This document shows, one piece after another, positions 1-64,000 of a stretch of DNA of 64,000 nucleotides. Location of the stretch: assembly GCA_015232395.1 (NCBI GenBank), contig JADFZT010000013.1:1147-65146 (forward strand), in the 5' to 3' direction. The position numbers and the translations under genes were made by a program. The stretch is from Magnetococcales bacterium. GTDB lineage: Bacteria; Pseudomonadota; Magnetococcia; Magnetococcales; JADFZT01. The notes beneath the pieces were generated by a model. The model was not told the origin of the DNA, ran no database searches, and saw nothing but the letters and a program-made list of their open reading frames with translations. Position 1 is the stretch's first letter. Every line of letters begins with the position of its first letter.

Positions 1-3000
1 CCAAGGTGATGTTCCCCCCTGCGCCGCCATGGGCGTTGGCGGTGACTGTGCTGTTTTCCACAATCACAAAAATGGGATCAATTTCGATGTTGCCACCGCT
101 GCCCACGCCTCCCTGCACGCTGGAAGTGATCGCGCTATCCGTTAGTTGAATGAGGTTGACGGCCTGGATAGTAATATTGCCACCGTCGGCATTTTGTGTA
201 GAGGTAGCGATATCACCATTGTCCAGGATAATGGCGTCGTCGGACATAACCACCACATCTCCAGCCTGCCCACTGTTTTCCTCCTGACCGCTGCTACCGC
301 TGACGATGACACCACCATCGGTGATGGTGATGGAAGTAGCTGTAACGGTAATATCCCCCCCCTTGCCCTGGTCAACAGTAGTGGCAGAAACCTCCCCCCC
401 ATCGGTGATTTGTAAAAATGGCGTGGTGATATCGATGTTGCCGCCATCACCTGATCTATGGGATTGGGCCACGATAAAGCTCTGTGTTCCAGAGACTGCA
501 ACCATTTCCTCAGTCGTGATGCTGATGCTACCACCAATGCCGTCGTCATAAGCATTGACACTAATCGCCCCCGCATCAGTAACCAGCAGTGTATCGGATG
601 AAAGTATAATGCTGCCGCCATCGCCTGTTCCCTGGGTTTGAGCAGAAATGGCCGACACATCATCAGCGATATGGACGGTATCCCCCACCTCGATGATAAT
701 GTCTCCCCCCTGACCTTCACCCAAGGTACTGGCGGAAATGGCCCCTTGGTTGGTGAGTGAAAGCGTCTCTGATGAGAGATGGATGCTACCCCCCGTTCCG
801 GTTCCCCGGGTTTGGGCAGCGATACCCGTCAATTCACCGGAAATTTGGATGGCCTCTTCGACTTCCAAACTGATGTTGCCACCCAGGCCTTCAGCAATCG
901 TAATGACGGAGATTCCCCCTCCATCGATCAGGGATAGATTATGGGCAGAAACATAAATGCTGCCGCCATCTCCCGCTCCCAGAGTGGAAGCGGCAATCCC
1001 GCTCATTTCACCGGAGATAGAAATATCCCCTTCAACCTCTATGTTAATATTTCCACCGGCACCTTGGTCCGTAGCTCCGGCAGAAATATTTCCCTTGTCG
1101 GTGAGAAAAAGGTTTCCAGAGGAGATAGAAATATAACCTCCAGCACCCTCCCCATGGCTTTCAGCCACGATGCCGGTCGGGTATGGCGTATTACCGGAAA
1201 TCCAAATATCACCTGAAACCTCCAAGGTGATGTTGCCACCGATACCTTCGCCAAATGTGGTGGCTGAAAGGCCTCCGCCATTCGAAAGGGAGAGATTTTC
1301 TGCTGAGACGGAAATATCTCCCCCATCGCCGGATCCAATAGCTGCCGCAGCAATGCCCGTGTCCGCACCTGAGATGGTAATTTCATCCATACCCACGATA
1401 TTCAGCACCCCTCCAGAACCGGAGCTATAGCTGTTGACGGAAATCACACCCCCACCCGAAATTGACAGCGTTCCGGATGAAAGCTGAATAGCCCCCCCGG
1501 CCCCCGCTCCCAGAGAATCAGCGCTAATGACCGCCGAGCTACCTGAAACCGCAGTCCCATTTGCCACCTGGATATCGATATTCCCGGCCAACCCCTCTCC
1601 ATATGTGTTTACAGAAATCCGTCCGGTATTGGACACCTCCAGCTGACCGGCAGAGAGGAAAATCTCTCCACCAGCACCCAAGCCATAAGCCTCGGCAGAA
1701 ACAGAAGAAGAAATCAGGGCCTCATTCCCAACAGTGATGACAATGTCTCCCCCAGCCCCGGCATCTGTGCTAATGGTGGAAATTGATCCACCATTCACCA
1801 CCGAAAGCGTACCTGCCAAGAGCGTCACCCGACCGCCATCGCCACCCCCCAGCGAACCCGCAGAAACACTCCCATAGGTGGAAACAACCATTCCACCCGC
1901 CACGTCCATGGTGATATCCCCTCCCACTCCCTCCCCAGAGGTGTTGGCGGAAAGTGCCCCATAGTTGGCCAGAGTGAGACTGCCTGCTGAAAGCGTAATG
2001 TTCCCAGCATCACCACTGTCTAGAGCTTCAGAGGTGATGCCAGTCGAAAATCCAACGATGGCGATATCATCTGCCGCCACCAAAAACAGATCTGCTCCCT
2101 CCCCCTCACCCAGTGATCCGGTCTTGATCTTGCTACCACCGATCATTTCCAAGGTATTCGCGGTGATGTAGACGTCAGACCCTCGCCCGCTGCCATCGGT
2201 CACACCGGATATTATTCCCCCAGAGGTCAGGCTCAACCCGTGAGTCAACTGAATAGCTATCAGACCACCATCCAAGTCACCTCTGGTTTCAGATAAGATG
2301 TTGGCGTCATCCACAGTCAATTGACCGCCCTGGATATGGATCTCACCTCCACCATCATCGGATGTATAAATATAGCTATTCCGCGACAGTTCAATCTCAC
2401 CCATACCGTCGAGATCGACAGTTTCTAGGCCACTACCGGTTAAGACCACCTCCCCGGCAGAGTCCACGGCAGCCAAGTTGATCCGTCCGCCCTCGGCTGC
2501 GATGACAGCGCCATCGATCTCCAAGTCTCCGGCAATGATCGATAAGGTTTCCCCCGCCTCGACCCGCAAACTCCAAGTGATGTCACCAGCGCCCGTCACC
2601 CGAATGGCTGCTGGATCGTCACTTAAAAAACCAAATGCTTCCGGAGCTGAGGTGGAAAACAGCCCCTCATTGCCCAAATCAGCATAAAACCGCTCCTGAC
2701 CATCAAACCCCAAATAATCAGCGGTGGTGACGTGAAATGAGCCGGAAAGATCCAGGGAGGCGTTTTCCCCAAACATCACCCCGTTGGGATTGAGCAGATA
2801 AAAGGCCGCCCCATCGATGGTGGAAATAATGGTCCCATCGATCCAGGAGTCGTTGCCGCCGGTGACCCGGCTGATGATGTTGGAGACCGAATCGGAACTA
2901 CTGAAGGTGGCTGATTCGTTGGTTTCGAGGTTGAACTCGCTAAAGCTGTGGAAGAGGTTGCTGCCGGAGAGGGAGCCCATATCAGAGGTGATGGCATAAT

Positions 3001-3145
3001 CCCCAGCCACCGGGCTTAAGGCACCCACCTGCTCTGGATGGAGAGAACCATCGAGAACGATGCCGTCACCGGATCCGGCCCAAGCCACCATGGGTGCAGA
3101 AAATAGACAGGCTGATAGAAGGAAAAACGAAAAACAATTGTTCAT
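1..3145 (-). CDS. TpsA-type large exoprotein (filamentous haemagglutinin family), N-terminal 1048 aa; C-terminus lies beyond the left window edge
   Basis: Own minus-strand translation from the ATG at 3145-3143. The N-terminus MNNCFSFFLLSACLFSAPMVAWA looks like a signal peptide. TPS/haemagglutination-activity motifs follow (NLFHSFSEFNL, NIISRVTGGNDSWIDG, FYLLNPNGVMFGENASLDLSG), then Gly-rich beta-helix repeats. I found no in-frame stop down to base 2. It is missing from the ORF track only because it runs off the edge. Confidence 0.85.
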   Translation of the reverse strand, partial: MNNCFSFFLLSACLFSAPMVAWAGSGDGIVLDGSLHPEQVGALSPVAGDYAITSDMGSLSGSNLFHSFSEFNLETNESATFSSSDSVSNIISRVTGGNDSWIDGTIISTIDGAAFYLLNPNGVMFGENASLDLSGSFHVTTADYLGFDGQERFYADLGNEGLFSTSAPEAFGFLSDDPAAIRVTGAGDITWSLRVEAGETLSIIAGDLEIDGAVIAAEGGRINLAAVDSAGEVVLTGSGLETVDLDGMGEIELSRNSYIYTSDDGGGEIHIQGGQLTVDDANILSETRGDLDGGLIAIQLTHGLSLTSGGIISGVTDGSGRGSDVYITANTLEMIGGSKIKTGSLGEGEGADLFLVAADDIAIVGFSTGITSEALDSGDAGNITLSAGSLTLANYGALSANTSGEGVGGDITMDVAGGMVVSTYGSVSAGSLGGGDGGRVTLLAGTLSVVNGGSISTISTDAGAGGDIVITVGNEALISSSVSAEAYGLGAGGEIFLSAGQLEVSNTGRISVNTYGEGLAGNIDIQVANGTAVSGSSAVISADSLGAGAGGAIQLSSGTLSISGGGVISVNSYSSGSGGVLNIVGMDEITISGADTGIAAAAIGSGDGGDISVSAENLSLSNGGGLSATTFGEGIGGNITLEVSGDIWISGNTPYPTGIVAESHGEGAGGYISISSGNLFLTDKGNISAGATDQGAGGNINIEVEGDISISGEMSGIAASTLGAGDGGSIYVSAHNLSLIDGGGISVITIAEGLGGNISLEVEEAIQISGELTGIAAQTRGTGTGGSIHLSSETLSLTNQGAISASTLGEGQGGDIIIEVGDTVHIADDVSAISAQTQGTGDGGSIILSSDTLLVTDAGAISVNAYDDGIGGSISITTEEMVAVSGTQSFIVAQSHRSGDGGNIDITTPFLQITDGGEVSATTVDQGKGGDITVTATSITITDGGVIVSGSSGQEENSGQAGDVVVMSDDAIILDNGDIATSTQNADGGNITIQAVNLIQLTDSAITSSVQGGVGSGGNIEIDPIFVIVENSTVTANAHGGAGGNITL

Positions 3146-3226
3146 TATCATAAAAAATGCCTGACGATGAAATAATGACTTGGAACAATATACACCCTCA
3201 CATTTCCCTGGTTGGGATGTCCCAAT

Positions 3227-4054
3227 GCACTGTCAAGTTGGCCCCCAGCCCGCCATCGTGGTAGATTTTCACCATGGACACGACGCCCTCACTCTACCAT
3301 GGATTCCGTTTCCCTGGCGAAATAATCAGCCACGCAGTTTGGCTCTGCTTCCGTTTCACTCTCAGCTATCGAGACGTGGAGGAAATCCTGGCCTCACGAG
3401 GGGTTATCGTGACTTACGAATCCATCCGTCAGTGGAGCCTTCATTTCGGTCAGGATTACGCCAAAAAGATCCGGGCCAGGCAGGGCCAACCTGGGGATGA
3501 GTGGTTTATGGATGAAGTGTTTATCAAGATCAATGGTAAGCAGCATTACCTCTGGCGGGCCGTGGATCAGGATGGAGATGTGCTGGATATCCTGGTCCAA
3601 AGCCGTCGGAACGCCAAAGCTGCCAAGAAATTTTTCCGCAAACTGCTCAAAGGGTTGCAGTTCAGTCCCAATAAGATCGTGACCGATAAACTCGGCAGTT
3701 ATGGTGTCGCTCTGAAGGAAATGGACTTGGGGGTGGACCACGACACCAGCCAGTACCAGAACAACAGAGCTGAGAACTCGCACCAGCGAACGCGTCAGCA
3801 GGAACGACAGATGCGAAAATTTAAATCACCAGGCCACGCTCAGCGCTTTCTCTCAACCCACGGACCGATTAACATTCTTAGCCGCCAAGACCGTCACCTG
3901 ATGTCCGCTTCCTCCTATCGGGAATTACGGAATCGTGGTTTTTTCGGAGTGGGAGGTCATTACCGGAATGACGTCCTAAAGCTGAAGAAAGCCAAGTCTG
4001 TGTGCTGGGCTGTGGAGACCGGCTTGACCGTATTTTGCTCAACTTGACAAAACC
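3227..4054 (+). mobile_element. Intact IS6-family insertion sequence (~828 bp)
   Basis: Single DDE transposase ORF flanked by imperfect terminal inverted repeats that share TGTCAAGTTG (3231-3240, and the complement of 4040-4049). The ends resemble the IS26-type GGCACTGTTGCAAA. Size is typical of IS6. No 8-bp target duplication is visible. Confidence 0.8.
3274..4047 (+). CDS. IS6-family DDE transposase
   Basis: 257-aa ORF with IS6/IS26-like signatures (YLWRAVDQDGDVLDILVQSRRNAKAAKKFFRKLL, TDKLGSYGVA, NNRAENSHQRTRQQERQMRKFKS). The stop codon lies inside the right inverted repeat. Confidence 0.9.
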   Translation: MDTTPSLYHGFRFPGEIISHAVWLCFRFTLSYRDVEEILASRGVIVTYESIRQWSLHFGQDYAKKIRARQGQPGDEWFMDEVFIKINGKQHYLWRAVDQDGDVLDILVQSRRNAKAAKKFFRKLLKGLQFSPNKIVTDKLGSYGVALKEMDLGVDHDTSQYQNNRAENSHQRTRQQERQMRKFKSPGHAQRFLSTHGPINILSRQDRHLMSASSYRELRNRGFFGVGGHYRNDVLKLKKAKSVCWAVETGLTVFCST

Positions 4055-4164
4055 CTTGGCTCACATGAATTGATTTCAATCCGGTTTCAGCCTACTTTGT
4101 TTTTTGGAAAGGGGGGCAAGCGAAAATCCTCCCTGGGGGAGACTATCCGGAGAATAAGAGGTGT

Positions 4165-4542
4165 GTGATGGGGGAGGGATCCAAACCAGTCATTTTGGTT
4201 GTCGATGATGTGCCAGCCAATATCAAAATGGTCGCCGCTATCCTGCAAGGACTCTATGACCTGCGTATCGCCTTGAATGGGGTGGATGCCTTGAAAATTG
4301 CAGGCTCCCAAAAGCTGGATCTGATTTTGTTGGATGTGGTGATGCCCGGGATGGATGGCTATGCTGTTTGTAAGCAACTGAAAAACAATCCGGCCACCCG
4401 GGACATTCCGGTGCTTTTTATTACTGGGCATGCCGATGACGCTGAGACCAGACGGGGGTTGGATCTGGGGGCTGCAGATATTCTCCGCAAGCCCCTGAAA
4501 CCCGATTTGCTACGGGCTTCGGTGGTGGCCCAACTGGCCTGA
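4165..4542 (+). CDS. Single-domain CheY-like response regulator receiver
   Basis: ILVVDDVPAN...DLILLDVVMPGMDGY...PVLFITGHAD...LRKP is the canonical REC fold pattern. An ATG at 4168 is an alternative start. Confidence 0.85.
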   Translation: MMGEGSKPVILVVDDVPANIKMVAAILQGLYDLRIALNGVDALKIAGSQKLDLILLDVVMPGMDGYAVCKQLKNNPATRDIPVLFITGHADDAETRRGLDLGAADILRKPLKPDLLRASVVAQLA

Positions 4543-4615
4543 TGGCTTGGGAGGGGGGCTGTTTTTTTCAGGCCGAGACTGAATTATTTGGCACATCATT
4601 TTCCTGTAGGGAGTT

Positions 4616-5482
4616 ATGAAAATCTATTTGACGGCTGTGGGACTTTTTGCACTTCTCCTGCCCCAATCAGCTCTGGGAGAGCAGTTGCTGTTTTCCACTC
4701 GGGTGGAAGAGCCCCCCGTGATCGACGGTCAGGCGGAGGATCCCGCCTGGGCTCAAGCCAAAGGGATCAGCACCCAGGACCGGGTGACCCGAAAGCATAT
4801 CCTGCTCAAATCCGTTCACACCGCTGAGAAGGTTTTTTTTCTGGCCCGCTTTGCGGATGATGCCCCGGAGCAGGAACATAAAAATCTTCTTTGGGATGAG
4901 GCCCTTGAGATGTATCGGGTGGGCCCTAAACGGGAGGACAGCTTCGTCTTTAAATGGAATATGGAACCCTATCCCGTGGATCTGACCCTGACCGGGGATA
5001 CCGCCTACCGGGCAGATATCTGGTTTTGGAAGGGAGCCCGGACCGATCATGCCGGTTATGCCGACGATAAGATCCAGTTTTTGAGTGAGTTGCGTCGAAA
5101 GCAAGCCAAAAGAGTGCTCACCAAAAAGGGACGGCTGCATTATTTGACCCGCATGGGGGATAAAGGCGATGCCGCCTATGAAACCCAGCTTCAGGAAAAT
5201 TATAACGGTCCTGAAATCCCGCAGTTTCGCTTCAAAAAACCTACCGGCAGCCGGGCTGACGTTCAGGCCAAGGGGGCGTGGCAGGAGGGGACCTGGACCA
5301 TTGAGTTTGGTCGCAAACTCAATACCGGTCACGGGGATGATCTGGCGTTTGTCCTCCCTGGGCGCTACCAGTTCGGGGTGTCCATTTTTGAAATTGCCGG
5401 ACGCAAAGCCAATCCCAAAATCGATAAGCCCCTCTATGGCAGTGGTGAGGTGGGTGAAGCGTTGATGCTGGTATTCGAGTAG
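4616..5482 (+). CDS. Secreted EB_dh/DOMON-like (CBM9-like, possibly haem-binding) domain protein
   Basis: Signal peptide MKIYLTAVGLFALLLPQSALG. PVIDGQAEDPAWAQAK followed by WFWKGARTD recalls the ethylbenzene-dehydrogenase-type DOMON domain. Assignment is by motif memory only. Confidence 0.5.
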   Translation: MKIYLTAVGLFALLLPQSALGEQLLFSTRVEEPPVIDGQAEDPAWAQAKGISTQDRVTRKHILLKSVHTAEKVFFLARFADDAPEQEHKNLLWDEALEMYRVGPKREDSFVFKWNMEPYPVDLTLTGDTAYRADIWFWKGARTDHAGYADDKIQFLSELRRKQAKRVLTKKGRLHYLTRMGDKGDAAYETQLQENYNGPEIPQFRFKKPTGSRADVQAKGAWQEGTWTIEFGRKLNTGHGDDLAFVLPGRYQFGVSIFEIAGRKANPKIDKPLYGSGEVGEALMLVFE

Positions 5483-5491
5483 ATCCATGCC

Positions 5492-8400
5492 ATGAACAGA
5501 GTGCCGTTCCATGTGGCGAAAAATATCGGTTTTATCCTGCTGTTTGGCATACTCGCCGCCGTGATTGGCTCCTCCATCCGTCACCACGAAGATTCCGCGC
5601 AATCCCTCAACACCCTGATCAACGAACTGACCCCTCTCAATAAAAAATTGCAGCTGGTCAATACCCATCTCAATACCGCCCGGGAAGATTTTCAGATCTA
5701 CACCCGGTTGGAGCGTATTGGTGGAGATGATCTTCTGGGGCCTTTGGGCTTTTTGAACAACCGGTTGCGAGAGATGGAAAGAATGCTGGCTGATGAGGGA
5801 ATCAATTTTACCCAGGGATCCTTTGTTAAACCGGCTAAAACCATCCGCCTGGCTCTTTTTACTCATCTTGAGGAGTTGGAAGAGACGGGGGATCCGACCA
5901 GTGATACCAGCCTTGTCCTGCTGGAAGCCATTGAGACCGAGTCGGTCCGTCTGAGGGGAGTTTTGCAGGGGTTGCTCAATCAGATGATCAAGGATAGACC
6001 CAACTCTGAGTTGATCCCGTTTATTCACACCGTTTCCCAATCTCTGGCGAGTTTTGACGAACTTTTCAATAGATATTCTGTTCAGGAATATCTGCAACTT
6101 GATGACGCTATTCAGGCGGTAACCCGTGCGGGTCAACTGCTGGAAGAGATGAACCTGGGGGCCGTGGTTTTTCAGGATGAGGTGCGTATTGGCGGATTCG
6201 TTCAGGAGCTTAAACGGGTTTTGAAGCGTTACCGGATCACTTTGGCTGGTTACCAGGATGAAATCGAGCGGGGCGGGGATCATACCGATACCTTGGTGAT
6301 GATCCAGGAGGTGGCCTCCCGGGTTTGGGCCCAGATTGAGGAAAAGCTCTACGTCATCAACCACCGCATCGAACGTTACAGCGAGACCACTCAAAAGCGC
6401 ATCGCCACCCTCAATGAGCAGCGCAAGGAACGATTTTTGTGGATATCGGGGCTGGCTCTTGTGGTTGGTATCCTGATCTCCTGGTGGTTGGGGCGGGTGC
6501 TGGGACAGCGGATGGAGGCTTTGGCCCAGGGGGCTCAAGCGTTTGCCCGGGGGGAGTTGGATCATCGGATTGCCCTTTCAAGCCGGGATGTGTTTGCGCA
6601 GTTGGGGCAGGCTTTTAACGATATGGCGGTCAAACTCCGGGAAAAGGAGGCTGCCCTGGAGGAAAATCTGCAATCCCTGGAGAGTCGGGTGGCGGAACGG
6701 ACCCGGGAGCTGGAAGAAGCCGTCACCCGGGAGGGGGAGGCCAATCGTACCAAAAGCCATTTTTTGGCCAACATGAGCCACGAAATTCGTACCCCCATGA
6801 ACGCTGTCATGGGGCTCACCGATCTGGCTTTGGAAACCACCCTGCCCCCCAGGGGGCGTGACTATCTCAATAAAATTGCCGACGCTTCCCGTTCGTTGCT
6901 GCGTATCATCAACGACATTCTCGATTTTTCCAAAATAGACGCTGGCAAGCTCGATCTGGAGATGACCGGGTTTCATCTGCGGGATATTTTTCCCCGGTTG
7001 GGTAATCTGTTTCGGGAGCAGATTGCGGAAAAAAATCTTGAATTGATTCTGGACGATGCCCAGGGTGCCCGGGTGGCCCTGATCGGGGATTATCTGCGGC
7101 TGGAACAGATATTGATGAATCTGATCAGCAACGCCATCAAGTTTACCGAATCCGGCGAGGTGGTGGTGCGTGTGGCTTGGCAGGAGATGGCCGATGAGAG
7201 GGTGGAACTCTCTTTCTGGATTGAGGATAGCGGTATTGGCATGACCAGCGAGCAGGTGGAACGTCTGTTCAATCCTTTTGTCCAGGCAGACTCCTCTACC
7301 ACGCGTCGCTTTGGCGGTACGGGTTTGGGGCTCTCCATCAGCAAGCGGTTGGTAGAGTTGATGGGGGGGCGGATCCGGGTGGACAGTCGTCCGGGGAATG
7401 GTTCGATTTTTTTCTTTTCCGTCCCATTCCAGAGGTGGCCGGAGGCGGAAGGGAGGGGGTTGATTCTGCCTGAAGAGATTCGGTGCCAAAAGGTGCTGGT
7501 GGTGGATGATCATCCCAAAGCACAGGCAGGGGTGATGGCGCTTTTCGATGGCTTTGAGATGGCGGTTTCCGGGGTGGGCTCCCCAGAAGAGGCGATCCAG
7601 GCGGTGGCGCACTCCTTGGAGGAAGGCGCCCCATACCAGTTGGTGGTGGTGGACTGGCTGATGTCGGGTATGGATGGGGTCGTCACTCTGGGTCAAATGA
7701 TTGATTTTTTCCAGAAAAACGACGCTCCCCTCCCCAAAACCCTCCTTTTGACCCTTTCAGGTCGGGAAGAGGAGATCAAGAACCATCCCAGATCCCAGGT
7801 GGTGGGCGGGACGATGGCCAAGCCCATCACCTATGCCGATCTTTATGAGAGTTTGCTCGCCCTTTATGGCCAGAGCCTGGGAAATAGCAACCTCCTGGAA
7901 CGGGATGGGGTGGACCCGGACAGCGTGGCCCAACAGGTTGCCGGTGCCAAAGTGTTGCTGGTGGAAGACAACGCCATCAATCGTCAGGTGGCGGGGGAAA
8001 TGTTGCGGGGGGTGGGGCTCGACGTGGAGATGGCGGTCCATGGTGTCCAAGCGGTCGAGATGGTGGCGGAAGGGGATTATGAACTGGTCCTCATGGATAT
8101 TCAGATGCCCCGCATGGATGGCTATGCCGCGACCCGGCGCATTCGCAAGGGGCTGAAGCGGGATGACCTGCCGATTCTGGCCATGACTGCCCACGCCATG
8201 TCCGGGGATCGGGAAAAATCCCTGGCGGCGGGTATGGATGATCACATCACCAAACCCATCGACCGCAAGCAGCTTTTTGCCTGTCTTAAGCAGTGGATTC
8301 CCCATCGGGAGAGAGGGGAATCCATGGCGGTTTCGGCCAAACGGATTCCAGTAGTTAAAACACCTCAGGCTGACAGCTCTCCTGCGGGCAGTCTGCCCGA

Positions 8401-9076
8401 TGCGATCCCGGGGGTTGATCTGGTGTCAGCGTTGGCCCGTTTGAACGGTAATCAGCGGCTGTTGCGTTCGATATTGTGTGAATTTTATCGGGATTTCAGA
8501 GCATCCGGAGAGATGGTTCGCCAGGGGCTTCTGGGGCGCCGCAAAGAGGATGCCGACGAGGCGGCCCGCCTGCTCCATACCATCAAGGGGATGGCGGGAA
8601 ACATGTCGGCAGGTCACCTCTTTGAAGCGGCTCGAACCCTTGAGCTGGCGATCAAGGAAGAACAGAAGGAGAGGTGGTTGGAGCTGATGGAGCGGTTTGA
8701 TGGGGCGTTGGCGGTGGTGATGTCAGCCATTGAGCCCATGACCTTCTGCCAGAAGGTGCCTGTGGATCAAAGCCAAGGGGATGATCTGGTCGCCTTTGAG
8801 GGGGAGGAGGGGGCTGGTTCCGGGGAGGCTCCTGCTGCTCCCAGGGATCTGTCTGCTTCTTTGGACCATCTTGCCGGATTGTTGGAAAATGCCAGCTTTG
8901 AGGCTCAGGAGGTGTTTGAGGCTCTCCAGGCAACCCTGGTGGGGCGGGGAAAGGAGAGCGACAGGGCGTTGGAGCAGCTGGCCCAAGCTATTGATCGGTT
9001 TGATTATAAATCCGCCCGGGAGATTTTTTCGGGGTTGGTGGCGGGGTTGGGTGTTTCTCTTGGGGAGGATGGGTAG
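5492..9076 (+). CDS. Hybrid sensor histidine kinase (TM-helical sensor-TM-HAMP-HisKA-HATPase-REC-REC-Hpt)
   Basis: H-box [15 protein letters not shown]; HATPase N/G boxes (NLISNAIKFT, DSGIGM, GGTGLGLSISK). Two receiver domains (VLVVDDHP..., VLLVEDNAINR...DIQMPRMDGY). Hpt motif HTIKGMAGN. Confidence 0.9.
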   Translation: MNRVPFHVAKNIGFILLFGILAAVIGSSIRHHEDSAQSLNTLINELTPLNKKLQLVNTHLNTAREDFQIYTRLERIGGDDLLGPLGFLNNRLREMERMLADEGINFTQGSFVKPAKTIRLALFTHLEELEETGDPTSDTSLVLLEAIETESVRLRGVLQGLLNQMIKDRPNSELIPFIHTVSQSLASFDELFNRYSVQEYLQLDDAIQAVTRAGQLLEEMNLGAVVFQDEVRIGGFVQELKRVLKRYRITLAGYQDEIERGGDHTDTLVMIQEVASRVWAQIEEKLYVINHRIERYSETTQKRIATLNEQRKERFLWISGLALVVGILISWWLGRVLGQRMEALAQGAQAFARGELDHRIALSSRDVFAQLGQAFNDMAVKLREKEAALEENLQSLESRVAERTRELEEAVTREGEANRTKSHFLANMSHEIRTPMNAVMGLTDLALETTLPPRGRDYLNKIADASRSLLRIINDILDFSKIDAGKLDLEMTGFHLRDIFPRLGNLFREQIAEKNLELILDDAQGARVALIGDYLRLEQILMNLISNAIKFTESGEVVVRVAWQEMADERVELSFWIEDSGIGMTSEQVERLFNPFVQADSSTTRRFGGTGLGLSISKRLVELMGGRIRVDSRPGNGSIFFFSVPFQRWPEAEGRGLILPEEIRCQKVLVVDDHPKAQAGVMALFDGFEMAVSGVGSPEEAIQAVAHSLEEGAPYQLVVVDWLMSGMDGVVTLGQMIDFFQKNDAPLPKTLLLTLSGREEEIKNHPRSQVVGGTMAKPITYADLYESLLALYGQSLGNSNLLERDGVDPDSVAQQVAGAKVLLVEDNAINRQVAGEMLRGVGLDVEMAVHGVQAVEMVAEGDYELVLMDIQMPRMDGYAATRRIRKGLKRDDLPILAMTAHAMSGDREKSLAAGMDDHITKPIDRKQLFACLKQWIPHRERGESMAVSAKRIPVVKTPQADSSPAGSLPDAIPGVDLVSALARLNGNQRLLRSILCEFYRDFRASGEMVRQGLLGRRKEDADEAARLLHTIKGMAGNMSAGHLFEAARTLELAIKEEQKERWLELMERFDGALAVVMSAIEPMTFCQKVPVDQSQGDDLVAFEGEEGAGSGEAPAAPRDLSASLDHLAGLLENASFEAQEVFEALQATLVGRGKESDRALEQLAQAIDRFDYKSAREIFSGLVAGLGVSLGEDG

Positions 9077-9220
9077 GGGATCAGTCGGTTTTTCGTGCAG
9101 GCTTCTCCTCCGCCTGCAATCTTTGGATCGCCGCCGCCATTTTTTCAGTCGCCTGCAACCGGCTCTCTTCCTTCAATATATAGCAGCTCTATCTCAAAAC
9201 TGGACACTCTTCCCTGACTC

Positions 9221-9372
9221 GTCATCCCCGCGAAGGCGGGGATCCAGGGAGCTGATGATTGCCTCAAGGAAAAACCAAATCTTCAAGAAAGGCCAGTATT
9301 TTGCTGAAAGTGATGCAAGATTTGGAAAGGTTTGTGCCAGACTCCCTGGATTCCCGCATTCGCGAGAATGAC
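9221..9372. repeat. 152-bp MITE/REP-like element with ~30-bp terminal inverted repeats
   Basis: GTCATCCCCGCGAAGGCGGGGATCCAGGGA (9221-9250) matches the reverse complement of TCCCTGGATTCCCGCATTCGCGAGAATGAC (9343-9372). Each arm is itself a short hairpin. Confidence 0.6.
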
Positions 9373-9478
9373 GGCAAAAATGCAACGGCATATGTCTAAT
9401 TCTTGATTTGAATGGCTATAAAGTCATTTCTAAAATTGAATGCACCGTACATCTGTTTGTGACAAAGATACGGGGTGG

Positions 9479-12319
9479 TCATTCATTCGCCAGAATGGGG
9501 GAGGCAAAGCGCTCAATGGCTGCCAGGAGATCTTTTTTCTTGATGGGTTTGGTCAGGTGGGCGTTGCAGCCGGCATCAAGGCTTTTTTGGGCGTCGCCAT
9601 CCAGGGCGTGGGCGGTGAGGGAGAGGATGGGGGTGCTTGTTTTGCGTTGGGTATCCTCCCAGGCACGGATGCGGCGGGTAGCCGTATAGCCATCCATCAC
9701 CGGCATCTGCATATCCATGAGAATGAGGTCGAAGGTGTCCTGCTGGATGCGTTGCAAAGCCTGCTGCCCATCCCAGACCATCTCCAATTGGTGGGGGGAG
9801 CGTTTCAAATAGGCCTGAATCAACATCCGGTTGTCTTCGGAATCTTCTACCAGCAAAATTCGCACCCCTTGTGAGCTGAGCGTTGGATCCATCTCCCGGC
9901 TGAGTGTGGCCGGGGAGGCGGGGGGGGCTGCGGGGTTCAGGGGGAGAGTGAAACGAAAGAGACTGCCTTTCCCGGGGGTGCTGGAAACCTGGATATGGCC
10001 CCCCATCAGCGCCACCAGCTGTCGACAGATCGCAAGCCCCAATCCAGTGCCGCCAAAGCGGCGGGTCACCCCGGCATCCGCCTGGGTAAACTTGTCAAAA
10101 ATGGCCTCCTGGTGCTCCAGGGCAATGCCAATGCCGGAATCCCGAACCTGAAAGAGAAGCCTGGGTGTGGGTGCTTCCAGAAGCGTTATCTGAATACTCA
10201 CTTGGCCGGTGTCGGTAAATTTGATGGCATTTTCCACGAGGTTGATCAGCACCTGGCGCAACCGGGAGGAGTCTCCTGCAATATGGGTGGGGATTTCCGA
10301 GGCCATTTCCAGGGTGAGCTCTATCCCTTTATGAGCGGCTTTGGGGGTGAGCATCCCCACCACTTCCGTCGCCAGCTGCCGGGGGTCGAAGGGGATCGAT
10401 TTCAGGTCCAACTGGCCCGCTTCGATTTTGGATAGATCGAGAATGTTGTTGATCAACTCCAGCAAGGAGGCCCCCGCCTGCTGCTGTTTGCTGAGATAGC
10501 CCTTCTGTTCGCTGTCGAGAGGGGTCTCCAGGAGCAGATCTCCCATGCCGATCACCACGTTCATGGGGGTGCGGATTTCGTGGCTCATGGCGGCCAAAAA
10601 TTCGCTCTTGGCGCGATTGGCCTGTTCTGCCTCGGTTTTGGCCCGGGTGAGGGCCTGTTCATCCTGCTTGCGTTCGGTAATGTCCCGCACGATGCCTTCG
10701 ATGGCTATCGGTTGGCCGTCGTCATCCACCACCAGCACGTTGCGTTGATTGAGCCAGCGGGTTTCTCCTGATTGATGGATAATCTGATACTCATAGCTGG
10801 GGGGCATGTGGCCTGAAATCAGATTGCGCCATTCCCGATTAAAATAGTCGTGCCAGTCGGGATGCATGATCTTTTGAACCAAGATGGGGCGGGCATAAAA
10901 TTCTGCGGGGGTATAGCCGGTCAGTTTGGTGATCGCTGGACTGACATATTCATAGCGTCCATCGGGCAGGGACATGCGATAGATGGCGTCCGGGGCATTT
11001 TGGGCCAAGCGGCGGAATCGGGCTTCGTTTTCCCTGGCTTCCCGAAACGCATGGGTGATTTTTTCAAACCAGCCCTGCCAGGCTGAGGGAGCTGTGGGCA
11101 GGTTTGGATCTTTACCGGCGGCTTCCTGGTCGATATGGGCTACCAGAGCCAGAGCCGGATGGATAAAACGCCGGGCAAAGAAAATATAGACCACCACCAG
11201 GGCCATCCCCACCCCCAGGAGCAGAAGCAGTGGCGTGATCAGGTGGCGGCGGAGATCCTTGAGCAGACTCTCTTCCGGCACCACATAGACCAGCTGCCAG
11301 GGAGTGGTGGAGATAGGGGTGTTGAAAATGCGATATCCGGTTAGTGAAACTTCTTTGGGGATTGGGCCAAAGGTCAGGGGGGGTGAGGAAATAGCCAGTT
11401 GATCCGGCAGGAGTTGCTGAAATGAGCGTACGCCGGGTAAGGTTCCCAAATCGATGTGGGAGTGGCCGAGTACTTGGTTTTGCTGGCTGAGCAGATAAAA
11501 ACGCCCTTCGGGATGGGGGGGATGTTTCAAAAATCCACTGAGAAAGCCCAAGGCGATATCCCCGGCCACCACGCCCCGAAATTGATCATCGGTGTAGACC
11601 GGCAGGGCATAACTGATAAAAAGTCCCGCCCCAGCCAGATCCAGATAGACATCGGACCAGTAGGGTAGTCGATGGGGATTGTTTTCCGGCAGGCCCTGGG
11701 TCCAGTAAGGCGCGGTCAAGGCGGCTCCAGCCATGCCGGTGATGTTGCCATAAACCTGTTGGACCTCTTTTTCCAGAATAGGGGGATAGATCGCCCCATA
11801 GACCGGATGGCCCCCTTGAAGGTAGATATAGCTCAAAAACGGGGTGGTTTTGACTGCTGCTACCATAAAGGGCAGGAGTCCCAGGGCGGCATTCAGCTCC
11901 TGGCGCTGGAATTCATTGAGTTGATCCAGCCGACCCAAGCCGTGGAGATTGCCGGTTTCGGCCAGATCCAAATCATGCTGGCCAAACTCCAGGGAAAAAT
12001 AGTTTTCTTCCCGGCGCTCTCCCATCCGGGCAAAGAGCGGGTGGGGTGGGAGGTTGGCCTGGTCTTGCAGCTGGATGGTGGTCAAGTGGTGAAGCTCCAC
12101 CACCCGGTCGATGGCGGCTTGTAGAGCAGCCTCCAGGCGATAGGTGCGGTTGTTCAGGCGTTCCGCCGTCACTTCACTGACCTGGGCGCTTTCCCGGAGA
12201 TATTCCCGGACCCCGGCAGCCAGCAGCACCCCGGCCACAAACAGGGCGATGATCGATGCCCCAAAATAGTAGTGGCGGGAGAGGGGGGCAGGGGGGATAT
12301 TGCCGATTTTTCGCGGCAT
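9479..12319 (-). CDS. Hybrid sensor histidine kinase (TM-periplasmic Cache-like domain-TM-PAS-HisKA-HATPase-REC)
   Basis: H-box [15 protein letters not shown]; HATPase boxes ([29 protein letters not shown]). C-terminal receiver [10 protein letters not shown]...[13 protein letters not shown] segment with a PAC-like [30 protein letters not shown]. Confidence 0.9.
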
Positions 12320-12557
12320 GAAGGAGGAAACCTTGTCGTTTTGGTTTTGAACCTTCGTGACGTTATCTTATCAGAAGGAAAAAATCCAACACTCAGAAGT
12401 GGGATGATCTGGTGGGTGCCCAAGAGAAGGGTGTAAAAACAAATTTGTAGAAATGTCTGTAACAAATTGAAAACCCCCTTTGCCAATTGGTTCAAAATTT
12501 CATAATTTGACATTTGTCGGAAATTCTCTTTTCTCCAAACCCTAATGTAGAGGCGTC

Positions 12558-13058
12558 ATGGCACAAATCACTCTCAAAGGCAATCCCATCAACACCGTTG
12601 GCTCTCTCCCCGCCGTGGGTAGCGATGCTCCTGGCTTTTTGCTCACCAAAACCGACCTGGCGGATGTCCGTCTGGGGGATTATGCGGGCAAGAAGGTCGT
12701 ACTCAATATTTTCCCTTCCGTCGATACCCCGATTTGCGCCGCTTCAGTGCGCCGTTTCAATGCCGATCTTTCCAGCATGGATAACACTGTCGTGTTGTGT
12801 GTTTCCCTGGATCTGCCCTTTGCCTTGTCCCGTTTTTGCGGAGCCGAGGGGCTTGAAGATGTGGTTCCCTGCACCGAGCTGAGAGCCCGGGGTTTTGGTG
12901 AGGCCTACGGCTGCCGGATCGCCGACGGTCCCCTGGCCGGTCTTTTGAGCCGGGCTGTGGTGGTGATCGATGAAAATGGCAAGGTGGTTTACACCCAGCA
13001 GGTGCCTGAAATCGTCGAAGAGCCCGATTATGAAGGGGCCATGAACGCTCTCAAGTAA
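12558..13058 (+). CDS. tpx: Thiol peroxidase (atypical 2-Cys peroxiredoxin Tpx)
   Basis: 166 aa. N-terminus is Tpx-like (ITLKGNPINTVG...APGF). Peroxidatic Cys context FPSVDTPICA; resolving Cys in LPFALSRFCGAEG. Confidence 0.9.
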   Translation: MAQITLKGNPINTVGSLPAVGSDAPGFLLTKTDLADVRLGDYAGKKVVLNIFPSVDTPICAASVRRFNADLSSMDNTVVLCVSLDLPFALSRFCGAEGLEDVVPCTELRARGFGEAYGCRIADGPLAGLLSRAVVVIDENGKVVYTQQVPEIVEEPDYEGAMNALK

Positions 13059-13360
13059 CCCTTGGGGCGGGAGATGGGTGATGTTGGTGGGGCTTCCGGT
13101 GTGGGTATCCAGGGGCTCCACCCATCCCACTCTCTTGGTTTTTTTGATTGATTTTTTAGGGGTTTTTGTCCCCTTCAGGTATTTTATCCATCCTGGGGGG
13201 ATGGTCTGGATCTGCTTGATAAGGGCGTGAAAGTCGTCCTGCTCAAGATAAAATTTGATAGAATGACACTCACCCGGGGAAGGGAAGGATCCCACGGCGG
13301 GTTTCAGAATGGGATGGATGGACGGATCACTCTTTTCCAATCTGACCTGCCCAATCAGGA

Positions 13361-13960
13361 GTGGACCGCATTATGAATGAACGGCAATTCGTAAACCGGC
13401 TTCCGGAGTTGATCGACAAAACCCTGAAACTGATGAAGGAAAAGGGGGTGCCCATCCACCCGTCAGCCCGCAAGGCCCAGGTGTTGGGACGGGAGATGCC
13501 GATTCCGGTCACCTTTGTCGAAGGGGAGAGAGCGGATCTGATCTTTGAAGGGGACGAGATGCCTGCCAATGTGATCCCCATGGATCCCCGGGGGATTCCA
13601 GCCTGGCGACTGGAGGTGGGGGAGGATCTTCTGATGGAGGGGCGTCTGGACCCGGTGGTCAACGCCATCGTGCATCTGTTTCAAGACGCCAACCCAGAGG
13701 AAAAAGCCGCCTTTTCCCGGCTGGAAAAAGAGGGGGAGACGCGCCAAAATCATCCTTTGGAGATGGTGGCCGCCTTTATTCAGGGGGTCTATCGCTTTAC
13801 CTACAATAAAAATACCGTCAAAGGGCTCTTTTTCTATTGCCGGATGAACGATATCAAAAATGGCGACCGCTTACACGAAGCCACATCCCTCTCAGGAAAA
13901 AGATACCATCCTGAACACGCTCGTGTTTTCAACGAAATCTGTCGCACGACCATTTTTTGA
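13361..13960 (+). CDS. Hypothetical protein (199 aa)
   Basis: ORF with coding-like composition, ending at a strong bidirectional terminator. I recognise no family. Confidence 0.55.
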   Translation: MDRIMNERQFVNRLPELIDKTLKLMKEKGVPIHPSARKAQVLGREMPIPVTFVEGERADLIFEGDEMPANVIPMDPRGIPAWRLEVGEDLLMEGRLDPVVNAIVHLFQDANPEEKAAFSRLEKEGETRQNHPLEMVAAFIQGVYRFTYNKNTVKGLFFYCRMNDIKNGDRLHEATSLSGKRYHPEHARVFNEICRTTIF

Positions 13961-13986
13961 CTGAAGCTGGATCCTGATTAAAAAAA

Positions 13987-14019
13987 AGAGCTTGGGGAAA
14001 GAGACCTCCCCCAAGCTCT
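13987..14019. terminator. Bidirectional rho-independent terminator between convergent genes
   Basis: 11-bp perfect stem AGAGCTTGGGG / CCCCAAGCTCT, flanked by an A-run (13981-13987) and a T-run (14019-14027). Confidence 0.7.
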
Positions 14020-14046
14020 TTTTTTTTGGTGTGTTTGCAGCCAAAA

Positions 14047-14910
14047 TCAAAGCGTGGATTGATAGATGGTGGGGGCTACCTGCACCAGGGGGACATCCAA
14101 TCGGTTGAGGGTTTCGGAGTGGCCAATGAAAAAATAGCCCCCGGAAATCAGGTTGCGGCAGAGCTTGTTGACCACTGATTCAGCGGTGGGCCGGTCGAAA
14201 TAGATCAGGCAATTCCGACAAAAAATGATGTCCATGGTTTGCTGGATGCGATAGTCATTATCCAAAAAATTGAGATGGCTGAATTTCACCATGGAACGGA
14301 TATCCCGGTTCATCCGCACCCTGGGGTTGGAGCGGTCCTTGCTTTTGAGCATATATTTTTTCTTGAGGGCCATGGGGACCGGATCGGCCCGCTTCATGTC
14401 GTAGATGGCGTCACTGGCGTGTTTCAAGGCGCGTGTGGAGAGGTCTGTTCCCAAAATTTGTGCCCGATAGTTACCCACCCTGGCTGCAAACTCCTGAATG
14501 ACCATCGCCATGGTATAGGGCTCCTCACCGGTGGAGCAGGGGGCGCTCCATATATGGAGGGGGCGACTGCTGCCAGCGCCCTTTTGCATCAAATCGGGCA
14601 GAGCCGTTTGGGTCATGAACTCGAAATGCTTGGGCTCCCGGAAAAAATCGGTTTTGTTGGTGGTGACGATATCGACAAAGTTGGTCAGCTCGTTTCTGCT
14701 GTCGTTGGGGTTGAGCACCAGATCGACATATTCGGTGAAGGTTTGCAGATTTAACGTCCGTAGGCGTTTTTGAATCCGGGCGGTGAGCATCGATTTTTTC
14801 GACATGGGCATCTGAATGCCACAGCTGGCCTCGATAAATTCGCTGAGGCGCTTGAATTCCTTGTCGGAAAGTCCACCCTGATTGAGTACGACTCGATTGG
14901 TTTGATTCAT
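14047..14910 (-). CDS. cheR: Chemotaxis protein-glutamate O-methyltransferase CheR
   Basis: 287 aa. N-terminal helical domain (FKRLSEFIEASCGIQMP), then a SAM-MTase core (TNKTDFFREPKHFEF, IWSAPCSTGEEPYTMAM, IFCRNCLIYFD). Confidence 0.9.
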   Translation of the reverse strand: MNQTNRVVLNQGGLSDKEFKRLSEFIEASCGIQMPMSKKSMLTARIQKRLRTLNLQTFTEYVDLVLNPNDSRNELTNFVDIVTTNKTDFFREPKHFEFMTQTALPDLMQKGAGSSRPLHIWSAPCSTGEEPYTMAMVIQEFAARVGNYRAQILGTDLSTRALKHASDAIYDMKRADPVPMALKKKYMLKSKDRSNPRVRMNRDIRSMVKFSHLNFLDNDYRIQQTMDIIFCRNCLIYFDRPTAESVVNKLCRNLISGGYFFIGHSETLNRLDVPLVQVAPTIYQSTL

Positions 14911-15306
14911 TTTCCGGCTCTGGCGTCCTGCTTTGAGTTGAATAAAACGGCTTCCTCTCCAGCATCTGGAGGGCTATTCGGGTGTCACGGACAGATTTTC
15001 CCCCGGGGCCGTTATTTGCGCTGAATGATGCAGAATTTCCTGAACATTCCACTGTAGCTCTTCTGGAACATCTTGGCAACTTGCCTGATTCATGCTCTGA
15101 ATAGTGTTCTTCCTTGGGGGTGGAACAGGGGCTGAAAATGGGGGGTGTGTCAGGCAATAAAACAATTTTGTTGGCTATGTTTTTTGCTGTTGAAATAATA
15201 TGGCAGGATGTGCCAATGGAAATCTGTCTTGGAAAAAACGATAAACTTCCTGCTGGGAGTTGTTGGAAGATTTATATTTTAAGTTTCATGGTGTGAGGGG
15301 GGGAAG

Positions 15307-18300
15307 ATGATCAAGTCTCATATTGTCCGGGCCATTTCCATGGGGTTGGCAGCTGTTTTGTTTCACTGTTTGACCTCACAGGCCTTGGCCTCGGTTACAG
15401 CTGAACCGGGCTGGCGTTACAACCGGGGCAACCTGGCAGCCACCTTTGCCGATGAGACTGAATATCTGGCCCAGAGCAACGGTTTTAACGAGGTGTGGTC
15501 GGTCTCCACCGGGGGATCCAATATTTCCGTCAGGACCGGGGATGTGACCGGGGATGGCGAGCTGAATATCGTGGCGGTGAGCACCGCTGGTTTGCAGGTT
15601 TTTGATGTTGAGGGACGCCAGACCAACCAAACAGCGGCTCTGAGTGTGACGCCCTACCCATCGATTCTTGAGGATGTTGATGACGATGGGGTGTTGGAAA
15701 TTCTCTATGGCACCTCCAGCTCTTCGGATCTGCGGATATTCATCCACAACGGGGACGGCTCCCTACAGCAGGAGGTGATCCGGTCAGCTACCAGCGGTTA
15801 CGACGCTTCGGTGCGTCCTGTCGCCTACCTGGGGGATGACCGGCTGTTGGTCTCCTATACTGCCGGTTACTCTAAGGATCCCAGGGGGTTTGGGGTTTTT
15901 GATCTCTCCCAGGGAGAGAATGGTGAGGAACTTTGGTATTACGATATCGGCCCCGTGTCGGGAGAAATGTCGGTGGTGGATACCGATGGCGATGGGGTGA
16001 TGGAAATGACCCCCTATCTCTTTTCCGCCCACAATGGAGCCACCGGCTACGGGGTGTCAGAGACGGGGAGCTATACCAGTGATTATTGGCTCTATGCGAT
16101 TTTGGTGAATGAAAATGGTGAGGAGTTGCTGTCGCAAAAGCTTACCAGTGATGCTAAGGGAGGCAGCCAGCAGGTGCTGGCCGATCTGGATAACGACGGC
16201 ACCTATGGAATCGTCGCCACCGTAGGGCACTATTCCTCCTATCCGGGGGAAGCCACCATCCAGCATCTCTCTCTGGATGGCACCCTGCTGGCCGAGGTCT
16301 CCATGGGGGATGACAACGCCCCCACCTATGCCATTGCAGATTTGGAAGGGGATGGGGATCAGGAGATCATCGCTACGGGTCGCACGGATGACATCGTGCA
16401 TATCTTTGACCACAATCTCAACTTGCTGTGGCGCAGTGAGGAGGGGTTGACCAGTGGCAGCCTGGCAGGGGTTGTGGATGTGGATGGGGATGGGGTCAAG
16501 GAAATCTTTGTCCGGGATGGCACGACGCTGGATCTGCTGGATGGCGACCCGGCCAGTGGTTATACCCCGGTCTGGTCGGTCACGCTGTCAGAATCGATCA
16601 GTCAGGTGATTCCCGGGGATCTTGATGAGGATGGACGGGCAGAGATCGTGGTCTACACCTCCACCGGCTCAATCCACTATTTTAATACCAGCCTCCCCAT
16701 CATCGACGAGATAACCGATGGCACCTTTACCACCAGCCAATCCATTGAACTGACCTGTCACAATTCGGAAATTCCCTGTGTGGCCATCTATTACACCCTG
16801 GATGGCAGCGACCCCACGACGAGTGCCACCCGCCTGACCTACACCGACGGCAACCCCATTGTGCTCACGGAAAACGCCACTCTGCACTATGTGGCCTTGG
16901 GGGATGACGGTTATTATGGGGATGTAGCGGTGGGCACCTTCATCATCGACCAATCTCCGCCGGAATTGACCCTGCTGGAACCCATTGAAGGGGGGATCTA
17001 CGGGGTGTTGCGTTATATCGAGGGCGAAGCGGAGGATGTTGGCTCGGGCATCAAGGAGATTCGGGTTCTCTTTTGGGATGGTTTTGATTATGCCCTGGGA
17101 GATGAAACCATCGTGGATTGGGACGATGAAGAGCCCACCACCTGGCCTTTGGCATCGGATCAAAGTGCTGGGGAGGACGCGGCTTGGTCCAGCTGGAAAT
17201 ATAGTCTGTTCGGGGCGAGCCTTCAGGATGGCTCGGACTATCTGCTGAGTGTCCAGGCGGAAGATAATGTCGGCAACATCACCACGGTGGGGCCCTTTGC
17301 CTTTACCATTCACAGCGGTGATGCCTATCCCACGGAGATCTCCATCGCTCTGTCCAGCAATGCCATTTTGCCTGATGAGAGCGTCAGCGGCACCGGGAAT
17401 CTCACCCGGGTGGGATCCACTGATTCGGATCTGACCGGTATCTCCATCACCCTCACCATACGGGATCCCGATGGCAATCTGGTGGAGAGCCAGGAGGTCA
17501 CCACGGAAAATCTCTACGGTCACTTCTCCATTCCTGATCTCACGGGCTTCGACGAAGAGGGCTATTACACCATCGAAGCGGTTTTTGATGGCAACGCCAT
17601 GCTGATGACGAGCTCCGGATCGACGACACTCTATGTCGGGCCTTCAGCGGGATATGCCATCCTGGTGGAAGGCAAGATCGAGAGTGAGGAGGGGCTGGAA
17701 TCCCATAATCTGACCACCAACCACATCTACGACCATTTTATCGACCGGGGCTTCAAGACCGAGGATATTCAATATTTCAACTATGACCCCAGCCAGGAGG
17801 GGGTGACGGCCCTTCCCTCCAAAACCGCCATTGAAGAGGCCGTTACTGTTTGGGCCTTGGAAAAAATGACAGACGTGGCGGCACCGCTCTATCTGGTGAT
17901 GGTGGATCACGGCAGCATCAGTCAATTTCACCTGGATGATGAAACCATCACCCCGGATGAGCTGGATGATTGGCTGGATACCTTGGAAGCGGGGCTGGTG
18001 CTCTCCAACCCGGATGCCCTGGATGCAGAGCGGGTGGTGATCATCGGGGCGTGCTATTCCGGGAGCTTTATCGAAGAGGTTTCCAAGTCGGGCCGGGTGA
18101 TGATCACCAGCGCTGCTGAAGATGAGGTCTCCTATAAAGGCGCACTGGTACAGCCCGACCCGGATGAAGACCCCAATGGCACCCCGGTACGGGTGGGTGA
18201 ATTTTTTCTGGAGGAGCTGTTCGGGGCGTTGAGCCAGGGCGTCACGCTGATGGAGGCTTTTATCACCGCTACCGAATCCACCGAGACCTACACCCGGGGG

Positions 18301-19998
18301 ACCACCGCCAGCAGCAACGCCTTGACCCCTCTCGATGATGGTGCGAGGCAACACCCCCAGCTGGATGATAACGGCGATGGCATCGGCTCCAATGATCTCG
18401 ATGATGCCGGTTCGGGGGATGGGGCCGTGGCGGAATTTCTCTATCTGGGTGGGGAGGGGTGGCATTTGACCAACTCTGCGGATAACCCTGCTGAAATAAC
18501 CGAGGTTACCCCAACCCTCTATTTGGATGCCGATGAATCCTCCGGCGAGGTGTGGTTCAGGGCCAACGATGATGGGGAGGTCGCTTGGGGCTGGGTGGAG
18601 ATTCGCAAGCCCGGCAAGGAACTGGATGCAGCCGACGGCACCGAAACCGGACAGGTGGATCCGGATCTGCCCTGGGAATTTTTGGATCTGGATGCCGATG
18701 GCCTCTGGCGGCTGACCTACGATGGATTCAGTGAGTCGGGTCAGTATGAGTTGTACTATTATGTGCAGGATCTGGAGACCCTGGACACCTCTCCCATGGT
18801 GCGCTCGGTGGTCTATAAAAATCACACCGATAACGCCTCCCCATCGAGCTTTGATCTCACCGCGCCACCCACCCTTCCCGACACAGTGCGCACGGCGGTG
18901 GCTTTTGAATGGGACGCGGCGAGCGATCCGGACGGGGATGCCCTCTCTTACAATTTGGTGATTGCCGGGGATGTGCAATTTGAGGAAGAGGTCTATCGGC
19001 AGGAGGGGCTGCTCAACCCGGTCACATTTGTGGATGCCTCAGCGGGACTTGAAGATTCCAGTATCTATTTTTGGCGGGTGGAGGCGGTGGATGTATATGG
19101 TGCTGTCACCACCAGCGGCACCCGGGTTTTTCAGACCGACAACACCAACGATCTCCTCGGCACCTTGACCGGCAATATTTATGACGTGGATTCCAACGAG
19201 CCGGTGATTGGTGCTCAAATCGAGGCGGTATCGGCGGATGGTACCACCACTGTCACCACCGAGAGCCAAGCGCCTTATGGCAGTTATCTCCTCTCCCAAA
19301 TGCCCGGGGAGGTGGATTTGGCCATTGTGGCGGATGGTTATTCCGATCAATCCCTGGAAGTGAGCCTGCCGGAGTTGGATGTGGTGCGTTCCAATATTTC
19401 TCTGGAGGCCAGCTGTGATCCCCCCACCACCTTCAGCGATGTCTCTTGCAGGCGCTGGGGCTATTCATCTATCGAAACCCTCGGGGAAAATGCGATTACC
19501 AGTGGTTGTGATTCGGAAAACTATTGCCCGGACAATGAGCTGATGCGCTCGGAGATGGCCATCTTTCTGCTGCGTGGCATCGAAGGATCGAGCTATGCCC
19601 CTCCAACCGCTACCGGGACGGTGTTTGATGATGTGGTTTCCAATTATTGGGCTGGGAGCTATGTAGAAGAGTTTGCAGATCGGGGGATTACCAGTGGTTG
19701 CGATGCTTCCAATTTTTGTCCCAGCCGCAACATCACCCGGGCGGAGATGGCGATCTTCCTGGTGCGCGCCATTTATGGCACGGGTTACGCTCCCTCCGCC
19801 GCTACCGGGACGGTTTATGGGGATATCTCTTCCAGCTACTGGGCGGCGTCTTACATCGAACAACTCGCCTCGGATGGCATCCTGGATGACACCCTGGACA
19901 CCACCCGGGCGTGTGACACAGGCAACTTCTGTCCCAGCTTGACCATCAACCGGGCGGAGATGGCGGTTTGGCTGGTGAAGGCGTTTGAGTTGGAGTGA
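15307..19998 (+). CDS. Secreted multidomain protein: 7 FG-GAP/VCBS repeats, chitobiase-type Ig/FN3 domains, clan-CD (C13 legumain-like) cysteine peptidase, CarboxypepD_reg-like domain, 3 C-terminal SLH domains
   Basis: Signal peptide. Seven repeated DxDGDGxxE motifs (e.g. TGDVTGDGELNIVA, VDVDGDGVKEIFV). His/Cys dyad contexts MVDHGS and VIIGACYSGSFIE. Three ~60-aa SLH-like repeats (F.DV...W....IE.L...GITSGC....FCP....TRAEMA.FLVRA). Confidence 0.8.
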   Translation: MIKSHIVRAISMGLAAVLFHCLTSQALASVTAEPGWRYNRGNLAATFADETEYLAQSNGFNEVWSVSTGGSNISVRTGDVTGDGELNIVAVSTAGLQVFDVEGRQTNQTAALSVTPYPSILEDVDDDGVLEILYGTSSSSDLRIFIHNGDGSLQQEVIRSATSGYDASVRPVAYLGDDRLLVSYTAGYSKDPRGFGVFDLSQGENGEELWYYDIGPVSGEMSVVDTDGDGVMEMTPYLFSAHNGATGYGVSETGSYTSDYWLYAILVNENGEELLSQKLTSDAKGGSQQVLADLDNDGTYGIVATVGHYSSYPGEATIQHLSLDGTLLAEVSMGDDNAPTYAIADLEGDGDQEIIATGRTDDIVHIFDHNLNLLWRSEEGLTSGSLAGVVDVDGDGVKEIFVRDGTTLDLLDGDPASGYTPVWSVTLSESISQVIPGDLDEDGRAEIVVYTSTGSIHYFNTSLPIIDEITDGTFTTSQSIELTCHNSEIPCVAIYYTLDGSDPTTSATRLTYTDGNPIVLTENATLHYVALGDDGYYGDVAVGTFIIDQSPPELTLLEPIEGGIYGVLRYIEGEAEDVGSGIKEIRVLFWDGFDYALGDETIVDWDDEEPTTWPLASDQSAGEDAAWSSWKYSLFGASLQDGSDYLLSVQAEDNVGNITTVGPFAFTIHSGDAYPTEISIALSSNAILPDESVSGTGNLTRVGSTDSDLTGISITLTIRDPDGNLVESQEVTTENLYGHFSIPDLTGFDEEGYYTIEAVFDGNAMLMTSSGSTTLYVGPSAGYAILVEGKIESEEGLESHNLTTNHIYDHFIDRGFKTEDIQYFNYDPSQEGVTALPSKTAIEEAVTVWALEKMTDVAAPLYLVMVDHGSISQFHLDDETITPDELDDWLDTLEAGLVLSNPDALDAERVVIIGACYSGSFIEEVSKSGRVMITSAAEDEVSYKGALVQPDPDEDPNGTPVRVGEFFLEELFGALSQGVTLMEAFITATESTETYTRGTTASSNALTPLDDGARQHPQLDDNGDGIGSNDLDDAGSGDGAVAEFLYLGGEGWHLTNSADNPAEITEVTPTLYLDADESSGEVWFRANDDGEVAWGWVEIRKPGKELDAADGTETGQVDPDLPWEFLDLDADGLWRLTYDGFSESGQYELYYYVQDLETLDTSPMVRSVVYKNHTDNASPSSFDLTAPPTLPDTVRTAVAFEWDAASDPDGDALSYNLVIAGDVQFEEEVYRQEGLLNPVTFVDASAGLEDSSIYFWRVEAVDVYGAVTTSGTRVFQTDNTNDLLGTLTGNIYDVDSNEPVIGAQIEAVSADGTTTVTTESQAPYGSYLLSQMPGEVDLAIVADGYSDQSLEVSLPELDVVRSNISLEASCDPPTTFSDVSCRRWGYSSIETLGENAITSGCDSENYCPDNELMRSEMAIFLLRGIEGSSYAPPTATGTVFDDVVSNYWAGSYVEEFADRGITSGCDASNFCPSRNITRAEMAIFLVRAIYGTGYAPSAATGTVYGDISSSYWAASYIEQLASDGILDDTLDTTRACDTGNFCPSLTINRAEMAVWLVKAFELE

Positions 19999-20024
19999 TC
20001 GGGTTTTTAGAACGGTCGTAATCA

Positions 20025-20083
20025 GGGCGTTCGGTCTGGCGTGACCGGATGGAATAGCGGTCAGGAGTTGACCGAACGCCCTA
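20025..20083 (+). terminator. Long hairpin followed by a T-run downstream of the 1563-aa gene
   Basis: 13-bp perfect arms AGGGCGTTCGGTC (20025-20037) and GACCGAACGCCCT (20071-20083), then AGTTTTT. The right arm overlaps the 3' end of the convergent gene. Confidence 0.4.
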
Positions 20084-20372
20084 GTTTTTCCTCGACACTT
20101 TGGATTTTGCCCACCAAGCGGTTTTGCTGACCTTTGCGGCAGTCGGCCTTAATGGAAATCGTGATGCGGTTGCAGTCGCTCTGCATCCGTTCATAGCACT
20201 CTTTAACCACCGCCATCACCTCATCCCACTCCCCCTCCAGGCAGGTGCCCATGGGGCCCAGTTTGTAAGCCACACCGCTCTTGTCGATGATATCCAGGGA
20301 ACGGGATACGTAGGCGCTGACACTCTCCCCTTTGTCCAGGGGGGTCATGGAAAATTCAAGTAGTACACTCAT
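20061..20372 (-). CDS. MTH1187/YkoF-family (UPF0045) thiamine-binding-like protein
   Basis: 103 aa. EFSMTPLDKGESVSAYVSRSLDIIDKSGVAYKLGPMGTCLEGEWDEV matches the family signature as I remember it. Confidence 0.75.
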   Translation of the reverse strand: MSVLLEFSMTPLDKGESVSAYVSRSLDIIDKSGVAYKLGPMGTCLEGEWDEVMAVVKECYERMQSDCNRITISIKADCRKGQQNRLVGKIQSVEEKLGRSVNS

Positions 20373-20419
20373 CGGCTCTCTCCTGAAAAGAGTTGGGAAT
20401 GGGGTCTGTTTGGTTGGGG

Positions 20420-21955
20420 CTACAGGATTTTTTCAAAATCGTAGGAGGTCATGAAGATCAAACGGTCCAGATCCCCATGATCGCCGTTTTCCAGCTCTTT
20501 TTGGGCGTGGGCATATTCCAGACCGAAATAGAGATTTTTTTGTGGTACCATGCCCAGATTGAGATGGTAGGAGGTGACCCATTTGGGAACCGTATCGGCC
20601 ACCACATCCAGATCGTTGTCAGCCGCCGCCCCTGCTATGGACACGACCGATCTCCAGGAGTCGTTCCACCAGTGCTGGTAGGAAAGATAGCCATCCACCA
20701 GGGGGAGGGGATGAATCTCTCCCGCGTCATCGATCACCCCATCCTTGAAGGCGTTATAGGTGGCATAGCGCCCCAAGGGTTCCCCCCAGGCAAGTCCCAG
20801 ACTGAGGTTGTCTTTTTCCAGCAGGTTGACAGCACCCGAGGCATAGAGCGCCCCCCCCAACACCGAATCCCGTCGATCAGGAATAATGGTGCCGTCGGCT
20901 CGCAGCTCCCGGACAATCCCGGAGAGGGCAAAATGTCCCTCATCCCACTCCCAGGTGCGTTTGACGGCGATATCGGGCAGGCGGTCGTCATCGGGCTGAA
21001 CCGACTCTCCGGCAGAATTCAACAAGGTGCTTTCCGGCTGTTCCAATCCCACCTGAATATCCCCATCGTCAAGAGCCCAGGTGTAGCGTAAAAGGGGCTG
21101 ACGAACATAGAGAATGCCCACAGGATCCAGCTGGCTGGAAGGCCAGGCACGACCGTTGATAAAGGTGGAAGAGGTCTGGCCAAAGGTAAAGTTACCCAAG
21201 GTACCATAGACGTGGCGCAGACGGGGGTTGTGGGAGTTGGAGACGTTTTCGTTGCCGCTGGAACCCCAAAAATCCATCTCCGTATGGGTTTTGAAACTGC
21301 CCAGGCTGGTGGATGTTTCGGTTTTGAGCCACAACCGACTGCTCCGGGCGCTCAGAGTCACCTGCCCTTCCTCTCCCTGGGAATCCATGGGGACGGCGGA
21401 GCCGAAGAGATAATAATCCCCGGCATTGTCGCCACCATGGCTGCCACCGGTGCTGGGAAAATTGCCAATCACCTCCATCCGTGCCCGCCCACCGAGGATA
21501 AATTGGCTTTTTTTCAGTGCCAACTCCGGGGAGGTGGGAGGAGGGGTGTGGCGTGCTTCCTCTTGGGCTGCGGCGGAGGGTGAGAGGTTGGCTGTTGGCG
21601 GAAGAGGGGGGGCGTCGGTTTTTGGGGTAAGCGTGTTTGGTTGTGAGGGGAGAGCTGGGGAGGATCGATCCGCTGCCAAGTCGGTTTCTGTGTAAGAGTG
21701 AGCCGTTGCCGCGTCGATTTTTTGTTGGGCCAGCTTTTCTTCCAGCTGTTGCAGCCTCTGCAAAATCAAATGACTTTCGGCGCGCAGCGCTTTCAGTTCC
21801 GCTTCCAACGCCTGGGCTGTGGCTGTGGCTGGGGTGGGGAGTGAAAGAAGGGCCATGACAGCCACGATCAGGGGGGTGGGACGCAGGGGCATATGGTGTG
21901 TCCTGGGGCGTTGGCTGGCCAAGTTGGATAGAGAAGCGGTTGAATTCTGGCGCAT
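20420..21955 (-). CDS. Putative outer-membrane porin with an N-terminal coiled coil (DcaP-like architecture)
   Basis: Signal peptide, a coiled-coil segment (ALEAELKALRAESHLILQRLQQLEEKLAQQK), a Pro/Ala linker, then alternating beta-strand-like sequence rich in aromatic girdle residues. Family call is tentative. Confidence 0.5.
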   Translation of the reverse strand: MRQNSTASLSNLASQRPRTHHMPLRPTPLIVAVMALLSLPTPATATAQALEAELKALRAESHLILQRLQQLEEKLAQQKIDAATAHSYTETDLAADRSSPALPSQPNTLTPKTDAPPLPPTANLSPSAAAQEEARHTPPPTSPELALKKSQFILGGRARMEVIGNFPSTGGSHGGDNAGDYYLFGSAVPMDSQGEEGQVTLSARSSRLWLKTETSTSLGSFKTHTEMDFWGSSGNENVSNSHNPRLRHVYGTLGNFTFGQTSSTFINGRAWPSSQLDPVGILYVRQPLLRYTWALDDGDIQVGLEQPESTLLNSAGESVQPDDDRLPDIAVKRTWEWDEGHFALSGIVRELRADGTIIPDRRDSVLGGALYASGAVNLLEKDNLSLGLAWGEPLGRYATYNAFKDGVIDDAGEIHPLPLVDGYLSYQHWWNDSWRSVVSIAGAAADNDLDVVADTVPKWVTSYHLNLGMVPQKNLYFGLEYAHAQKELENGDHGDLDRLIFMTSYDFEKIL

Positions 21956-22109
21956 GGCATTTTTAAAGAATCAATTTATGGATGTTTTGGGCTGTTGTGC
22001 TTAGGAGGATTTTCATAAAACAATATGCAAATCAATTGGTTGAATTAAAGATGGTGGACGTATGATCGTCAGTTGCCGAGGAACTTTTGGGTATTTTGCG
22101 ATATCTTGC

Positions 22110-22262
22110 AATATCCGTGTCAAAGTCAGAGGATGGGCTGAATCTTTGGCGCAACACCCTGGACACGACCCGGGATAGTGAGGCTGGACATTTCTGTCCC
22201 AGCCTCACTATCAATAGGGCCGAGATGGCGGTATTTTTGGTGAAGGCGTTTGGGTTGGGATG
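22110..22262 (+). pseudogene. Orphan 3' remnant of a paralogous SLH-domain gene
   Basis: About 80% nucleotide identity over ~110 bp to the last SLH repeat and stop codon of the 15307-19998 gene. ...SEDGLNLWRNTLDTTRDSEAGHFCPSLTINRAEMAVFLVKAFGLG* aligns with ...ASDGILDDTLDTTRACDTGNFCPSLTINRAEMAVWLVKAFELE*. No upstream coding continuation. Confidence 0.65.
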
Positions 22263-22353
22263 ATTTTATCTCCCCGTCCATTCGGACCTCAGCCCAGCGA
22301 GGCAAGTTTGGTTCATGGACACAAAAAACCAACCCTTTCAACCATATTGACGG

Positions 22354-22896
22354 ATGAAACGGATGTATCCAAACCTTCAAAAACAGCTAGCCCATCAGCA
22401 CTACATAAAATCCACCCGAAGGTATGCCCGGTTCTCTTTATGGCTGCTCCTGTTGGGGCTGCTGAGTGGCTGCGCGGAGGAAAGGCGTGATCGAAACATG
22501 GATTTTTTTTTCCGAGAACATCAACAGGAGTTGTCCCAGCTTCAGACACACCTGCAGCAACTACAGAAGACGACTGGCATTCGCGGCATCAATCTGGAAT
22601 ATGGCAAAGTATACTTGGCCAAATCCGAATCCCTGTCGATAAACAACGCCATCCAACGTTTTTCCGAAGAGGAGGGGAAAATCAATCAGGCTCTGGAAAT
22701 GGAGGAAGCCTTGGGGCTGAAAAATGCCTATCTGCTGGATGACGACTCCTTTTGGTTGATTTTCAATGAGGGGGATATTTTAGGGGCTGATTTTGGTTTT
22801 CTTCATGAAGGCAATAAACCGCTTTCTTCCTACCGAATCCTGAATCATTCCCGACCCATGCCTACCGCCAAGGGGTGGTATTTGATCAAATTGTGA
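22354..22896 (+). CDS. Hypothetical lipoprotein
   Basis: Lipobox LLGLLSGC after a hydrophobic leader. No family recognised. Confidence 0.55.
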   Translation: MKRMYPNLQKQLAHQHYIKSTRRYARFSLWLLLLGLLSGCAEERRDRNMDFFFREHQQELSQLQTHLQQLQKTTGIRGINLEYGKVYLAKSESLSINNAIQRFSEEEGKINQALEMEEALGLKNAYLLDDDSFWLIFNEGDILGADFGFLHEGNKPLSSYRILNHSRPMPTAKGWYLIKL

Positions 22897-23108
22897 CTTT
22901 GCTGGCATGACTGGCAGCAAACAGGGCCATGGTTGTACCCTGGGTGGAGATGGCCCAGAGGAGGCCCAGAGGAGATGAAAAACCCAGCTTTTTCATCTTG
23001 CCGACGATGTGTTGATAGTGCTCAATGATGTTTTGAGACAATCAACTCCAAGTAAGCATCCTGTTGGTGGCAAATCGTTTCCCATGCATACTAAAGAGGC
23101 ACTGATTA

Positions 23109-23762
23109 ATGACATTTCCACTTGATGAATTGGAGGTCCGAATCCTGGGGGTGTTGTTGGAAAAAAGGTTGGCAACCCCAGATGTCTATCCCTTATCTCT
23201 CAACGCCTTGATCAATGCCTGCAACCAAAAATCCAACCGTCATCCCGTGATGTCCTTGGAGCAGGAGGTGGTGATTGCGGGTATAAATGGTTTGCGGGAC
23301 AAAGGTCTGGTCATGAAGTTGAGTGGCGGCCGGGTTGACAAATATGGCCATTTTTTTCGTGAAAAATCCGACATTCTTCCCAAGGAAGAGGCGATTTTAG
23401 CCGTACTGCTACTGCGTGGTCCCCAGACTCTGGGAGAAATATGCACCCGCTGTGAACGGCTGCACTCTTTCCAGGGTACAGGTGAGGTGGAGAGCACCCT
23501 TGCTTCCCTCATAAAAGGAAAAGTTCTGGCATTTCAGTCGGAAGAGGAACCCATGCCCTGGGCCGTGAAGCTTCCGGTCCAGCCAGGCCGCAAGGAACCA
23601 CGTTATGCGCATCTGTTCATGGGTGAGCCGGACATCTCCCCACAAGCCGAGCGATCTCCCCTCTCCAGGGCGGGAAGCCTTGCTGATGAGGTTGCCCAAC
23701 TGCGTCGGCAGTTGCAGGAACTCAGGGAGGAGTTTGACGCCTTCAAAACCCAGTTTGATTGA
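23109..23762 (+). CDS. YceH-family protein (DUF480/UPF0502)
   Basis: LDELEVRILGVLLEKRLATPDVYPLSLNALINACNQKSNRHPVMSL is the characteristic YceH N-terminus. C-terminal coiled coil. Confidence 0.8.
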   Translation: MTFPLDELEVRILGVLLEKRLATPDVYPLSLNALINACNQKSNRHPVMSLEQEVVIAGINGLRDKGLVMKLSGGRVDKYGHFFREKSDILPKEEAILAVLLLRGPQTLGEICTRCERLHSFQGTGEVESTLASLIKGKVLAFQSEEEPMPWAVKLPVQPGRKEPRYAHLFMGEPDISPQAERSPLSRAGSLADEVAQLRRQLQELREEFDAFKTQFD

Positions 23763-23793
23763 GAGGTCTATCCATACCATTTAAAAATGGGGC

Positions 23794-24735
23794 ATGCTCT
23801 TTTGGCTCGTCATCGTGGGAAAGACGCTTCATGGGAAGGTGTGTCTCATTTCCACTTGGAATCACCTTTGTCAGCCACAAAACATCCGATTAACAGGGAG
23901 ATGGTTTTTGAAAAACCTAGAGAGTTCCACAGGAAAAAAACGGAACCATACCGTGGTGGTGGCATGGCTGTTGATCATGGTTTCCCTGTTTTCAGTGAGC
24001 CGTGAGACCATGGCAGAGGTGCCTTCATCTGCTGGACCTCAACCGGGAGAAGCACTCACATTTAAAGTCAGCTGGTCTGGAATATCCTCAGGCAAAGCGG
24101 TTATGAGAGCAGATAAAGTTGGAAATGAGAGATACTCTTTTTCCATCCACTTGAGATCAAGTGGTCTGGTGGAAACATTCTATCCAGTGAATGATTATCT
24201 CATCGCCGAAGGTGTCTGGTCTCAAAAAGGCTTGAATGCTCTTTCATTCACAAAAAAACAGTCTGAAGGAGGACGAAAGCGTCTCACTGAATATGCCTTC
24301 CAAAGGGAAAAAGAGGCGGTGGTCAGAAGGCTGAATCAAGGAGAGCCGGAATACTTGGAGAGTGTCCCTTCTCAGGTCAACGATCCAGTTACCGCCCTTT
24401 ATCTCTTGCGGTTTCAACAAGATCTAACCCCAGCCTCTACCATCAATATTTCCGTTATGGGGAGCCGGGAGTGGCACCATACCCCGGTGGAAGTGGGCGA
24501 TGTCCAGATGTTGGAGGTGGCCGCAGGCCAGTTTCAGGCCTTTCCCGTCTCTCTGGATCTGGGACTGTTTAACAAACGGAAGGGGAATGGACGGACCACG
24601 GTTTGGTTGAGTGATGATCTCCGCCGACTGCCAATACTGGTCAAATCAAAGGTGAGTATCGGTACCATGGAATTTGAACTGACAGAGATTTCTGAAGGTA
24701 CTGGAAGTTGGCTGACAGAGGGGATGTCAAATTGA
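23794..24735 (+). CDS. DUF3108-like secreted protein; start uncertain, 3' end formed by an IS6 terminal repeat
   Basis: Hydrophobic leader (VVVAWLLIMVSLFSV), then a beta-rich domain (LTFKVSWSGISSGKAVM...) reminiscent of DUF3108. The last codons (ATG TCA AAT TGA) lie inside the IS6 right-end repeat. Confidence 0.55.
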   Translation: MLFWLVIVGKTLHGKVCLISTWNHLCQPQNIRLTGRWFLKNLESSTGKKRNHTVVVAWLLIMVSLFSVSRETMAEVPSSAGPQPGEALTFKVSWSGISSGKAVMRADKVGNERYSFSIHLRSSGLVETFYPVNDYLIAEGVWSQKGLNALSFTKKQSEGGRKRLTEYAFQREKEAVVRRLNQGEPEYLESVPSQVNDPVTALYLLRFQQDLTPASTINISVMGSREWHHTPVEVGDVQMLEVAAGQFQAFPVSLDLGLFNKRKGNGRTTVWLSDDLRRLPILVKSKVSIGTMEFELTEISEGTGSWLTEGMSN

Positions 24736-25140
24736 GCAAAACTCGGCCAAACTGATCCTGCTGGCTTCCGTAAATTTCGTCCATCCTTGATCCTAAATCC
24801 GAACAGTTGGCGTGCACACATGCCCCAGCCTCTTGATCCACCAAGGAGTCTGTCGCCATATGCCGCTTTTGGCCTTGATGCCGCGTTGCACAGCTCTCTG
24901 TGAGTCTCGCATATGATTGAATATGCTGATACTTTCAAAAACACCAAGCCAAGCCTTGCGAGCAAAATCGACCTGTTGCAACAGGCTTTGGAGAGAAAAT
25001 TAAAGACAACGAACCCGGAATTTTCAAGCAGGAGAGCCATCAGCACTTCCGCTTTCGATGGGTCAGGGGAGGGGGCAGCCATAGGGGCGTTTGGAGTTCT
25101 TCATGGATACTTTTTGGAGTGGTATGGTTTGTGCTTCTTA

Positions 25141-25188
25141 GTTCGTGGGCGTGTATGTTCGTGAGCGTGTATGTTCGTGAGCGTATAT
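25141..25188. repeat. Three tandem 16-bp direct repeats
   Basis: GTTCGTGGGCGTGTAT / GTTCGTGAGCGTGTAT / GTTCGTGAGCGTATAT read directly from the sequence, 30 bp upstream of the ATG at 25218. Confidence 0.85.
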
Positions 25189-25217
25189 GTAGGCACAAAT
25201 ATCCGAGGAGAAAAAAT

Positions 25218-25529
25218 ATGGTGATTGATATTAACAAGCAGATAAAGAATATTCTTGCTGCTCAAGACTATATCCAGGAAACGATGGATGGCATGTTTTC
25301 TCAGATCAATATCAAGCCAATGATGTTTATCTGTGTCGGGGCGATTTTATCTCTGGTTGGCTTTTTTAAAATCATCGGCAGCAGCATTGAAGTTGCTGTT
25401 TGGGTGGCAATCATGATTGCTGGTGTGAGCGCTTTTAAGTTTGGCATGGAGAAGGGTGGTTATAAAATGCCATCAAAACTAACGGCCAAATTTCACAAAG
25501 TGGCTGAATTTGGCAATGCCGGAAGCTGA
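25218..25529 (+). CDS. Possible small membrane protein (103 aa) inside the degenerate IS6 copy
   Basis: ATG preceded by GAGGAG. Two hydrophobic helices (MMFICVGAILSLVGFF, VAVWVAIMIAGVSAF). AT-rich. Could be spurious. Confidence 0.35.
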   Translation: MVIDINKQIKNILAAQDYIQETMDGMFSQINIKPMMFICVGAILSLVGFFKIIGSSIEVAVWVAIMIAGVSAFKFGMEKGGYKMPSKLTAKFHKVAEFGNAGS

Positions 25530-25934
25530 TAGAGCTGCTGTCGAATGTAGGAAAGACACGAATCTTCAAGGCCCGGCGTGCAGGCTCGGCATGCTTCAAT
25601 TCCCGGATAAAATTCCAGTGACATCCTCTTGTTTTGCCATGGCCTCTCCCTGAAGGATCCAGCGAGAGGGATGCGGATATGGAGAGGATGGTCTTGGAGA
25701 GATTGATTGTCGATGGGGTAGAGCCGGGCCCCATGGTTGATCGTTTCGCCCGGGAACGGAATCCGTGGTAGGGTGAGCGAATCGTGTCCATGACGGGAAT
25801 CTGCCACAGGGGCGGGTTGATCGCCAAATGGACCATGCCCCCAAACGCCCACCTTTAATAAATCGTTTAAAAATCAGCAAAGATCACAGAAAGCACCAGC
25901 CTACCTTGCCGTTTGAAATGGCTTGCCCAATTTT

Positions 25935-26504
25935 CTAATGGAGCGGCTGGGTTTTTGAAATCTGGACGGTTCTGATGGTTCCAGAACAGCCCACAAAGCC
26001 GTCGGGAGATTCAAGCACCTCTACGACAGCCTTATTCATGTGAATTTTGTTTTTCTTCTCTGCCATTTCCCTCTTCATTCGATCAATTATCTGCATTGTC
26101 ATCTCAAGATCCAGTTCTTCTCTTGTCTGCTCATTGCATAAGGAAAGATTCTGTTGAAAATGGGCGATGATCTTCTCTGCTTGGGCAATGCTGGCCAAAA
26201 AAAGAGCCGACTGGGCTTTATTTCGGCTAATTTCCGCCTCCTTGAGAGAGCGCTGATTCCTTGGCCCCTTTAATTTGTGCAAGGAAAGCCGGTCCATATA
26301 GGTTTGATGTGCGGTCTCCACTCTTTCTTCAAAAAGTTTTTCAAATGGAGGGGACATTTCATCCATTTTACTTAACTCTCGTTTGAGCCTGCCAATTTTC
26401 CGCCCACCACGATACCAGTCGTCAGATTCTGCAATTATTTCCACCTGACGGATGATCTGATCTTTCCCATGCCAAATATGGAGCTGCTGGATTGTTGTTT
26501 TCAT
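25935..26504 (-). CDS. Hypothetical protein (189 aa, predicted helical/coiled-coil)
   Basis: AT-richer ORF lying between IS6 remnants. No family recognised. Confidence 0.45.
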   Translation of the reverse strand: MKTTIQQLHIWHGKDQIIRQVEIIAESDDWYRGGRKIGRLKRELSKMDEMSPPFEKLFEERVETAHQTYMDRLSLHKLKGPRNQRSLKEAEISRNKAQSALFLASIAQAEKIIAHFQQNLSLCNEQTREELDLEMTMQIIDRMKREMAEKKNKIHMNKAVVEVLESPDGFVGCSGTIRTVQISKTQPLH

Positions 26505-26544
26505 GTTTTATTCCGATCATGGCTCAGCCTTCTCCAGAAAAAAC

Positions 26545-26800
26545 CGGAAGAAGGGAAAAATCATCCCATTTCAATCTGAACGAACCTCTCTACGGTAAGC
26601 CACAGGGTATCGAGGGTCAAAGTCTTAAAGCCGTATCAACGGCATGGCAAGTAGGTTGTATCGGTCAAGTCCGCCCTTTCACCCAGCACCAACCAGGAAC
26701 CGCTTATCCCCAGGCCTGCCATGCTTGGCCCGGATCTTTTTTTTGCGTCATCTTGACCAAAATGAAGGCTCCATGGTCGGATGAAGGAGGGCAGCCATAA
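26545..26800 (-). pseudogene. IS6 transposase fragment (about residues 40-125), frameshifted
   Basis: The reverse strand reads ...FIRPWSLHFGQDDAKK(K)IRAKHGRPGDK... compared with SIRQWSLHFGQDYAKKIRARQGQPGDE in the intact copy. Later segments (W..GE......YL.CR) are in another frame. Confidence 0.65.
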
Positions 26801-26807
26801 GCCGTAT

Positions 26808-27032
26808 TTATTTAAACAGCCCTGTCCGGGAAACCGAGAATCCCGGAATCACAGCGGAGGTATGGAAGCCGATTAATCGGTAGAGGGGGCAAGATCGGTA
26901 GACTCCGGTATAAAGCATGCTTAGACCGAGCAGCCATAACGTTGGCCTGAAGAGTCTTAGTGCCACGAAAATTAGCGTGATGCCCATCACGATCCGTAGG
27001 AACCGATCCCAACCGCCGACATTGATATTCAT
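26808..27032 (-). CDS. DUF2892 (YgaP-like) small membrane protein
   Basis: MNINVGGWDRFLRIVMGITLIFVAL...YTGVYRSCPLYRLIG is the DUF2892 pattern (NxGxxDRxxR, two TM helices, CP.Y motif). Confidence 0.75.
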   Translation of the reverse strand: MNINVGGWDRFLRIVMGITLIFVALRLFRPTLWLLGLSMLYTGVYRSCPLYRLIGFHTSAVIPGFSVSRTGLFK

Positions 27033-27103
27033 GGTTTGATCTCCTTTGACGCATCAATTCCTGTTGGAAACCCTCTGTGAGTGTTGCCTGACTTTGTCCA
27101 CGA

Positions 27104-27700
27104 TCATCTTCCATTGGTTTTTTCTTCAATGCTTTCAATCGAATGGCAGAGACCATAGGTCACCAGAAACGGTATGTCATACCGTTTGCCTGCCACCTCT
27201 ACTTCATAGATGCCCCGGCGGGTATCCTGCTTCCAAACCACACGATAGTGGGCGAACTGACCCGGTGCGGCAGCAAATTTCAACTTGATTTCACGGGTGA
27301 TTTTGCTGCCGATCTGAAAGCCCAATGTCTTGGATAGTTTTGTCTGTGCCTTGGCTTCCACCAGGGAGAGGAGATTCGCCCCCAGACTGCCGCTGAAATC
27401 CTGACTTCGATCCAACTCCATGGAGGTGTCGGCAGTGCGTGAAAACAGGTGCTCGCTGACCAGGGGTTTCTCACCAAAGCGGTTGTCCAGCGGGACATCT
27501 TCGGTGGAGAGCGCAACGTTATTATCCTCCAGGATCGTTTCTCGGATGATGCGCACGGTAGCGGTTGGGTGTGCCAAGGCGGTTTTTTTCTTTTTCTTGT
27601 GGGGCATTGATTTGGCCGTATGCTGTTTTTTCTCAGCTAAACGCATGATGGCTGCCGCACCAAGGTAGCCAATGGCGATAACGGGAAAAAAGTGAATCAT
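27104..27700 (-). CDS. Hypothetical membrane-anchored protein (198 aa)
   Basis: N-terminal TM helix, a Lys-rich linker (HKKKKKT), then a beta-rich domain. Lies between the CDF-NifX and DUF2892 genes on the same strand. Confidence 0.5.
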   Translation of the reverse strand: MIHFFPVIAIGYLGAAAIMRLAEKKQHTAKSMPHKKKKKTALAHPTATVRIIRETILEDNNVALSTEDVPLDNRFGEKPLVSEHLFSRTADTSMELDRSQDFSGSLGANLLSLVEAKAQTKLSKTLGFQIGSKITREIKLKFAAAPGQFAHYRVVWKQDTRRGIYEVEVAGKRYDIPFLVTYGLCHSIESIEEKTNGR

Positions 27701-27738
27701 GACTGTTCCTCCTGATGGTTGTTCGACCCAATGACCAC

Positions 27739-28998
27739 TTAATAGCCATTTCCCGATGCAGGAAGGTGGAGGGGGAGGGGGCGCACATCCGCCAACGCAT
27801 TGGCTAACGCATCCGCTACCCGCTCATGGGGCGTTTCCCGCACTTCCACTCCAGCATCCGACAACACATAAGAAAGACCTTTACCGTCGAGAGCCGTGCG
27901 TGTCAGTACCAAGTCGACATGATGGTTGACCAACCACTTGCCGAGTTGAATCCCTTTGCCATGTTCCAGGGTTATGAAGGGGTTTGTATGGATGCTTCCC
28001 GCATCTGCATTTCCGCTGGAGTTTTCGATGGTTGAAAGATAAAAAGAGTGAGCATGGCAAAAACAATCCTCCAGCAGACGACCTTCCTCGCTTACCGGTA
28101 TGGCACAAACAATATAATCCGCACTCACAGGCGAGCTGTGGATGAGCACCCGTTCCAGATGTGGAACCTCATTCCGAATGGCTGTTTCCATGCGGCGACA
28201 CGCGGTTTCAGCCTTAACCAGATTGTGGGTACGCAGGATCACGGCTGCTTCCAAAAAACGATACCGGCCGGCATTGCGTCCGGTGACCGACTTGACTTCA
28301 ACCGTCAAGGGGTCCGACTCAAGAATGGATTGAATTTTGTGTAGGGTTTCGGAATCCAGGCTGGCATCCAGCAGTGCCCGCATGGCCTCACGGGACAGCT
28401 CCCAGCCGGTTTGGAGAATAAACACGACAACGAATAGACTGGCCCACCGATCCAAATCCCAGCCGATATATTGCCCGCAAAGGCCCAACAGGACGGCCCC
28501 AGAGGAGAGCGCATGCATGCGAAACTCTTCACCATCGGCAATGATGCTGGGTGAATTGGCCTGTTTACCAATCCGCAACTCATAGGCGCTGAAGAGCACG
28601 GGAATGACAAGCGAAAGGATGACACCGGTCAGAATCGGCCACGTCACCTTAACGCCGTCGCTGGTCGACAGGATGGCTTCCTTGGCTATTTCGTATCCAG
28701 CAAGAAAAATGAGAGCCGCAATGGTCAATGCAACGATATTTTCGACTTTGTACAGACCATAGGGAAAATCAGCCGATTTTTTGCGTGACAGTTTGAGGCC
28801 GGCTATAACGCCCACCGAACCGACCATATCCACGAAATTGTGCAGCGCTTCCGCCATCACAGCGATACTCCCGGAAAACCATCCCAAAACGACATTCAGA
28901 AAAATGAGCAACACGTTCACGCCCATGGACATCCATCCGACACGCTCCAGTGTTTGGTCGGATGGAATCTGATTCGGTTGGGTGGCTGTTTCGGGCAT
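27739..28998 (-). CDS. Cation diffusion facilitator (CDF) transporter fused to a C-terminal NifX/NifB-like (dinitrogenase FeMo-cofactor-binding family) domain
   Basis: CDF motifs (SIAVMAEALHNFVDMVGS, DFPYGLYKVENI, six TM helices). The C-terminal ~110 aa (YIVCAIPVSEEGRLLEDCFCHAHSFYL...HVDLVLTRTALDGKGLSYVLSDAGVEV) resemble the PF02579-type fold. Start moved to the ATG at 28998 (GGAG RBS, MPETATQ...) rather than the longest ORF (29151). Confidence 0.7.
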   Translation of the reverse strand: MPETATQPNQIPSDQTLERVGWMSMGVNVLLIFLNVVLGWFSGSIAVMAEALHNFVDMVGSVGVIAGLKLSRKKSADFPYGLYKVENIVALTIAALIFLAGYEIAKEAILSTSDGVKVTWPILTGVILSLVIPVLFSAYELRIGKQANSPSIIADGEEFRMHALSSGAVLLGLCGQYIGWDLDRWASLFVVVFILQTGWELSREAMRALLDASLDSETLHKIQSILESDPLTVEVKSVTGRNAGRYRFLEAAVILRTHNLVKAETACRRMETAIRNEVPHLERVLIHSSPVSADYIVCAIPVSEEGRLLEDCFCHAHSFYLSTIENSSGNADAGSIHTNPFITLEHGKGIQLGKWLVNHHVDLVLTRTALDGKGLSYVLSDAGVEVRETPHERVADALANALADVRPLPLHLPASGNGY

Positions 28999-29047
28999 AT
29001 TTTGAACTCCGGTTGTTCGTTGATAAAGGATGCTTGTGTAAAGACAG

Positions 29048-29064
29048 CGCATAAGCCATGCCAG
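29048..29064 (-). promoter_or_regulatory. Candidate sigma-54 (-24/-12) promoter for the CDF-NifX operon
   Basis: The minus strand reads CTGGCAT-GGCTT-ATGCG (GG and GC correctly spaced), about 50 nt upstream of the ATG at 28998. Confidence 0.5.
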
Positions 29065-29261
29065 CACCTGGAATGATGGATGGTGCTTGAGGTGACAGCG
29101 TGCAAGATGATGAAATATATGTGAAAAATAAAAACATTGATCCTGTGTCAAATGAATCCTGCATGTATGTTGGGTTGACGTACCATCCGTATTTATCTAT
29201 TATTGGCACGCCATTATTTGTGTTTAATGGCCATTTTTGACTCTAAACTGGAAAGAGCCCC

Positions 29262-30626
29262 ATGGCCTTGCGGCAACCCATCCCCTCGCCATCCAAAAAG
29301 GCCATGAAAGATCTGGCCAACATTCACGATCCGGCCATCCTTCTGGATTCAACCTTCCAAATTTTGGCAGCCAACGAGGCCTACCAGGAAGAGCTCGGTG
29401 GCGAAAAATCTCTTGAAGGGTTGCACTGCTATGAGGTTTCACACGGATTTGATCGGCCCTGTGACGAAGCTGGGGAGTGCTGCCCCCTCAAGGCCAGTAT
29501 GGAATCAGAACATGCCGAGCGCATGCTGCATGTGCATCAGTCCACCAAAGGGTGTGAGTTTGTCGATGTCGAGATCCGTCCCATCCGGGACAGGCGCGGC
29601 AAGGCGCGGTATTATTTGGAAATATTGAGGCCAACACTGGTCGCCAGTGCCGAACCAACCCCGGTTGGATTGGTTGGCAAGGCTCCGGCATTCAACCAGA
29701 TGCTGGAACTGGTGCAACGTGTGGCCAAGGAGCAGACAACCGTCCTGCTGCTGGGGGAGTCCGGCACCGGCAAGGAGTTGATCTCCCGGGCCATTCATGA
29801 AGGAAGTGATCGGAGCAAAAAGCCTTTCGTTCCCGTCGAATGCTCCGGGCTTGCGGACAATCTGTTTGAAAGTGAGCTGTTTGGCCATAAAAAGGGGGCC
29901 TTCACCGGGGCCTATTTTGACAAGCCCGGTCTGATTGAAGCAGCACATGGCGGTACGCTGTTTTTGGATGAGATTGGCGAGGTCTCCGCGCAGATTCAGG
30001 TCAAATTGTTGCGCCTGTTGGAAACCCAAACTTTTCGCAGAGTAGGGAGTACGGAGGCTAAATATGTGGATTTCCGCCTGATTTGCGCCACCAATCGCAA
30101 TTTGGCAGAGATGGTCAAAACGGGTCTTTTCCGCAAAGATCTCTATTATCGAATCAGCATATTCCCCATCCAATTGCCCGCGCTTCGTGATCGCCGGGAG
30201 GATATCGGTCTGCTGGCAAACTCCCTGCTGAGACGCTATCCAGGAAAGAAAAATTATTCTCTTTCCAAGGAGGCTTTGAGCTGCCTGGGTGAATACGCTT
30301 TTCCAGGCAATATTCGTGAGCTGCAAAACCTGCTGGAGAGGGCCAGAATTTTAGCCAGTGGCCATCAGCTGAAGCCGATGCATTTTCCGGGTATCTGTGG
30401 GGAAGCCGCGCCAGTTGCATTCAGTCAGGCACACGATTTCCAAAACCACACGACCGATGAAGAGAGCCTTTTTCAAATCAAAGGAGTTCAAACCTTGGAA
30501 GCTGTGGAGGCTCTCTATATGCGCCATATCTTAGCCACCTTTCCCGGCAAGAGAGAGGCGTTGGCAAAAAAGCTGGGCATCAGTCTGCGTACCTTGGTGC
30601 GCAAAATCAAAACCGCCAAGGCGTAA
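29262..30626 (+). CDS. Sigma-54-dependent transcriptional activator (Cys-rich PAS-like sensor, AAA+ domain, Fis-type HTH)
   Basis: Walker [15 protein letters not shown] loop ([15 protein letters not shown]), Walker [10 protein letters not shown]-finger region, C-terminal HTH ([18 protein letters not shown]). The N-terminus contains [22 protein letters not shown]. Confidence 0.9.
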
Positions 30627-31436
30627 CAGAGACCCGTTGGCAGCTCTCTTTTTCAGCCTTCTTTTTTTTGGTTCGCACCTGTTGTCTGCCTGTCGTCTTC
30701 CACCTGAATGGTTATCAGCCTATTGTTTTCCTCCTGAATAGGGTTAAACCGCCTCTGGGTGGCGCTTGGACTCTGTTCCCCTGTCTTGGACAGATCAACA
30801 TAAGCAAGCCCTGCCACCAAAAACAGTGCCATCGTCATCAAAGGCCAAACGGGCTTCCTTGTTCCTGAAAATGCACACATCTGAACGCTCCATTTCTGTG
30901 GTTGCGGCATCAATACAATTTCCAAAACTGAAACTGACCTACCGCATGAACTGAGCCAAGCCACATTTTTGTGTCGTTCGGTGGGTATGTTTATGTTCCA
31001 CCTATTTGAATTAAAACGATAAAATAATATGCGTTCATTTGGGTGGCGTTCAGCTGATGTGGGGTGGCTGTTGTTGATTAAGACAAAATTGGCGCGCCAT
31101 TTTTGGATGTTTATTCCATCAATTGGCTTGTTTGGGAGGCGTGATGCCATGGACCAGCTTTCGCCGTCCGATCATTTCAGGTGTGGTGTCATGGCTTGTT
31201 CTGGGGGAGGCGGAGAGGGTGAAGCATTTGTCTGTCACACGACTCTTTTCAAAATAAGGTCATTGTTGGCTTGTTTGTTCGTGTAGTGGCGCGACAAAAA
31301 TGACCTTTTTCTGGTCTATTGCAAACTGTTTTTCGGGCAAAATAATGTTTAATTCATGGCTAGAATTATATTTTCAGACGTAATTACAATCAAATAGAAC
31401 GATCCCCACCAAAATGGCCGCTCCTGGCCAAATGCC

Positions 31437-31452
31437 TGGCATAACCCTTGCC
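31437..31452 (+). promoter_or_regulatory. Candidate sigma-54 promoter upstream of the 80-aa ORF
   Basis: TGGCAT-AACCC-TTGCC, 60 nt upstream of the ATG at 31512. Confidence 0.55.
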
Positions 31453-31511
31453 GTATCAGTCCAACAGAACAAGAGCTAACCATTCGTGCCGATGGCGGGA
31501 CGGAGGTGTTT

Positions 31512-31754
31512 ATGAAAAGTGGAACTCAACTCGCAACCCCGAAAAATTATCGGCAACTCCGAGCCTATATCCAGGCTGAAATAGAGGCCTTTCGCATCAA
31601 TTCAGAAAAATGGGTTTTGGCGTTGTTCAGACAAATTCCTGCACAACCAACCCCGGAAGCCATTGAGGCCTTGAATCTTTGGATGGATCACTACCTGCCG
31701 AAGCGGACGCTCCGCGAAATGGCATCCAAATTTTATCCACACAGGGATTCATGA
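31512..31754 (+). CDS. Hypothetical small protein (80 aa)
   Basis: ATG with a GGAGG-like RBS, downstream of a sigma-54-type promoter. No family recognised. Confidence 0.45.
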   Translation: MKSGTQLATPKNYRQLRAYIQAEIEAFRINSEKWVLALFRQIPAQPTPEAIEALNLWMDHYLPKRTLREMASKFYPHRDS

Positions 31755-31876
31755 GTCCGGGTCGAAAACAATCTGTCCACACTGAACAGTAACCTGGACA
31801 GTCAAGTCAACAGTGACAGCTGTCTGATAATGGCAAAAGACAGATAAATTTTATGATAACCAACACGTTGCGTTGT

Positions 31877-31892
31877 TGGCACTACTGTTGCA
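31877..31892 (+). promoter_or_regulatory. Consensus sigma-54 promoter upstream of DUF2892-norCBQ...D
   Basis: TGGCAC-TACTG-TTGCA is an exact match to the TGGCAC-N5-TTGCA consensus. It lies 114 nt upstream of the ATG at 32006. Confidence 0.7.
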
Positions 31893-32005
31893 AAAGGGTT
31901 TGACGAAACAGCAGAAAAACGGGGTCCAAATGGCGTGATGAGCGATGAGCGCTTAAGTGCGCCTGATTGACCCGTTCAACCCATCGAATCAAGGAGGATT
32001 TAACC

Positions 32006-32212
32006 ATGCAGGCAAATGTGGGTGGTGTGGATCGACTGTTACGCGTCGTTGTTGGTGTTGTGTTGATTTTACTGGTCTTTATGGGGCCAAAAACCATTTT
32101 TGGGTGGGCCGGTTTGATTCCATTGCTGACCGGCATTTTCAAGTTTTGTCCATTCTATCCTCTCTTTGGGTTGAACACCTGCCCAGCGGACCAACAGGCG
32201 TTGTCTGCCTGA
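32006..32212 (+). CDS. DUF2892 (YgaP-like) small membrane protein
   Basis: MQANVGGVDRLLRVVVGVVLILLVF...LTGIFKFCPFYPLFG. AAGGAGG RBS. Paralogue of 26808-27032. Confidence 0.75.
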   Translation: MQANVGGVDRLLRVVVGVVLILLVFMGPKTIFGWAGLIPLLTGIFKFCPFYPLFGLNTCPADQQALSA

Positions 32213-32239
32213 TCCATCTGTAAGAGGAGTGACCTGAAG

Positions 32240-32680
32240 ATGAGTGAAAAGTTTACCAAATCCATGGCCCGTAACATCTTTTATGGCGGCAGCCTGTTTT
32301 TCATCCTGCTCTTTTTGGGGCTGACGTTGGACACCGTACGCAAGCTACCCAAGCGTGACCATCGGGAAAATATCACCCCCCAGGTGGTCCTTGGAAAAAA
32401 AGTTTGGGAGGACAACAACTGTATCGGTTGCCACACCCTGCTCGGTGAAGGGGCCTACTTTGCCCCGGAGTTGGGGAATGTTTATGCCCGTCGGGGCGGA
32501 GACGATGGGGGTAAGGCGTATATCAAGGGGTGGATCGCGGCCATGCCCACGGAAGATCCCGGACGGCGGCAGATGCCCAATTTCAATCTGTCTGAGGAAG
32601 AGCTGGATGCGATAGCGGAATTTTTAAAGTGGTCCGGTGAGATCGACACCGCCGGATGGCCGCCGAACATTGAAGGTTAA
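32240..32680 (+). CDS. norC: Nitric oxide reductase subunit C (membrane-anchored cytochrome c)
   Basis: N-terminal TM anchor, haem-c motif CIGCHTLLGEGAYFAPELG, immediately upstream of norB. Confidence 0.9.
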   Translation: MSEKFTKSMARNIFYGGSLFFILLFLGLTLDTVRKLPKRDHRENITPQVVLGKKVWEDNNCIGCHTLLGEGAYFAPELGNVYARRGGDDGGKAYIKGWIAAMPTEDPGRRQMPNFNLSEEELDAIAEFLKWSGEIDTAGWPPNIEG

Positions 32681-32693
32681 GGGAGACATATAG

Positions 32694-34079
<1,386 letters not shown>

Positions 34080-34154
34080 ATGCTCTCCAGGAGGCGGACC
34101 CGAAGTTGAAACCGGTCCGCCTCCGCAATCCATCCTACCCGACAGGAGCCTGCC

Positions 34155-34964
34155 ATGGACATGAAAACCCCAGACCATTTAAACCGGAAAGTGCCGTTCT
34201 ACCAGCCGGTTGGCAACGAAGTGGAACTCTTCGAATATGCCTATCACAACCAACTGCCGTTGCTCATCAAAGGTCCGACTGGTTGTGGCAAAACCCGTTT
34301 TGTCGCGCACATGGCCAGCCGTCTCGCTCGTCCCCTGTTTACCGTTGCCTGCCACGATGATTTGACTGCACCGGATTTGGTGGGGCGTCATCTGATCGGA
34401 GATGGGGCAACCTACTGGAACGATGGTCCCCTGACCCGGGCGGTACGCCAGGGAGGTATCTGCTATCTCGATGAGGTGGTGGAAGCCCGCAAGGATACCA
34501 CCGTCGTGTTACACCCCCTGGCGGATCATCGGCGCAGTCTGCCCGTTGAGCGTACCGGTGAGGAGCTGGAGGCACCGCCGGAATTCATGCTGGTGATCTC
34601 CTATAATCCCGGCTACCAAAATTTACTCAAAGGGTTGAAACCCAGCACCCGACAACGATTCGTCGCTTTGAGTTTTACCTTGCCACCTCCGGATCTCGAA
34701 AAAAAGATTCTCAGCCAGGAAAGCGGTGTGGATAGCGCCTTGGCGGGACGCCTGGTCAATCTGGGCAATGCACTGAGGGGGTTGAAGGATCATGATCTGG
34801 AGGAGGCTGTCAGCACACGGCTGCTGGTCTATGCTGCCACCCTGATCCACGGTGGTTTTTCTCCAGAAGCGGCATGCCGCGCTGCCTTGGCCGAGCCGTT
34901 GAGCGACGACCCTGAAACCGTCGATGCCCTGATGGAGGTGATCCGTGCCACCTTCGGTCGTTGA
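34155..34964 (+). CDS. norQ: NorQ/CbbQ/NirQ-family MoxR AAA+ ATPase
   Basis: Walker A GPTGCGKT, Walker B CYLDEVVEAR, CbbQ-like C-terminus, and position after norB. Confidence 0.9.
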   Translation: MDMKTPDHLNRKVPFYQPVGNEVELFEYAYHNQLPLLIKGPTGCGKTRFVAHMASRLARPLFTVACHDDLTAPDLVGRHLIGDGATYWNDGPLTRAVRQGGICYLDEVVEARKDTTVVLHPLADHRRSLPVERTGEELEAPPEFMLVISYNPGYQNLLKGLKPSTRQRFVALSFTLPPPDLEKKILSQESGVDSALAGRLVNLGNALRGLKDHDLEEAVSTRLLVYAATLIHGGFSPEAACRAALAEPLSDDPETVDALMEVIRATFGR

Positions 34965-35958
34965 TATTCCAGAATCACGATATTCCATCAAATCGATCGC
35001 ACGACCTCTACGGCTCCACCAGCGTTTGCAACGTTGGCGTCTGCTGAGCCGGGGGCTGTTTTTTTTCCTGTTTCTCTGTGCGCCGGTGTTGGACCTGTTT
35101 CGGTTGGATCTGTACGCCGGATCGTTCGTCTTTTTCGGTCGCCACCTCTCCTTGGGCCTGTCTCCATTCCTCAGAGAAGGGGGGATGGATCCGGTGGCGG
35201 CGGGAGTTTCCGTTCTGACCCATGCCATCCTGCCGGTGCTGGCTATCATCGGCTTGGTCGTGGTGGTCTCCTGGCATTTTGGGCGGCTTTATTGCGGTTG
35301 GCTCTGTCCCCATTTTTCAGTGGTGGAAATGTTGAACGGCCTGATGCGACGCACCTTGGGAAAACCCACTTTTTGGGAACGTCGGGATAGCTCTTTTTCT
35401 CCACCAGGCCGTTTGCTCGCCTGGCTCCCGGTAGCCGCTGCCGCGCTGGCCATGGCCTTTATTTGGGCCGTATCCATGCTCACCTATCTTTTGCCGCCGG
35501 AGGTGGTTTTTCAGAATCTGCTTCATGGTCACCCAACCCCCAATCAGTCGCGTTTTTTAGGGGTCGCCACCGGTTTGCTGTTTCTGGATTTTTTATTTTT
35601 TCGCCATCTGTTTTGCCGCTTCGGTTGTGCGGCGGGTCTGTTTCAAAGCCTTGTCTGGATGGGCAATCGCACCGCCCTGACTCCCCTGTTCCAGCGACAG
35701 CGTGCGGTGGTCTGTCAAGAGTGTCCCCAATCCTGCGATACGGTGTGCCCCATGCGCCTGAAACCACGTGGCGGCAAAAATCGAATTGCCACCTGCACCC
35801 AGTGCGGATTGTGCACCCAAGCGTGTGCCCGGGAGCGGCAGGATACACCCGGCAGCCCCCCCCTCGGTTGGCAGCGGGGTGAGAGGGTTTCATCACTTTC
35901 CGGTAGCTATGTTTCACTGCCAGATTCCATCTCTGCCAAGCAGATGGACAGGAGCTGA
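34945..35958 (+). CDS. Membrane-bound polyferredoxin (NapH/FixG/NosR-C-terminal-like 4Fe-4S protein)
   Basis: TM helices with CX3CP-type motifs (YCGWLCPH, CRFGCAAG). Two ferredoxin-type clusters (CQECPQSCDTVCP, CTQCGLCTQAC). Overlaps the norQ stop by 20 nt. Confidence 0.65.
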   Translation: MPPSVVDIPESRYSIKSIARPLRLHQRLQRWRLLSRGLFFFLFLCAPVLDLFRLDLYAGSFVFFGRHLSLGLSPFLREGGMDPVAAGVSVLTHAILPVLAIIGLVVVVSWHFGRLYCGWLCPHFSVVEMLNGLMRRTLGKPTFWERRDSSFSPPGRLLAWLPVAAAALAMAFIWAVSMLTYLLPPEVVFQNLLHGHPTPNQSRFLGVATGLLFLDFLFFRHLFCRFGCAAGLFQSLVWMGNRTALTPLFQRQRAVVCQECPQSCDTVCPMRLKPRGGKNRIATCTQCGLCTQACARERQDTPGSPPLGWQRGERVSSLSGSYVSLPDSISAKQMDRS

Positions 35959-35960
35959 TC

Positions 35961-37802
35961 ATGGAAGAGTGGGTAGGCCTCCAGTGGGACCGTTTGATCA
36001 GCCAACGTTCGACACGGCGTTATCCCCAGGCCCGGGTGAGGCTGGATGAGGTCAAGAGAGCCGTCGGTATTCTTTTTCGGGCGATGGGCGGGGCTGGCGG
36101 TCTGACGGTGGAGGCGGTTGACGAACAGCGTCACCACGCCCGGCGCGATTGGTGGCAGCGCATCGCCGGGAGCCATTTGAAGGCCCCCTGGTTTTGGTGC
36201 GATGACCGGGCGTTGCGTATGCCCGCAGAGCTGGACCTCTTCCCAGAGCGTTTACTCAATCGTGAACTCTACCTGTGGTTGGCCGCTCTGGCCGCTCTGG
36301 GTGAGGAGAGCAGCCAGGGCGATTGGTTTGTTCGCAACCAGGCGCATGTGCAACAGCTTTTGCAAATGTTTCCAGGGTTGCGATCCCGTTATCAACGACT
36401 GCTCAACGCCCATCTGCTGCAGCGACCGGATCCACTGCAACTGGCAGCCCAAGAGCGGGCTATTGAACTGGCTATCCGCACCGCCCTGATCAAACCTGGC
36501 TGTGTGGCGACGCTGCCCATGGGACGCTACCCTCCCTGGCCGGTGCCGTTATGGTCCCATCCCAATCCGCCCATGGGTCCACACGCAGGCGCTTGGAAAA
36601 ACGATGCCGATCTGACCCCAGGTGAACCGTCGGGCCAGAGCCAAAGCGAGACGCACCAAAAAACCAGACAGGCCGTAGGAACCGATGCGCCACAGGAGGA
36701 GGGGGGCTTGATCCTGCACCGCTTTGAATCGATCTTTAGTTGGGCCGATTTTGTCAAAGTGGATCGCTCTACGGACGAAGAGGAGGATTTGGATGCCGCT
36801 CAGAAGAGCGCTGATGATCTGGATAAGCTACATGTGACCCGGGACCAAAAACCGGCTGCCAAACGTTTGCGTTTTGATCTGGATCTCCCCTCGGAGGCCC
36901 AAGATGAGACCCCTCTGGGGGAAGGCCTTCTCGTGCCGGAATGGGACTATCGCAAACGTATCCTACGACCCAATCATTGTCACATTCAGCCCATGGTTGC
37001 AGCCAATGCGCCTGCCTGTGAGCTGCCCGACGCTCTGCAGCGGCCTGCCCATCGGCTGAAAAACCAGTTTGAATCCCTGCGCCTGGGGCGGAGCTGGCTG
37101 CGGCGGCAGCGGGATGGGGCTGAAGTGGATCTGGATGCGTTCCTGGATTTTCAGAGCGAACGCCTGTCGGGGCAAGCCTCGACTGAGGATCGCCTCTATC
37201 GGGATTCTCGGCTCCAGGAGAGAGATCTGGCTTGTCTGCTTTTGGCAGATCTTTCCCTCTCCACCGACACCTGGGTCAACGATGAATTACGGGTGATCGA
37301 CGTGATCCGTGATGGGCTGTTTTTGTTTGCCGAAGCGCTTTCTGCCACCCGGGATTCCTTTGGGCTGTTTGGCTTTTCCTCCAGACGCCGCGAGCACGTC
37401 CGTTTTCATGAGATCAAACCGTTCCACACCCCCTATGGCAGTGATACCCGGGGTCGCATCCAGGCGCTGCGGCCTGGTTTTTACACCCGCATGGGTGCGG
37501 CCATCCGCCATGCTTCGACCATTTTGGAAAAACAACCGGCGCAAAAGCGTCTCTTGCTGCTGTTGACCGACGGCAAGCCCAACGATATCGACCAATATGA
37601 GGGGCGCTATGGTGTTGAGGATACCCGTATGGCGATTTTGGAAGCGAAAAAACAGGGCATACACCCTTTTTGCGTCACCATTGATCGGGATGCGGAGCGT
37701 TATGTCAGCTATCTGTTCGGCCCAGGTGGTTTTGCCCACATTCATCGCGCTTCAGAGCTTCCGCAAAAACTGCCGCAACTATACGCTCGGTTAACGGGAT
37801 AG
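35961..37802 (+). CDS. norD: NorD (von Willebrand factor A domain NOR accessory protein)
   Basis: 613 aa. C-terminal VWA domain with a MIDAS-like LLADLSLST and LLLLTDGKPND. Sits in the nor context with norQ. Confidence 0.85.
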   Translation: MEEWVGLQWDRLISQRSTRRYPQARVRLDEVKRAVGILFRAMGGAGGLTVEAVDEQRHHARRDWWQRIAGSHLKAPWFWCDDRALRMPAELDLFPERLLNRELYLWLAALAALGEESSQGDWFVRNQAHVQQLLQMFPGLRSRYQRLLNAHLLQRPDPLQLAAQERAIELAIRTALIKPGCVATLPMGRYPPWPVPLWSHPNPPMGPHAGAWKNDADLTPGEPSGQSQSETHQKTRQAVGTDAPQEEGGLILHRFESIFSWADFVKVDRSTDEEEDLDAAQKSADDLDKLHVTRDQKPAAKRLRFDLDLPSEAQDETPLGEGLLVPEWDYRKRILRPNHCHIQPMVAANAPACELPDALQRPAHRLKNQFESLRLGRSWLRRQRDGAEVDLDAFLDFQSERLSGQASTEDRLYRDSRLQERDLACLLLADLSLSTDTWVNDELRVIDVIRDGLFLFAEALSATRDSFGLFGFSSRRREHVRFHEIKPFHTPYGSDTRGRIQALRPGFYTRMGAAIRHASTILEKQPAQKRLLLLLTDGKPNDIDQYEGRYGVEDTRMAILEAKKQGIHPFCVTIDRDAERYVSYLFGPGGFAHIHRASELPQKLPQLYARLTG

Positions 37803-37914
37803 GTATCGTCCAACGGCTTGTCCCGGTTTTTGATCAAATCCGTCCAAACTGACTCATGGAATGAGGCAGGTGTCTGCCACAGCTTTTTGGCTTAACAATC
37901 AAGGGATGAAAATA

Positions 37915-38736
37915 ATGAGTGATACGTTTGATATCAATATGGCCCGTACGGTTCATCTGAAGTGGGAATTGGATCTGGAAGCAATGGTCGCGGGAAGAAT
38001 AGAACCAACCACCCTTGAATCCCATGAAAATTGCCATTTGGGCCGCTGGCTCCATTTTGTCGGGGTCAAAAAATATCAGGACATCGAAGCGATTCACCAA
38101 TTGATTGATGTGCATCGTAACTTCCACAAGGTTGCTGACAAAATTGTCTTTGATCTCAAACATTCAAAATGGGGGAGTGTGGAAAAAAACTTGAAGCAGG
38201 TTCAAAGCATCAGCATGGATATTATCTTTATGCTGACTGTGATTGAGTTCAGCTCTTTGGAAAAACAGCGCGGGTTTCATTCTCTACCCAATCCAATACG
38301 AAAACTGATGCGCCAGCTCTTTGAAAAGGAAAATGTATCAAAACAGAACGGCCACCAAGTGCTTGAAGTCAGCCATGCCCGCCTGACCCATGTTCGTTGG
38401 TCCCGGGATCTTCTGGAAGCTTTCCGAAACAGGGGGCGTGATGTTCAATTGAGCCCTGCTGAAACATGTCCTTTGGGCGTCTGGATTCGTACTGTGGGAC
38501 TGCATAAGTTTGGTGAACTGCCGCCTATGCAAAAATTGGATGAGGCGCATAAATCATTTCACCTCAAGGCTGATCAGTCTCTGAACGCTCTGAAAAGAAA
38601 AAATGATCGTCAAGCGGATCAGGCTTATGAAGCCATGCTTCGCTATTCACAGGAAGTGATCTACCTGTTGACGATGATTGAGTATCGGCTGCAAAACAAC
38701 GATGCCATTGCCCCGCCCGTTTCGATTTCAGGGTAA
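37915..38736 (+). CDS. Protein with two tandem CZB (chemoreceptor zinc-binding) domains
   Basis: Two copies of the H..W....(n)..C.LG.W pattern (HLKWELDL...CHLGRWLH and HVRWSRDL...CPLGVWIR), each followed by a helix (VHRNFH / AHKSFH). Start could be 37906 or 37861. Confidence 0.7.
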   Translation: MSDTFDINMARTVHLKWELDLEAMVAGRIEPTTLESHENCHLGRWLHFVGVKKYQDIEAIHQLIDVHRNFHKVADKIVFDLKHSKWGSVEKNLKQVQSISMDIIFMLTVIEFSSLEKQRGFHSLPNPIRKLMRQLFEKENVSKQNGHQVLEVSHARLTHVRWSRDLLEAFRNRGRDVQLSPAETCPLGVWIRTVGLHKFGELPPMQKLDEAHKSFHLKADQSLNALKRKNDRQADQAYEAMLRYSQEVIYLLTMIEYRLQNNDAIAPPVSISG

Positions 38737-38739
38737 CTT

Positions 38740-39747
38740 TCAACAAATTCTGGGCAATGGATCCTCTTCGAGAGGTAGCAGGCGGCGTTCTCCGCCCAGG
38801 GGGGTGACCACGATCACATCGGGTTCGCCCGGTTCCAACTGCCCAATCAAGGCTGCCTGCTTTCCACCGGGCAGTGTTTTCAGGGTGGCGAGGGTGGCTT
38901 CGGCTGTTTCCGGGGCAACCACCGCCACCAGGCGACCTTCGCACGCCAGATAGAGGGGGTCGTAACCGAGAATGTCACACACCGCCCGTACCGGTTCCCG
39001 TATCGGTATTGATTCGCTGACAAGACGCACCGTCCGACCCGTCGCCAGGGCCAACTCATGGGCCACCGTCGCCAGCCCCCCCCGGGTGGGATCCCGCATG
39101 AACCGGACCCCCGGCAGGGTGCGCAGCCTCCGGGTCAGGGGATGAATAGAGGCGGAATCGGAGCGGAGATCCCCCCGCAGGCCAAACGCCTCCCGAGCCA
39201 GCATCACCGCCGTGCCATGGTCGCCCACAGGGCCGCTGACGAGCAGGCGATCACCGGATTGAATACGATCCAGGCCCAGGTTGATTTTTGGGCTACGCAT
39301 GCCAATGCCAGTGGTCGCCAGATAAAGGCCCCCCCCCATGCCATGGGGCACCACCTTGGTATCCCCCGCCACGATAGAGACGCTACACATTTTTGCAGCC
39401 TCGGCCATGGAGGCCACCAGGCGATCCAGCAGGGCATATTCCAACCCCTCTTCGATAAAGGCGTTGAGGGTGAGATAGAGGGGGTCTGCTCCGGCCACAG
39501 CCAAGTCGTTGACCGTGCCGTGTATGGCCAGGGAACCGATATCCCCCCCCGGAAAGAGCAACGGATTGACGGTAAAGCCGTCGGTGGTGATCATCGGTAT
39601 CCCGGAGGTGGGCAGGGGGAGAGCGGCGGCATCCTGATGGACATTCAGCTGGGGGTTGCCCAGGTGTTTGACGAAAATGTCGTCGATCAACTCCCGCATA
39701 AAACGTCCGCCGTTGCCGTGGGCCAGGGTGATGTGTTTATCGATCAT
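38740..39747 (-). CDS. hypE: Hydrogenase maturation protein HypE
   Basis: 335 aa. AIR-synthase-like fold motifs and the diagnostic C-terminal PRIC. Confidence 0.95.
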   Translation of the reverse strand: MIDKHITLAHGNGGRFMRELIDDIFVKHLGNPQLNVHQDAAALPLPTSGIPMITTDGFTVNPLLFPGGDIGSLAIHGTVNDLAVAGADPLYLTLNAFIEEGLEYALLDRLVASMAEAAKMCSVSIVAGDTKVVPHGMGGGLYLATTGIGMRSPKINLGLDRIQSGDRLLVSGPVGDHGTAVMLAREAFGLRGDLRSDSASIHPLTRRLRTLPGVRFMRDPTRGGLATVAHELALATGRTVRLVSESIPIREPVRAVCDILGYDPLYLACEGRLVAVVAPETAEATLATLKTLPGGKQAALIGQLEPGEPDVIVVTPLGGERRLLPLEEDPLPRIC

Positions 39748-42076
39748 GGGGCTCTCTCCTGGATTGGGCTTCGGCTTCGATGATCTGGCCGAAGGCGAGG
39801 GCTGCGTCGTTGCAGGGGATCTTCCGGTGGATCAGCAGTTGAAAGCCGTGTTGTTGGAGCAGATGGGCGGCCTCTTCGGTTAAAATCCGGTTTTGAAAGA
39901 CGCCACCGGTGAGGCCTGCGGTGGTCACCCCATATCGTTTTCGGATGGCCACGGCCTGGTCCACCAGCGCCCGGGCCAGGGTGGCGTGAACCAAGCGGGC
40001 GGATTCAATGGTGGTGCGGGCAGGGGTGGGCCACAGGGCGTGGAGGAGGGGCTGCCAATCGGTGATCAAGAGGCCGCTGGGGTCGGGCTTGAGCGGCAGG
40101 GGGATTCCCTCTTCCCCTTGCCCGGCTTGTTCGGCCAGGGTTTCCAGGTACATGGGGCCTTGGCCCTCAAAACTGGCGGTGGAGAGCACTCCCAGCAGGG
40201 CGGCGGCGGCATCGAACAGGCGGCCAACGGCGCTGGTGGCAGGGGTGTTGAGCTGCCGCTCCCAGGCGTGGCGGGCCAGGGCATGTTGGCTGGGGGTGGT
40301 GAAGGGGGCTCCGGGCCACTCAATCCCCGCTTCCCAGGCGAGCCCCAAAGCACTGCGCCAGGGCGCGCGGGCCGCTTGATCACCTCCCAGGGGTCGGAAG
40401 GGTCTGAACGAAGCCACCCGTTGCCAGCTGCCGGGCATGCCCAATAGTGCTTCTCCCCCCCACAGGGTGCCATCCGCTCCCAGTCCGACCCCATCCCAGG
40501 TAAACACCAGAAGAGGTTCCTCTCCCCAGCCATGCTCCCCAGCCAGGGCCGAGGCGTGGGCGTGGTGATGGAAGATCGGGATGACCGGCAAGTGGCTGCT
40601 TTGGCTCCATCGTGTGGCGTCATAGCCGGGATGGGCGTCACAGGCGATGCGTTGGGGTTCGATGGCATGGAGGCGGCTCAAATCAGCCATCACCTGCTTG
40701 AAAACCAGCATTCCCCGGGGGGTGGAGAGTTCGCCGATGTGGGGGGAGATCACCACCCGATTATCCCAGGCGAGGGCGATGCTGTTTTTCATCTGCCCCC
40801 CCACCCCCAGGAGTGGGGTTTTGACGGCATGGGGCAGGGCCAGTTCCAGGGGGGTGCAGCCGCGCCCCAGGCGCAAGGGTTGGGGGTGATTTTCGATCAC
40901 CCGAAAGAGGGGATCATCCGCCGGGCGGAGAATCGGGCGGTCGTGATGCAAAAATCCTTGAGCCACATGGCCCAAACGTTGGATGACCTCCTGGGAATGT
41001 GTGAGGACCGGTTCACCGCTGATGTTGCCGGAAGTGGCTACCAGAGCGCTGCCGAATGTCTCCAACAGCAGGTGGTGCAGGGGGGCGTAGGGGAGCATCA
41101 GCCCCACTTCCCCAAGAGCCGGGGCGATGGCTCGGGAGAGGGGGGCGTCCGGACGTTTGGGAGCCAGGACGATGGGCCGCATGGGATGGCAGAGTTGCCG
41201 GGCGTGCATGTTGTTCAGGGATGCCAGGGTGCGGGCCTGCTCCAGGCCATCCTCACCCGCCATGGGCACCATCACCGCCAGGGGTTTGTGGGGGCGGGGT
41301 TTGTGGCGGCGCAGGTGGTGGATGGCGGCGTCGTTTTGGGCATCGCACAGAAGGTGATAGCCCCCCACGCCTTTGACCGCCACCACCAGCCCCCCATGCA
41401 ACGCCCTGATACAGGCTGCCAAGGCGGCATCGGAGACCGCTTCGGGGTGGCTTGTGGCGTTTGTGGCGTTTGTGGCGCTTGGGCCGTGCCAATAGAGTTT
41501 GGGGCCACACGCCGGGCAGGCCAGGGGTTGGGCGTGAAAGCGACGATCCAGGGGATTTTCATATTCGGTTCGGCAGTCGGCACAGAGGGGGAAACCGGCC
41601 ATGGCGGTGTGGGGCCGGTCGTAGGGCAGCCGCTCGATGAGGGTATAGCGGGGGCCGCACTGGGTGCAGTTGATAAAGGGATAGCGATAACGCCTGGCCT
41701 GGGGGTCGTGCATTTCGGCCAAGCAGTCGTCACAGGCAAAATAGTCCGGGGGAATGGCGGCCCGGGTGGCGGGGCCTTGGGCGCTTGGGAGAATGATGAA
41801 TTCATCCTGGTGGGGCTCCCACTCCGCCTCCATGATGGACTCCAACCGGGGCTGGGCCAGGGGCGGGGGAGTGGCCAGCAATTCCCGGTTGAAGGCGGTC
41901 AGGGAGTGGGGAGCCCCCTGAATAAAAATATCCACGCGACCGGCTACGTTGCGCACCCAGCCCGTGAGGCTGTGCCCATGGGCCAGGCGATAGACAAAGG
42001 GCCGGAAACCCACCCCCTGCACACCCCCGCTCAGGGTGATGCGTTGGGCTTGGCGTTTCTGGTCACCGGCTGCCAT
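39737..42076 (-). CDS. hypF: Carbamoyltransferase HypF
   Basis: Acylphosphatase domain (GGVQGVGFRPFVYRLA), two Zn-finger CxxC pairs (CDDCLAE...CTQCGPRY; CADCRTE...CPACGP), and YrdC-like and Kae1-like domains. The start chosen here (MAAGDQKRQ...) gives a 14-nt overlap with hypD. The longest ORF starts at 42157. Confidence 0.9.
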   Translation of the reverse strand: MAAGDQKRQAQRITLSGGVQGVGFRPFVYRLAHGHSLTGWVRNVAGRVDIFIQGAPHSLTAFNRELLATPPPLAQPRLESIMEAEWEPHQDEFIILPSAQGPATRAAIPPDYFACDDCLAEMHDPQARRYRYPFINCTQCGPRYTLIERLPYDRPHTAMAGFPLCADCRTEYENPLDRRFHAQPLACPACGPKLYWHGPSATNATNATSHPEAVSDAALAACIRALHGGLVVAVKGVGGYHLLCDAQNDAAIHHLRRHKPRPHKPLAVMVPMAGEDGLEQARTLASLNNMHARQLCHPMRPIVLAPKRPDAPLSRAIAPALGEVGLMLPYAPLHHLLLETFGSALVATSGNISGEPVLTHSQEVIQRLGHVAQGFLHHDRPILRPADDPLFRVIENHPQPLRLGRGCTPLELALPHAVKTPLLGVGGQMKNSIALAWDNRVVISPHIGELSTPRGMLVFKQVMADLSRLHAIEPQRIACDAHPGYDATRWSQSSHLPVIPIFHHHAHASALAGEHGWGEEPLLVFTWDGVGLGADGTLWGGEALLGMPGSWQRVASFRPFRPLGGDQAARAPWRSALGLAWEAGIEWPGAPFTTPSQHALARHAWERQLNTPATSAVGRLFDAAAALLGVLSTASFEGQGPMYLETLAEQAGQGEEGIPLPLKPDPSGLLITDWQPLLHALWPTPARTTIESARLVHATLARALVDQAVAIRKRYGVTTAGLTGGVFQNRILTEEAAHLLQQHGFQLLIHRKIPCNDAALAFGQIIEAEAQSRREPHDR

Positions 42077-43142
42077 GGCTCCACCAGATGCGGCAGGCCC
42101 CTTCATCGGAAACCATGCAGGGGCCAATGGGGGTTCGGGGGGTGCAGGGTTTGCCATAGAGGCGGCAGAGGTTGGGGGGAATGCGCCCCATCACCACCTG
42201 GGCGCAGTCGCATCCCGGCGGCATGGCTCCGGCGCGTTTGCGGTCAGCGTCCGGTTGGATGCCAAAACGCTTGCGTGCGTCGTATCGATCCCAGGGGGGG
42301 CGGAGTTGGAACCCCGATTGCGGGATGATTCCCAACCCCCGCCAGGGGGCATCCACAACCGTCATGATGTCGTTCAACAGGCTTCTGGCTCCGGGGTTGC
42401 CGCCGGGATGCACCGACGCGGGATAGCAGTTGTCCACCAAAACTGTCCCTTCCCGAATCTGTTTCAGGAGAGAGTGGAGGGCAGCCAGCATCGACTCCGG
42501 TGTGAATCCGGCCACCGCCACCGGCAGTCCGTGATCCCGGGGAATAAATGCCCACTCCTCAGGCCCCATCACGGTGGCTACATGGCCTGGGGCCACCAAG
42601 CCATCAAAGTGGGCCTCTCCCGATGCCAGCAGCCCGGCCACGGCGGGCCAGGTGAGGCGGGCGGCCAGCAAAACCGACAGATTGTCCGGGGGGTTTTGCG
42701 CGAGCATGGCAGCCACCGGGGCGGTGGTGGTTTCGAACCCGGCGGCCAAAAACACCAGCTGCCGTTGGGGGTGTGCTTCGGCCCACCTGGCGGCTTCTGT
42801 GGGGGAAGCCATGGGTAGAATGGTGCCCCCCCGGGCTCGGGCTTCCTCCAGGGAGCGGGCCTCCTTGGGGGAGACGTTGACCGGTGCCCGCAACATATCC
42901 CCGAATGCCGCCACCGCCACGTCTTCTTTCAGGGCGAGCTGGATGGCGGCAAAAATATCCTCCTCGGGGCAGACGCAGACCGGGCAGCCGGGGCCGGGAA
43001 TCAAGGTGATGTTTTTGGGCAGAACCGAGCGCAATCCCGCCTCGGAGATAACCCGTTCGTGCCCGCCGCAGACGTTCATGATCCGCACCATGTGGTCCGG
43101 GGCGATGGCGTGAATCCCCTTGAGCCAGGCCCGGGCGCTCAT
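42063..43142 (-). CDS. hypD: Hydrogenase maturation protein HypD
   Basis: 359 aa. Motifs CGGHE, GPGCPVCV and the C-terminal Fe-S Cys cluster. Confidence 0.95.
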   Translation of the reverse strand: MSARAWLKGIHAIAPDHMVRIMNVCGGHERVISEAGLRSVLPKNITLIPGPGCPVCVCPEEDIFAAIQLALKEDVAVAAFGDMLRAPVNVSPKEARSLEEARARGGTILPMASPTEAARWAEAHPQRQLVFLAAGFETTTAPVAAMLAQNPPDNLSVLLAARLTWPAVAGLLASGEAHFDGLVAPGHVATVMGPEEWAFIPRDHGLPVAVAGFTPESMLAALHSLLKQIREGTVLVDNCYPASVHPGGNPGARSLLNDIMTVVDAPWRGLGIIPQSGFQLRPPWDRYDARKRFGIQPDADRKRAGAMPPGCDCAQVVMGRIPPNLCRLYGKPCTPRTPIGPCMVSDEGACRIWWSHGSR

Positions 43143-43885
43143 GGGGAGATGCCGGTTTGGGCCAGCAGCCAGTCGACCCAGGGGGTGAGGGTCGCGGGAT
43201 CTTTGATGGACGTTTCCAGCAGGGGTGCGGGATTGGCCAGATGCCGGAAATATTTTTCAGCCCGGCGAGGGTCAAAATCTTCCAGGTAAGGGAGTAGATC
43301 GGTCTTGGTGATCAAGAGCAGGTCAGCCGTGCGAAAGATGACCGGATATTTGGCCGGTTTGTCATCCCCTTCGGTGGTGGAGAGCAGCACGACATTTTGG
43401 TGGCAGCCCAGATCATAGGTGGCAGGACAAACCAGATTGCCGACATTTTCCACAAACAGAATATCCACCTCGGTCAGATCCAGATCGTGGAGGGCGTGAT
43501 GGACCATTTTGGCATCCAGATGACACGCACCGCCGGTGGTGATCTGGATGGCGGCAACCCCTTTGGCACGAATGCGTCGGGCATCGTTTTCGGTCTCCAG
43601 ATCCCCTTCGATCACAGCCATTTTCAGCCGCCCCCCCAAGGCATCGATGGTGGCTTCCAGCAGAGCGGTTTTGCCGGCACCCGGCGAGGACATCAGGTTG
43701 ATCGCCACGACGCCATTTTTTGCAAAGTGGTGGCGGTTATGGGCCGCCAGCCGATCGTTTTCAGCCAGCAATCCCCGCAGCATCTGAACCGCGCCATCCG
43801 CTGATCTCCCAGCTTCATCCATCGGCTGCGCCGTTGCGCTGTTATCCGACCTGACCGTCACCCCGCATCCACAGCTATCGCACAT
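43139..43885 (-). CDS. hypB: Hydrogenase nickel-incorporation GTPase HypB
   Basis: N-terminal CxxCGC metal site (MCDSCGCG), P-loop SSPGAGKT, ENVGNLVCP motif. Confidence 0.95.
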   Translation of the reverse strand: MCDSCGCGVTVRSDNSATAQPMDEAGRSADGAVQMLRGLLAENDRLAAHNRHHFAKNGVVAINLMSSPGAGKTALLEATIDALGGRLKMAVIEGDLETENDARRIRAKGVAAIQITTGGACHLDAKMVHHALHDLDLTEVDILFVENVGNLVCPATYDLGCHQNVVLLSTTEGDDKPAKYPVIFRTADLLLITKTDLLPYLEDFDPRRAEKYFRHLANPAPLLETSIKDPATLTPWVDWLLAQTGISP

Positions 43886-43908
43886 GGTGCTTCTCCCTTG
43901 GTTTGCTC

Positions 43909-44051
43909 AGAGGCTGTTTGGTGATTGCGTCCTGCTTGCCGCGGCGGCGTTAAAATCGTGCTCAAATCCTCACGTACTGGAGTACGCTCCGGTTTTCCGC
44001 GCGATTTTGCCTTGCCGGGGCGGCGCAATCCACAATCACCAAACAGCCTCT
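43909..44051. repeat. 143-bp MITE-like palindromic element filling the hypA-hypB intergenic region
   Basis: 19-bp perfect terminal inverted repeats AGAGGCTGTTTGGTGATTG (43909-43927) and CAATCACCAAACAGCCTCT (44033-44051). Further internal complementarity and a central CGTAC..GTACG palindrome. A shorter related copy lies at 58062-58122. Confidence 0.75.
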
Positions 44052-44410
44052 CAGGAAACGGTTTCGTTGATCTCCATCTCTACCGATGCCAACAGCAGGG
44101 CATCGCCGCTGATCAAGCGGGTGTGCCAGCCACCGCAGGCCAGGCACAACAGGGCGTTGGGGGTGGCGTCGCTCTCTTGGTCGCACGCCAGACATTTGAT
44201 CCGCACCGGATCGGGCTCAATCTCCAGCTTGGCATCCCGGGCAATGGTCCCGGCGCGACCAATCAAAAAGGCGCTGGCCAGGAGTGCTGGCTCCACCCCG
44301 GAAAGGGGACCGATGCGCACCGTTATGCGCAGGACCTTTTCCGCCCCATGGCTCCGGGCGCTTTCGCTTACTTCCTGGATCAACGCCTGACACACCGAAA
44401 GCTCATGCAT
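44051..44410 (-). CDS. hypA: Hydrogenase nickel-insertion protein HypA
   Basis: MHELS N-terminus (Ni site) and two CxxC pairs (CLACD...CLACGG) forming the Zn site. Confidence 0.9.
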   Translation of the reverse strand: MHELSVCQALIQEVSESARSHGAEKVLRITVRIGPLSGVEPALLASAFLIGRAGTIARDAKLEIEPDPVRIKCLACDQESDATPNALLCLACGGWHTRLISGDALLLASVEMEINETVS

Positions 44411-44425
44411 GACCCATCCTTTCTC

Positions 44426-44671
44426 TCAGGAAGAGGGGCTGCCAGCGGTTTCCTGGTCGAGCATTTCATCCAGCAGTGCCCAGGAGGAGCGCGCCTCGGT
44501 TTCGGTCATTTTTTGGATGGCATAGCCCACATGAACAATCACATGATCCCCCACAGAGAGGGATTCATGCTGTAACAAAAACAGGCTGACGGTGCGTTCC
44601 ACGCCCCGGGCGGCACAGGTGGCGTTCAGGTGGTCGATGTGGGTGATCTGCATGGGGATGCCCAGACACAT
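44426..44671 (-). CDS. hypC: Hydrogenase assembly chaperone HypC
   Basis: The canonical MCLGIPMQI N-terminus begins at the internal ATG at 44671. The 28 codons upstream in the track ORF are unlikely to be translated. Confidence 0.9.
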   Translation of the reverse strand: MCLGIPMQITHIDHLNATCAARGVERTVSLFLLQHESLSVGDHVIVHVGYAIQKMTETEARSSWALLDEMLDQETAGSPSS

Positions 44672-44907
44672 GGTTTTTATCCTTTTTTTTGTCTGGTGAG
44701 GACGTCTCGGCCCTCTGGAGGTGGTCGGCATGGACAAAAAATTATATCTCTCCATGGAACCATCGGGCTAATTTACACCTCTATACGGTATAAGAGTTTC
44801 AGGAGGTTCTAAAGTTCCAGACCGGGAGAGGGAACGCATGATCTGAAGAGATTATAAAAGATGGGGGGGGTGGCGCATCACCAGGTTTGAGCAACAGAGG
44901 ATGATCT

Positions 44908-45444
44908 ATGAACGCCAACATCCTGATATTGGGTATCGGAAACCCCCTCTTGACCGATGACGGCATCGGCCTGCTCGCCATCTCACATCTGCGTGAAAAA
45001 CTCTCTTCCTTGCCAAACATCGTCCCGGTGGATGTGGGGATTCCCTCCTTCCAACACCTGGACGCCATCACCCGCACCGACCATCTGATTGTGGTCGATG
45101 CCGCACTGTTCAATGCCCCGCCGGGAACCATTCGTGTTTTGACCGGGGCTGCCATGGATCACATCCTTCACAGCGGAAAACGCAGCGCCCATGAGGTGGG
45201 TATGGGCGATCTTCTGGATATGGCGCGTTTGTTGGGAAAACATCCCCAAAAACGCGCCCTCGTCTGTATACAGATCGGCGATCTGGCTTGGGGCGACGCC
45301 CCAACCCCGGAAGTGGTCGCCGCTCTGCCCCAAGCGGCTCAAACCGTTTGGTCCCTGGCTAAAGCGTGGTCGGCTGGGGGCCTCTCTCCCGCAATGAAGG
45401 AGTCGACTCATGGCCAAACTTCCAACAGTGGGGAGCGCCTTTGA
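44908..45444 (+). CDS. [NiFe] hydrogenase maturation endopeptidase (HyaD/HupD/HoxM family)
   Basis: ILILGIGNPLLTDDGIG...VVDA...H N-terminal pattern typical of the family. Directly upstream of, and overlapping, the small-subunit gene. Confidence 0.85.
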   Translation: MNANILILGIGNPLLTDDGIGLLAISHLREKLSSLPNIVPVDVGIPSFQHLDAITRTDHLIVVDAALFNAPPGTIRVLTGAAMDHILHSGKRSAHEVGMGDLLDMARLLGKHPQKRALVCIQIGDLAWGDAPTPEVVAALPQAAQTVWSLAKAWSAGGLSPAMKESTHGQTSNSGERL

Positions 45445-46501
45445 TTCCCTGGGGGTGACCCGCCGGGAACTGCTGCGTTTCAGCGCGACGGCAGCAGCTC
45501 TGCTGGCCTTGCCCACCACCAGCGTGACAGCCCTGGCCGATGCCCTGGTGCGGGCAAGGCGGCCTTCGGTCATTTGGCTCTCGTTTCAGGAGTGTACCGG
45601 CTGTACCGAATCCCTGACCCGGGCCCATGCACCGACCATCGAGGAGCTGATTTTACAGCTGATCTCCCTGGACTATCACCACACCCTGCAGGCCGCCTCC
45701 GGCCAAGCGGCGGAAGAGGCCCGCAAGGCCGCGATGGCGGAAAATTTTGGCCGCTATATCCTGGTGGTGGATGGTGCCCTGCCCCTCGATCATCCCGAAT
45801 ATTCCACCATCGCCGGGATCGACAACCGGACGATGCTGGAGGAGAGCGCCAAAGGGGCCGCTGCGGTGATTGCGGTGGGGAGCTGTGCTTCCTTTGGCGG
45901 ACTCCCGGCTGCCCAGCCCAATCCCACCGGGGCGGTGCCAGTCAGCGCCATTGTGACGGACAAGCCTCTGCTTCACCTGCCGGGCTGCCCTCCCATTCCT
46001 GCTGTGATCAGTGCGGTGGTGGCCCACTTTTTGACCTTCAGCACCCTGCCCGAACTGGATGGCCAACTGCGCCCGAAAGCCTTCTATGGCGAAACCATCC
46101 ACGACCGCTGCTATCGGCGTCCCTTTTATGACCAGGGTCTCTTTGCTGAATCATTCGATGACGAAGGAGCGCGCCAGGGATGGTGCCTGTTTAAGCTGGG
46201 TTGCAAAGGCCCCACCACCTACAACGCCTGCGCCACCCTGCGCTGGAATCATGGCACCAGCTTTCCCATCCAGTCGGGGCACGGCTGCCTGGGTTGCTCC
46301 GAAGCCAGGTTTTGGGATGCCGGAGATTTTTATAAGCCGATCTCCACCCCCATCGAACCGGTGGATCAGGTCATGCGGGCAGCGGCTGTGGGTGGGGCCG
46401 GGGTAGGGGGGGCGTTGATTGGAAACAATCTCAGGCAGCGTCGCCAGGCGGAAAAAGCGCACCAACCGGTAGGGATCGATGATCTGGAGAAAGAGTCATG
46501 A
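45410..46501 (+). CDS. hynS: [NiFe] hydrogenase small subunit (Tat-exported, Isp-type operon)
   Basis: Twin-arginine leader (VTRRELLRFSATAAALLALP). Proximal cluster motif ECTGCTES, and medial/distal Cys/His ligands (CPPIP, HDRCYRR, GCKGP, GHGCLGC). Confidence 0.9.
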   Translation: MAKLPTVGSAFDSLGVTRRELLRFSATAAALLALPTTSVTALADALVRARRPSVIWLSFQECTGCTESLTRAHAPTIEELILQLISLDYHHTLQAASGQAAEEARKAAMAENFGRYILVVDGALPLDHPEYSTIAGIDNRTMLEESAKGAAAVIAVGSCASFGGLPAAQPNPTGAVPVSAIVTDKPLLHLPGCPPIPAVISAVVAHFLTFSTLPELDGQLRPKAFYGETIHDRCYRRPFYDQGLFAESFDDEGARQGWCLFKLGCKGPTTYNACATLRWNHGTSFPIQSGHGCLGCSEARFWDAGDFYKPISTPIEPVDQVMRAAAVGGAGVGGALIGNNLRQRRQAEKAHQPVGIDDLEKES

Positions 46502-47166
46502 ACGCCCTGCCGATGGATCTACTGTTATGGGCCCGGGGGCCGGGCATGACCCTGGCTCTGGTCATCCTGGTTGGTGGTTTGGTGGTGCGTCTGTTGGAAA
46601 CCATCAGCATGGGCCATCGGGGGTGTTTGGCCCCCCCTGTCACCAATGGCAGCGCCTCCTCCGGGGTTACCACCCTCTGGCGGCGTTTTGGCGTGCCCCC
46701 CGGCATGCTCAAGCGAGCGCCGATCACCTATCTGGGAGGCTATCTGTTTCACGTTGGGTTGTTGATCACGATTTTTCTGTTCGTTCCCCACATCGCTTTT
46801 TTCAAGGAGGTGATCGGCCTCTCCTGGCCCGGGTTGCCCAACCTGTGGATCGACCTTGCCACCATCGCTGCCTTGGCGGGGATGATCATGCTGTTGGCCG
46901 ACCGTTTGATCCATCCGGTCAAGCGGTTTCTCTCTACCTTTGAGGATTATCTGGTCTGGACCCTGACTTTTTTGCCACTGCTGACAGGCTATCTGGCCTT
47001 TCACCACCAGGGGTTGGCCTATGAGACCATGTTGGCGCTTCATCTGCTGGCGGTGGAAGCGCTGCTGGTGGCGCTGCCCTTCACCAAGCTCATCCATGCC
47101 ATCACCGCCTTTGGGGCCCGTTGGTATACGGGAACCTGGTTTGGCAGAAAGGGGATTGCGTCATGA
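46498..47166 (+). CDS. isp1: Isp1: NarI/DsrM/HmeC-like dihaem cytochrome b membrane subunit
   Basis: 222 aa, five TM helices with conserved His. Sits between the hydrogenase small- and large-subunit genes, as in hynS-isp1-isp2-hynL operons. Confidence 0.75.
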   Translation: MNALPMDLLLWARGPGMTLALVILVGGLVVRLLETISMGHRGCLAPPVTNGSASSGVTTLWRRFGVPPGMLKRAPITYLGGYLFHVGLLITIFLFVPHIAFFKEVIGLSWPGLPNLWIDLATIAALAGMIMLLADRLIHPVKRFLSTFEDYLVWTLTFLPLLTGYLAFHHQGLAYETMLALHLLAVEALLVALPFTKLIHAITAFGARWYTGTWFGRKGIAS

Positions 47167-48446
47167 GCGCCACCTTTGCAAAAGGGCTGAACGCCTTCCG
47201 AACCTTTTTGGATGCGCCAGCCGCCACCTTTTTTTCCAGCTGTGTCCATTGCGGCCTGTGTGCCGAAAGCTGCCTCTTTTATACCGAAACCCAGGATCCC
47301 AAATATGCCCCGGTCCACAAGCTGGAGCCCTTGCGGCGTCTTTGGCAACAGGAGTTTACCCTCCTGGGGCGGCTCGGCAAGCTGCTGGGGCTGTTGAAAC
47401 CCCTCCGGGATCAGGATTTGGCAGCCTGGAGCGCGTTGGTTTTTGATTCCTGCACCATGTGCGGACGCTGCTCCCTGGTCTGCCCGGTGGGGATTGATCT
47501 GGTCTATCTGATTCGCCGCATGCGTGAGGGGATGGCGGCGGCTGGGCATGCGCCGTCGTCTCTGGTGGAGGCGACCCGGCGCAACGTTCGCCTGGGCAGC
47601 GCCATGGGGGTTTCCATCGAGACCCTTCAGGCCCAGATCAAACACCAGGAAGCAGCGTGCGGCCTGAAGATTCCCCTGGATCGGGAAAAGGCCGATGTGT
47701 TGATGCTGCTCTCCTCCATGGAGATCGTGCAGTTTCCGGAGATTATTGGCGCGGTGGCGCACATTTTTCATCAGGCCGGGGTCTCCTGGACCTTCTCTTC
47801 CAAGGCGTTTGAGGCCACCAACAGCGGCATCCAGATCGGGGTGCCGGATATCGCCCGCCAGATCGTTTTGCGTACGGTCGAGGAGGCCGAGCGCCTGGGG
47901 GTCACCACGGTGATTGCCCCGGAGTGTGGCCATGGCTTCCGCGCCCTGCGCTGGGAGGGGCCGGACCTGATCGGCAGGCCCTACCGCTTCCGGGTTTTGC
48001 ATCTGCTGGAAATGCTCGATGAGCTGCAACGGGATGGACGCCTGCCCTTGGGGCGTGGGGAAAAGGATCCGCGCCCCCTGACCTACCACGACCCTTGCCA
48101 GATCGCCCGCCGGGGAGGGGTGGTGAAACAGCCCCGGCGTCTCCTGGCCCGGATCGCTACTGATTTTCGGGAGATGGATGACAGCGGCCAATGGAATTGG
48201 TGTTGCGGCGGTGGGGGCGGGGTGAGCGCCGTGGAGCGGGCAGAACCCCTGCGCGCCAAGGCTTTCGGGCGCAAAAAAGAGCAGATCGAGGCGTTGGGGG
48301 TCCACACCCTGGTCACCGCTTGCGCCAACTGTCGAACCATCATCGAAGAGGATCTGGAAGCCTGTGATATGGAGGTGGAGGTGGTTGGGTTGACGGAAAT
48401 GGTCGCCCAGCATCTGCAAGAGACCACGGAAGACCAGATCGCCTGA
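47163..48446 (+). CDS. isp2: Isp2: DsrK/HmeD/HdrD-like Fe-S heterodisulfide-reductase-type subunit
   Basis: Two ferredoxin-type motifs (CVHCGLCAESC, CTMCGRCSLVCP). Two CCG-domain signatures (PECGHG; CCGGGGG...CANC). ATGA start/stop coupling with isp1 at 47163-47166. Confidence 0.8.
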   Translation: MSATFAKGLNAFRTFLDAPAATFFSSCVHCGLCAESCLFYTETQDPKYAPVHKLEPLRRLWQQEFTLLGRLGKLLGLLKPLRDQDLAAWSALVFDSCTMCGRCSLVCPVGIDLVYLIRRMREGMAAAGHAPSSLVEATRRNVRLGSAMGVSIETLQAQIKHQEAACGLKIPLDREKADVLMLLSSMEIVQFPEIIGAVAHIFHQAGVSWTFSSKAFEATNSGIQIGVPDIARQIVLRTVEEAERLGVTTVIAPECGHGFRALRWEGPDLIGRPYRFRVLHLLEMLDELQRDGRLPLGRGEKDPRPLTYHDPCQIARRGGVVKQPRRLLARIATDFREMDDSGQWNWCCGGGGGVSAVERAEPLRAKAFGRKKEQIEALGVHTLVTACANCRTIIEEDLEACDMEVEVVGLTEMVAQHLQETTEDQIA

Positions 48447-48458
48447 GGGAGAACCGTC

Positions 48459-50189
48459 ATGAATAAACGTATTGTCGTCGATCCCGTTACCCGCATTGAG
48501 GGTCACCTGCGCATCGAAGCGCAACTGGAGGGGCAGCGCATTCAACACGCCTACTCCTCGGGCACCATGGTGCGGGGGATCGAAATTATCCTCAAAGGGC
48601 GGGATCCCCGGGATGCCTGGGCTTTTACCCAACGGATCTGTGGCGTCTGCACCCTGGTACATGCCATCGCCTCGGTGCGGGCTGTGGAAAACGCCCTGGC
48701 CATCACCATCCCCCCCAACGCCCAGCTGATCCGCAACCTGATGATCGCGGCGCAATATGTCCACGATCATGTGATGCATTTTTACCATCTCCACGCCCTG
48801 GATTGGGTGGATGTGGTCTCCGCCCTCAAGGCCGACCCCAAGGCTACCTCGGAATTGGCGCAATCGGTAGGCTCTTACCATAAATCCTCCCCAGCCTATT
48901 TTGCCGAGACCGCCAAAACCCTCAAAACCTTTGTCGAAGGGGGGCAGCTGGGCATCTTTGCCAACGGCTACTGGGGCCATCCGGGATATCGGTTGCCGCC
49001 GGAGGCCAATCTGATGGCGGTGGCCCACTATCTGGAAGCACTTGAGTGGCAGCGGGACGTGGCGCGCCTGCACGCCATTGTCGGCGGCAAAAATCCCCAT
49101 CCCAATTTTGTGGTGGGGGGGGTGCCCTGTGCCATCGGTCTGGAATCCGGGGGGCAGTCTGGAACCACGCTCGATATGGCGGGGCTGGGGGAGATCAACG
49201 CCATTATTGGTCGCTTGCGGGCCTTTGTGGATCAGGTCTATCTCCCCGATACTCTGGCCATCGCCGGGTTTTACAAAGATTGGTCCAAGCAAGGGGAGGG
49301 GGTGGGTAATTTTCTCTGTTACGGCGATTTTCCGGAAAAGGGCATGAGCGATCCCGCTTCGTTCCTCTTTCCTTCCGGGGCCATTCTCGACCGGGATCTC
49401 AGCACGGTCCATCCCATCGACCTCAACGACCCCGAGCAGATCCGCGAATTCGTTTCCCGCTCCTGGTATCGCTATCAGGAGGGCAAGGGGGCGGGGCTGC
49501 ACCCCTATGCCGGTGAGACTGCCTTTGACTATGACGGCCCCAAACCCCCCTATGAACATCTCGATGTGGATGGATCCTACTCCTGGCTCAAGGCGCCCCG
49601 CTGGCGGGGACGGCCCATGGAGGTGGGACCTCTGGCCCGGGTGCTGCTGCTCTATGCCAAGGGCCACGAACCGACTCGGGCCCTGGCGGCAAGCGCCTTA
49701 AAGCAGCTCGATCTACCCCTGGCAGGACTCTTTTCCACCCTGGGTCGCACCGCTGCCCGAACCCTGGAAACCAAGATTGTCGCCGATACCCTGCCCACCT
49801 GGTATGATCAGCTTATGGCCAATATTCGTGCCGGTGACACACGCACCTTCAACAACGAAAAATGGCAACCCGACACCTGGCCGAATCAGGCCCGGGGGGT
49901 GGGATTCATGGAAGCGCCCCGAGGTGGGCTGGCCCACTGGATTGTGATCAAGGAGGGGCGTATCGACAACTATCAGGCGGTGGTTCCCAGCACCTGGAAT
50001 GCCGGTCCCAGGGATTCGTCAGGACAGCCCGGTCCCTACGAGGCGGCTCTGGAGGGTCACCACTTGCACAACCCGGATCAGCCCCTGGAAATTTTGCGCA
50101 CCATCCACAGCTTTGATCCCTGCATCGCCTGTGCGGTACATGTGCTGGACCCGGAAGGCAAAGAGCGCATTCGGGTGCGGATACGTTAA
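48459..50189 (+). CDS. hynL: [NiFe] hydrogenase large subunit
   Basis: N-terminal RIEGH and RICGVC motifs, and C-terminal DPCIACAVH followed by a 15-aa extension that is the protease substrate. Confidence 0.95.
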   Translation: MNKRIVVDPVTRIEGHLRIEAQLEGQRIQHAYSSGTMVRGIEIILKGRDPRDAWAFTQRICGVCTLVHAIASVRAVENALAITIPPNAQLIRNLMIAAQYVHDHVMHFYHLHALDWVDVVSALKADPKATSELAQSVGSYHKSSPAYFAETAKTLKTFVEGGQLGIFANGYWGHPGYRLPPEANLMAVAHYLEALEWQRDVARLHAIVGGKNPHPNFVVGGVPCAIGLESGGQSGTTLDMAGLGEINAIIGRLRAFVDQVYLPDTLAIAGFYKDWSKQGEGVGNFLCYGDFPEKGMSDPASFLFPSGAILDRDLSTVHPIDLNDPEQIREFVSRSWYRYQEGKGAGLHPYAGETAFDYDGPKPPYEHLDVDGSYSWLKAPRWRGRPMEVGPLARVLLLYAKGHEPTRALAASALKQLDLPLAGLFSTLGRTAARTLETKIVADTLPTWYDQLMANIRAGDTRTFNNEKWQPDTWPNQARGVGFMEAPRGGLAHWIVIKEGRIDNYQAVVPSTWNAGPRDSSGQPGPYEAALEGHHLHNPDQPLEILRTIHSFDPCIACAVHVLDPEGKERIRVRIR

Positions 50190-50210
50190 GCCAAAAGGGG
50201 GTGAGAGATC

Positions 50211-50888
50211 ATGAATGAACTTTCCTTGCCGATGGTCTGTTTCATGGCGTTGGGGTTTGGGCTGCTCCACGCTTTGGATGGGGATCATCTGATCGCGGTG
50301 ACCGGCCTTTCCAGCGGCTCTTCGGCTCCGGGCCAGAGGGTCGGCTATTGCACACGCTGGGCGTTGGGGCATGGTTTGACCTTATCCCTGGTGGGGATTC
50401 CGGTGTTGTTCATGGGGGCGGCCATTCCCGTGACGCTCTCCGACATGGCGGAGCGTCTGGTGGGTGTTCTGTTAGTGGTGATTGGCCTGCGCCTGGGATG
50501 GGTCTTGTTTTTGGGGCATTTCGATGGCGCAAGTCACCAGGGGATTGGCAAAAGGCCTTCTCCTCTCCCTGCTGGTCAGGGGGATGGCCCGGGGGGCAGC
50601 AACCATGCCCACCACAGCTATTGGCCGGTGGGAGTCGGTATGGCGCACGGTTTGGGGGGATCGGCCCCGCTGTTGAGCCTGCTCCCCCTGTTTGATCTGA
50701 CACCGTGGCACGGTCTGCTCTACCTGGTGTTGTTCAGTTGCGGTGCATTGATAGCCATGTTGGCGTTTGGTGGCCTGCTCAAAGCCGTCTTCATCTCTTT
50801 TTCGGCTATGGGGCAGGGGCTGGTCTTCAACGTTAGGCTTGGGGTGGTGGGACTGGCCTTGGGCTATGGGGTGTTTTTGATGGTTTGA
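50211..50888 (+). CDS. NicO/UreH-like nickel (cobalt) permease
   Basis: Signature LLHALDGDHLIAV in TM1. His-rich loop (GHFDGASHQG...GGSNHAHHSYW). Six predicted TM helices. Position at the end of the hydrogenase operon. Confidence 0.65.
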   Translation: MNELSLPMVCFMALGFGLLHALDGDHLIAVTGLSSGSSAPGQRVGYCTRWALGHGLTLSLVGIPVLFMGAAIPVTLSDMAERLVGVLLVVIGLRLGWVLFLGHFDGASHQGIGKRPSPLPAGQGDGPGGSNHAHHSYWPVGVGMAHGLGGSAPLLSLLPLFDLTPWHGLLYLVLFSCGALIAMLAFGGLLKAVFISFSAMGQGLVFNVRLGVVGLALGYGVFLMV

Positions 50889-50989
50889 TCTGATTTTTTA
50901 TGCCCAAGCTTCAAGACACCGCCTTCAGGCAGTCAGCTTTCAGAGCCTGCAGGTGGTGAATCTGTAATTTCCGAATAAAAACAGTAGTG

Positions 50990-51266
50990 ATTTGGCGTTC
51001 TTGTAACCGGTCCCACTTTGTCCTATCCTGGCTTCCATGAAGGGTATTCTGATCCTCATGGACCATTTCATAGTCAAGAAATGATCCAGGACCTGGCACC
51101 TGGAAAACAGATTGCCGGGGCTTTTTCAGCTACCTGAGATGGTATGAGTTGGCGTTCGCCAGGGATATGGCGAGGTCTCTGAATCATTACTGATAGAGTG
51201 ACTTGGTCGTGTCCATGATGGAAATCTACCATGGGGACGGGCTGAGCCAACATGACAGTACCCTTT
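50990..51266 (-). pseudogene. IS6 5' remnant (left inverted repeat plus a degraded transposase N-terminus)
   Basis: The reverse strand reads GTACTGTCATGTTGGCTCAGCCCG...ATGGACACGACC (MDTTKSLYQ**...), compared with GCACTGTCAAGTTGGCCCCCAGCCCG...ATGGACACGACG in the intact copy. TCCCTGGCGAA is conserved. Multiple stops. Confidence 0.7.
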
Positions 51267-51392
51267 CCAGTACAAAGTGAGGCATGCAAAAAGCCCTGAC
51301 ATGTCATGGCAGGTGAGGTTTTCAGGCGTCACATCTTGAAAATAATCTGCTGGAGATTTTGATCAACTTGACGGTGTGGTGACAAAATATTC

Positions 51393-54224
51393 ATGGATGA
51401 TCTGGTTAATATATTAATTGTTGATGATTCCCAAGACGATGCTGAACTGCTCGCGTTGGATATTGCCAGTAATGGTCTCAACATTCATTGGATACGCGTT
51501 GACAGTGAAATAGATTTGACCACTGCTTTGGCAGAGCAGGAATGGCATGTTGTGATATGCGATGTTCATATGCCTGCTCTGACCCCGGAACAAGCTCTTG
51601 GTATTGCACATAAAAATGGAAATGACATTCCAGTCATTATTGTTTCTGGGGTAGTGCAAGAGTCCGAAGCTATTAAACTATTCATGTTTGGAGCCAAAGA
51701 TTTTTTTTCAAAGGATAATCTTGTTCGATTGCCGATGGCTATTCGGCGTGAAATGATTGAACATAAATCCCGTAAAGCCAGGCTTTTGGCAGAGCGACGT
51801 CTACAATTGAGAGAATCTCACCTGCGAGCTATTCTCGATAATTCTCTGGATGCCATTATCACAATCGATCAAGAAGGTCTTGTCACAGAATTCAACCCCA
51901 CAGCTGAGCTGATTTTTGGGTATTCCAAAGAAAAAGTGATGGGTCGGAATGTGGCTGATATCATCATTCCATCTGAATCACGTTCAGCGCATTCAAAGGC
52001 TTTTTTCTCGCATTTAAGTCAGATGAAGAACAAAGAGGTGATCAAGCGTCGGATGGAGGTTGTCGGGGAGTGTGCCGATGGAAAAAAAGTTGATCTTGAA
52101 GTCGTCTTGGTTTCTACAAATAAAGATGGAAAAATCAACTGCACTGCTTTTCTTCATGACATAAGCGACCGCAAGCAATTGATCAAATCTTTGCAGGAGA
52201 CCTTGGAGGTTGCAGAGTCCGCAAACAGGGCCAAAAGTGAATTTTTAGCCAATATCAGCCATGAAATCCGCACCCCCATGAATACCATCATTGGTATGAC
52301 TGATTTGGTGTTGAACACCTCGCTCTCCCAGGAAGAACAACGGGGTAACCTTGAAATTGTCCTGAAATCGGCGGACACCCTTTTGGAGTTGATTAACAGT
52401 ATTCTGGATCTCTCCAAGATTGAATCCGGCAAGCTTCTCTTGGAGGAAATATCCTTTGATCTCAGTGGTCAAATCGGCAATGTCTGCGAAACCCTGGCCA
52501 TCAAAGCCCATGAGAAAAATCTGGAGCTTTATTTTCAGGTGGACGACAACATTGCGGAGACTCTGGTTGGGGATCCTCTGCGGCTAAAACAGGTGATCGC
52601 AAACCTTGCAAATAATGCCATCAAATTTACCAAAACCGGTGAGATCGTGGTTCGGGTGGAGCGAGAGACAACGTCTGGCTCAGTCACAGATGAGATGGCT
52701 GGCAGTCAGGATATCAAGCTCCATTTTTCCGTTTCCGATACTGGCATTGGCATTCCCAAGGATAAGATTTCCCGGGTTTTTGAAAGCTTCGTCCAGGCAG
52801 ATGGTTCTACCACTCGGGAGTTTGGGGGAACTGGTCTGGGACTGGCTATTTCCAAACATCTGGTCAAGATGATGGGTGGGGAGTTGTGGGCTGAAAGCGA
52901 GGTCGGCAAAGGCAGTGTATTCCATTTCACCGCCTGTTTTGCGATAGGCCATCGGGGAGGTGCCCACTATTCCCGGCGATCCATCCCCCCTGCCATGGGT
53001 AAAATGGTGGTGGATACGGTGCTTTCCGGGATGCGCGTACTCATTGCAGATTGCAATGAAACGAGCCGGACCATTTTACGAGGCATGTTGGTCGGATTCG
53101 GCGCCATATCCCGGGAGGTGGCAACAGGCTGTGCGCTGGTTGAAGCGCTGCAAGAAGCAGAAGAAAGTCATTCAACCTGGGATCTGATCCTCCTGGATTT
53201 TCGTCTCTTGGAAGAAGATCCCCCAGACCCGGTCGTCATGGATGGTTTTCTGGATTATCGAGGTAAGGTTTTGGTGATGTTGCCCACGAACATCGGCATT
53301 GAGTCCTATTCCGAGATCGGTTGGTTGCACAGAACCCCCTATTTGAAAAAACCGGTACGCAAATTCAAGCTGTTGAAAGCTGTAAACCGCATGATGGCTA
53401 TGGAGGCAACAGAGGAGAAGAGTGAGTCGGAAATTTTCATCCAGGCCAAGCGTACCACCAAACCTCTAAAAATCCTCCTGGTGGAGGATGAAATCAACAA
53501 TCAAAAATTGGCAACGGCCATTCTCGAACATGTAGGCCATGATGTCACCATCGCTAATCATGGTAGAGAGGCATTGCGCTCTATGGAAAAATTTTCCTAT
53601 GACTTGGTCTTGATGGATCTTCAAATGCCAATCATGGATGGTTTGGAAACCACGCATCATATTCGTGCAGCCTCTTCTTTTCATGTCAAAGATCCCAAGG
53701 TGCCCATCCTTGTCCTTTCTGCAAGGACCCTGTCCGAAGAGGAGCAGCAATATATCCAAACCAGTATGAATGGCTATTTGCGGAAACCTTATCGGGCTCA
53801 GGAATTGTTGAGTGCTGTTGAACCCTTTGCCAGAAAGGATAAAATTGTAAAGAAGCCAGAAAAACCAAAACAAAGCGTCATCATTTTAAAGCCGACAGAG
53901 GTGGATCCGGTTGTTTACAAAGAAAGAAGGTGTGCCTTTTTGGACCACTCGCAATCTCATGTAGTCAACGTGAAAAAGGCTCTGGATAAGCGTAACCAGC
54001 GTCTGGCTCTGAGATCAATCATGTGGCTTGAGAGCGCCGCCATTGAAGTTGGCGCTATTCGGGTGGAAGTGGAAGCGATACGCTTCCGGGGTAAGTTGGA
54101 GGTGGAAGATTGGGAGGCGTGCTGCAACATTTTTCACAGGCTTGAACTGAATGTACTTCAGATTGTCGAGGTTCTCACGCAAAATGAAACACAACCCTTG
54201 AAGCCTATAACCCATCAACCATGA
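51393..54224 (+). CDS. Hybrid two-component protein (REC-PAS-HisKA-HATPase-pseudoREC-REC-Hpt-like)
   Basis: N-terminal receiver (ILIVDDSQDD...CDVHMPAL), PAS, H-box [15 protein letters not shown], HATPase boxes ([29 protein letters not shown]), and receiver ILLVEDEINN...DLQMPIMDG. AT-richer than the flanking DNA. Confidence 0.9.
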   Translation: MDDLVNILIVDDSQDDAELLALDIASNGLNIHWIRVDSEIDLTTALAEQEWHVVICDVHMPALTPEQALGIAHKNGNDIPVIIVSGVVQESEAIKLFMFGAKDFFSKDNLVRLPMAIRREMIEHKSRKARLLAERRLQLRESHLRAILDNSLDAIITIDQEGLVTEFNPTAELIFGYSKEKVMGRNVADIIIPSESRSAHSKAFFSHLSQMKNKEVIKRRMEVVGECADGKKVDLEVVLVSTNKDGKINCTAFLHDISDRKQLIKSLQETLEVAESANRAKSEFLANISHEIRTPMNTIIGMTDLVLNTSLSQEEQRGNLEIVLKSADTLLELINSILDLSKIESGKLLLEEISFDLSGQIGNVCETLAIKAHEKNLELYFQVDDNIAETLVGDPLRLKQVIANLANNAIKFTKTGEIVVRVERETTSGSVTDEMAGSQDIKLHFSVSDTGIGIPKDKISRVFESFVQADGSTTREFGGTGLGLAISKHLVKMMGGELWAESEVGKGSVFHFTACFAIGHRGGAHYSRRSIPPAMGKMVVDTVLSGMRVLIADCNETSRTILRGMLVGFGAISREVATGCALVEALQEAEESHSTWDLILLDFRLLEEDPPDPVVMDGFLDYRGKVLVMLPTNIGIESYSEIGWLHRTPYLKKPVRKFKLLKAVNRMMAMEATEEKSESEIFIQAKRTTKPLKILLVEDEINNQKLATAILEHVGHDVTIANHGREALRSMEKFSYDLVLMDLQMPIMDGLETTHHIRAASSFHVKDPKVPILVLSARTLSEEEQQYIQTSMNGYLRKPYRAQELLSAVEPFARKDKIVKKPEKPKQSVIILKPTEVDPVVYKERRCAFLDHSQSHVVNVKKALDKRNQRLALRSIMWLESAAIEVGAIRVEVEAIRFRGKLEVEDWEACCNIFHRLELNVLQIVEVLTQNETQPLKPITHQP

Positions 54225-55329
54225 AAAACAGGCACACCTGTCCAAAGCAGGTTCTCAAAGATGCTCCCTCCCGTTGAAACGGGTGATCCTTTCTGAAATA
54301 TGGTTTTTATTGAAATGTCAGGATTTTGTTTGTTTCATCCTCATTGTGGTCAGATTGTTTTTTTCTCTCCCGTTATTCTGGAATGTCAGTCCTACAGATG
54401 ATATGGCAGTCTGAGCCGCTGTAGAGTTCCGGTGACGTGATTTTTTTGACTCTTTGTGGGACCGATAAACATATAAAAAAATATAATCGCATTGAAAAAG
54501 TTGCTGTTTTTGTTGAAGGCATGAATTTTGCATTACCATGTCCGATAACAAGCGAATATAGGACAGCAAACAAAATGGGAGAAGATGATCATGAAGAGAT
54601 TCTTTATTGAAATCGTAGAGAACGGCTACGGCATTTTTGACGCCACCAATCAATCTTTTGTGTTTGATGGGATTTTGGACTGGTGTGTTGCCTGTGAGCT
54701 TCACGAAATGTTGTCAGGGGAAGTGACAGCCTCACGATGTTTATAAATAATTTTCCAATCATACTCTATCAAATGGGTTGGGAAGCAACGCAAAATCCCA
54801 ATGGTACCGTCGCCAACAAATTGTCTGTGGTGGCTGTGGTTATATCGTTGATAGGGATTAACGTGCTTGCTATAGCCCTTCCCCTCATAACGTTCTTGTG
54901 AGAACAAGGAGAGGCCTTCTGAAATCACATGCCTACCCTCGAAAATCGGTGGTGGGCATCGATATTTACCTGGGAATCGATGAACTACGTTGCAGAAAAA
55001 ATGTCTAATAATTTAACGAAGGGACAAGCAGGCGGCGCTATGGCATTCCTCCCAAACCAGGATCCTGGTGCAGCTCTCCCCCGTGACTGCCCAGGAAAAT
55101 GATAGACGCATAGCCGCTTGTCCCTTCCCAAATTTCCCCTCCTGAAAGCTCTTTTCTCGAACGCGAGAGCATCCAGAAAAAATTCCCAGGTGTAACCCCC
55201 CCCCGTGATGCCCCAGCCTGATCATCCTAAATCGTCGATCGCGCAGAAGCCGATTTTCAGCCAGCCTGCTGTTTTTCTCTCCACGTTTTGAAGTTCTGTT
55301 CCTTCGTCCACTCTCCATGCCTTTGATGC

Positions 55330-55740
55330 AATCAAGCAGCAAAGAGAGGTAACTGAAAGGAAAGGCGGGCTGATGTCTGCTTGGCAAGTGCCAGAATCCA
55401 GGCAAAAAGAAGCCGGAGCTTCCTCAGGACGGCGCGCAGATTGTAGCCGATCCCGGCCAGTAACGTATTGGCCTTGTCGCCGAACACACCTTGTGGAAAG
55501 TTCCGATTCAACCGGCCTTCGACCTTTTGGTGTCCGATGACCGCTTCCATGGTGCTTTGTCGACGAAGTTTCTTCTTGAGTGTTGGCGTTACACCACGGC
55601 GCTAACCGGAAATAAAAACCTGGGAATCGGTGACGCCGCGCCCTTTGTATCCACGGTCCACGTAACACCGTTTCGGTTTTTTTCCGACCAGCCGCTCAAT
55701 CTGACTCAGCGCGCCGGAAAGTGTGTGAGTTTGGAGGATA
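55330..55740 (-). pseudogene. IS5-family transposase C-terminal remnant (frameshifted)
   Basis: Peptides LSQIERLVGKKPKRCYVDRGYKGRG and MEAVIGHQKVEGRLNRNFPQGVFGDKANTLLAGIGYNLRAVLRKL match the IS5 DDE C-terminal region, but lie in two frames with no N-terminal half. Confidence 0.65.
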
Positions 55741-55850
55741 AAAAGCAGGGGGCTTTTTATCCTCTGAAATGGTGGACGGATGTTTATAAAAATGAAATAA
55801 AAACAACGAATTCTGAGTTTTAAGCAGGACAGGGGATCATGTTTGCCGAT
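55741..55850. repeat. Copy 1 of a ~110-bp diverged direct repeat (partner at 61186-61295)
   Basis: AAAAGCAGGGGGCTTTTTATCCTCTGAAATGGTGGACGGATGTTTATAAAAATGAAATAAAAACAACGAATTCTGAGTT aligns with AAAAGCAGGGGGTTTTTCATTCTCTGAAATAGTAGACGAGTATTGGTGAAAAGAAAATATAAAACAACGAACACGGAGTT. By eye ~75-80% identity. Confidence 0.7.
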
Positions 55851-56163
55851 ATGCAAAACGCGTAACGCCATATCCGGATACGACCTCGTTGGAAAAAAAA
55901 CAGCCATCGACAGCCATCCCTCTTTTCCTCACAGGCTCAAAAAGCGAAAAACCTTTTTTTCCACATCTGATGTCCATCTATTTCCGCTGGTACCAAGAGG
56001 CCATCGTCATCCTGGTCCAGCATGTGGGAGGCGAATTTTTTTGTTTCCGAATAAAATCAAAGGGAACAGGCCAATCCTGTAACCGGCCCCATTTTGCCCT
56101 GTCTTGATAGCCGCTTTGAACCCCTATTGGCACGCCGTCAAATCGGACCGTCAGATATGCAGG

Positions 56164-57798
56164 CTAAACCGCTTTATTGGCTATTTGGAAAAGGTGGTGT
56201 TCCAGATCCTGACCGATGTTGTTCAGCGTCATAATATCCGTTTCACAGCGGGAGATGATCCGCATGAGAGCATGCTCCTGCTCATCGCTGAGGCCGATAC
56301 CCAGGTGGTTGAAGGACTCCTCGATTTCCCACACCATTTTGGAAAAACGCTCGACACTGAGATCCCGGACGGTCGTCTGTTTGTTGCGGACGTCGACCAC
56401 GGCCTTCTCCAGGGAGTCGAGAAGGGAGGAGAGGCTCTTCTCCCGCTGGGCGAGTTGCAGAGTGGTTTGAAGTGCTGCGGAACGGGCATTGGCGCTGACG
56501 ATCAAGGTGGCGAGAATATCTTTCAGGCGGCCAAAGCTTTCCTCATCCTGTTCCACCAGATCGTGGACAAGAATCAAAACCCGCTCAGAGGTGAAAAGGG
56601 TGCTTTTACCCACGATCATGATCCGGTCATGGGCGTCGATTTCCTCCAACACAGCCTGTTCCCCCGGACGTAACGGTGACTCACGGGTATGGATCGCAAC
56701 AGCCCTGTCTTGGATCAGACCCACCACCCCCTCCAGGCCCAACCCCTCCAGAGTAATGAATATCTCATTCGCCAGAGCGGCGTCATCCGGGCAAAGATAG
56801 CTGTCCTGGAGGAAACGCAGCACCTCCCCCAACTCCCCTGAGGTGGTCATGGCGCTGAGGGCCACCTGTTGGGCCATCTGGACCTCATCCTGCAGGCGTT
56901 GTTGGGCCTGCTGGCTCTCTTTGGTCTGGTTTTGCAGAAGCAAGGCAAGTGTTTTTTCCCGTTCGGCGAGTTTCAAACGGGTTTGCAGCGCCGCGACCCG
57001 GGCATCCACGCTTTCGACCATCATGGCGAGAATATCCTTGAGGCGGCCGAAGGTTTCTTGATCCTCCACGGGCATGTCCTGGACCAGGATCAGTGTCCGT
57101 TCGGCGGTAAAAAGGGTGCTCTTGCCAACAGTCATGATGCGTCTGTTGGCGTAGATGTTTTTCAGAATCATCATCTCCAGCGAGGGGAGAAAGGAGGTGG
57201 TGTGTCTTGAGGTTTCCGGATTTTCCCCGGCCAGGCGGATCAGACCCTTTAATCCCAATTGATTCAGGGTGTTGACCACCAGCTCTGCCAGGCTGTGATG
57301 ATCGTTGCAGGCATAACTGTCCTGGAGGAACCGGAGCACCTCACCCATCTCTCCCGAGGTGGTCATGGCGCTCATGGCAACTTCGTTGGCCTGAAGTGCG
57401 TCATGTTTCAGCTGATCATAGAGGCTTTTGTTTTTCAGAGTGAGTTGTATCTTGGCGTGGAGCTCCTCGGAATGGATCGGCTTGGTCAGATAGCCTTCCC
57501 CTCCGGCGTGATAGCAGGCGACACGTTCTTCCAGGGAGGCCTGAGGGGAGAGAAAAATAACAGGAATGCGGGGGAGGTTTTCATCGGCGCTCAGTTGTTG
57601 AAAAAGCGCCAACCCCTCCATGTCGGGAAGATGGACTGCCAGCAGGATCAGGTCGGGTGGGGTTTGGGAGACCCTTTCGAGGCATTCACGTCCGTCTGCC
57701 ATACAGTGGATCGTATAGGTTTCCCGTAACTCCTTTTGAAGGAATTCCTGGCATTTTACATCCCCATCCACGGCGTAGATCAGAGTCCGGTCATCCAT
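56164..57798 (-). CDS. Response regulator: N-terminal REC, two tandem copies of an unassigned ~172-aa module, and a ~75-aa tail
   Basis: REC (LILLAVHLPDMEGL, VIFLSPQ, LTKP). Internal duplication is seen at protein level (AMSAMTTSGEMGEVLRFLQDSY / ALSAMTTSGELGEVLRFLQDSY; FGRLKDILA twice) and at DNA level with a 516-bp offset. Confidence 0.8.
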   Translation of the reverse strand: MDDRTLIYAVDGDVKCQEFLQKELRETYTIHCMADGRECLERVSQTPPDLILLAVHLPDMEGLALFQQLSADENLPRIPVIFLSPQASLEERVACYHAGGEGYLTKPIHSEELHAKIQLTLKNKSLYDQLKHDALQANEVAMSAMTTSGEMGEVLRFLQDSYACNDHHSLAELVVNTLNQLGLKGLIRLAGENPETSRHTTSFLPSLEMMILKNIYANRRIMTVGKSTLFTAERTLILVQDMPVEDQETFGRLKDILAMMVESVDARVAALQTRLKLAEREKTLALLLQNQTKESQQAQQRLQDEVQMAQQVALSAMTTSGELGEVLRFLQDSYLCPDDAALANEIFITLEGLGLEGVVGLIQDRAVAIHTRESPLRPGEQAVLEEIDAHDRIMIVGKSTLFTSERVLILVHDLVEQDEESFGRLKDILATLIVSANARSAALQTTLQLAQREKSLSSLLDSLEKAVVDVRNKQTTVRDLSVERFSKMVWEIEESFNHLGIGLSDEQEHALMRIISRCETDIMTLNNIGQDLEHHLFQIANKAV

Positions 57799-57811
57799 GA
57801 TTCACCACCTG

Positions 57812-57825
57812 TTTCGAATTCGAAA
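57812..57825. promoter_or_regulatory. Perfect 14-bp palindrome TTTCGAATTCGAAA in the leader of the response-regulator gene
   Basis: Read directly. It lies 14-27 nt upstream of the start codon at 57798, next to the AGGTGG RBS. Function unknown. Confidence 0.3.
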
Positions 57826-57975
57826 AAAACCAACCATAGACTGAGCCTGCCGGGATGAGTGCCGGGCAATTTTGTGGGAGGAGCAGATTGACAACGCGCC
57901 TGTTTGATCCAATATTTTCTGGCGCATGATGTTCTTCAGGAAAAAAGTCTAAAACAAAACTGCCAGCTTCGCTAC

Positions 57976-58260
57976 AGCTTTGTCAAATTGAGCAAAACAC
58001 GACCAAACCGCCCGCCAAGGCTTATCCGATAGAAGGAAGCGGACATCAGGCGATGGCCTTGGAGACTGTTCGGTGATTGCGTCCTGCTTACCGGGGAGGC
58101 GCAACCCCCAACCCCCAAACGCATTCCTGCTTGGAAATGCAATTCAAACGAGGGACTTAAACGCATCGTTTGAACCAGAATTCGTATGAATCCAAAATAC
58201 GATCTCATCACATACGGCTTCTCATAGCCAGAAAATTCCTCGCAAAAATCCACATCCTTC
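57976..58260 (-). pseudogene. IS6 3' remnant (right inverted repeat plus a degraded transposase C-terminal half), interrupted by a MITE-like element
   Basis: TTTGTCAAATTGAGCAAAACACGACC (57979-58004) matches the reverse complement of the intact right end. Peptides HRLMSASFYR and FCEEFSGYEKP correspond to DRHLMSASSYRE and TDKLGSYGVA. Confidence 0.65.
58062..58122. repeat. Short (~60 bp) variant of the hypA-hypB MITE-like element
   Basis: GAGACTGTTCGGTGATTGCGTCCTGCTTACCGGGGAGGCGCAA matches AGAGGCTGTTTGGTGATTGCGTCCTGCTTGCCG...GGGGCGGCGCAA of the 43909-44051 element, with the central part missing. Confidence 0.6.
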
Positions 58261-58416
58261 ACCAAGTGGGGAGTGGGGGGGATGGTTGAGAGGAATGGAA
58301 ACCGCAATGTCCAAATTGTAAAATGGCCCGTCAGTATTTACGAAATATTTTTGGGGGGATGGCTGCATGTTTTTCCAAGGCATGGAAATCAAGAGAAACA
58401 AGCGGTATCGAGAGCC

Positions 58417-60639
58417 GTGATTCTTTACCTTTGTGAAAAACCGTCCCAGGGGCGCGATATTGGCCGTGTCCTGGGTGCCACGTCTCGGCGGGAAGGGTAC
58501 GTTGAGGGGCGTGGGGTCTGTGTGACCTGGTGCATTGGTCATCTGCTGGAAATGACCGAACCGGACCGGTACCGACCGGAATGGAAGCAGTGGCGGTTGG
58601 ACACGCTCCCCATGGTCCCTGAAAAATGGAAGCTGGAGTTGACCCGCCGGGGCGGCAAGCAGTTTAAAGTCATCAAAGAACTGTTGCAGGGGGCGAACGA
58701 GGTGGTGTTGGCCACCGATGCCGACCGGGAGGGCGAGACCATCGGGCGTGAGGTTTTGGAGCGATGCCGGTATCGGGGGAAGATCTCTCGTCTTTGGCTG
58801 TCGGCGCTGGATGATGCCAGTATCCGTAAAGCTCTCTCCTCCCTTTGGCCCGGAGAGAAAACCGAACCCCTGTATCAGGCGGGAATGGGGCGCGCCCGTG
58901 CGGATTGGTTGGTCGGCATGAATCTCACCCGTGCCTACACGATCATTGGCCGCCAGGGCGGTTATGATGGCGTGCTGAGCGTTGGCCGTGTCCAGACACC
59001 CACATTAAAGCTGGTGGTGGACCGTGACCGGCTGATCGAAAATTTTAAGCCGGTGGACTATTTTGATGTCATTGCCTTCCACCGCGTGGCCAACGGCCCA
59101 TTCAATGCCAAGTGGATCCCATCGAAAAAACACGCCGATGGCGAAGGGCGCTGCCTGGATCGTGGGATTGCAGAGGCGGTTATCCAGAAAGTCCAAGGGC
59201 AGATCGGCAAGGTAACCCGGGCAGAGACCAAGCGGGTAAAAGAGCCTCCGCCATTGCCCCTTGAACTCTCCACCCTGCAGCAGGAGGCCTCCCGCCGTTG
59301 GAGTATGAGCGCCAAGAGAACCCTCGAAGTTGCTCAGTCCCTATACGAAAAGCACAAGGCCGTCACCTATCCTCGAACGGACTGCCGGTATCTGCCCACT
59401 GAGCAATTCAAGGATGCACCAAAGATTCTTCAGGCCGTTGCGGGCAATGATCCCGGGATGGCCCGGTTGGTCCATATGGCCAACCCCCAAATTCGCTCCA
59501 AAGCCTGGAACGACAAGAAGGTCACGGCCCACCACGCCATCATCCCCACCGCTGCCAAGGTGAACGTTGAGAGGTTGAGTCGAGAGGAGTCCTTCATCTA
59601 CGACCTGATCCGCCGCCACTATCTGGCGCAGTTTTTCTCCCCTCACGAATATGATGCGACTGTCATCGACACCCTGGTTAATTCAGAGTCCTTCCGGGCA
59701 TCTGGCCGTGTTGAACAGGCCCCTGGATGGAAACAAGCGCTGGGCCAGCCAAAAAAAGAGCAGGCCACCGAGGGTAAAGAGGAGGGTCAGAGTCTCCCTC
59801 GTGTCCGAACAGGAGAAGATGCCGGGATTGAAAAAGCTGAATTGATGGCAAAGCAGACCAAGCCCCCCAATCGCTATACGGAAGGCACGCTGATTCAGGC
59901 GATGAAATCGGTGGGCAAACTCGTGGAAGACTCCCGGCTACGCAAAATTTTGCGGGACACATCGGGTATCGGTACAGAGGCGACCCGGGCCTCCATTATC
60001 GAGACCCTCATCAAACGGGAACTCCTCGCCAAGGAAGGGAAGAAAAACCTTTTAAGCATGCCCGCAGGGCGAGCACTGGTCGATGCCTTGCCGCACAGTG
60101 TGACCGATCCAGCCACCACAGCGGTCTGGGAGCAAACCCTGGATGACATTTCCAACGGCAGTGGATCCCTGGGTGAGTTTTTGGACAAGTCCGAGTTGTG
60201 GCTGAACAAGCTGATCGGCAATGTCAAAAAGCGCCAGGAAATGGGGATCAATCCTTTTCAAAACCTCCCCGATCTACCCATATCCGGAACCCGCCGCAGA
60301 GGGCGTGGTCGTCCAACATCAAGAGGTGCGGCTCAGCGACCAGCCGCGATGCCGGATCCTTCACGGCCTTGTCCGGATTGCAGCAAGCCCATGGTCCGAA
60401 GAAAGAGCAAGCGCGGCTGGTTTTGGGGATGCTCCGCTTATCCCTCCTGTTCAACGACGATGCCGGATGTTCCAGGACGCAACACGTCGAGCAGTGCAGC
60501 CACTGGGCCAACTTGCCCCAAATGCCACAAGGGCCATCTGATTGAGAGGAGTGCACAGAAGGGAAAAAATTCTGGCAATCGATTCCTCGGATGCAGCCAA
60601 TATCCATCCTGTCGACATACCCGCCATATTGGAAGTTGA
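58417..60639 (+). CDS. topB: DNA topoisomerase III with two C-terminal C4 zinc ribbons
   Basis: TOPRIM (LCEKPSQGRDIG, ATDADREGE). TWCIGHLLE, SVGRVQTPTL, active-site context YPRTDCRYL. Zn ribbons CPDCSKP...CSAYPSC and CPKCHKG...CSQYPSC. A GTG at 58417 gives the canonical short N-terminus. The longest ORF starts at 58273, inside the IS6 remnant. Confidence 0.9.
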   Translation: MILYLCEKPSQGRDIGRVLGATSRREGYVEGRGVCVTWCIGHLLEMTEPDRYRPEWKQWRLDTLPMVPEKWKLELTRRGGKQFKVIKELLQGANEVVLATDADREGETIGREVLERCRYRGKISRLWLSALDDASIRKALSSLWPGEKTEPLYQAGMGRARADWLVGMNLTRAYTIIGRQGGYDGVLSVGRVQTPTLKLVVDRDRLIENFKPVDYFDVIAFHRVANGPFNAKWIPSKKHADGEGRCLDRGIAEAVIQKVQGQIGKVTRAETKRVKEPPPLPLELSTLQQEASRRWSMSAKRTLEVAQSLYEKHKAVTYPRTDCRYLPTEQFKDAPKILQAVAGNDPGMARLVHMANPQIRSKAWNDKKVTAHHAIIPTAAKVNVERLSREESFIYDLIRRHYLAQFFSPHEYDATVIDTLVNSESFRASGRVEQAPGWKQALGQPKKEQATEGKEEGQSLPRVRTGEDAGIEKAELMAKQTKPPNRYTEGTLIQAMKSVGKLVEDSRLRKILRDTSGIGTEATRASIIETLIKRELLAKEGKKNLLSMPAGRALVDALPHSVTDPATTAVWEQTLDDISNGSGSLGEFLDKSELWLNKLIGNVKKRQEMGINPFQNLPDLPISGTRRRGRGRPTSRGAAQRPAAMPDPSRPCPDCSKPMVRRKSKRGWFWGCSAYPSCSTTMPDVPGRNTSSSAATGPTCPKCHKGHLIERSAQKGKNSGNRFLGCSQYPSCRHTRHIGS

Positions 60640-60846
60640 GGCTGTCGTAGAGGCGATTCCGGCTGGTCGGCAGCTCAAGGGGGTGCAGCTGGCCGATATG
60701 CTGAAAACAGATTCGATGGAATGGCTGGAGCTATGGGAAAGTGCTGGGATTTTACGCCCGGTAGGGTAGAACAGGGCTGGCCACGAGAATGGTTCTTTAC
60801 TGCGCTTTTGTTGTAAAACAAATATTTACTACCATCAGAGCAGTGA

Positions 60847-61143
60847 TTATTTATTCCGCATATAGGCGGCCTTGTAGGCTGCAATGTATCCTGCCGTTTT
60901 TAAATCAAGGGGTTGTTTCTTGACAGGGCGGGTTGTCGAACGCGGTTTGGCACTCTCAGGGGGGGGAGCATCGGTGGTGACTTGAGGTGGCTTGGGAGCT
61001 GGTTTGGAAGAGGAAAGAGCCTGTTTGATGGCGGGCAGAATCACAGCCGCTTCGGATGGGGAGAGCGGGATTGGCTGGATCCCGGAGATTTTTCTCATCC
61101 GGTGAAGAAAGTCGATGATGAAATCATCCTTTTGCCTGTCCAT
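60847..61143 (-). CDS. Hypothetical protein (98 aa, Pro/Lys-rich centre)
   Basis: ORF downstream of repeat copy 2. No family recognised. Confidence 0.4.
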   Translation of the reverse strand: MDRQKDDFIIDFLHRMRKISGIQPIPLSPSEAAVILPAIKQALSSSKPAPKPPQVTTDAPPPESAKPRSTTRPVKKQPLDLKTAGYIAAYKAAYMRNK

Positions 61144-61185
61144 TGACGTTGGCTCCCGGAAGCTGGAGGAGGGTGCGGAAGTGGA

Positions 61186-61295
61186 AAAGCAGGGGGTTTT
61201 TCATTCTCTGAAATAGTAGACGAGTATTGGTGAAAAGAAAATATAAAACAACGAACACGGAGTTCTTCAAATAGGAGAGGAGTGCAAGGCTTCAT
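61186..61295. repeat. Copy 2 of the ~110-bp diverged direct repeat (partner at 55741-55850)
   Basis: See copy 1. Here it forms the region immediately upstream of the 98-aa minus-strand ORF. Confidence 0.7.
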
Positions 61296-61558
61296 GTTTT
61301 TCTGGACCATGATGATTGCATGACTTATGATGGATCCCGGATTTGAAACAACTGGATAAGCGACACTTCGTCCTCAGACACCCCCTTCAACGCGCCTTCA
61401 ACCCTCCCGGAGTTCGAACAGTTGGTCCTGCCCCTGACCTGATTTGGACAGCTTGGGACCATAAACGATAAAAAGGTGGCCTCAACCCAAGATCAGCGGC
61501 TACAGATTTTTTAGTAATTAGTATTCTTATGTATTGAGTTCCAGATTATTTGTTTACT

Positions 61559-64000
61559 GTGGAGCTGTCTGTTTTGACAAAACAAAATTTTGAACCCTTC
61601 TACCACTACTGGTCAAAAGCCCGGGAAGAGGGGGTGCATCTCTTCCCTTACCACGCCCTGGATGCGGCAGCCGTAGGACGTCTCCTGGTGGAAGCGTTGC
61701 CCCGTTGGTCCCAAACCCTGGCGCAACTTTCGGGCCTATCCCTGGAGAGGCTGCCGGACTGGATCTCTTTCCTCTTTTCCATCCACGACCTGGGTAAGCT
61801 TTCTTCCCACTGCTTCCAGAACAAAGTCCCCGACGCCTATCTCCGCCTCACCTCAAAACCGCCCCCCCCAGCGCCAGGATTCGTGCCGCGCCATGATTTT
61901 CTGGGCTGGTATCTCTGGAATGAGATACCGTTTCCAAACAGGCAAAAAGGCTTGGTGGAAGCGTGGCTGGCGCCGATGGCGGATGCCAAAAAGGCAGATC
62001 TGGAAGATTTGATCAGTCTAATGAATCCCTGGGTGCTGCCCATTTTCGGCCATCATGGCCTGCCACCCCGTGAAGCCAACACCGCCGATTCTTCCCTGTG
62101 GCAGACGCGTGATCGGGATGTGGCGCTGGCTTTTGTCCAGGCCATGGCCCAGCGGTTTTTGCCGGATGGATTGCCCTTTGATTCGGATGCACTCCACTTC
62201 GACGATAACCTGGACCGCTTTAAACACGCCTCCTGGCTTTTGGCCGGGGGTATGGTGATGGCGGACTGGCTGGGTTCCAACAGCCGCTGGTTTTCCCCCA
62301 CCGACCAACCCATGGCGTTGGATCACTATTGGCATGGGATCGCCCTGCCCAACGCCAAAACAGCCCTGGAACAGAGCGGCCTGATACCCGCCATCTCCAG
62401 ACCGGCCCAGGGTCTGGTTGGGCTCTATCCCGGATTGACGACGCCCTCACCCATGCAGCAGGCGGTGGAGGCGCTCTCTCTGACGGATGCGCCACTGCTG
62501 GCGATACTCGAAGATGTGACCGGTGGCGGCAAGACCGAAGCGGCCATCGTGTTGGCCCAACGTATCATGGCTCAGGGGCGTGCTGACGGGATCTATTTTG
62601 CCCTGCCCACCATGACCACCGCCAACGCCATACATGCCCGTGTGCAGCCCATTGTCCATAAATTCTATGAACAGGACGGCCCAAAACCGGTCATTTTACT
62701 CACCCACGGCAAAAGCCACCTCTACGAAGAAAAGCTCACCAAAGCCGCCCCCCCACCCGGCGAGGAGGAGTCCCAGGCCCAGGCCAATCTCTGGCTGCGA
62801 GACAGCCGCAAAAAGGGATTGCTGGCCCATGTGGGTGTTGGGACGTTGGATCAGGCCCTCATGGGAATTTTGCCTCTGAAGCATCAATCCCTACGCCTTT
62901 TGGGGCTCGCCAACAAGGTGCTGATCGTCGATGAGGTCCACGCCTGCGATCAATATCTCCTGGAATTGCTGCAACGTCTGTTGGCGTTTCACGCGGCCCA
63001 TGGGGGGAGCGCCATTTTGCTGTCAGCCACCCTGCCCCGGGGAATGCGCGCCGAGTTGATCGAAGCCTTTGCCAGGGGGCGAAGCCTTGCCGAAGGCCGG
63101 GATCAAAACAGACCGGATTCACCCCCTCAAAACACCAGCTATCCCCTGCTCACCACCTCTCTGGGCGGAGCCCTCATCGAGGAGCCGGTCGCTTGCCAGG
63201 AAAGGCTGCACCATCGCGTTGAATGCGTCTCTCTGGATACCGAAGCAGCGGTTTTCGATCACCTGACCCATGCCGCAGAGGCGGGGGGGTGCGCTTGCTG
63301 GATCCGCAATAGCGTCGATGATGCCAGAGAGGCCTATTCAGCGCTTCGGCAGCGGTTGGGGGGGGATCGGGTGCATCTGTTTCACGCCCGCTTTGCTCTG
63401 GCCGATCGCATGGATATCGAACAGCGAATTCTCACCCGTTTCGGCAAGGATTCGACCCTGGACAATAGGCGGGGACAGGTGGTGGTGGCCACCCAGGTGG
63501 TGGAGCAGTCGTTGGATATCGATTTTGACGCCATGGTGAGCGATCTGGCCCCGGCGGATCTGTTGATTCAGAGAGCGGGCCGCCTGCAACGCCATGAAAG
63601 GGGTGTGCGTCCCGGGGGGCTTGTGAAGCGGCTGGGGGTGTTGATGCCGAGCCTGGAGGAGCCGGTGGATGAGGGGTGGTATGCCCGGCTTTTTCCCCGG
63701 GGCGCTTATGTCTATCCCCACCATGGCCGTCTCTATCTCACCGCTTGGTGGCTCTCCAAAAACGGTGGCTTTTCCATCCCTGGCGATGCCCGGGACTGGA
63801 TCGAATCGGTTTATGGCGAAGCTTCCCAGGCGCACATTCCGGAAGCGTTGATCGCGGCGCAAATCAAGGCTGAAGGCGCAGACATGTCGGCAAAATCCTT
63901 GGCCAAGCTAAACGCCATCTCATTCAAGACCGGTTATCAGTCCGGCAATGGCTGGCGTGATGATGCACATCCCCCCACCCGTTTGGGAGAGCCGACGTTG
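61559..64000 (+). CDS. cas3: CRISPR-associated nuclease/helicase Cas3 (N-terminal HD domain plus DEAH helicase), 5' 814 codons; continues beyond the right window edge
   Basis: Own translation. HD-domain motifs (FPYHALDAAAVGRLL, IHDLGKLSSHCFQ, GHHG). Helicase motif I EDVTGGGKTEAA, motif II LIVDEVHACD, later ATQVVEQSLDIDFD and QRAGRLQRH. No in-frame ATG near the 5' end; GTG 61559 or TTG 61550/61574 are the start candidates. Absent from the ORF track because it runs off the edge. Confidence 0.85.
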   Translation, partial: MELSVLTKQNFEPFYHYWSKAREEGVHLFPYHALDAAAVGRLLVEALPRWSQTLAQLSGLSLERLPDWISFLFSIHDLGKLSSHCFQNKVPDAYLRLTSKPPPPAPGFVPRHDFLGWYLWNEIPFPNRQKGLVEAWLAPMADAKKADLEDLISLMNPWVLPIFGHHGLPPREANTADSSLWQTRDRDVALAFVQAMAQRFLPDGLPFDSDALHFDDNLDRFKHASWLLAGGMVMADWLGSNSRWFSPTDQPMALDHYWHGIALPNAKTALEQSGLIPAISRPAQGLVGLYPGLTTPSPMQQAVEALSLTDAPLLAILEDVTGGGKTEAAIVLAQRIMAQGRADGIYFALPTMTTANAIHARVQPIVHKFYEQDGPKPVILLTHGKSHLYEEKLTKAAPPPGEEESQAQANLWLRDSRKKGLLAHVGVGTLDQALMGILPLKHQSLRLLGLANKVLIVDEVHACDQYLLELLQRLLAFHAAHGGSAILLSATLPRGMRAELIEAFARGRSLAEGRDQNRPDSPPQNTSYPLLTTSLGGALIEEPVACQERLHHRVECVSLDTEAAVFDHLTHAAEAGGCACWIRNSVDDAREAYSALRQRLGGDRVHLFHARFALADRMDIEQRILTRFGKDSTLDNRRGQVVVATQVVEQSLDIDFDAMVSDLAPADLLIQRAGRLQRHERGVRPGGLVKRLGVLMPSLEEPVDEGWYARLFPRGAYVYPHHGRLYLTAWWLSKNGGFSIPGDARDWIESVYGEASQAHIPEALIAAQIKAEGADMSAKSLAKLNAISFKTGYQSGNGWRDDAHPPTRLGEPTL

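Follow-up and report, generated by a model that had tools for sequence, protein, structure and literature searches.

In organisms from bacteria to humans, CDF exporters play a central part in metal homeostasis, and their regulation is thought to rest on a single cytoplasmic domain; the C-terminal tail of streptococcal MntE is a possible precedent for a CDF tail. To our knowledge, structures of NifX-fold proteins without a part in nitrogen fixation (orange protein, MTH1175, TM1816) have been available for two decades without a clear cellular role being known. Among the described CDF exporters, YiiP/FieF of E. coli and Shewanella (PDB 2qfi, 3h90, 8f6e) consist of a six-helix transmembrane domain and a ferredoxin-like dimerisation domain. 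[quoted passage not shown] The orp operons of D. vulgaris are sigma-54 dependent and controlled by a PAS activator with an Fe-S cluster on three cysteines (PMC8359166), and the Desulfovibrio ORP clusters include MinD-like ATPases and Mrp/NBP35.

In a stretch of 64,000 nucleotides from a Magnetococcales bacterium (the window), one gene is, as judged from its sequence, an intact CDF-family metal-export pump with an extra NifX-fold tail domain (Table 1). A GGAG ribosome-binding site is found 8 nt ahead of the ATG at 28998, and this start agrees with the N-termini of 51 relatives. It was preferred over a TTG start at 29151 (the public 470-aa call, P0001), which was set aside because the longer ORF would swallow the sigma-54 promoter of the gene. 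The AF2 model of the fusion protein (pLDDT 86.8), which the original prediction had called for, has a six-helix core (H14-42, H45-74, H81-110, H120-147, H150-177, H183-209) and an alpha-beta cytoplasmic domain. Pfam, the AF2 helices and the alignment with YiiP agree on the predicted six-TM CDF core with its usual cytoplasmic domain, and both the HNFVD and the FPYG...ENI motif are found in the core. Cation_efflux (PF01545) matches residues 22-210 with 122.3 bits (cut-off 26.6), TIGR01297 (CDF) scores 170 bits (cut-off 82.35), and a GRNAGRYRF..E block in the ZT_dimer domain is invariant among the aligned relatives.

Foldseek matches the core model to YiiP and ZnT structures, and the likeness to YiiP/FieF (Foldseek E 6e-13, TM normalised to target about 0.7; sequence E 4e-17) extends from the domain plan to the TM2/TM5 positions of the transport site. 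The two differ as follows: the transport site is HD-EH in the window protein and DD-HD in YiiP/FieF, the cytoplasmic binuclear site H-x-D of YiiP reads H-S-S, so that part of this site has been lost, and the window protein has an extra NifX-fold domain of ~110 residues that is absent from YiiP/FieF and from every solved CDF. According to the original prediction, no characterised CDF is known to carry such a fusion, and literature searches agree; no solved CDF chain in the PDB is longer than about 334 residues, and no study was found in the literature on the role of the extra NifX-like domain in CDF fusions.

Table 1. Features of the fusion locus and of the neighbouring nor region (positions in the window; + and -, strand)
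Feature	Position	Strand	Basis or remark
DUF2892 / YgaP-like_TM small membrane protein, third gene	26808..27032	-	PF11127, E 1.7e-15
198-aa N-terminally anchored protein, second operon gene	27104..27700	-	no Pfam/NCBIfam family
CDF-NifX-like fusion gene, 419 aa, stop included	27739..28998	-	ORF, RBS, alignment with 51 relatives, three Pfam domains, AF2
C-terminal NifX/orange-protein/MTH1175-fold domain, residues ~295-404	27787..28116	-	Pfam, profile, AF2, Foldseek
Cytoplasmic dimerisation domain ZT_dimer (PF16916), residues 214-290	28129..28359	-	Pfam, 36.7 bits
Six-helix transmembrane domain, residues 14-209	28372..28959	-	AF2 helices, YiiP alignment, Foldseek
Sigma-54 type -24/-12 promoter TGGCATGGCTTATGC	29049..29063	-	pattern search; about 50 nt upstream of ATG
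Candidate activator-binding palindrome TGGCGTGCCA	29204..29213	.	about 145 nt upstream of TGGCATGGCTTATGC
Divergent sigma-54 activator, PAS_4 + AAA+ + HTH_8	29262..30626	+	Pfam
Second exact palindrome copy TGGCGCGCCA	31090..31099	.	upstream of nor-side promoters
One-mismatch palindrome copy	31287-31296		upstream of nor-side promoters
Sigma-54 consensus promoter TGGCATAACCCTTGC	31437..31451	+	ahead of 82-aa small ORF
82-aa orphan protein	31506..31754	+	alignment A5 and gene order
Sigma-54 consensus promoter TGGCACTACTGTTGC	31877-31891	+	ahead of DUF2892/norC
Second DUF2892 gene, norC, norB, norQ, NapH-like gene, norD	31967..37802	+	Pfam; NCBIfam for NapH-like

The A-site of the window protein comprises H53 and D57 of TM2 and E158 and H162 of TM5 (aligned to YiiP D45/D49/H153/D157), and the HD-EH quartet is kept in 191 of 194 close relatives. 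It is absent from the quartets named for the 18 published CDF clades (PMC5703985), and thus the substrate metal cannot be read from precedent in the characterised clades. Among the wider fused proteins the same tail is found on cores with HD-HD, DD-HD, ND-DD (tied to manganese by Barber-Zucker et al., PMC5703985) and other quartets, and therefore it appears to be a general accessory module that is not tied to one metal. An assignment of the metal from the A-site was dropped for these two reasons. The leader has no Rfam match to a metal riboswitch (NiCo, yybP-ykoY) even at E<=1. The protein would be a dimeric CDF-type proton/divalent-metal antiporter, presumably working as an exporter and most likely with a substrate of the Fe(II)/Zn(II) class.

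None of the NCBIfam equivalog cut-offs for MamB, MamM, MntE, FieF, ZitB and DmeF was reached. The best specific score was that of MamB (142.8, cut-off 350), and the others were lower: MntE (118.6, cut-off 500), MamM (111, cut-off 350), FieF (74.3, cut-off 447), ZitB (41.3, cut-off 408) and DmeF (23.9, cut-off 250). The rank of MamB and the host, a member of a magnetotactic order, would fit a magnetosome-type iron transporter, that is, a MamB/MamM paralogue serving biomineralisation, as would the magnetosome-type company in which a homolog of the second operon protein is found in L086. Such a role is nevertheless very improbable, given that the 350-bit cut-offs for MamB and MamM are missed widely, the surrounding genes are nor and hyp genes with no magnetosome genes among them, and the family is dominated by non-magnetotactic Chloroflexota. 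MamB/MamM share the CDF superfamily with the window protein, but their transport site differs and the extra domain is present in the window protein only. Identity with MamB or MamM is effectively refuted by the model cut-offs together with the gene context.

The assignment of the tail to a fold depends on the family more than on the single sequence. Nitro_FeMo-Co (PF02579) matches residues 310-401 of the window protein with 23.8 bits (E 5.5e-5), which is below the gathering score of 26.3 bits, but it is matched by 49 of 52 aligned relatives at E<=1e-3 (best 5.7e-12). Of the two Pfam families for which a search had been suggested, PF01545 was thus found directly and PF02579 at the family level, the window sequence itself staying under the threshold. 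A profile of the C-terminal segment retrieved MTH1175 (2.5e-7), TM1816 (4.7e-6) and also TM1290 and PH0822 from the PDB. The AF2 model of the segment has a pLDDT of 87.1, and its best 11 Foldseek matches in the PDB are all NifX-fold proteins (TM 0.63-0.71, rmsd 2.0-2.9 A); the top matches include the NafY core, NifX in NifEN and, in third place, the D. gigas orange protein (2wfb). Because 49 of the 52 relatives match, the profile finds MTH1175/TM1816 and the structure model is confident, the call of a NifX fold is secured. The predicted C-terminal module of ~110 residues is therefore real by family profile, AF2 and Foldseek alike, and the match to a NifX-like profile, on which the original prediction had let its case depend, is found at the level of the family.

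The more specific comparison with NifX/NafY/NifB-C stood for the fold but not for the sequence. The tail resembles 1p90 (the NafY core) and 9ian_F (NifX in NifEN) with TM 0.68-0.70, whereas its identity to NifX and NafY is 14-16%, and the segment profile reaches MTH1175 and TM1816, not NifX or NafY, placing the sequence nearer to the MTH1175/orange-protein group, which includes the Desulfovibrio proteins Orp8, Orp5 and MrpORP Di-Nase and shares both fold and Pfam family with the tail. Profile A2 missed the standalone NifX-like proteins and a profile of these missed the window tail, and thus the window domain is a divergent member. No nif genes were found among the window ORFs and locus neighbours that were annotated, and nothing suggests that the tail would bind FeMo-cofactor.

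A census of the architecture, as had been proposed, revealed that the fusion is common and not rare. At E<=1e-5 1255 homologs were found, with the three Pfam domains in nearly all of the top 120, and relatives are present in at least 549 species-representative genomes of Bacteria and Archaea. The carriers are hundreds of microbes, mostly anaerobic, and fused forms occur in Geobacter sulfurreducens, Methanoplanus and Asgard archaea. The fusion is a variant of a known transporter family, and its sequence places it in a large CDF clade, found mostly in anaerobic bacteria and archaea, that has no characterised member. Tractable hosts with a fused gene include Geobacter sulfurreducens, a Methanoplanus strain (complete genome) and Rhodopila globiformis DSM 161. 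The distribution also bears on the objection, raised already with the original prediction, that a sequencing or assembly frameshift might have joined two separate genes, one for a CDF and one for a NifX-like protein. Such an artefact is hinted at only by the source, a metagenome-assembled genome, and its probability is negligible: an alignment of 52 proteins from many phyla is collinear across the core-tail junction, and the fusions of Geobacter sulfurreducens and Methanoplanus lie in complete genomes, which together with the number of genomes rules the artefact out.

In the window protein the position of the family motif HFGEAPYF is occupied by C312-F-C314-H315-A-H317, and this CFCHAH loop corresponds to the loop with CxHFGHCE in MrpORP. 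The tails of 91 representative fused proteins have no invariant Cys or His, and the histidine of HFG is variable. Conservation is mostly confined to A, P, F, G, N-P, L and D, of which N-P, G, L and D look structural in the alignment. The tail might be a ligand-free structural add-on that has been kept by descent on an ordinary CDF exporter and, for example, gives the dimer a further contact or stabilises the cytoplasmic domain. Apart from the lack of an invariant Cys or His, this would be in line with the very different transport-site quartets that the tail accompanies and with the fact that solved CDFs work without such a domain. We regard it as unlikely, however: the domain has been retained with a well-conserved core and a confident model in Bacteria and Archaea, a Cys/His-rich loop has been gained in the Magnetococcales clade, and studied members of the family (orange protein; PMC6345978) bind metal clusters without conserved covalent ligands. 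The lack of invariant Cys and His therefore carries little weight. We infer that the tail may bind a ligand, and the proposed role as a metal or cluster sensor or acceptor that gates export is plausible.

The gene neighbourhoods of the relatives might be expected to reveal partners of the tail. Neighbours were counted at 81 loci by profile searches on stop-to-stop ORFs, and no conserved neighbourhood common to all fusion loci was found. MinD-like Fe-S ATPases are near the fusion at 41 of the 81 loci, DUF59 at 33, standalone NifX-like genes at 26, radical SAM at 25, CooT at 18, NifU at 14 and ZIP at 12. In Chloroflexota and one methanogen the fusion adjoins orange-protein-type clusters (MinD-like Fe-S ATPases, standalone NifX-like proteins, radical SAM). 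The tail could be proposed to interact with partner proteins, as a docking or hand-over site for an ORP-type machine (MinD-like Fe-S ATPases, standalone NifX-like proteins, Mrp/DUF59), and the transporter could be the membrane arm of metal-sulfur cluster assembly or disposal instead of a self-contained regulated pump. A standalone NifX-like or MinD-Fer4 gene is indeed near 46 of the 81 loci, and near 24 of the 38 whose flanks reach 5 kb or more on each side; these genes usually share the strand of the fusion, and their median distance is about 650 nt. The same pairing is found in an archaeon (L088) with a CDF that has a different transport site and, as separate genes, in ANME-2a (PMC12622379); Orp3 and Orp4 have been described with MinD-like membrane-binding helices (PMC6345978), and the sigma-54-dependent orp operons with their PAS Fe-S activator (PMC8359166) are similar in regulation to the locus described here.

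However, no ORP-type gene (MinD-like with two [4Fe-4S] motifs, Mrp/NBP35) is present within the 64-kb window, in contrast to the Desulfovibrio clusters, and there is none near any Magnetococcales, Geobacter, Nitrospira, Burkholderiales or Rhodopila locus. The linkage is concentrated in one phylum (mostly Chloroflexota), and therefore it could be inherited synteny. In our estimate the docking site is improbable, and so is the membrane arm. A bolder version takes the fusion as a Rosetta stone: NifX-fold modules would trade labile metal-sulfur species or metal with a CDF pump at the membrane, ORP clusters would be efflux-coupled trafficking or disposal machines, and the NO-linked sigma-54 regulon of the window would use the pump to clear iron or iron-sulfur-nitrosyl debris set free by an attack of NO on Fe-S proteins. 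This is quite improbable as it stands. The window domain is covalently joined to a membrane transporter, unlike the Desulfovibrio ORP proteins, and this covalent link to a pump, together with the linkage to ORP clusters in several phyla and in archaea, offers a concrete and testable hypothesis for NifX-fold proteins.

The expectation that the fusion is the first gene of a sigma-54 operon was confirmed by a pattern search and by sequence conservation. The -24 GG and -12 GC elements have the correct spacing ahead of the first gene, and TGGCATGGCTTATGC is part of a 23-nt block with 100% identity to L004, a relative that is 76% identical, whereas the rest of the intergenic region is divergent. The divergent activator gene adjoins the fusion in four Magnetococcales contigs (the window, L084, L085 and a JGI contig), and C56, C67 and C74 of the activator's PAS domain are invariant (alignment A4). 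A sigma-54 promoter combined with a PAS activator that has three conserved cysteines makes the orp operons a candidate parallel, but the cysteine spacing is C-x10-C-x6-C compared to C-x8-C-x3-C in OrpR, and the palindrome TGGCGYGCCA differs from that of OrpR (GGGCGYRTTTTGCGCCC). TGGCGYGCCA, the putative target of the divergent activator, has exact copies in the 64 kb only at 29204 and 31090 (observed 2, expected 0.37), and the copy upstream of the fusion, TGGCGTGCCA, is conserved in L004 as TGGCGCGCCA.

The second exact copy lies upstream of genes for nitric oxide reduction. TGGCAY-N5-YTGC is matched in the window by TGGCATAACCCTTGC and TGGCACTACTGTTGC only, both correctly oriented, and the genes from the second DUF2892 gene over norCBQ and the NapH-like gene to norD form a probable co-regulated operon. 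NorR, too, is a sigma-54 activator beside NO reductase genes with -24/-12 promoters, but its sensor is a GAF/non-haem iron domain and that of the window activator is a Cys-rich PAS domain; the NorR model scores 289.9 with the window activator (cut-off 476), with a match that is restricted to the AAA+ and HTH parts. The speculative link to NO stress in the original prediction thus gained some support in the window genome, where the fusion operon and the nor operon share the palindrome and both have sigma-54-type promoters, but the linkage to nor was seen in this genome only and in none of the others. We infer NO as a possible signal.

Taken as a whole, the best explanation is a CDF metal exporter with a NifX-fold tail that tunes export and, in Magnetococcales, with sigma-54/NO-linked control, and we give this combination about an even chance of being correct. 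The antiporter would move a transition metal out of the cytoplasm, and the tail would be a cytoplasmic accessory module that binds metal, a metal-sulfur species or a partner protein carrying one, whereby export would be tuned. In Magnetococcales a sigma-54 promoter under the divergent Cys-rich-PAS activator would drive the fusion together with the 198-aa protein and the DUF2892 protein; in the window genome this activator probably controls the nitric oxide reductase operon as well, and thus the cell would make the pump at times of NO production, when metal centres are in danger.

Several observations count against this explanation: PF02579 is sub-threshold on the window sequence itself, none of the candidate ligand residues in the tail is shared by all of the wider clade, the occurrence of the tail with many transport sites, including the manganese-linked ND-DD (PMC5703985), speaks against a single metal or cluster as the specific ligand or substrate, genes of the orange-protein type adjoin the fusion mainly in Chloroflexota and are absent from the window, the link to nor was seen in the window genome only, and the -12 element is degenerate in L084 and L085. 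If the explanation is true, a second, cluster-carrier-like cytoplasmic domain in a large clade would represent a new mechanism of CDF regulation or metal hand-over. In the window genome the fusion appears to be controlled together with nitric oxide reductase, which suggests that NO and metal efflux are connected in a magnetotactic lineage.

Both downstream genes that had been predicted on the same strand, encoding an anchored protein of 198 aa and a DUF2892 protein, were verified by ORF and Pfam analyses. The 198-aa protein represents an orphan family of Magnetococcales only, with ten homologs among 5.8 billion proteins; it adjoins the CDF fusion in L004, L084 and the JGI contig and is near it in L085, and the DUF2892 protein has the same position in L084 and the JGI contig. 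In L086, a homolog of the 198-aa protein is encoded beside feoB, a MamS/MamX-like gene and a magnetochrome gene. In L084 and L085, the gene immediately upstream of the CDF fusion encodes a homolog of the 82-aa orphan, which in the window is encoded on the nor side.

The window gene is an intact CDF transporter with an added NifX-fold domain. Its public annotation (P0001, "CDF transporter, Magnetococcales bacterium") corresponds to the 470-aa frame of the ORF list, which opens at TTG 29151. The ATG at 28998 is preceded by a GGAG ribosome-binding site, 8 nt upstream, and agrees with the N-termini of 51 aligned relatives; with this start the conserved sigma-54 promoter falls outside the coding region, whereas the TTG start would place it inside. 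On these grounds ATG 28998 is likely to be the true start, and the coordinates of the original prediction (419 aa) are right. Pfam identifies three domains, namely Cation_efflux (residues 22-210, 122 bits), ZT_dimer (214-290, 36.7 bits) and Nitro_FeMo-Co (PF02579; 310-401, 23.8 bits, E 5.5e-5), the last just below its gathering score of 26.3 bits. The full-length AlphaFold model (pLDDT 86.8) has six transmembrane helices and an alpha-beta cytoplasmic domain and matches the structures of YiiP and human ZnT.

The C-terminal domain, or tail, is real at the family and fold level, as had been proposed originally. PF02579 is matched at E<=1e-3 by 49 of 52 aligned relatives (best 5.7e-12), and a profile restricted to the C-terminal segment retrieves four solved NifX-fold proteins, MTH1175 (2.5e-7), TM1816 (4.7e-6), TM1290 and PH0822. 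The model of this segment is confident (pLDDT 87.1), and its best 11 Foldseek matches in the PDB are all NifX-fold (TM 0.63-0.71), including Ta1041m, TM1816, the Desulfovibrio gigas orange protein, PH0822, the NafY core, NifX bound to NifEN, and MTH1175, after which scores drop to about 0.3. The tail thus shares its fold with NifX and NafY, but by sequence it lies nearest to the MTH1175/TM1816 group of non-nitrogen-fixers.

The fusion is not rare. At E<=1e-5, 1255 homologs were retrieved; the best 120 are nearly all full-length, with 46-64% identity and all three Pfam domains. A scan of one genome per species yielded at least 549 relatives; the best 80 of these are mostly from Anaerolineae and other Chloroflexota, the rest from Magnetococcales, Desulfobulbaceae, Nitrospira, Burkholderiales, Planctomycetota, Kryptoniota, Binatia and the cultured Rhodopila globiformis. 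The alignment of relatives crosses the domain junction collinearly, which, together with the number of relatives, rules out the assembly or frameshift artefact that had been raised as a concern. In the closest relative (76% identity; Magnetococcales locus L004) the fusion is called as 297 aa, yet tblastn covers residues 1-418, so that the short call probably reflects an assembly frameshift there or a pseudogenised copy.

The architecture is visible to any domain annotation pipeline, and common, and the gene will not surprise a database user; we would class it as an uncharacterised variant within a known family of transporters. The earlier statement that no characterised CDF with this fusion is known agrees with the literature searches, which found no paper that describes or tests it, and none of the solved chains matched by the full-length model exceeds about 334 residues, so that no solved CDF carries such a tail. 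The fusion physically connects the field of CDF regulation with that of the orphan NifX-fold/orange-protein systems.

The transport site is conserved but unusual. In the alignment with E. coli YiiP, H53 and D57 occupy the TM2 positions, E158 and H162 those of TM5; this HD-EH quartet is invariant in alignment A1 and occurs in 191 of 194 close relatives. It is absent from the quartets named for published CDF clades, i.e., HD-HD, ND-DD, DD-DD, DD-HD, EN-HD, HH-DH and HD-(E/H)D (PMC5703985). Among NCBIfam models the protein passes that of the superfamily only, with MamB, MntE, MamM, FieF, ZitB and DmeF all far under cut-off; thus, the metal is not readable from precedent. A magnetosome role was rejected on the MamB and MamM scores and on gene context.

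The fusion belongs to a large clade spanning Bacteria and Archaea. When the CDF core alone was searched against 1.84 billion representatives and the matches were classified by quartet and tail, NifX-like tails were found on HD-HD (30 representatives), HD-EH (10), DD-HD (7), HD-QD (4), ND-DD (4) and HD-ND (3) cores, and on further quartets; for example, ND-DD forms occur in Lokiarchaeota and Helarchaeota, an HD-QD form in Methanoplanus and an HD-ND form in Geobacter sulfurreducens. Conserved in the tails of 91 fused representatives are A299, P301, an F-G-x-A-x-x-F motif, N339-P340, G349, L356, D362 and G374, and the histidine of the HFG motif is frequent, not invariant. This pattern argues against a tail dedicated to a single metal and for a general accessory of the clade. 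It also makes a model in which the tail holds a fixed covalent ligand less likely. In the Magnetococcales clade to which the window gene belongs, the HFG loop has turned into C312-F-C314-H315-A-H317; in the Fe-S-binding Di-Nase domain of MrpORP this loop carries the Cys/His-rich motif CxHFGHCE (PMC6345978). The tail would bind a metal, a metal-sulfur species or a partner that carries either, and so modulate export. The main rivals are that it is an inert structural add-on or a docking site for ORP-type machines.

Neighbours at 81 loci were identified by profile searches on stop-to-stop ORFs, with cluster-representative annotations checked. There is no universal neighbourhood among them; recurrent neighbours are a MinD-like ATPase with 4Fe-4S motifs (41 loci), DUF59 (33), a standalone NifX-like protein (26), a radical SAM enzyme (25), CooT (18), a metallo-beta-lactamase-fold protein (18), a methyltransferase (17), NifU (14), DUF364 (14) and a ZIP transporter (12). 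An ORP-type gene (standalone NifX-like or MinD-Fer4) is nearby at 46 of the 81 loci, and at 24 of the 38 with at least 5 kb on each side, at a median distance of about 650 nt. This is the gene set of the Desulfovibrio orange-protein (orp) operons (PMC6345978, PMC8359166), and in ANME-2a the pairing of CDF and ORP-type genes exists as separate genes (PMC12622379). The signal is concentrated in Chloroflexota and recurs in one Kryptoniota locus, one Desulfobacterales locus and the archaeon Methanoplanus, whose CDF has a different transport site; the 64-kb window contains no ORP-type gene. ORP-type clusters adjoin CDF-NifX genes in Methanoplanus (L088) and a Chloroflexota genome (L003), with two MinD-like Fe-S ATPases, standalone NifX-like proteins, radical SAM and DUF5320, and this adjacency in an archaeon and a bacterium suggests a link between transporter and cluster. 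Elsewhere, the neighbours in G. sulfurreducens are ferritin, peroxiredoxin, ZIP, a metallo-beta-lactamase-fold protein and OsmC, and in one Magnetococcales genome the fusion adjoins NikR, CbiMQO and ZnuA.

In Magnetococcales the fusion forms part of a conserved sigma-54/activator unit. L004, L084 and a JGI contig share the gene order CDF fusion, 198-aa anchored protein, DUF2892. A divergent PAS-sigma-54 activator adjoins the CDF gene in L084, L085 and the JGI contig; in L085 the 198-aa homolog is on the activator's side. Only ten homologs of the 198-aa protein were found among 5.8 billion proteins, and all six of those with a named source come from Magnetococcales MAGs; the one in L086 has feoB, feoA-DtxR, a MamS/MamX-like gene and a magnetochrome gene as neighbours, which hints at an iron connection. 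Given this link, the nearest CDF relatives and the ZIP, ferritin and Fe-S neighbours, the fusion would export a divalent transition metal, with the Fe/Zn class as the most plausible.

No riboswitch was found at the fusion gene. A 23-nt block upstream of it, AGGTGCTGGCATGGCTTATGCGC, which includes a -24/-12 sigma-54 motif, is identical in L004, where the remaining spacer has diverged; L084 and L085 likewise have the -24 element TGGCATG, with poor -12 elements. The palindrome TGGCGTGCCA, kept in L004 as TGGCGCGCCA, is located about 145 nt upstream of the window promoter. Exact TGGCGYGCCA palindromes occur only twice in the window versus 0.37 expected, one on each side of the activator gene, and probably represent the activator's binding site. 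The only two window matches to the strict consensus TGGCAY-N5-YTGC follow the nor-side palindromes and precede an 82-aa ORF, the second DUF2892 gene, norC, norB, norQ, a NapH-like gene and norD. This order implies that NO reductase is under sigma-54 control. The link to NO, offered as speculation in the original prediction, has therewith gained the nor-side palindrome and promoters, and we infer only for this genome that the fusion would be co-induced with NO reductase.

The activator's PAS_4 domain contains C56-Y-E-x-S-H-G-F-D-x-P-C67-D-x-x-G-E-x-C74-P, and none of the three cysteines varies among three Magnetococcales orthologues. In the sigma-54 activator OrpR, which serves the orp operons, three PAS cysteines carry a redox-sensitive [4Fe-4S] cluster (PMC8359166); the resemblance makes the domain a candidate Fe-S redox or NO sensor, although cysteine spacing (C52, C61 and C65 in OrpR) and DNA palindrome differ.

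Coordinates of the features discussed
Feature	Sequence	Position	Strand
CDF fusion	window	27739-28998	-
Upstream stretch coding only with the TTG start	window	28999-29151	-
198-aa anchored protein	window	27104-27700	-
DUF2892/YgaP-like_TM, first	window	26808-27032	-
DUF2892/YgaP-like_TM, second	window	31967-32212	+
Activator	window	29262-30626	+
Palindrome, CDF side (TGGCGTGCCA)	window	29204-29213	
Palindrome, nor side	window	31090-31099	
Palindrome, one mismatch	window	31287-31296	
Strict sigma-54 match, first	window	31437-31451	+
Strict sigma-54 match, second	window	31877-31891	+
82-aa orphan	window	31506-31754	+
NapH/MauN-like protein (Fer4_5)	window	34945-35958	+
CZB-domain protein	window	37861-38736	+
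hypE and hypF	window	38740-42157	-
Closest CDF-fusion relative	L004	8001-9244	
Orphan homolog	L084	3102-3362	
Orphan homolog	L085	5132-5431	
198-aa homolog	L086	8001-8573	
ORP-type cluster	L088	10398-13500	
ORP-type cluster	L003	1-2601	

Each putative sigma-54 operon contains one of the two DUF2892 paralogues, both with a C-P-x-Y motif. The 82-aa protein, which heads the nor operon here, is homologous to the small ORF directly preceding the CDF fusion in L084 and L085; this orphan family (82-99 aa; invariant W36 and Y-L-P) has no Pfam or NCBIfam match. The NapH/MauN-like ferredoxin-type membrane protein, encoded between norQ and norD, is an unusual nor-cluster member; a chemoreceptor zinc-binding (CZB) domain protein directly follows norD, and the hydrogenase maturation genes hypE and hypF adjoin the cluster.

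Follow-up and report, generated by a model that had tools for sequence, protein, structure and literature searches.

Sigma-54-dependent genes for nitric oxide (NO) detoxification are classically driven by NorR, an activator that senses NO through an N-terminal GAF domain with a non-heme iron. The NorR box is reportedly GT-N7-AC, a motif said to have been described by Tucker et al. in 2010. Operons that encode cNOR are normally under FNR/DNR/NnrR- or NsrR-type control.

A second family of sigma-54 activators, FisR, responds to sulfide and persulfide. FisR of Cupriavidus pinatubonensis JMP134 is reportedly the subject of a study by Li et al. (2017, Mol Microbiol 105:373). In published work, FisR is described as sensing reactive sulfur species through three cysteines of its regulatory (R) domain, with sulfane sulfur as the ligand and a Cys53-Cys64 tetrasulfide as the sensing link (PMC9495516, PMC8614764, PMC12754779). 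In A. baumannii, a sigma-54 activator (FisR, A1S_1707) lies divergent from a sulfide-inducible operon and functions without regulatory-domain cysteines, so the family may have more than one sensing chemistry. In this species, cydAB expression likewise increases with sulfide (PMC7315123).

Freshwater Magnetococcales have been described as sulfide oxidizers with partial denitrification (PMC6783814). We analyzed 64 kb of a Magnetococcales metagenome-assembled genome (MAG), referred to here as the window. It contains a FisR-family regulator in an unusual setting, beside sigma-54-type promoters that precede a nor operon, a short gene confined to the lineage, and an operon for a metal transporter.

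Results

The activator is a protein of 454 amino acids that is encoded on the plus strand (29262 to 30626) and is 100% identical to a protein of a Magnetococcales MAG. Pfam assigned PAS_4 to residues 19 to 123, Sigma54_activat to residues 137 to 304, AAA_lid_14 to residues 309 to 382, and HTH_8 to residues 411 to 450, with the GAFTGA motif at residues 211 to 216. This is the FisR-type architecture, in which an N-terminal regulatory domain is followed by a GAFTGA-bearing sigma-54 AAA+ domain and then by a Fis-type helix-turn-helix (HTH), and it agrees with the complete AAA+ module and Fis-type HTH described in a first-pass annotation of the window. For comparison with Cupriavidus FisR, the ortholog from C. 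metallidurans CH34 stood in for the protein of C. pinatubonensis JMP134. The activator is 49% identical to this ortholog from end to end (E = 4e-140), with the same three-domain order and a conserved LHxH motif. Their alignment is gap-free through the sensor motif (residues 55 to 76; 29424 to 29489, plus strand), where C56, C67, and C74 of the activator match C53, C64, and C71 of the ortholog. The latter positions agree with the literature numbering for FisR, which came from citing papers and from the ortholog. Judged by its sequence, then, the activator belongs to the FisR family, whose sigma-54 activators sense sulfide and persulfide, and its sensor has a precedent. The first-pass annotation had proposed that NO, redox state, or a metal is sensed through a Cys/His-ligated cofactor. 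That proposal is at odds with the FisR match, which places the domain in a characterized family with an unrelated ligand, namely sulfane sulfur, an outcome that the annotation itself had named as counting against it.

In an alignment of 32 homologs, C56, H61, C74, H90, and H92 were invariant and C67 was conserved in at least 90%. The activator retains all three of the cysteines that the A. baumannii regulator lacks. Unlike Cupriavidus FisR, it carries an additional cysteine at residue 73. Most relatives have S, E, N, Q, K, D, A, or T at this position; Cys is present in the activator, in both aligned relatives with more than 66% identity (75% and 69%), and in four remoter homologs, including that of M. 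marinus. Thus, the previously described PAS-like N terminus with a compact Cys/His cluster stands, minus its CC pair, which is not conserved. A four-Cys Fe-S sensor of the NreB type, with cluster ligation by four cysteines in a PAS domain, was rejected because only three cysteines are conserved and C73 is not among them. In an AlphaFold2 model (pLDDT 89), the motif lies among the helices of a predicted PAS fold. By sequence, the sensor domain matched no solved structure, and Foldseek with the model returned only generic PAS/LOV folds (TM 0.54 to 0.66), among which there was no informative cofactor analog. The three invariant histidines beside the cysteines hint at a metal site, for which the FisR mechanism as published offers no account.

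At least 591 species genomes carry the Cys-bearing FisR sensor domain, which is spread over about 2,400 protein clusters and several architectures. In a census of 80 species loci from other genomes, the neighbors of the regulator included PDO (39), SQR (23), SQR-like proteins (21), CydA (23), and Tll0287-like proteins (8). Among 57 divergent nearest neighbors, Lactamase_B (18), cytochrome bd (7), and FixG-like proteins (6) were represented, and the 25 families listed for these neighbors included no NO-detoxification family. The cytochrome bd neighbors match the cydAB response to sulfide in A. baumannii. The C. metallidurans homolog is divergent from a Lactamase_B (PDO)-Pyr_redox_2 (SQR)-MFS cluster and lies upstream of TauE. 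Magnetococcales paralogs of the activator adjoin PhsA-like Mo-oxidoreductases. A tblastn search of the full 64 kb of the window detected neither PDO nor SQR homologs, which means that it lacks the hallmark targets of FisR; a second locus could lie elsewhere in the genome. The activator differs from Cupriavidus FisR in having next to it an 80-aa gene limited to the lineage, the norCBQD genes, and a CDF operon.

Putative sigma-54-type target promoters are a feature that the window shares with Cupriavidus FisR. A bare consensus with one mismatch performed at chance level (6 sites in the window versus 5.9 expected) and was therefore replaced by matrices trained on other genomes. The first was built from 23 promoters, Magnetococcales sites included, and the second from beta/gamma-proteobacterial loci only. 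With the first matrix, exactly the three sites of the first-pass annotation ranked first to third among about 128,000 positions, with scores of 18.2, 16.9, and 15.8, while shuffled sequence gave 0.9 sites at a score of at least 14. The top-scoring site with either matrix, TGGCATAACCCTTGCC (TGGCAT-aaccc-TTGCC; 31437 to 31452, plus strand), would serve the ATG of the 80-aa open reading frame (ORF) at 31512. The site TGGCACTACTGTTGCA (TGGCAC-tactg-TTGCA; 31877 to 31892, plus strand), which ranked second or third, would serve the ATG of a DUF2892 gene at 32006 that heads the nor operon. The third, TGGCATGGCTTATGCG (TGGCAT-ggctt-ATGCG; 29048 to 29063, minus strand), ranked second with the first matrix and would serve the minus-strand ATG of the CDF gene at 28998. 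All three are followed, at 50 to 115 nt, by a start codon that has a ribosome-binding site. With the second matrix, the sites at 31437 and 31877 still ranked 1 and 2, but the CDF site fell outside the top six; it depends on a lineage-specific ATGCG variant of the −12 element. The same TGGCAY-N5-ATGCG form precedes homologs of the 80-aa gene (the orf82 family) in three comparison loci (L006, L007, and L011), and sites equivalent to 31437 precede these homologs in the same loci and in L005, the locus of the closest ortholog of the activator. The two plus-strand sites were read directly from the sequence as first described, and the minus-strand site exists as claimed, although it spans 1 nt less than the annotated 29064 to 29048. 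All three, the best in 64 kb, lie within 2.9 kb of the activator, and no second sigma-54 activator was found in the window ORFs scanned.

Candidate binding sites for the activator were sought as dyads. An exact half-site palindrome search across orf82 upstream regions became informative only when it tolerated mismatches at positions 2 and 11. GNCA-N4-TGNC dyads were then found upstream of orf82 homologs in six loci, in three of them as pairs spaced by 33 to 34 bp. They also occurred in nearly all of 46 distinct divergent FisR-like intergenic regions, including that of the Cupriavidus comparison (L008), mostly at 100 to 180 bp from the promoter in those regions where a promoter could be located. 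In the window, two candidate dyads 34 bp apart, GTCATTGTTGGC and GACAAAAATGAC (31259 to 31304), precede the orf82 −24 element by 178 and 144 bp, respectively. Another candidate, GCCATTTTTGAC (29230 to 29241; matrix score, 12.7), precedes the CDF −24 element by 167 to 178 bp and, on the other side, the activator ATG by 21 bp. Both sets of distances are within the range of the family, and a similar dyad, GCCGGTATTGAC, precedes the activator of L005. The nor operon has a single, weak candidate, GTCAACAGTGAC (31806 to 31817), which has a non-AT spacer and, at 71 bp upstream of the −24 element, is nearer than usual for the family; its counterpart in L005, GACATTCTTGCC, is 68 bp upstream of the nor −24 element. 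Where dyads are paired, the spacing is 33 to 34 bp in Magnetococcales loci (the window, L001, L006, and L007) versus mostly 21 to 22 bp in beta/gamma loci. Unlike the NorR box, the dyad core GTCA-N4-TGAC reads GT-N8-AC, and for this reason the dyads were not taken as NorR boxes. A dyad matrix from other genomes found the window enriched overall, with its best matches inside coding regions (23337, 38137, and 10094), so the dyads on their own neither single out the locus nor assign targets.

The best-supported of the predicted direct targets is the 80-aa gene (31512 to 31754, plus strand), with its conserved promoter and paired upstream dyads. It belongs to the orf82 family (Mmc1_1664-like), homologs of which were found in Magnetococcales only and always adjoining the activator. 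A homology search with the single sequence gave no match, a search with the family profile recovered only hypothetical Magnetococcales proteins, and comparison of the family with Pfam and PDB profiles gave nothing.

Downstream lies a plus-strand operon (32006 to 37802) whose genes were assigned with Pfam and NCBIfam: a DUF2892/YgaP-like transmembrane protein (32006 to 32212), norC (32240 to 32680), norB (32694 to 34079), norQ (34155 to 34964), a NapH/CcoG-like Fer4_5 gene (34945 to 35958), and norD (35961 to 37802). It is followed directly by a gene for a protein with two chemoreceptor zinc-binding (CZB) domains (Pfam; 37861 to 38736, plus strand). No terminator was found between the 80-aa gene and the nor operon, so read-through into nor is possible. 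The closest ortholog of the activator (75% identity; L005) also adjoins DUF2892-norCBQ-norD, with gene order kept within the operon and 55 to 89% identity, but the arrangement differs from that of the window in that the operon is on the other side of the activator. The L005 nor site, TGGCACGGAATTCGCC, ranks second in that 21-kb locus, where the nor and orf82 promoters hold ranks 1 and 2. From these arrangements we infer that the link between the activator and nor is real.

Adjacency to nor was seen only in these two related genomes; L006, L007, L011, and M. marinus have orf82/CZB and no nor. In the first three, the CZB gene is directly 3′ of the orf82 homolog, and in the window these two genes immediately flank the nor cluster. 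The activator could accordingly control only the 80-aa gene, with the CZB genes in relatives, and its proximity to nor could be a by-product of nor insertion, the nor and CDF promoters being served by another enhancer-binding protein, encoded elsewhere, or being nonfunctional. The weak nor dyad and the lack of a CDF counterpart beside any relative are consistent with this. We nevertheless consider it rather unlikely, given that nor has a top-ranking sigma-54 site and a dyad with almost identical spacing (68 versus 71 bp) on the other side of the L005 activator, and that the three best sites of the window cluster around the activator gene.

The CZB genes bear on a further explanation. CZB domains act as Zn-Cys redox switches that respond to HOCl, and one family neighbor of the regulator is an AhpC/peroxiredoxin. 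Together with cysteine-based sensing, these features could indicate a general sensor of thiol oxidants (H2O2, HOCl, or disulfide stress) that induces protective functions, CZB proteins among them. This seems very improbable, since sulfide enzymes dominate the neighborhood of the family and since, according to published summaries, multisulfur links of the FisR type do not form in response to H2O2, organic peroxides, or GSSG.

On the other side of the activator, a minus-strand operon (26808 to 28998; Pfam and NCBIfam) encodes a CDF transporter (27739 to 28998), a 198-aa protein (27104 to 27700), and a second DUF2892 protein (26808 to 27032). Gene content on both sides is as first annotated, although the NifX-like C terminus of the transporter is a subthreshold match (23.8 bits versus a cutoff of 26.3). 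No counterpart of this operon was found beside the activator in any other locus compared. The suggested coupling of nor to the metal transporter hence comes down to one site in this genome, and we do not uphold it. Convergent with the activator is a gene for a predicted 75-aa membrane protein (30653 to 30880, minus strand), the N-terminal 36 residues of which are 42% identical to an ORF at the same position in L005.

Discussion

The activator resembles NorR of Escherichia coli and Ralstonia eutropha in its sigma-54 AAA+ domain with GAFTGA, its Fis-type HTH, and its position, in the window and in L005, next to NO-detoxification genes with a putative sigma-54-type promoter. It differs in its sensor, which is PAS_4 and not GAF with non-heme iron; Pfam found no GAF domain in the activator, and the NCBIfam NorR model covers only the AAA+/HTH part (residues 133 to 448; 289.9 bits versus a cutoff of 476). 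Unlike the NorR targets norVW, hmp, and norAB, the predicted target is a cNOR norCBQD operon. The NorR-like role without a NorR-type sensor that was first suggested thus survives in the missing GAF domain and in the nor adjacency that recurs in the closest ortholog, while the sensor itself turned out to be a FisR regulatory domain.

Might the activator still sense NO? The Cys/His PAS domain of its clade could do so through a metal or Fe-S center or by thiol nitrosation, in which case the activator would functionally take the place of NorR at a sigma-54-dependent nor operon. Strong sigma-54-type promoters beside nor in two genomes, and the absence of a GAF-type NorR or other nor regulator from the window ORFs scanned, agree with this idea. 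The conserved C56/H61/C67/C74/H90/H92 set in the PAS pocket would suit a metal site, and C73 is shared with the nearest relatives. Cytochrome bd, a frequent neighbor of the family, resists NO as well as sulfide, and the M. marinus homolog abuts a gene for a Lactamase_B/ODP di-iron protein. That gene, however, is convergent and not cotranscribed, and C73 varies even in relatives that adjoin orf82/CZB. The commonest neighbors, PDO and SQR, are sulfide specific, the families listed for the divergent neighbors include none for NO detoxification, and the sole characterized member with these cysteines senses sulfane sulfur. We therefore regard an NO sensor as unlikely. Less likely again is a more elaborate version, in which Cys3/His3 (C56, H61, C67, C74, H90, and H92) would be a family-wide metal-thiolate center, the Magnetococcales clade would answer NO or both NO and reactive sulfur, and the activator would be a non-GAF equivalent of NorR that drives a sigma-54-dependent cNOR operon.

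By analogy with FisR, we lean, with modest confidence, toward a sulfide/persulfide-responsive FisR paralog that has been rewired to nor and is predicted to respond to sulfur. At rest, the PAS-like domain would keep the AAA+ ATPase off. Sulfane sulfur, as persulfide or polysulfide from sulfide oxidation, would bridge C56 and C67, the equivalents of C53 and C64 in FisR, with assistance from C74; the ATPase could then assemble on the dyads and open sigma-54 holoenzyme at its promoters. In order of support, the proposed targets would be the Magnetococcales-specific 80-aa gene, the DUF2892-norCBQ-napH-like-norD(-CZB) genes (transcribed from the promoter at 31877, perhaps together with read-through from the 80-aa gene), and the divergent CDF-NifX/198-aa/DUF2892 operon. 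As a result, NO reduction would be switched on by reduced sulfur in a sulfide oxidizer of the oxic-anoxic interface. In the literature, we found nothing specific on a sigma-54 regulator of cydAB or on sulfide control of nor in Magnetococcales.

FisR has so far been known from one detailed study, and its sensor domain is far more widespread. An upstream dyad recurs across the family, and its range of neighbors is broader, comprising cytochrome bd, Tll0287-like and FixG-like proteins, PhsA-like Mo enzymes, nor, and CZB proteins. With three invariant histidines in the domain, the sensing chemistry of the family is worth reexamining. If our reading of the locus holds, the nor genes of sulfide-oxidizing magnetotactic cocci would be wired through sigma-54 to a sensor of reduced sulfur, and a signal for an electron donor would thereby act directly on a step of denitrification.

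Activator and its sensor domain

The gene at 29262-30626 (+) encodes a protein of 454 aa. A scan of ORFs and Pfam-type domains placed PAS_4 at residues 19-123, Sigma54_activat at residues 137-304 (GAFTGA at 211-216) followed by AAA_lid_14, and HTH_8 at residues 411-450. These matches confirmed the first-pass annotation of an AAA+ sigma-54 activator with a Fis-type helix-turn-helix and a PAS-like N terminus containing Cys and His. An identical protein (100%) is present in a Magnetococcales metagenome-assembled genome. A sigma-70-like sequence, TTGACG-17-TATTAT, stands before the gene. No NCBIfam equivalog model scored at or above its cut-off against the activator, and the NorR model covered only the AAA+/HTH part.

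Conservation was read from an alignment of 32 full-length homologs. It showed no variation at C56, H61, C74, H90, or H92 and at least 90% conservation at C67; C73, which opens the "CC" pair, varies. The Cys/His stretch of 22 residues spans residues 55-76. The AlphaFold2 model of residues 1-134 was confident (pLDDT 89, pTM 0.83). Foldseek returned a generic PAS/LOV fold for the model, and a sequence search found no related solved structure.

Among plasmid and chromid records searched by tblastn, Cupriavidus metallidurans CH34 was found to encode a homolog on its second chromosome. Its domain order is identical to that of our activator, and the two proteins share 49% identity end to end (E = 4e-140). 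The alignment is gap-free through the Cys region, pairing C56, C67, and C74 with C53, C64, and C71 of the CH34 protein (numbering from the start MDRPTT). The CH34 gene is followed by TauE and is divergent from genes for a metallo-beta-lactamase of the persulfide dioxygenase type, a Pyr_redox_2 protein of the sulfide:quinone oxidoreductase type, and an MFS protein. According to two articles that cite Li et al. 2017, FisR of C. pinatubonensis reacts with sulfane sulfur to form a Cys53-Cys64 tetrasulfide (PMC9495516, PMC8614764), and a third describes the three R-domain cysteines as the reactive-sulfur-species sensor of Cupriavidus FisR (PMC12754779).

Given these Cys positions and the identity to the Cupriavidus protein, the sensor corresponds to the already characterised FisR regulatory domain, rather than to an uncharacterised one. 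By all sequence criteria tested, the activator is a member of the FisR family, differing only by the absence of the hallmark sqr/pdo neighbours. The original suggestion that the activator senses NO is kept alive by the invariant histidines in the sensor domain and by the adjoining nor genes, but that domain already has a characterised ligand, with which this idea has to compete.

Distribution and neighbours of the sensor family

An exhaustive HMMER search with activator residues 1-132 returned 2,421 cluster representatives at E <= 0.001. The motif C-x4-H-x(4-6)-C-x(5-7)-CP was present in 132 of the best 150, many of them within large multi-PAS kinases, and occurred in at least 591 genomes when one genome per species was scanned. 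A C-x4-H-x5-C-x6-CP PAS module is also found outside sigma-54 activators in many other architectures, among them multi-PAS kinases of 500-1700 aa, some with two copies.

Neighbours were counted by tblastn with reference proteins in 80 retrieved loci plus those collected before. PDO was found in 39 loci, Cupriavidus-type SQR in 23, a second SQR-like flavoprotein in 21, CydA in 23, and a Tll0287-like protein in 8. Across these loci, nor genes were confined to the window and one other Magnetococcales MAG. Divergent nearest neighbours classified by Pfam (n = 57) included Lactamase_B (18), cytochrome bd (7), FixG/CcoG-like proteins (6), Mo-oxidoreductase (2), and Tll0287 (2), with no NO-detoxification family among the 25 families listed for them. 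Other Magnetococcales paralogs adjoin PhsA-like molybdoenzymes with Fer4_11 and DmsC partners. The theme of the family is sulfide/sulfur chemistry together with sulfide-insensitive respiration.

Sigma-54-type promoters and candidate binding dyads

All three sigma-54-type sites of the first-pass annotation are present: TGGCACtactgTTGCA at 31877-31892 (+), upstream of the DUF2892 start ATG at 32006; TGGCATaacccTTGCC at 31437-31452 (+), upstream of the ATG at 31512 of an 80-aa ORF; and TGGCATggcttATGCG on the minus strand from 29063 to 29048, one base shorter than described, upstream of the CDF start ATG at 28998 (-). Each has sensible spacing to a start codon with a ribosome-binding site. Because a search of the window for the consensus with one mismatch was not significant (6 found versus 5.9 expected), we built a position matrix from 23 promoters of other genomes, 19 upstream of divergent targets of homologous activators and 4 before homologs of the 80-aa gene. 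The three top positions of ~128,000 in the window were exactly these sites (scores 18.2, 16.9, and 15.8), while shuffled sequence gave 0.9 sites scoring at least 14. With all Magnetococcales sites removed from the matrix, 31437 and 31877 still ranked 1 and 2, but the CDF site fell below the top six. That site hinges on an ATGCG -12 variant, which three related loci also have at the corresponding promoter.

Two further sigma-54-like sequences, each with a dyad close by, were noted on the plus strand: TGGCACGGGTTACGCT, overlapped by GCCATTTATGGC, at 19768-19791 in the 3' end of the gene for a 1563-aa SLH/FG-GAP protein, and AGGCATGAATTTTGCA at 54517-54532, with GGCATTTTTGAC ~100 bp downstream (54630-54641). 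No plus-strand ORF of at least 90 aa follows either one for several kb.

GNCA-N4-TGNC dyads, candidate activator-binding sites, occur in nearly all of 46 distinct divergent intergenic regions from beta- and gammaproteobacterial FisR-like loci (among L003-L089). These regions carry one or two copies, rarely more, spaced mostly 21-22 bp apart and mostly 100-180 bp upstream of a TGGCAY-N5-YTGC promoter where one was found. For the W4 form of this family-wide upstream dyad, GNCA-W4-TGNC, we found no earlier description in the accessible literature. Dyads also lie upstream of homologs of the 80-aa gene in six of six loci, in three of them (L001, L006, and L007) as pairs 33-34 bp apart.

Within the window, GNCAWWWWTGNC occurs 8 times versus 1.9 expected. 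Dyads at 31259 and 31293, 34 bp apart, lie 178 and 144 bp from the -24 element of the 80-aa gene, and another at 31082 falls between that gene and the activator. The copy at 29230, just before the activator ATG, is 167-178 bp from the CDF -24. At 31806, 71 bp from the nor -24, there is a single dyad whose spacer is non-AT; at the nor promoter of the closest ortholog locus (L005) the distance is 68 bp. Under a dyad matrix from other genomes, coding-region sites at 23337, 38137, and 10094 outscored all promoter-associated dyads in the window, so the dyads back the model without proving it.

Candidate target genes

The 80-aa gene (31512-31754, +) belongs to a family (Mmc1_1664-like) that is confined to Magnetococcales, always adjoins a FisR-like activator, and has no relative in Pfam or PDB. 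Its conserved core includes W34, F39, W57, and L62. Other members lie at 9478-9780 in L001, 11995-12255 in L005, 6720-7034 in L006, about 9391-9699 in L007, and 2652-2897 in L011. We inspected close orthologs of the activator (64-75% identity) in their contigs. L005 (75%) carries, in this order, DUF2892-norC-norB-norQ-Fer4_5-norD, the activator, a small opposite-strand membrane ORF, and an 86-aa gene. The L006 and L007 activators are each divergent from the 80-aa-gene homolog, which is followed by a CZB protein (5851-6672 and 8570-9391) and, in L006, by a PhsA-like enzyme. The L011 homolog precedes a CZB-containing chemoreceptor (95-2362), and Mmc1_1664 of M. marinus MC-1 is divergent from the activator. 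Since a sigma-54-type site precedes the gene in five loci (the window, L005, L006, L007, and L011), it is the best-supported direct target, and its predicted control by the activator is well supported.

At ~880 bp, the gap separating the activator from the 80-aa gene (30627-31505) is unusually long; it includes an AT-rich stretch, three dyads, and a small ORF on the minus strand. That ORF (30653-30880, -), convergent with the activator, encodes a small predicted membrane protein starting MCAFSGTRKPVWP. Its position is conserved in L005 (11381-11563, -), and over their N-terminal 36 residues the two proteins share 42% identity.

In the window, the nor genes lie between the 80-aa gene and a gene for a CZB zinc-binding-domain protein (37861-38736, +) after norD, and they look like an insertion into an older unit of these two genes. 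No terminator-like structure was found between the 80-aa gene and the nor promoter, and the ORFs scanned in the window included no other candidate nor regulator. The predicted direct control of nor by the activator is moderately supported.

The nor operon begins with a gene for a DUF2892/YgaP-like transmembrane protein (32006-32212, +), and the CDF operon ends with a gene for its paralog (26808-27032, -). YgaP of E. coli is a membrane rhodanese of a sulfide-responsive operon. In the gammaproteobacterial locus L078, the opposite strand encodes a DUF2892 homolog ~1 kb upstream of a FisR-like gene. A NapH/CcoG-like Fer4_5 membrane ferredoxin gene (34945-35958, +) sits between norQ, which it overlaps by 20 nt, and norD; it is also present in the L005 nor operon.

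The predicted direct control of the CDF operon is weakly supported. The CDF transporter (27739-28998, -) has a C-terminal NifX/FeMo-cofactor-binding-like domain (23.8 versus a Pfam cut-off of 26.3 bits) and is nearest to MamB-type CDFs in NCBIfam, far under the equivalog cut-off.

The remaining scanned ORFs encode hyp maturation proteins, a NiFe hydrogenase small subunit, hybrid histidine kinases, CheR, an IS240-type transposase, and a topoisomerase. The hypE-hypF-hypD-hypB cluster adjoining the hydrogenase gene (38740-47166) and the IS240-type DDE transposase (3274-4047, +) are unrelated to the activator finding.

Proposed mechanism

Most economically, sulfane sulfur would release the AAA+ domain of the activator, which would then activate the surrounding sigma-54 promoters. 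Such a link from sulfur to nor would be physiologically reasonable, since freshwater Magnetococcales are described as sulfide oxidisers with partial denitrification (PMC6783814).
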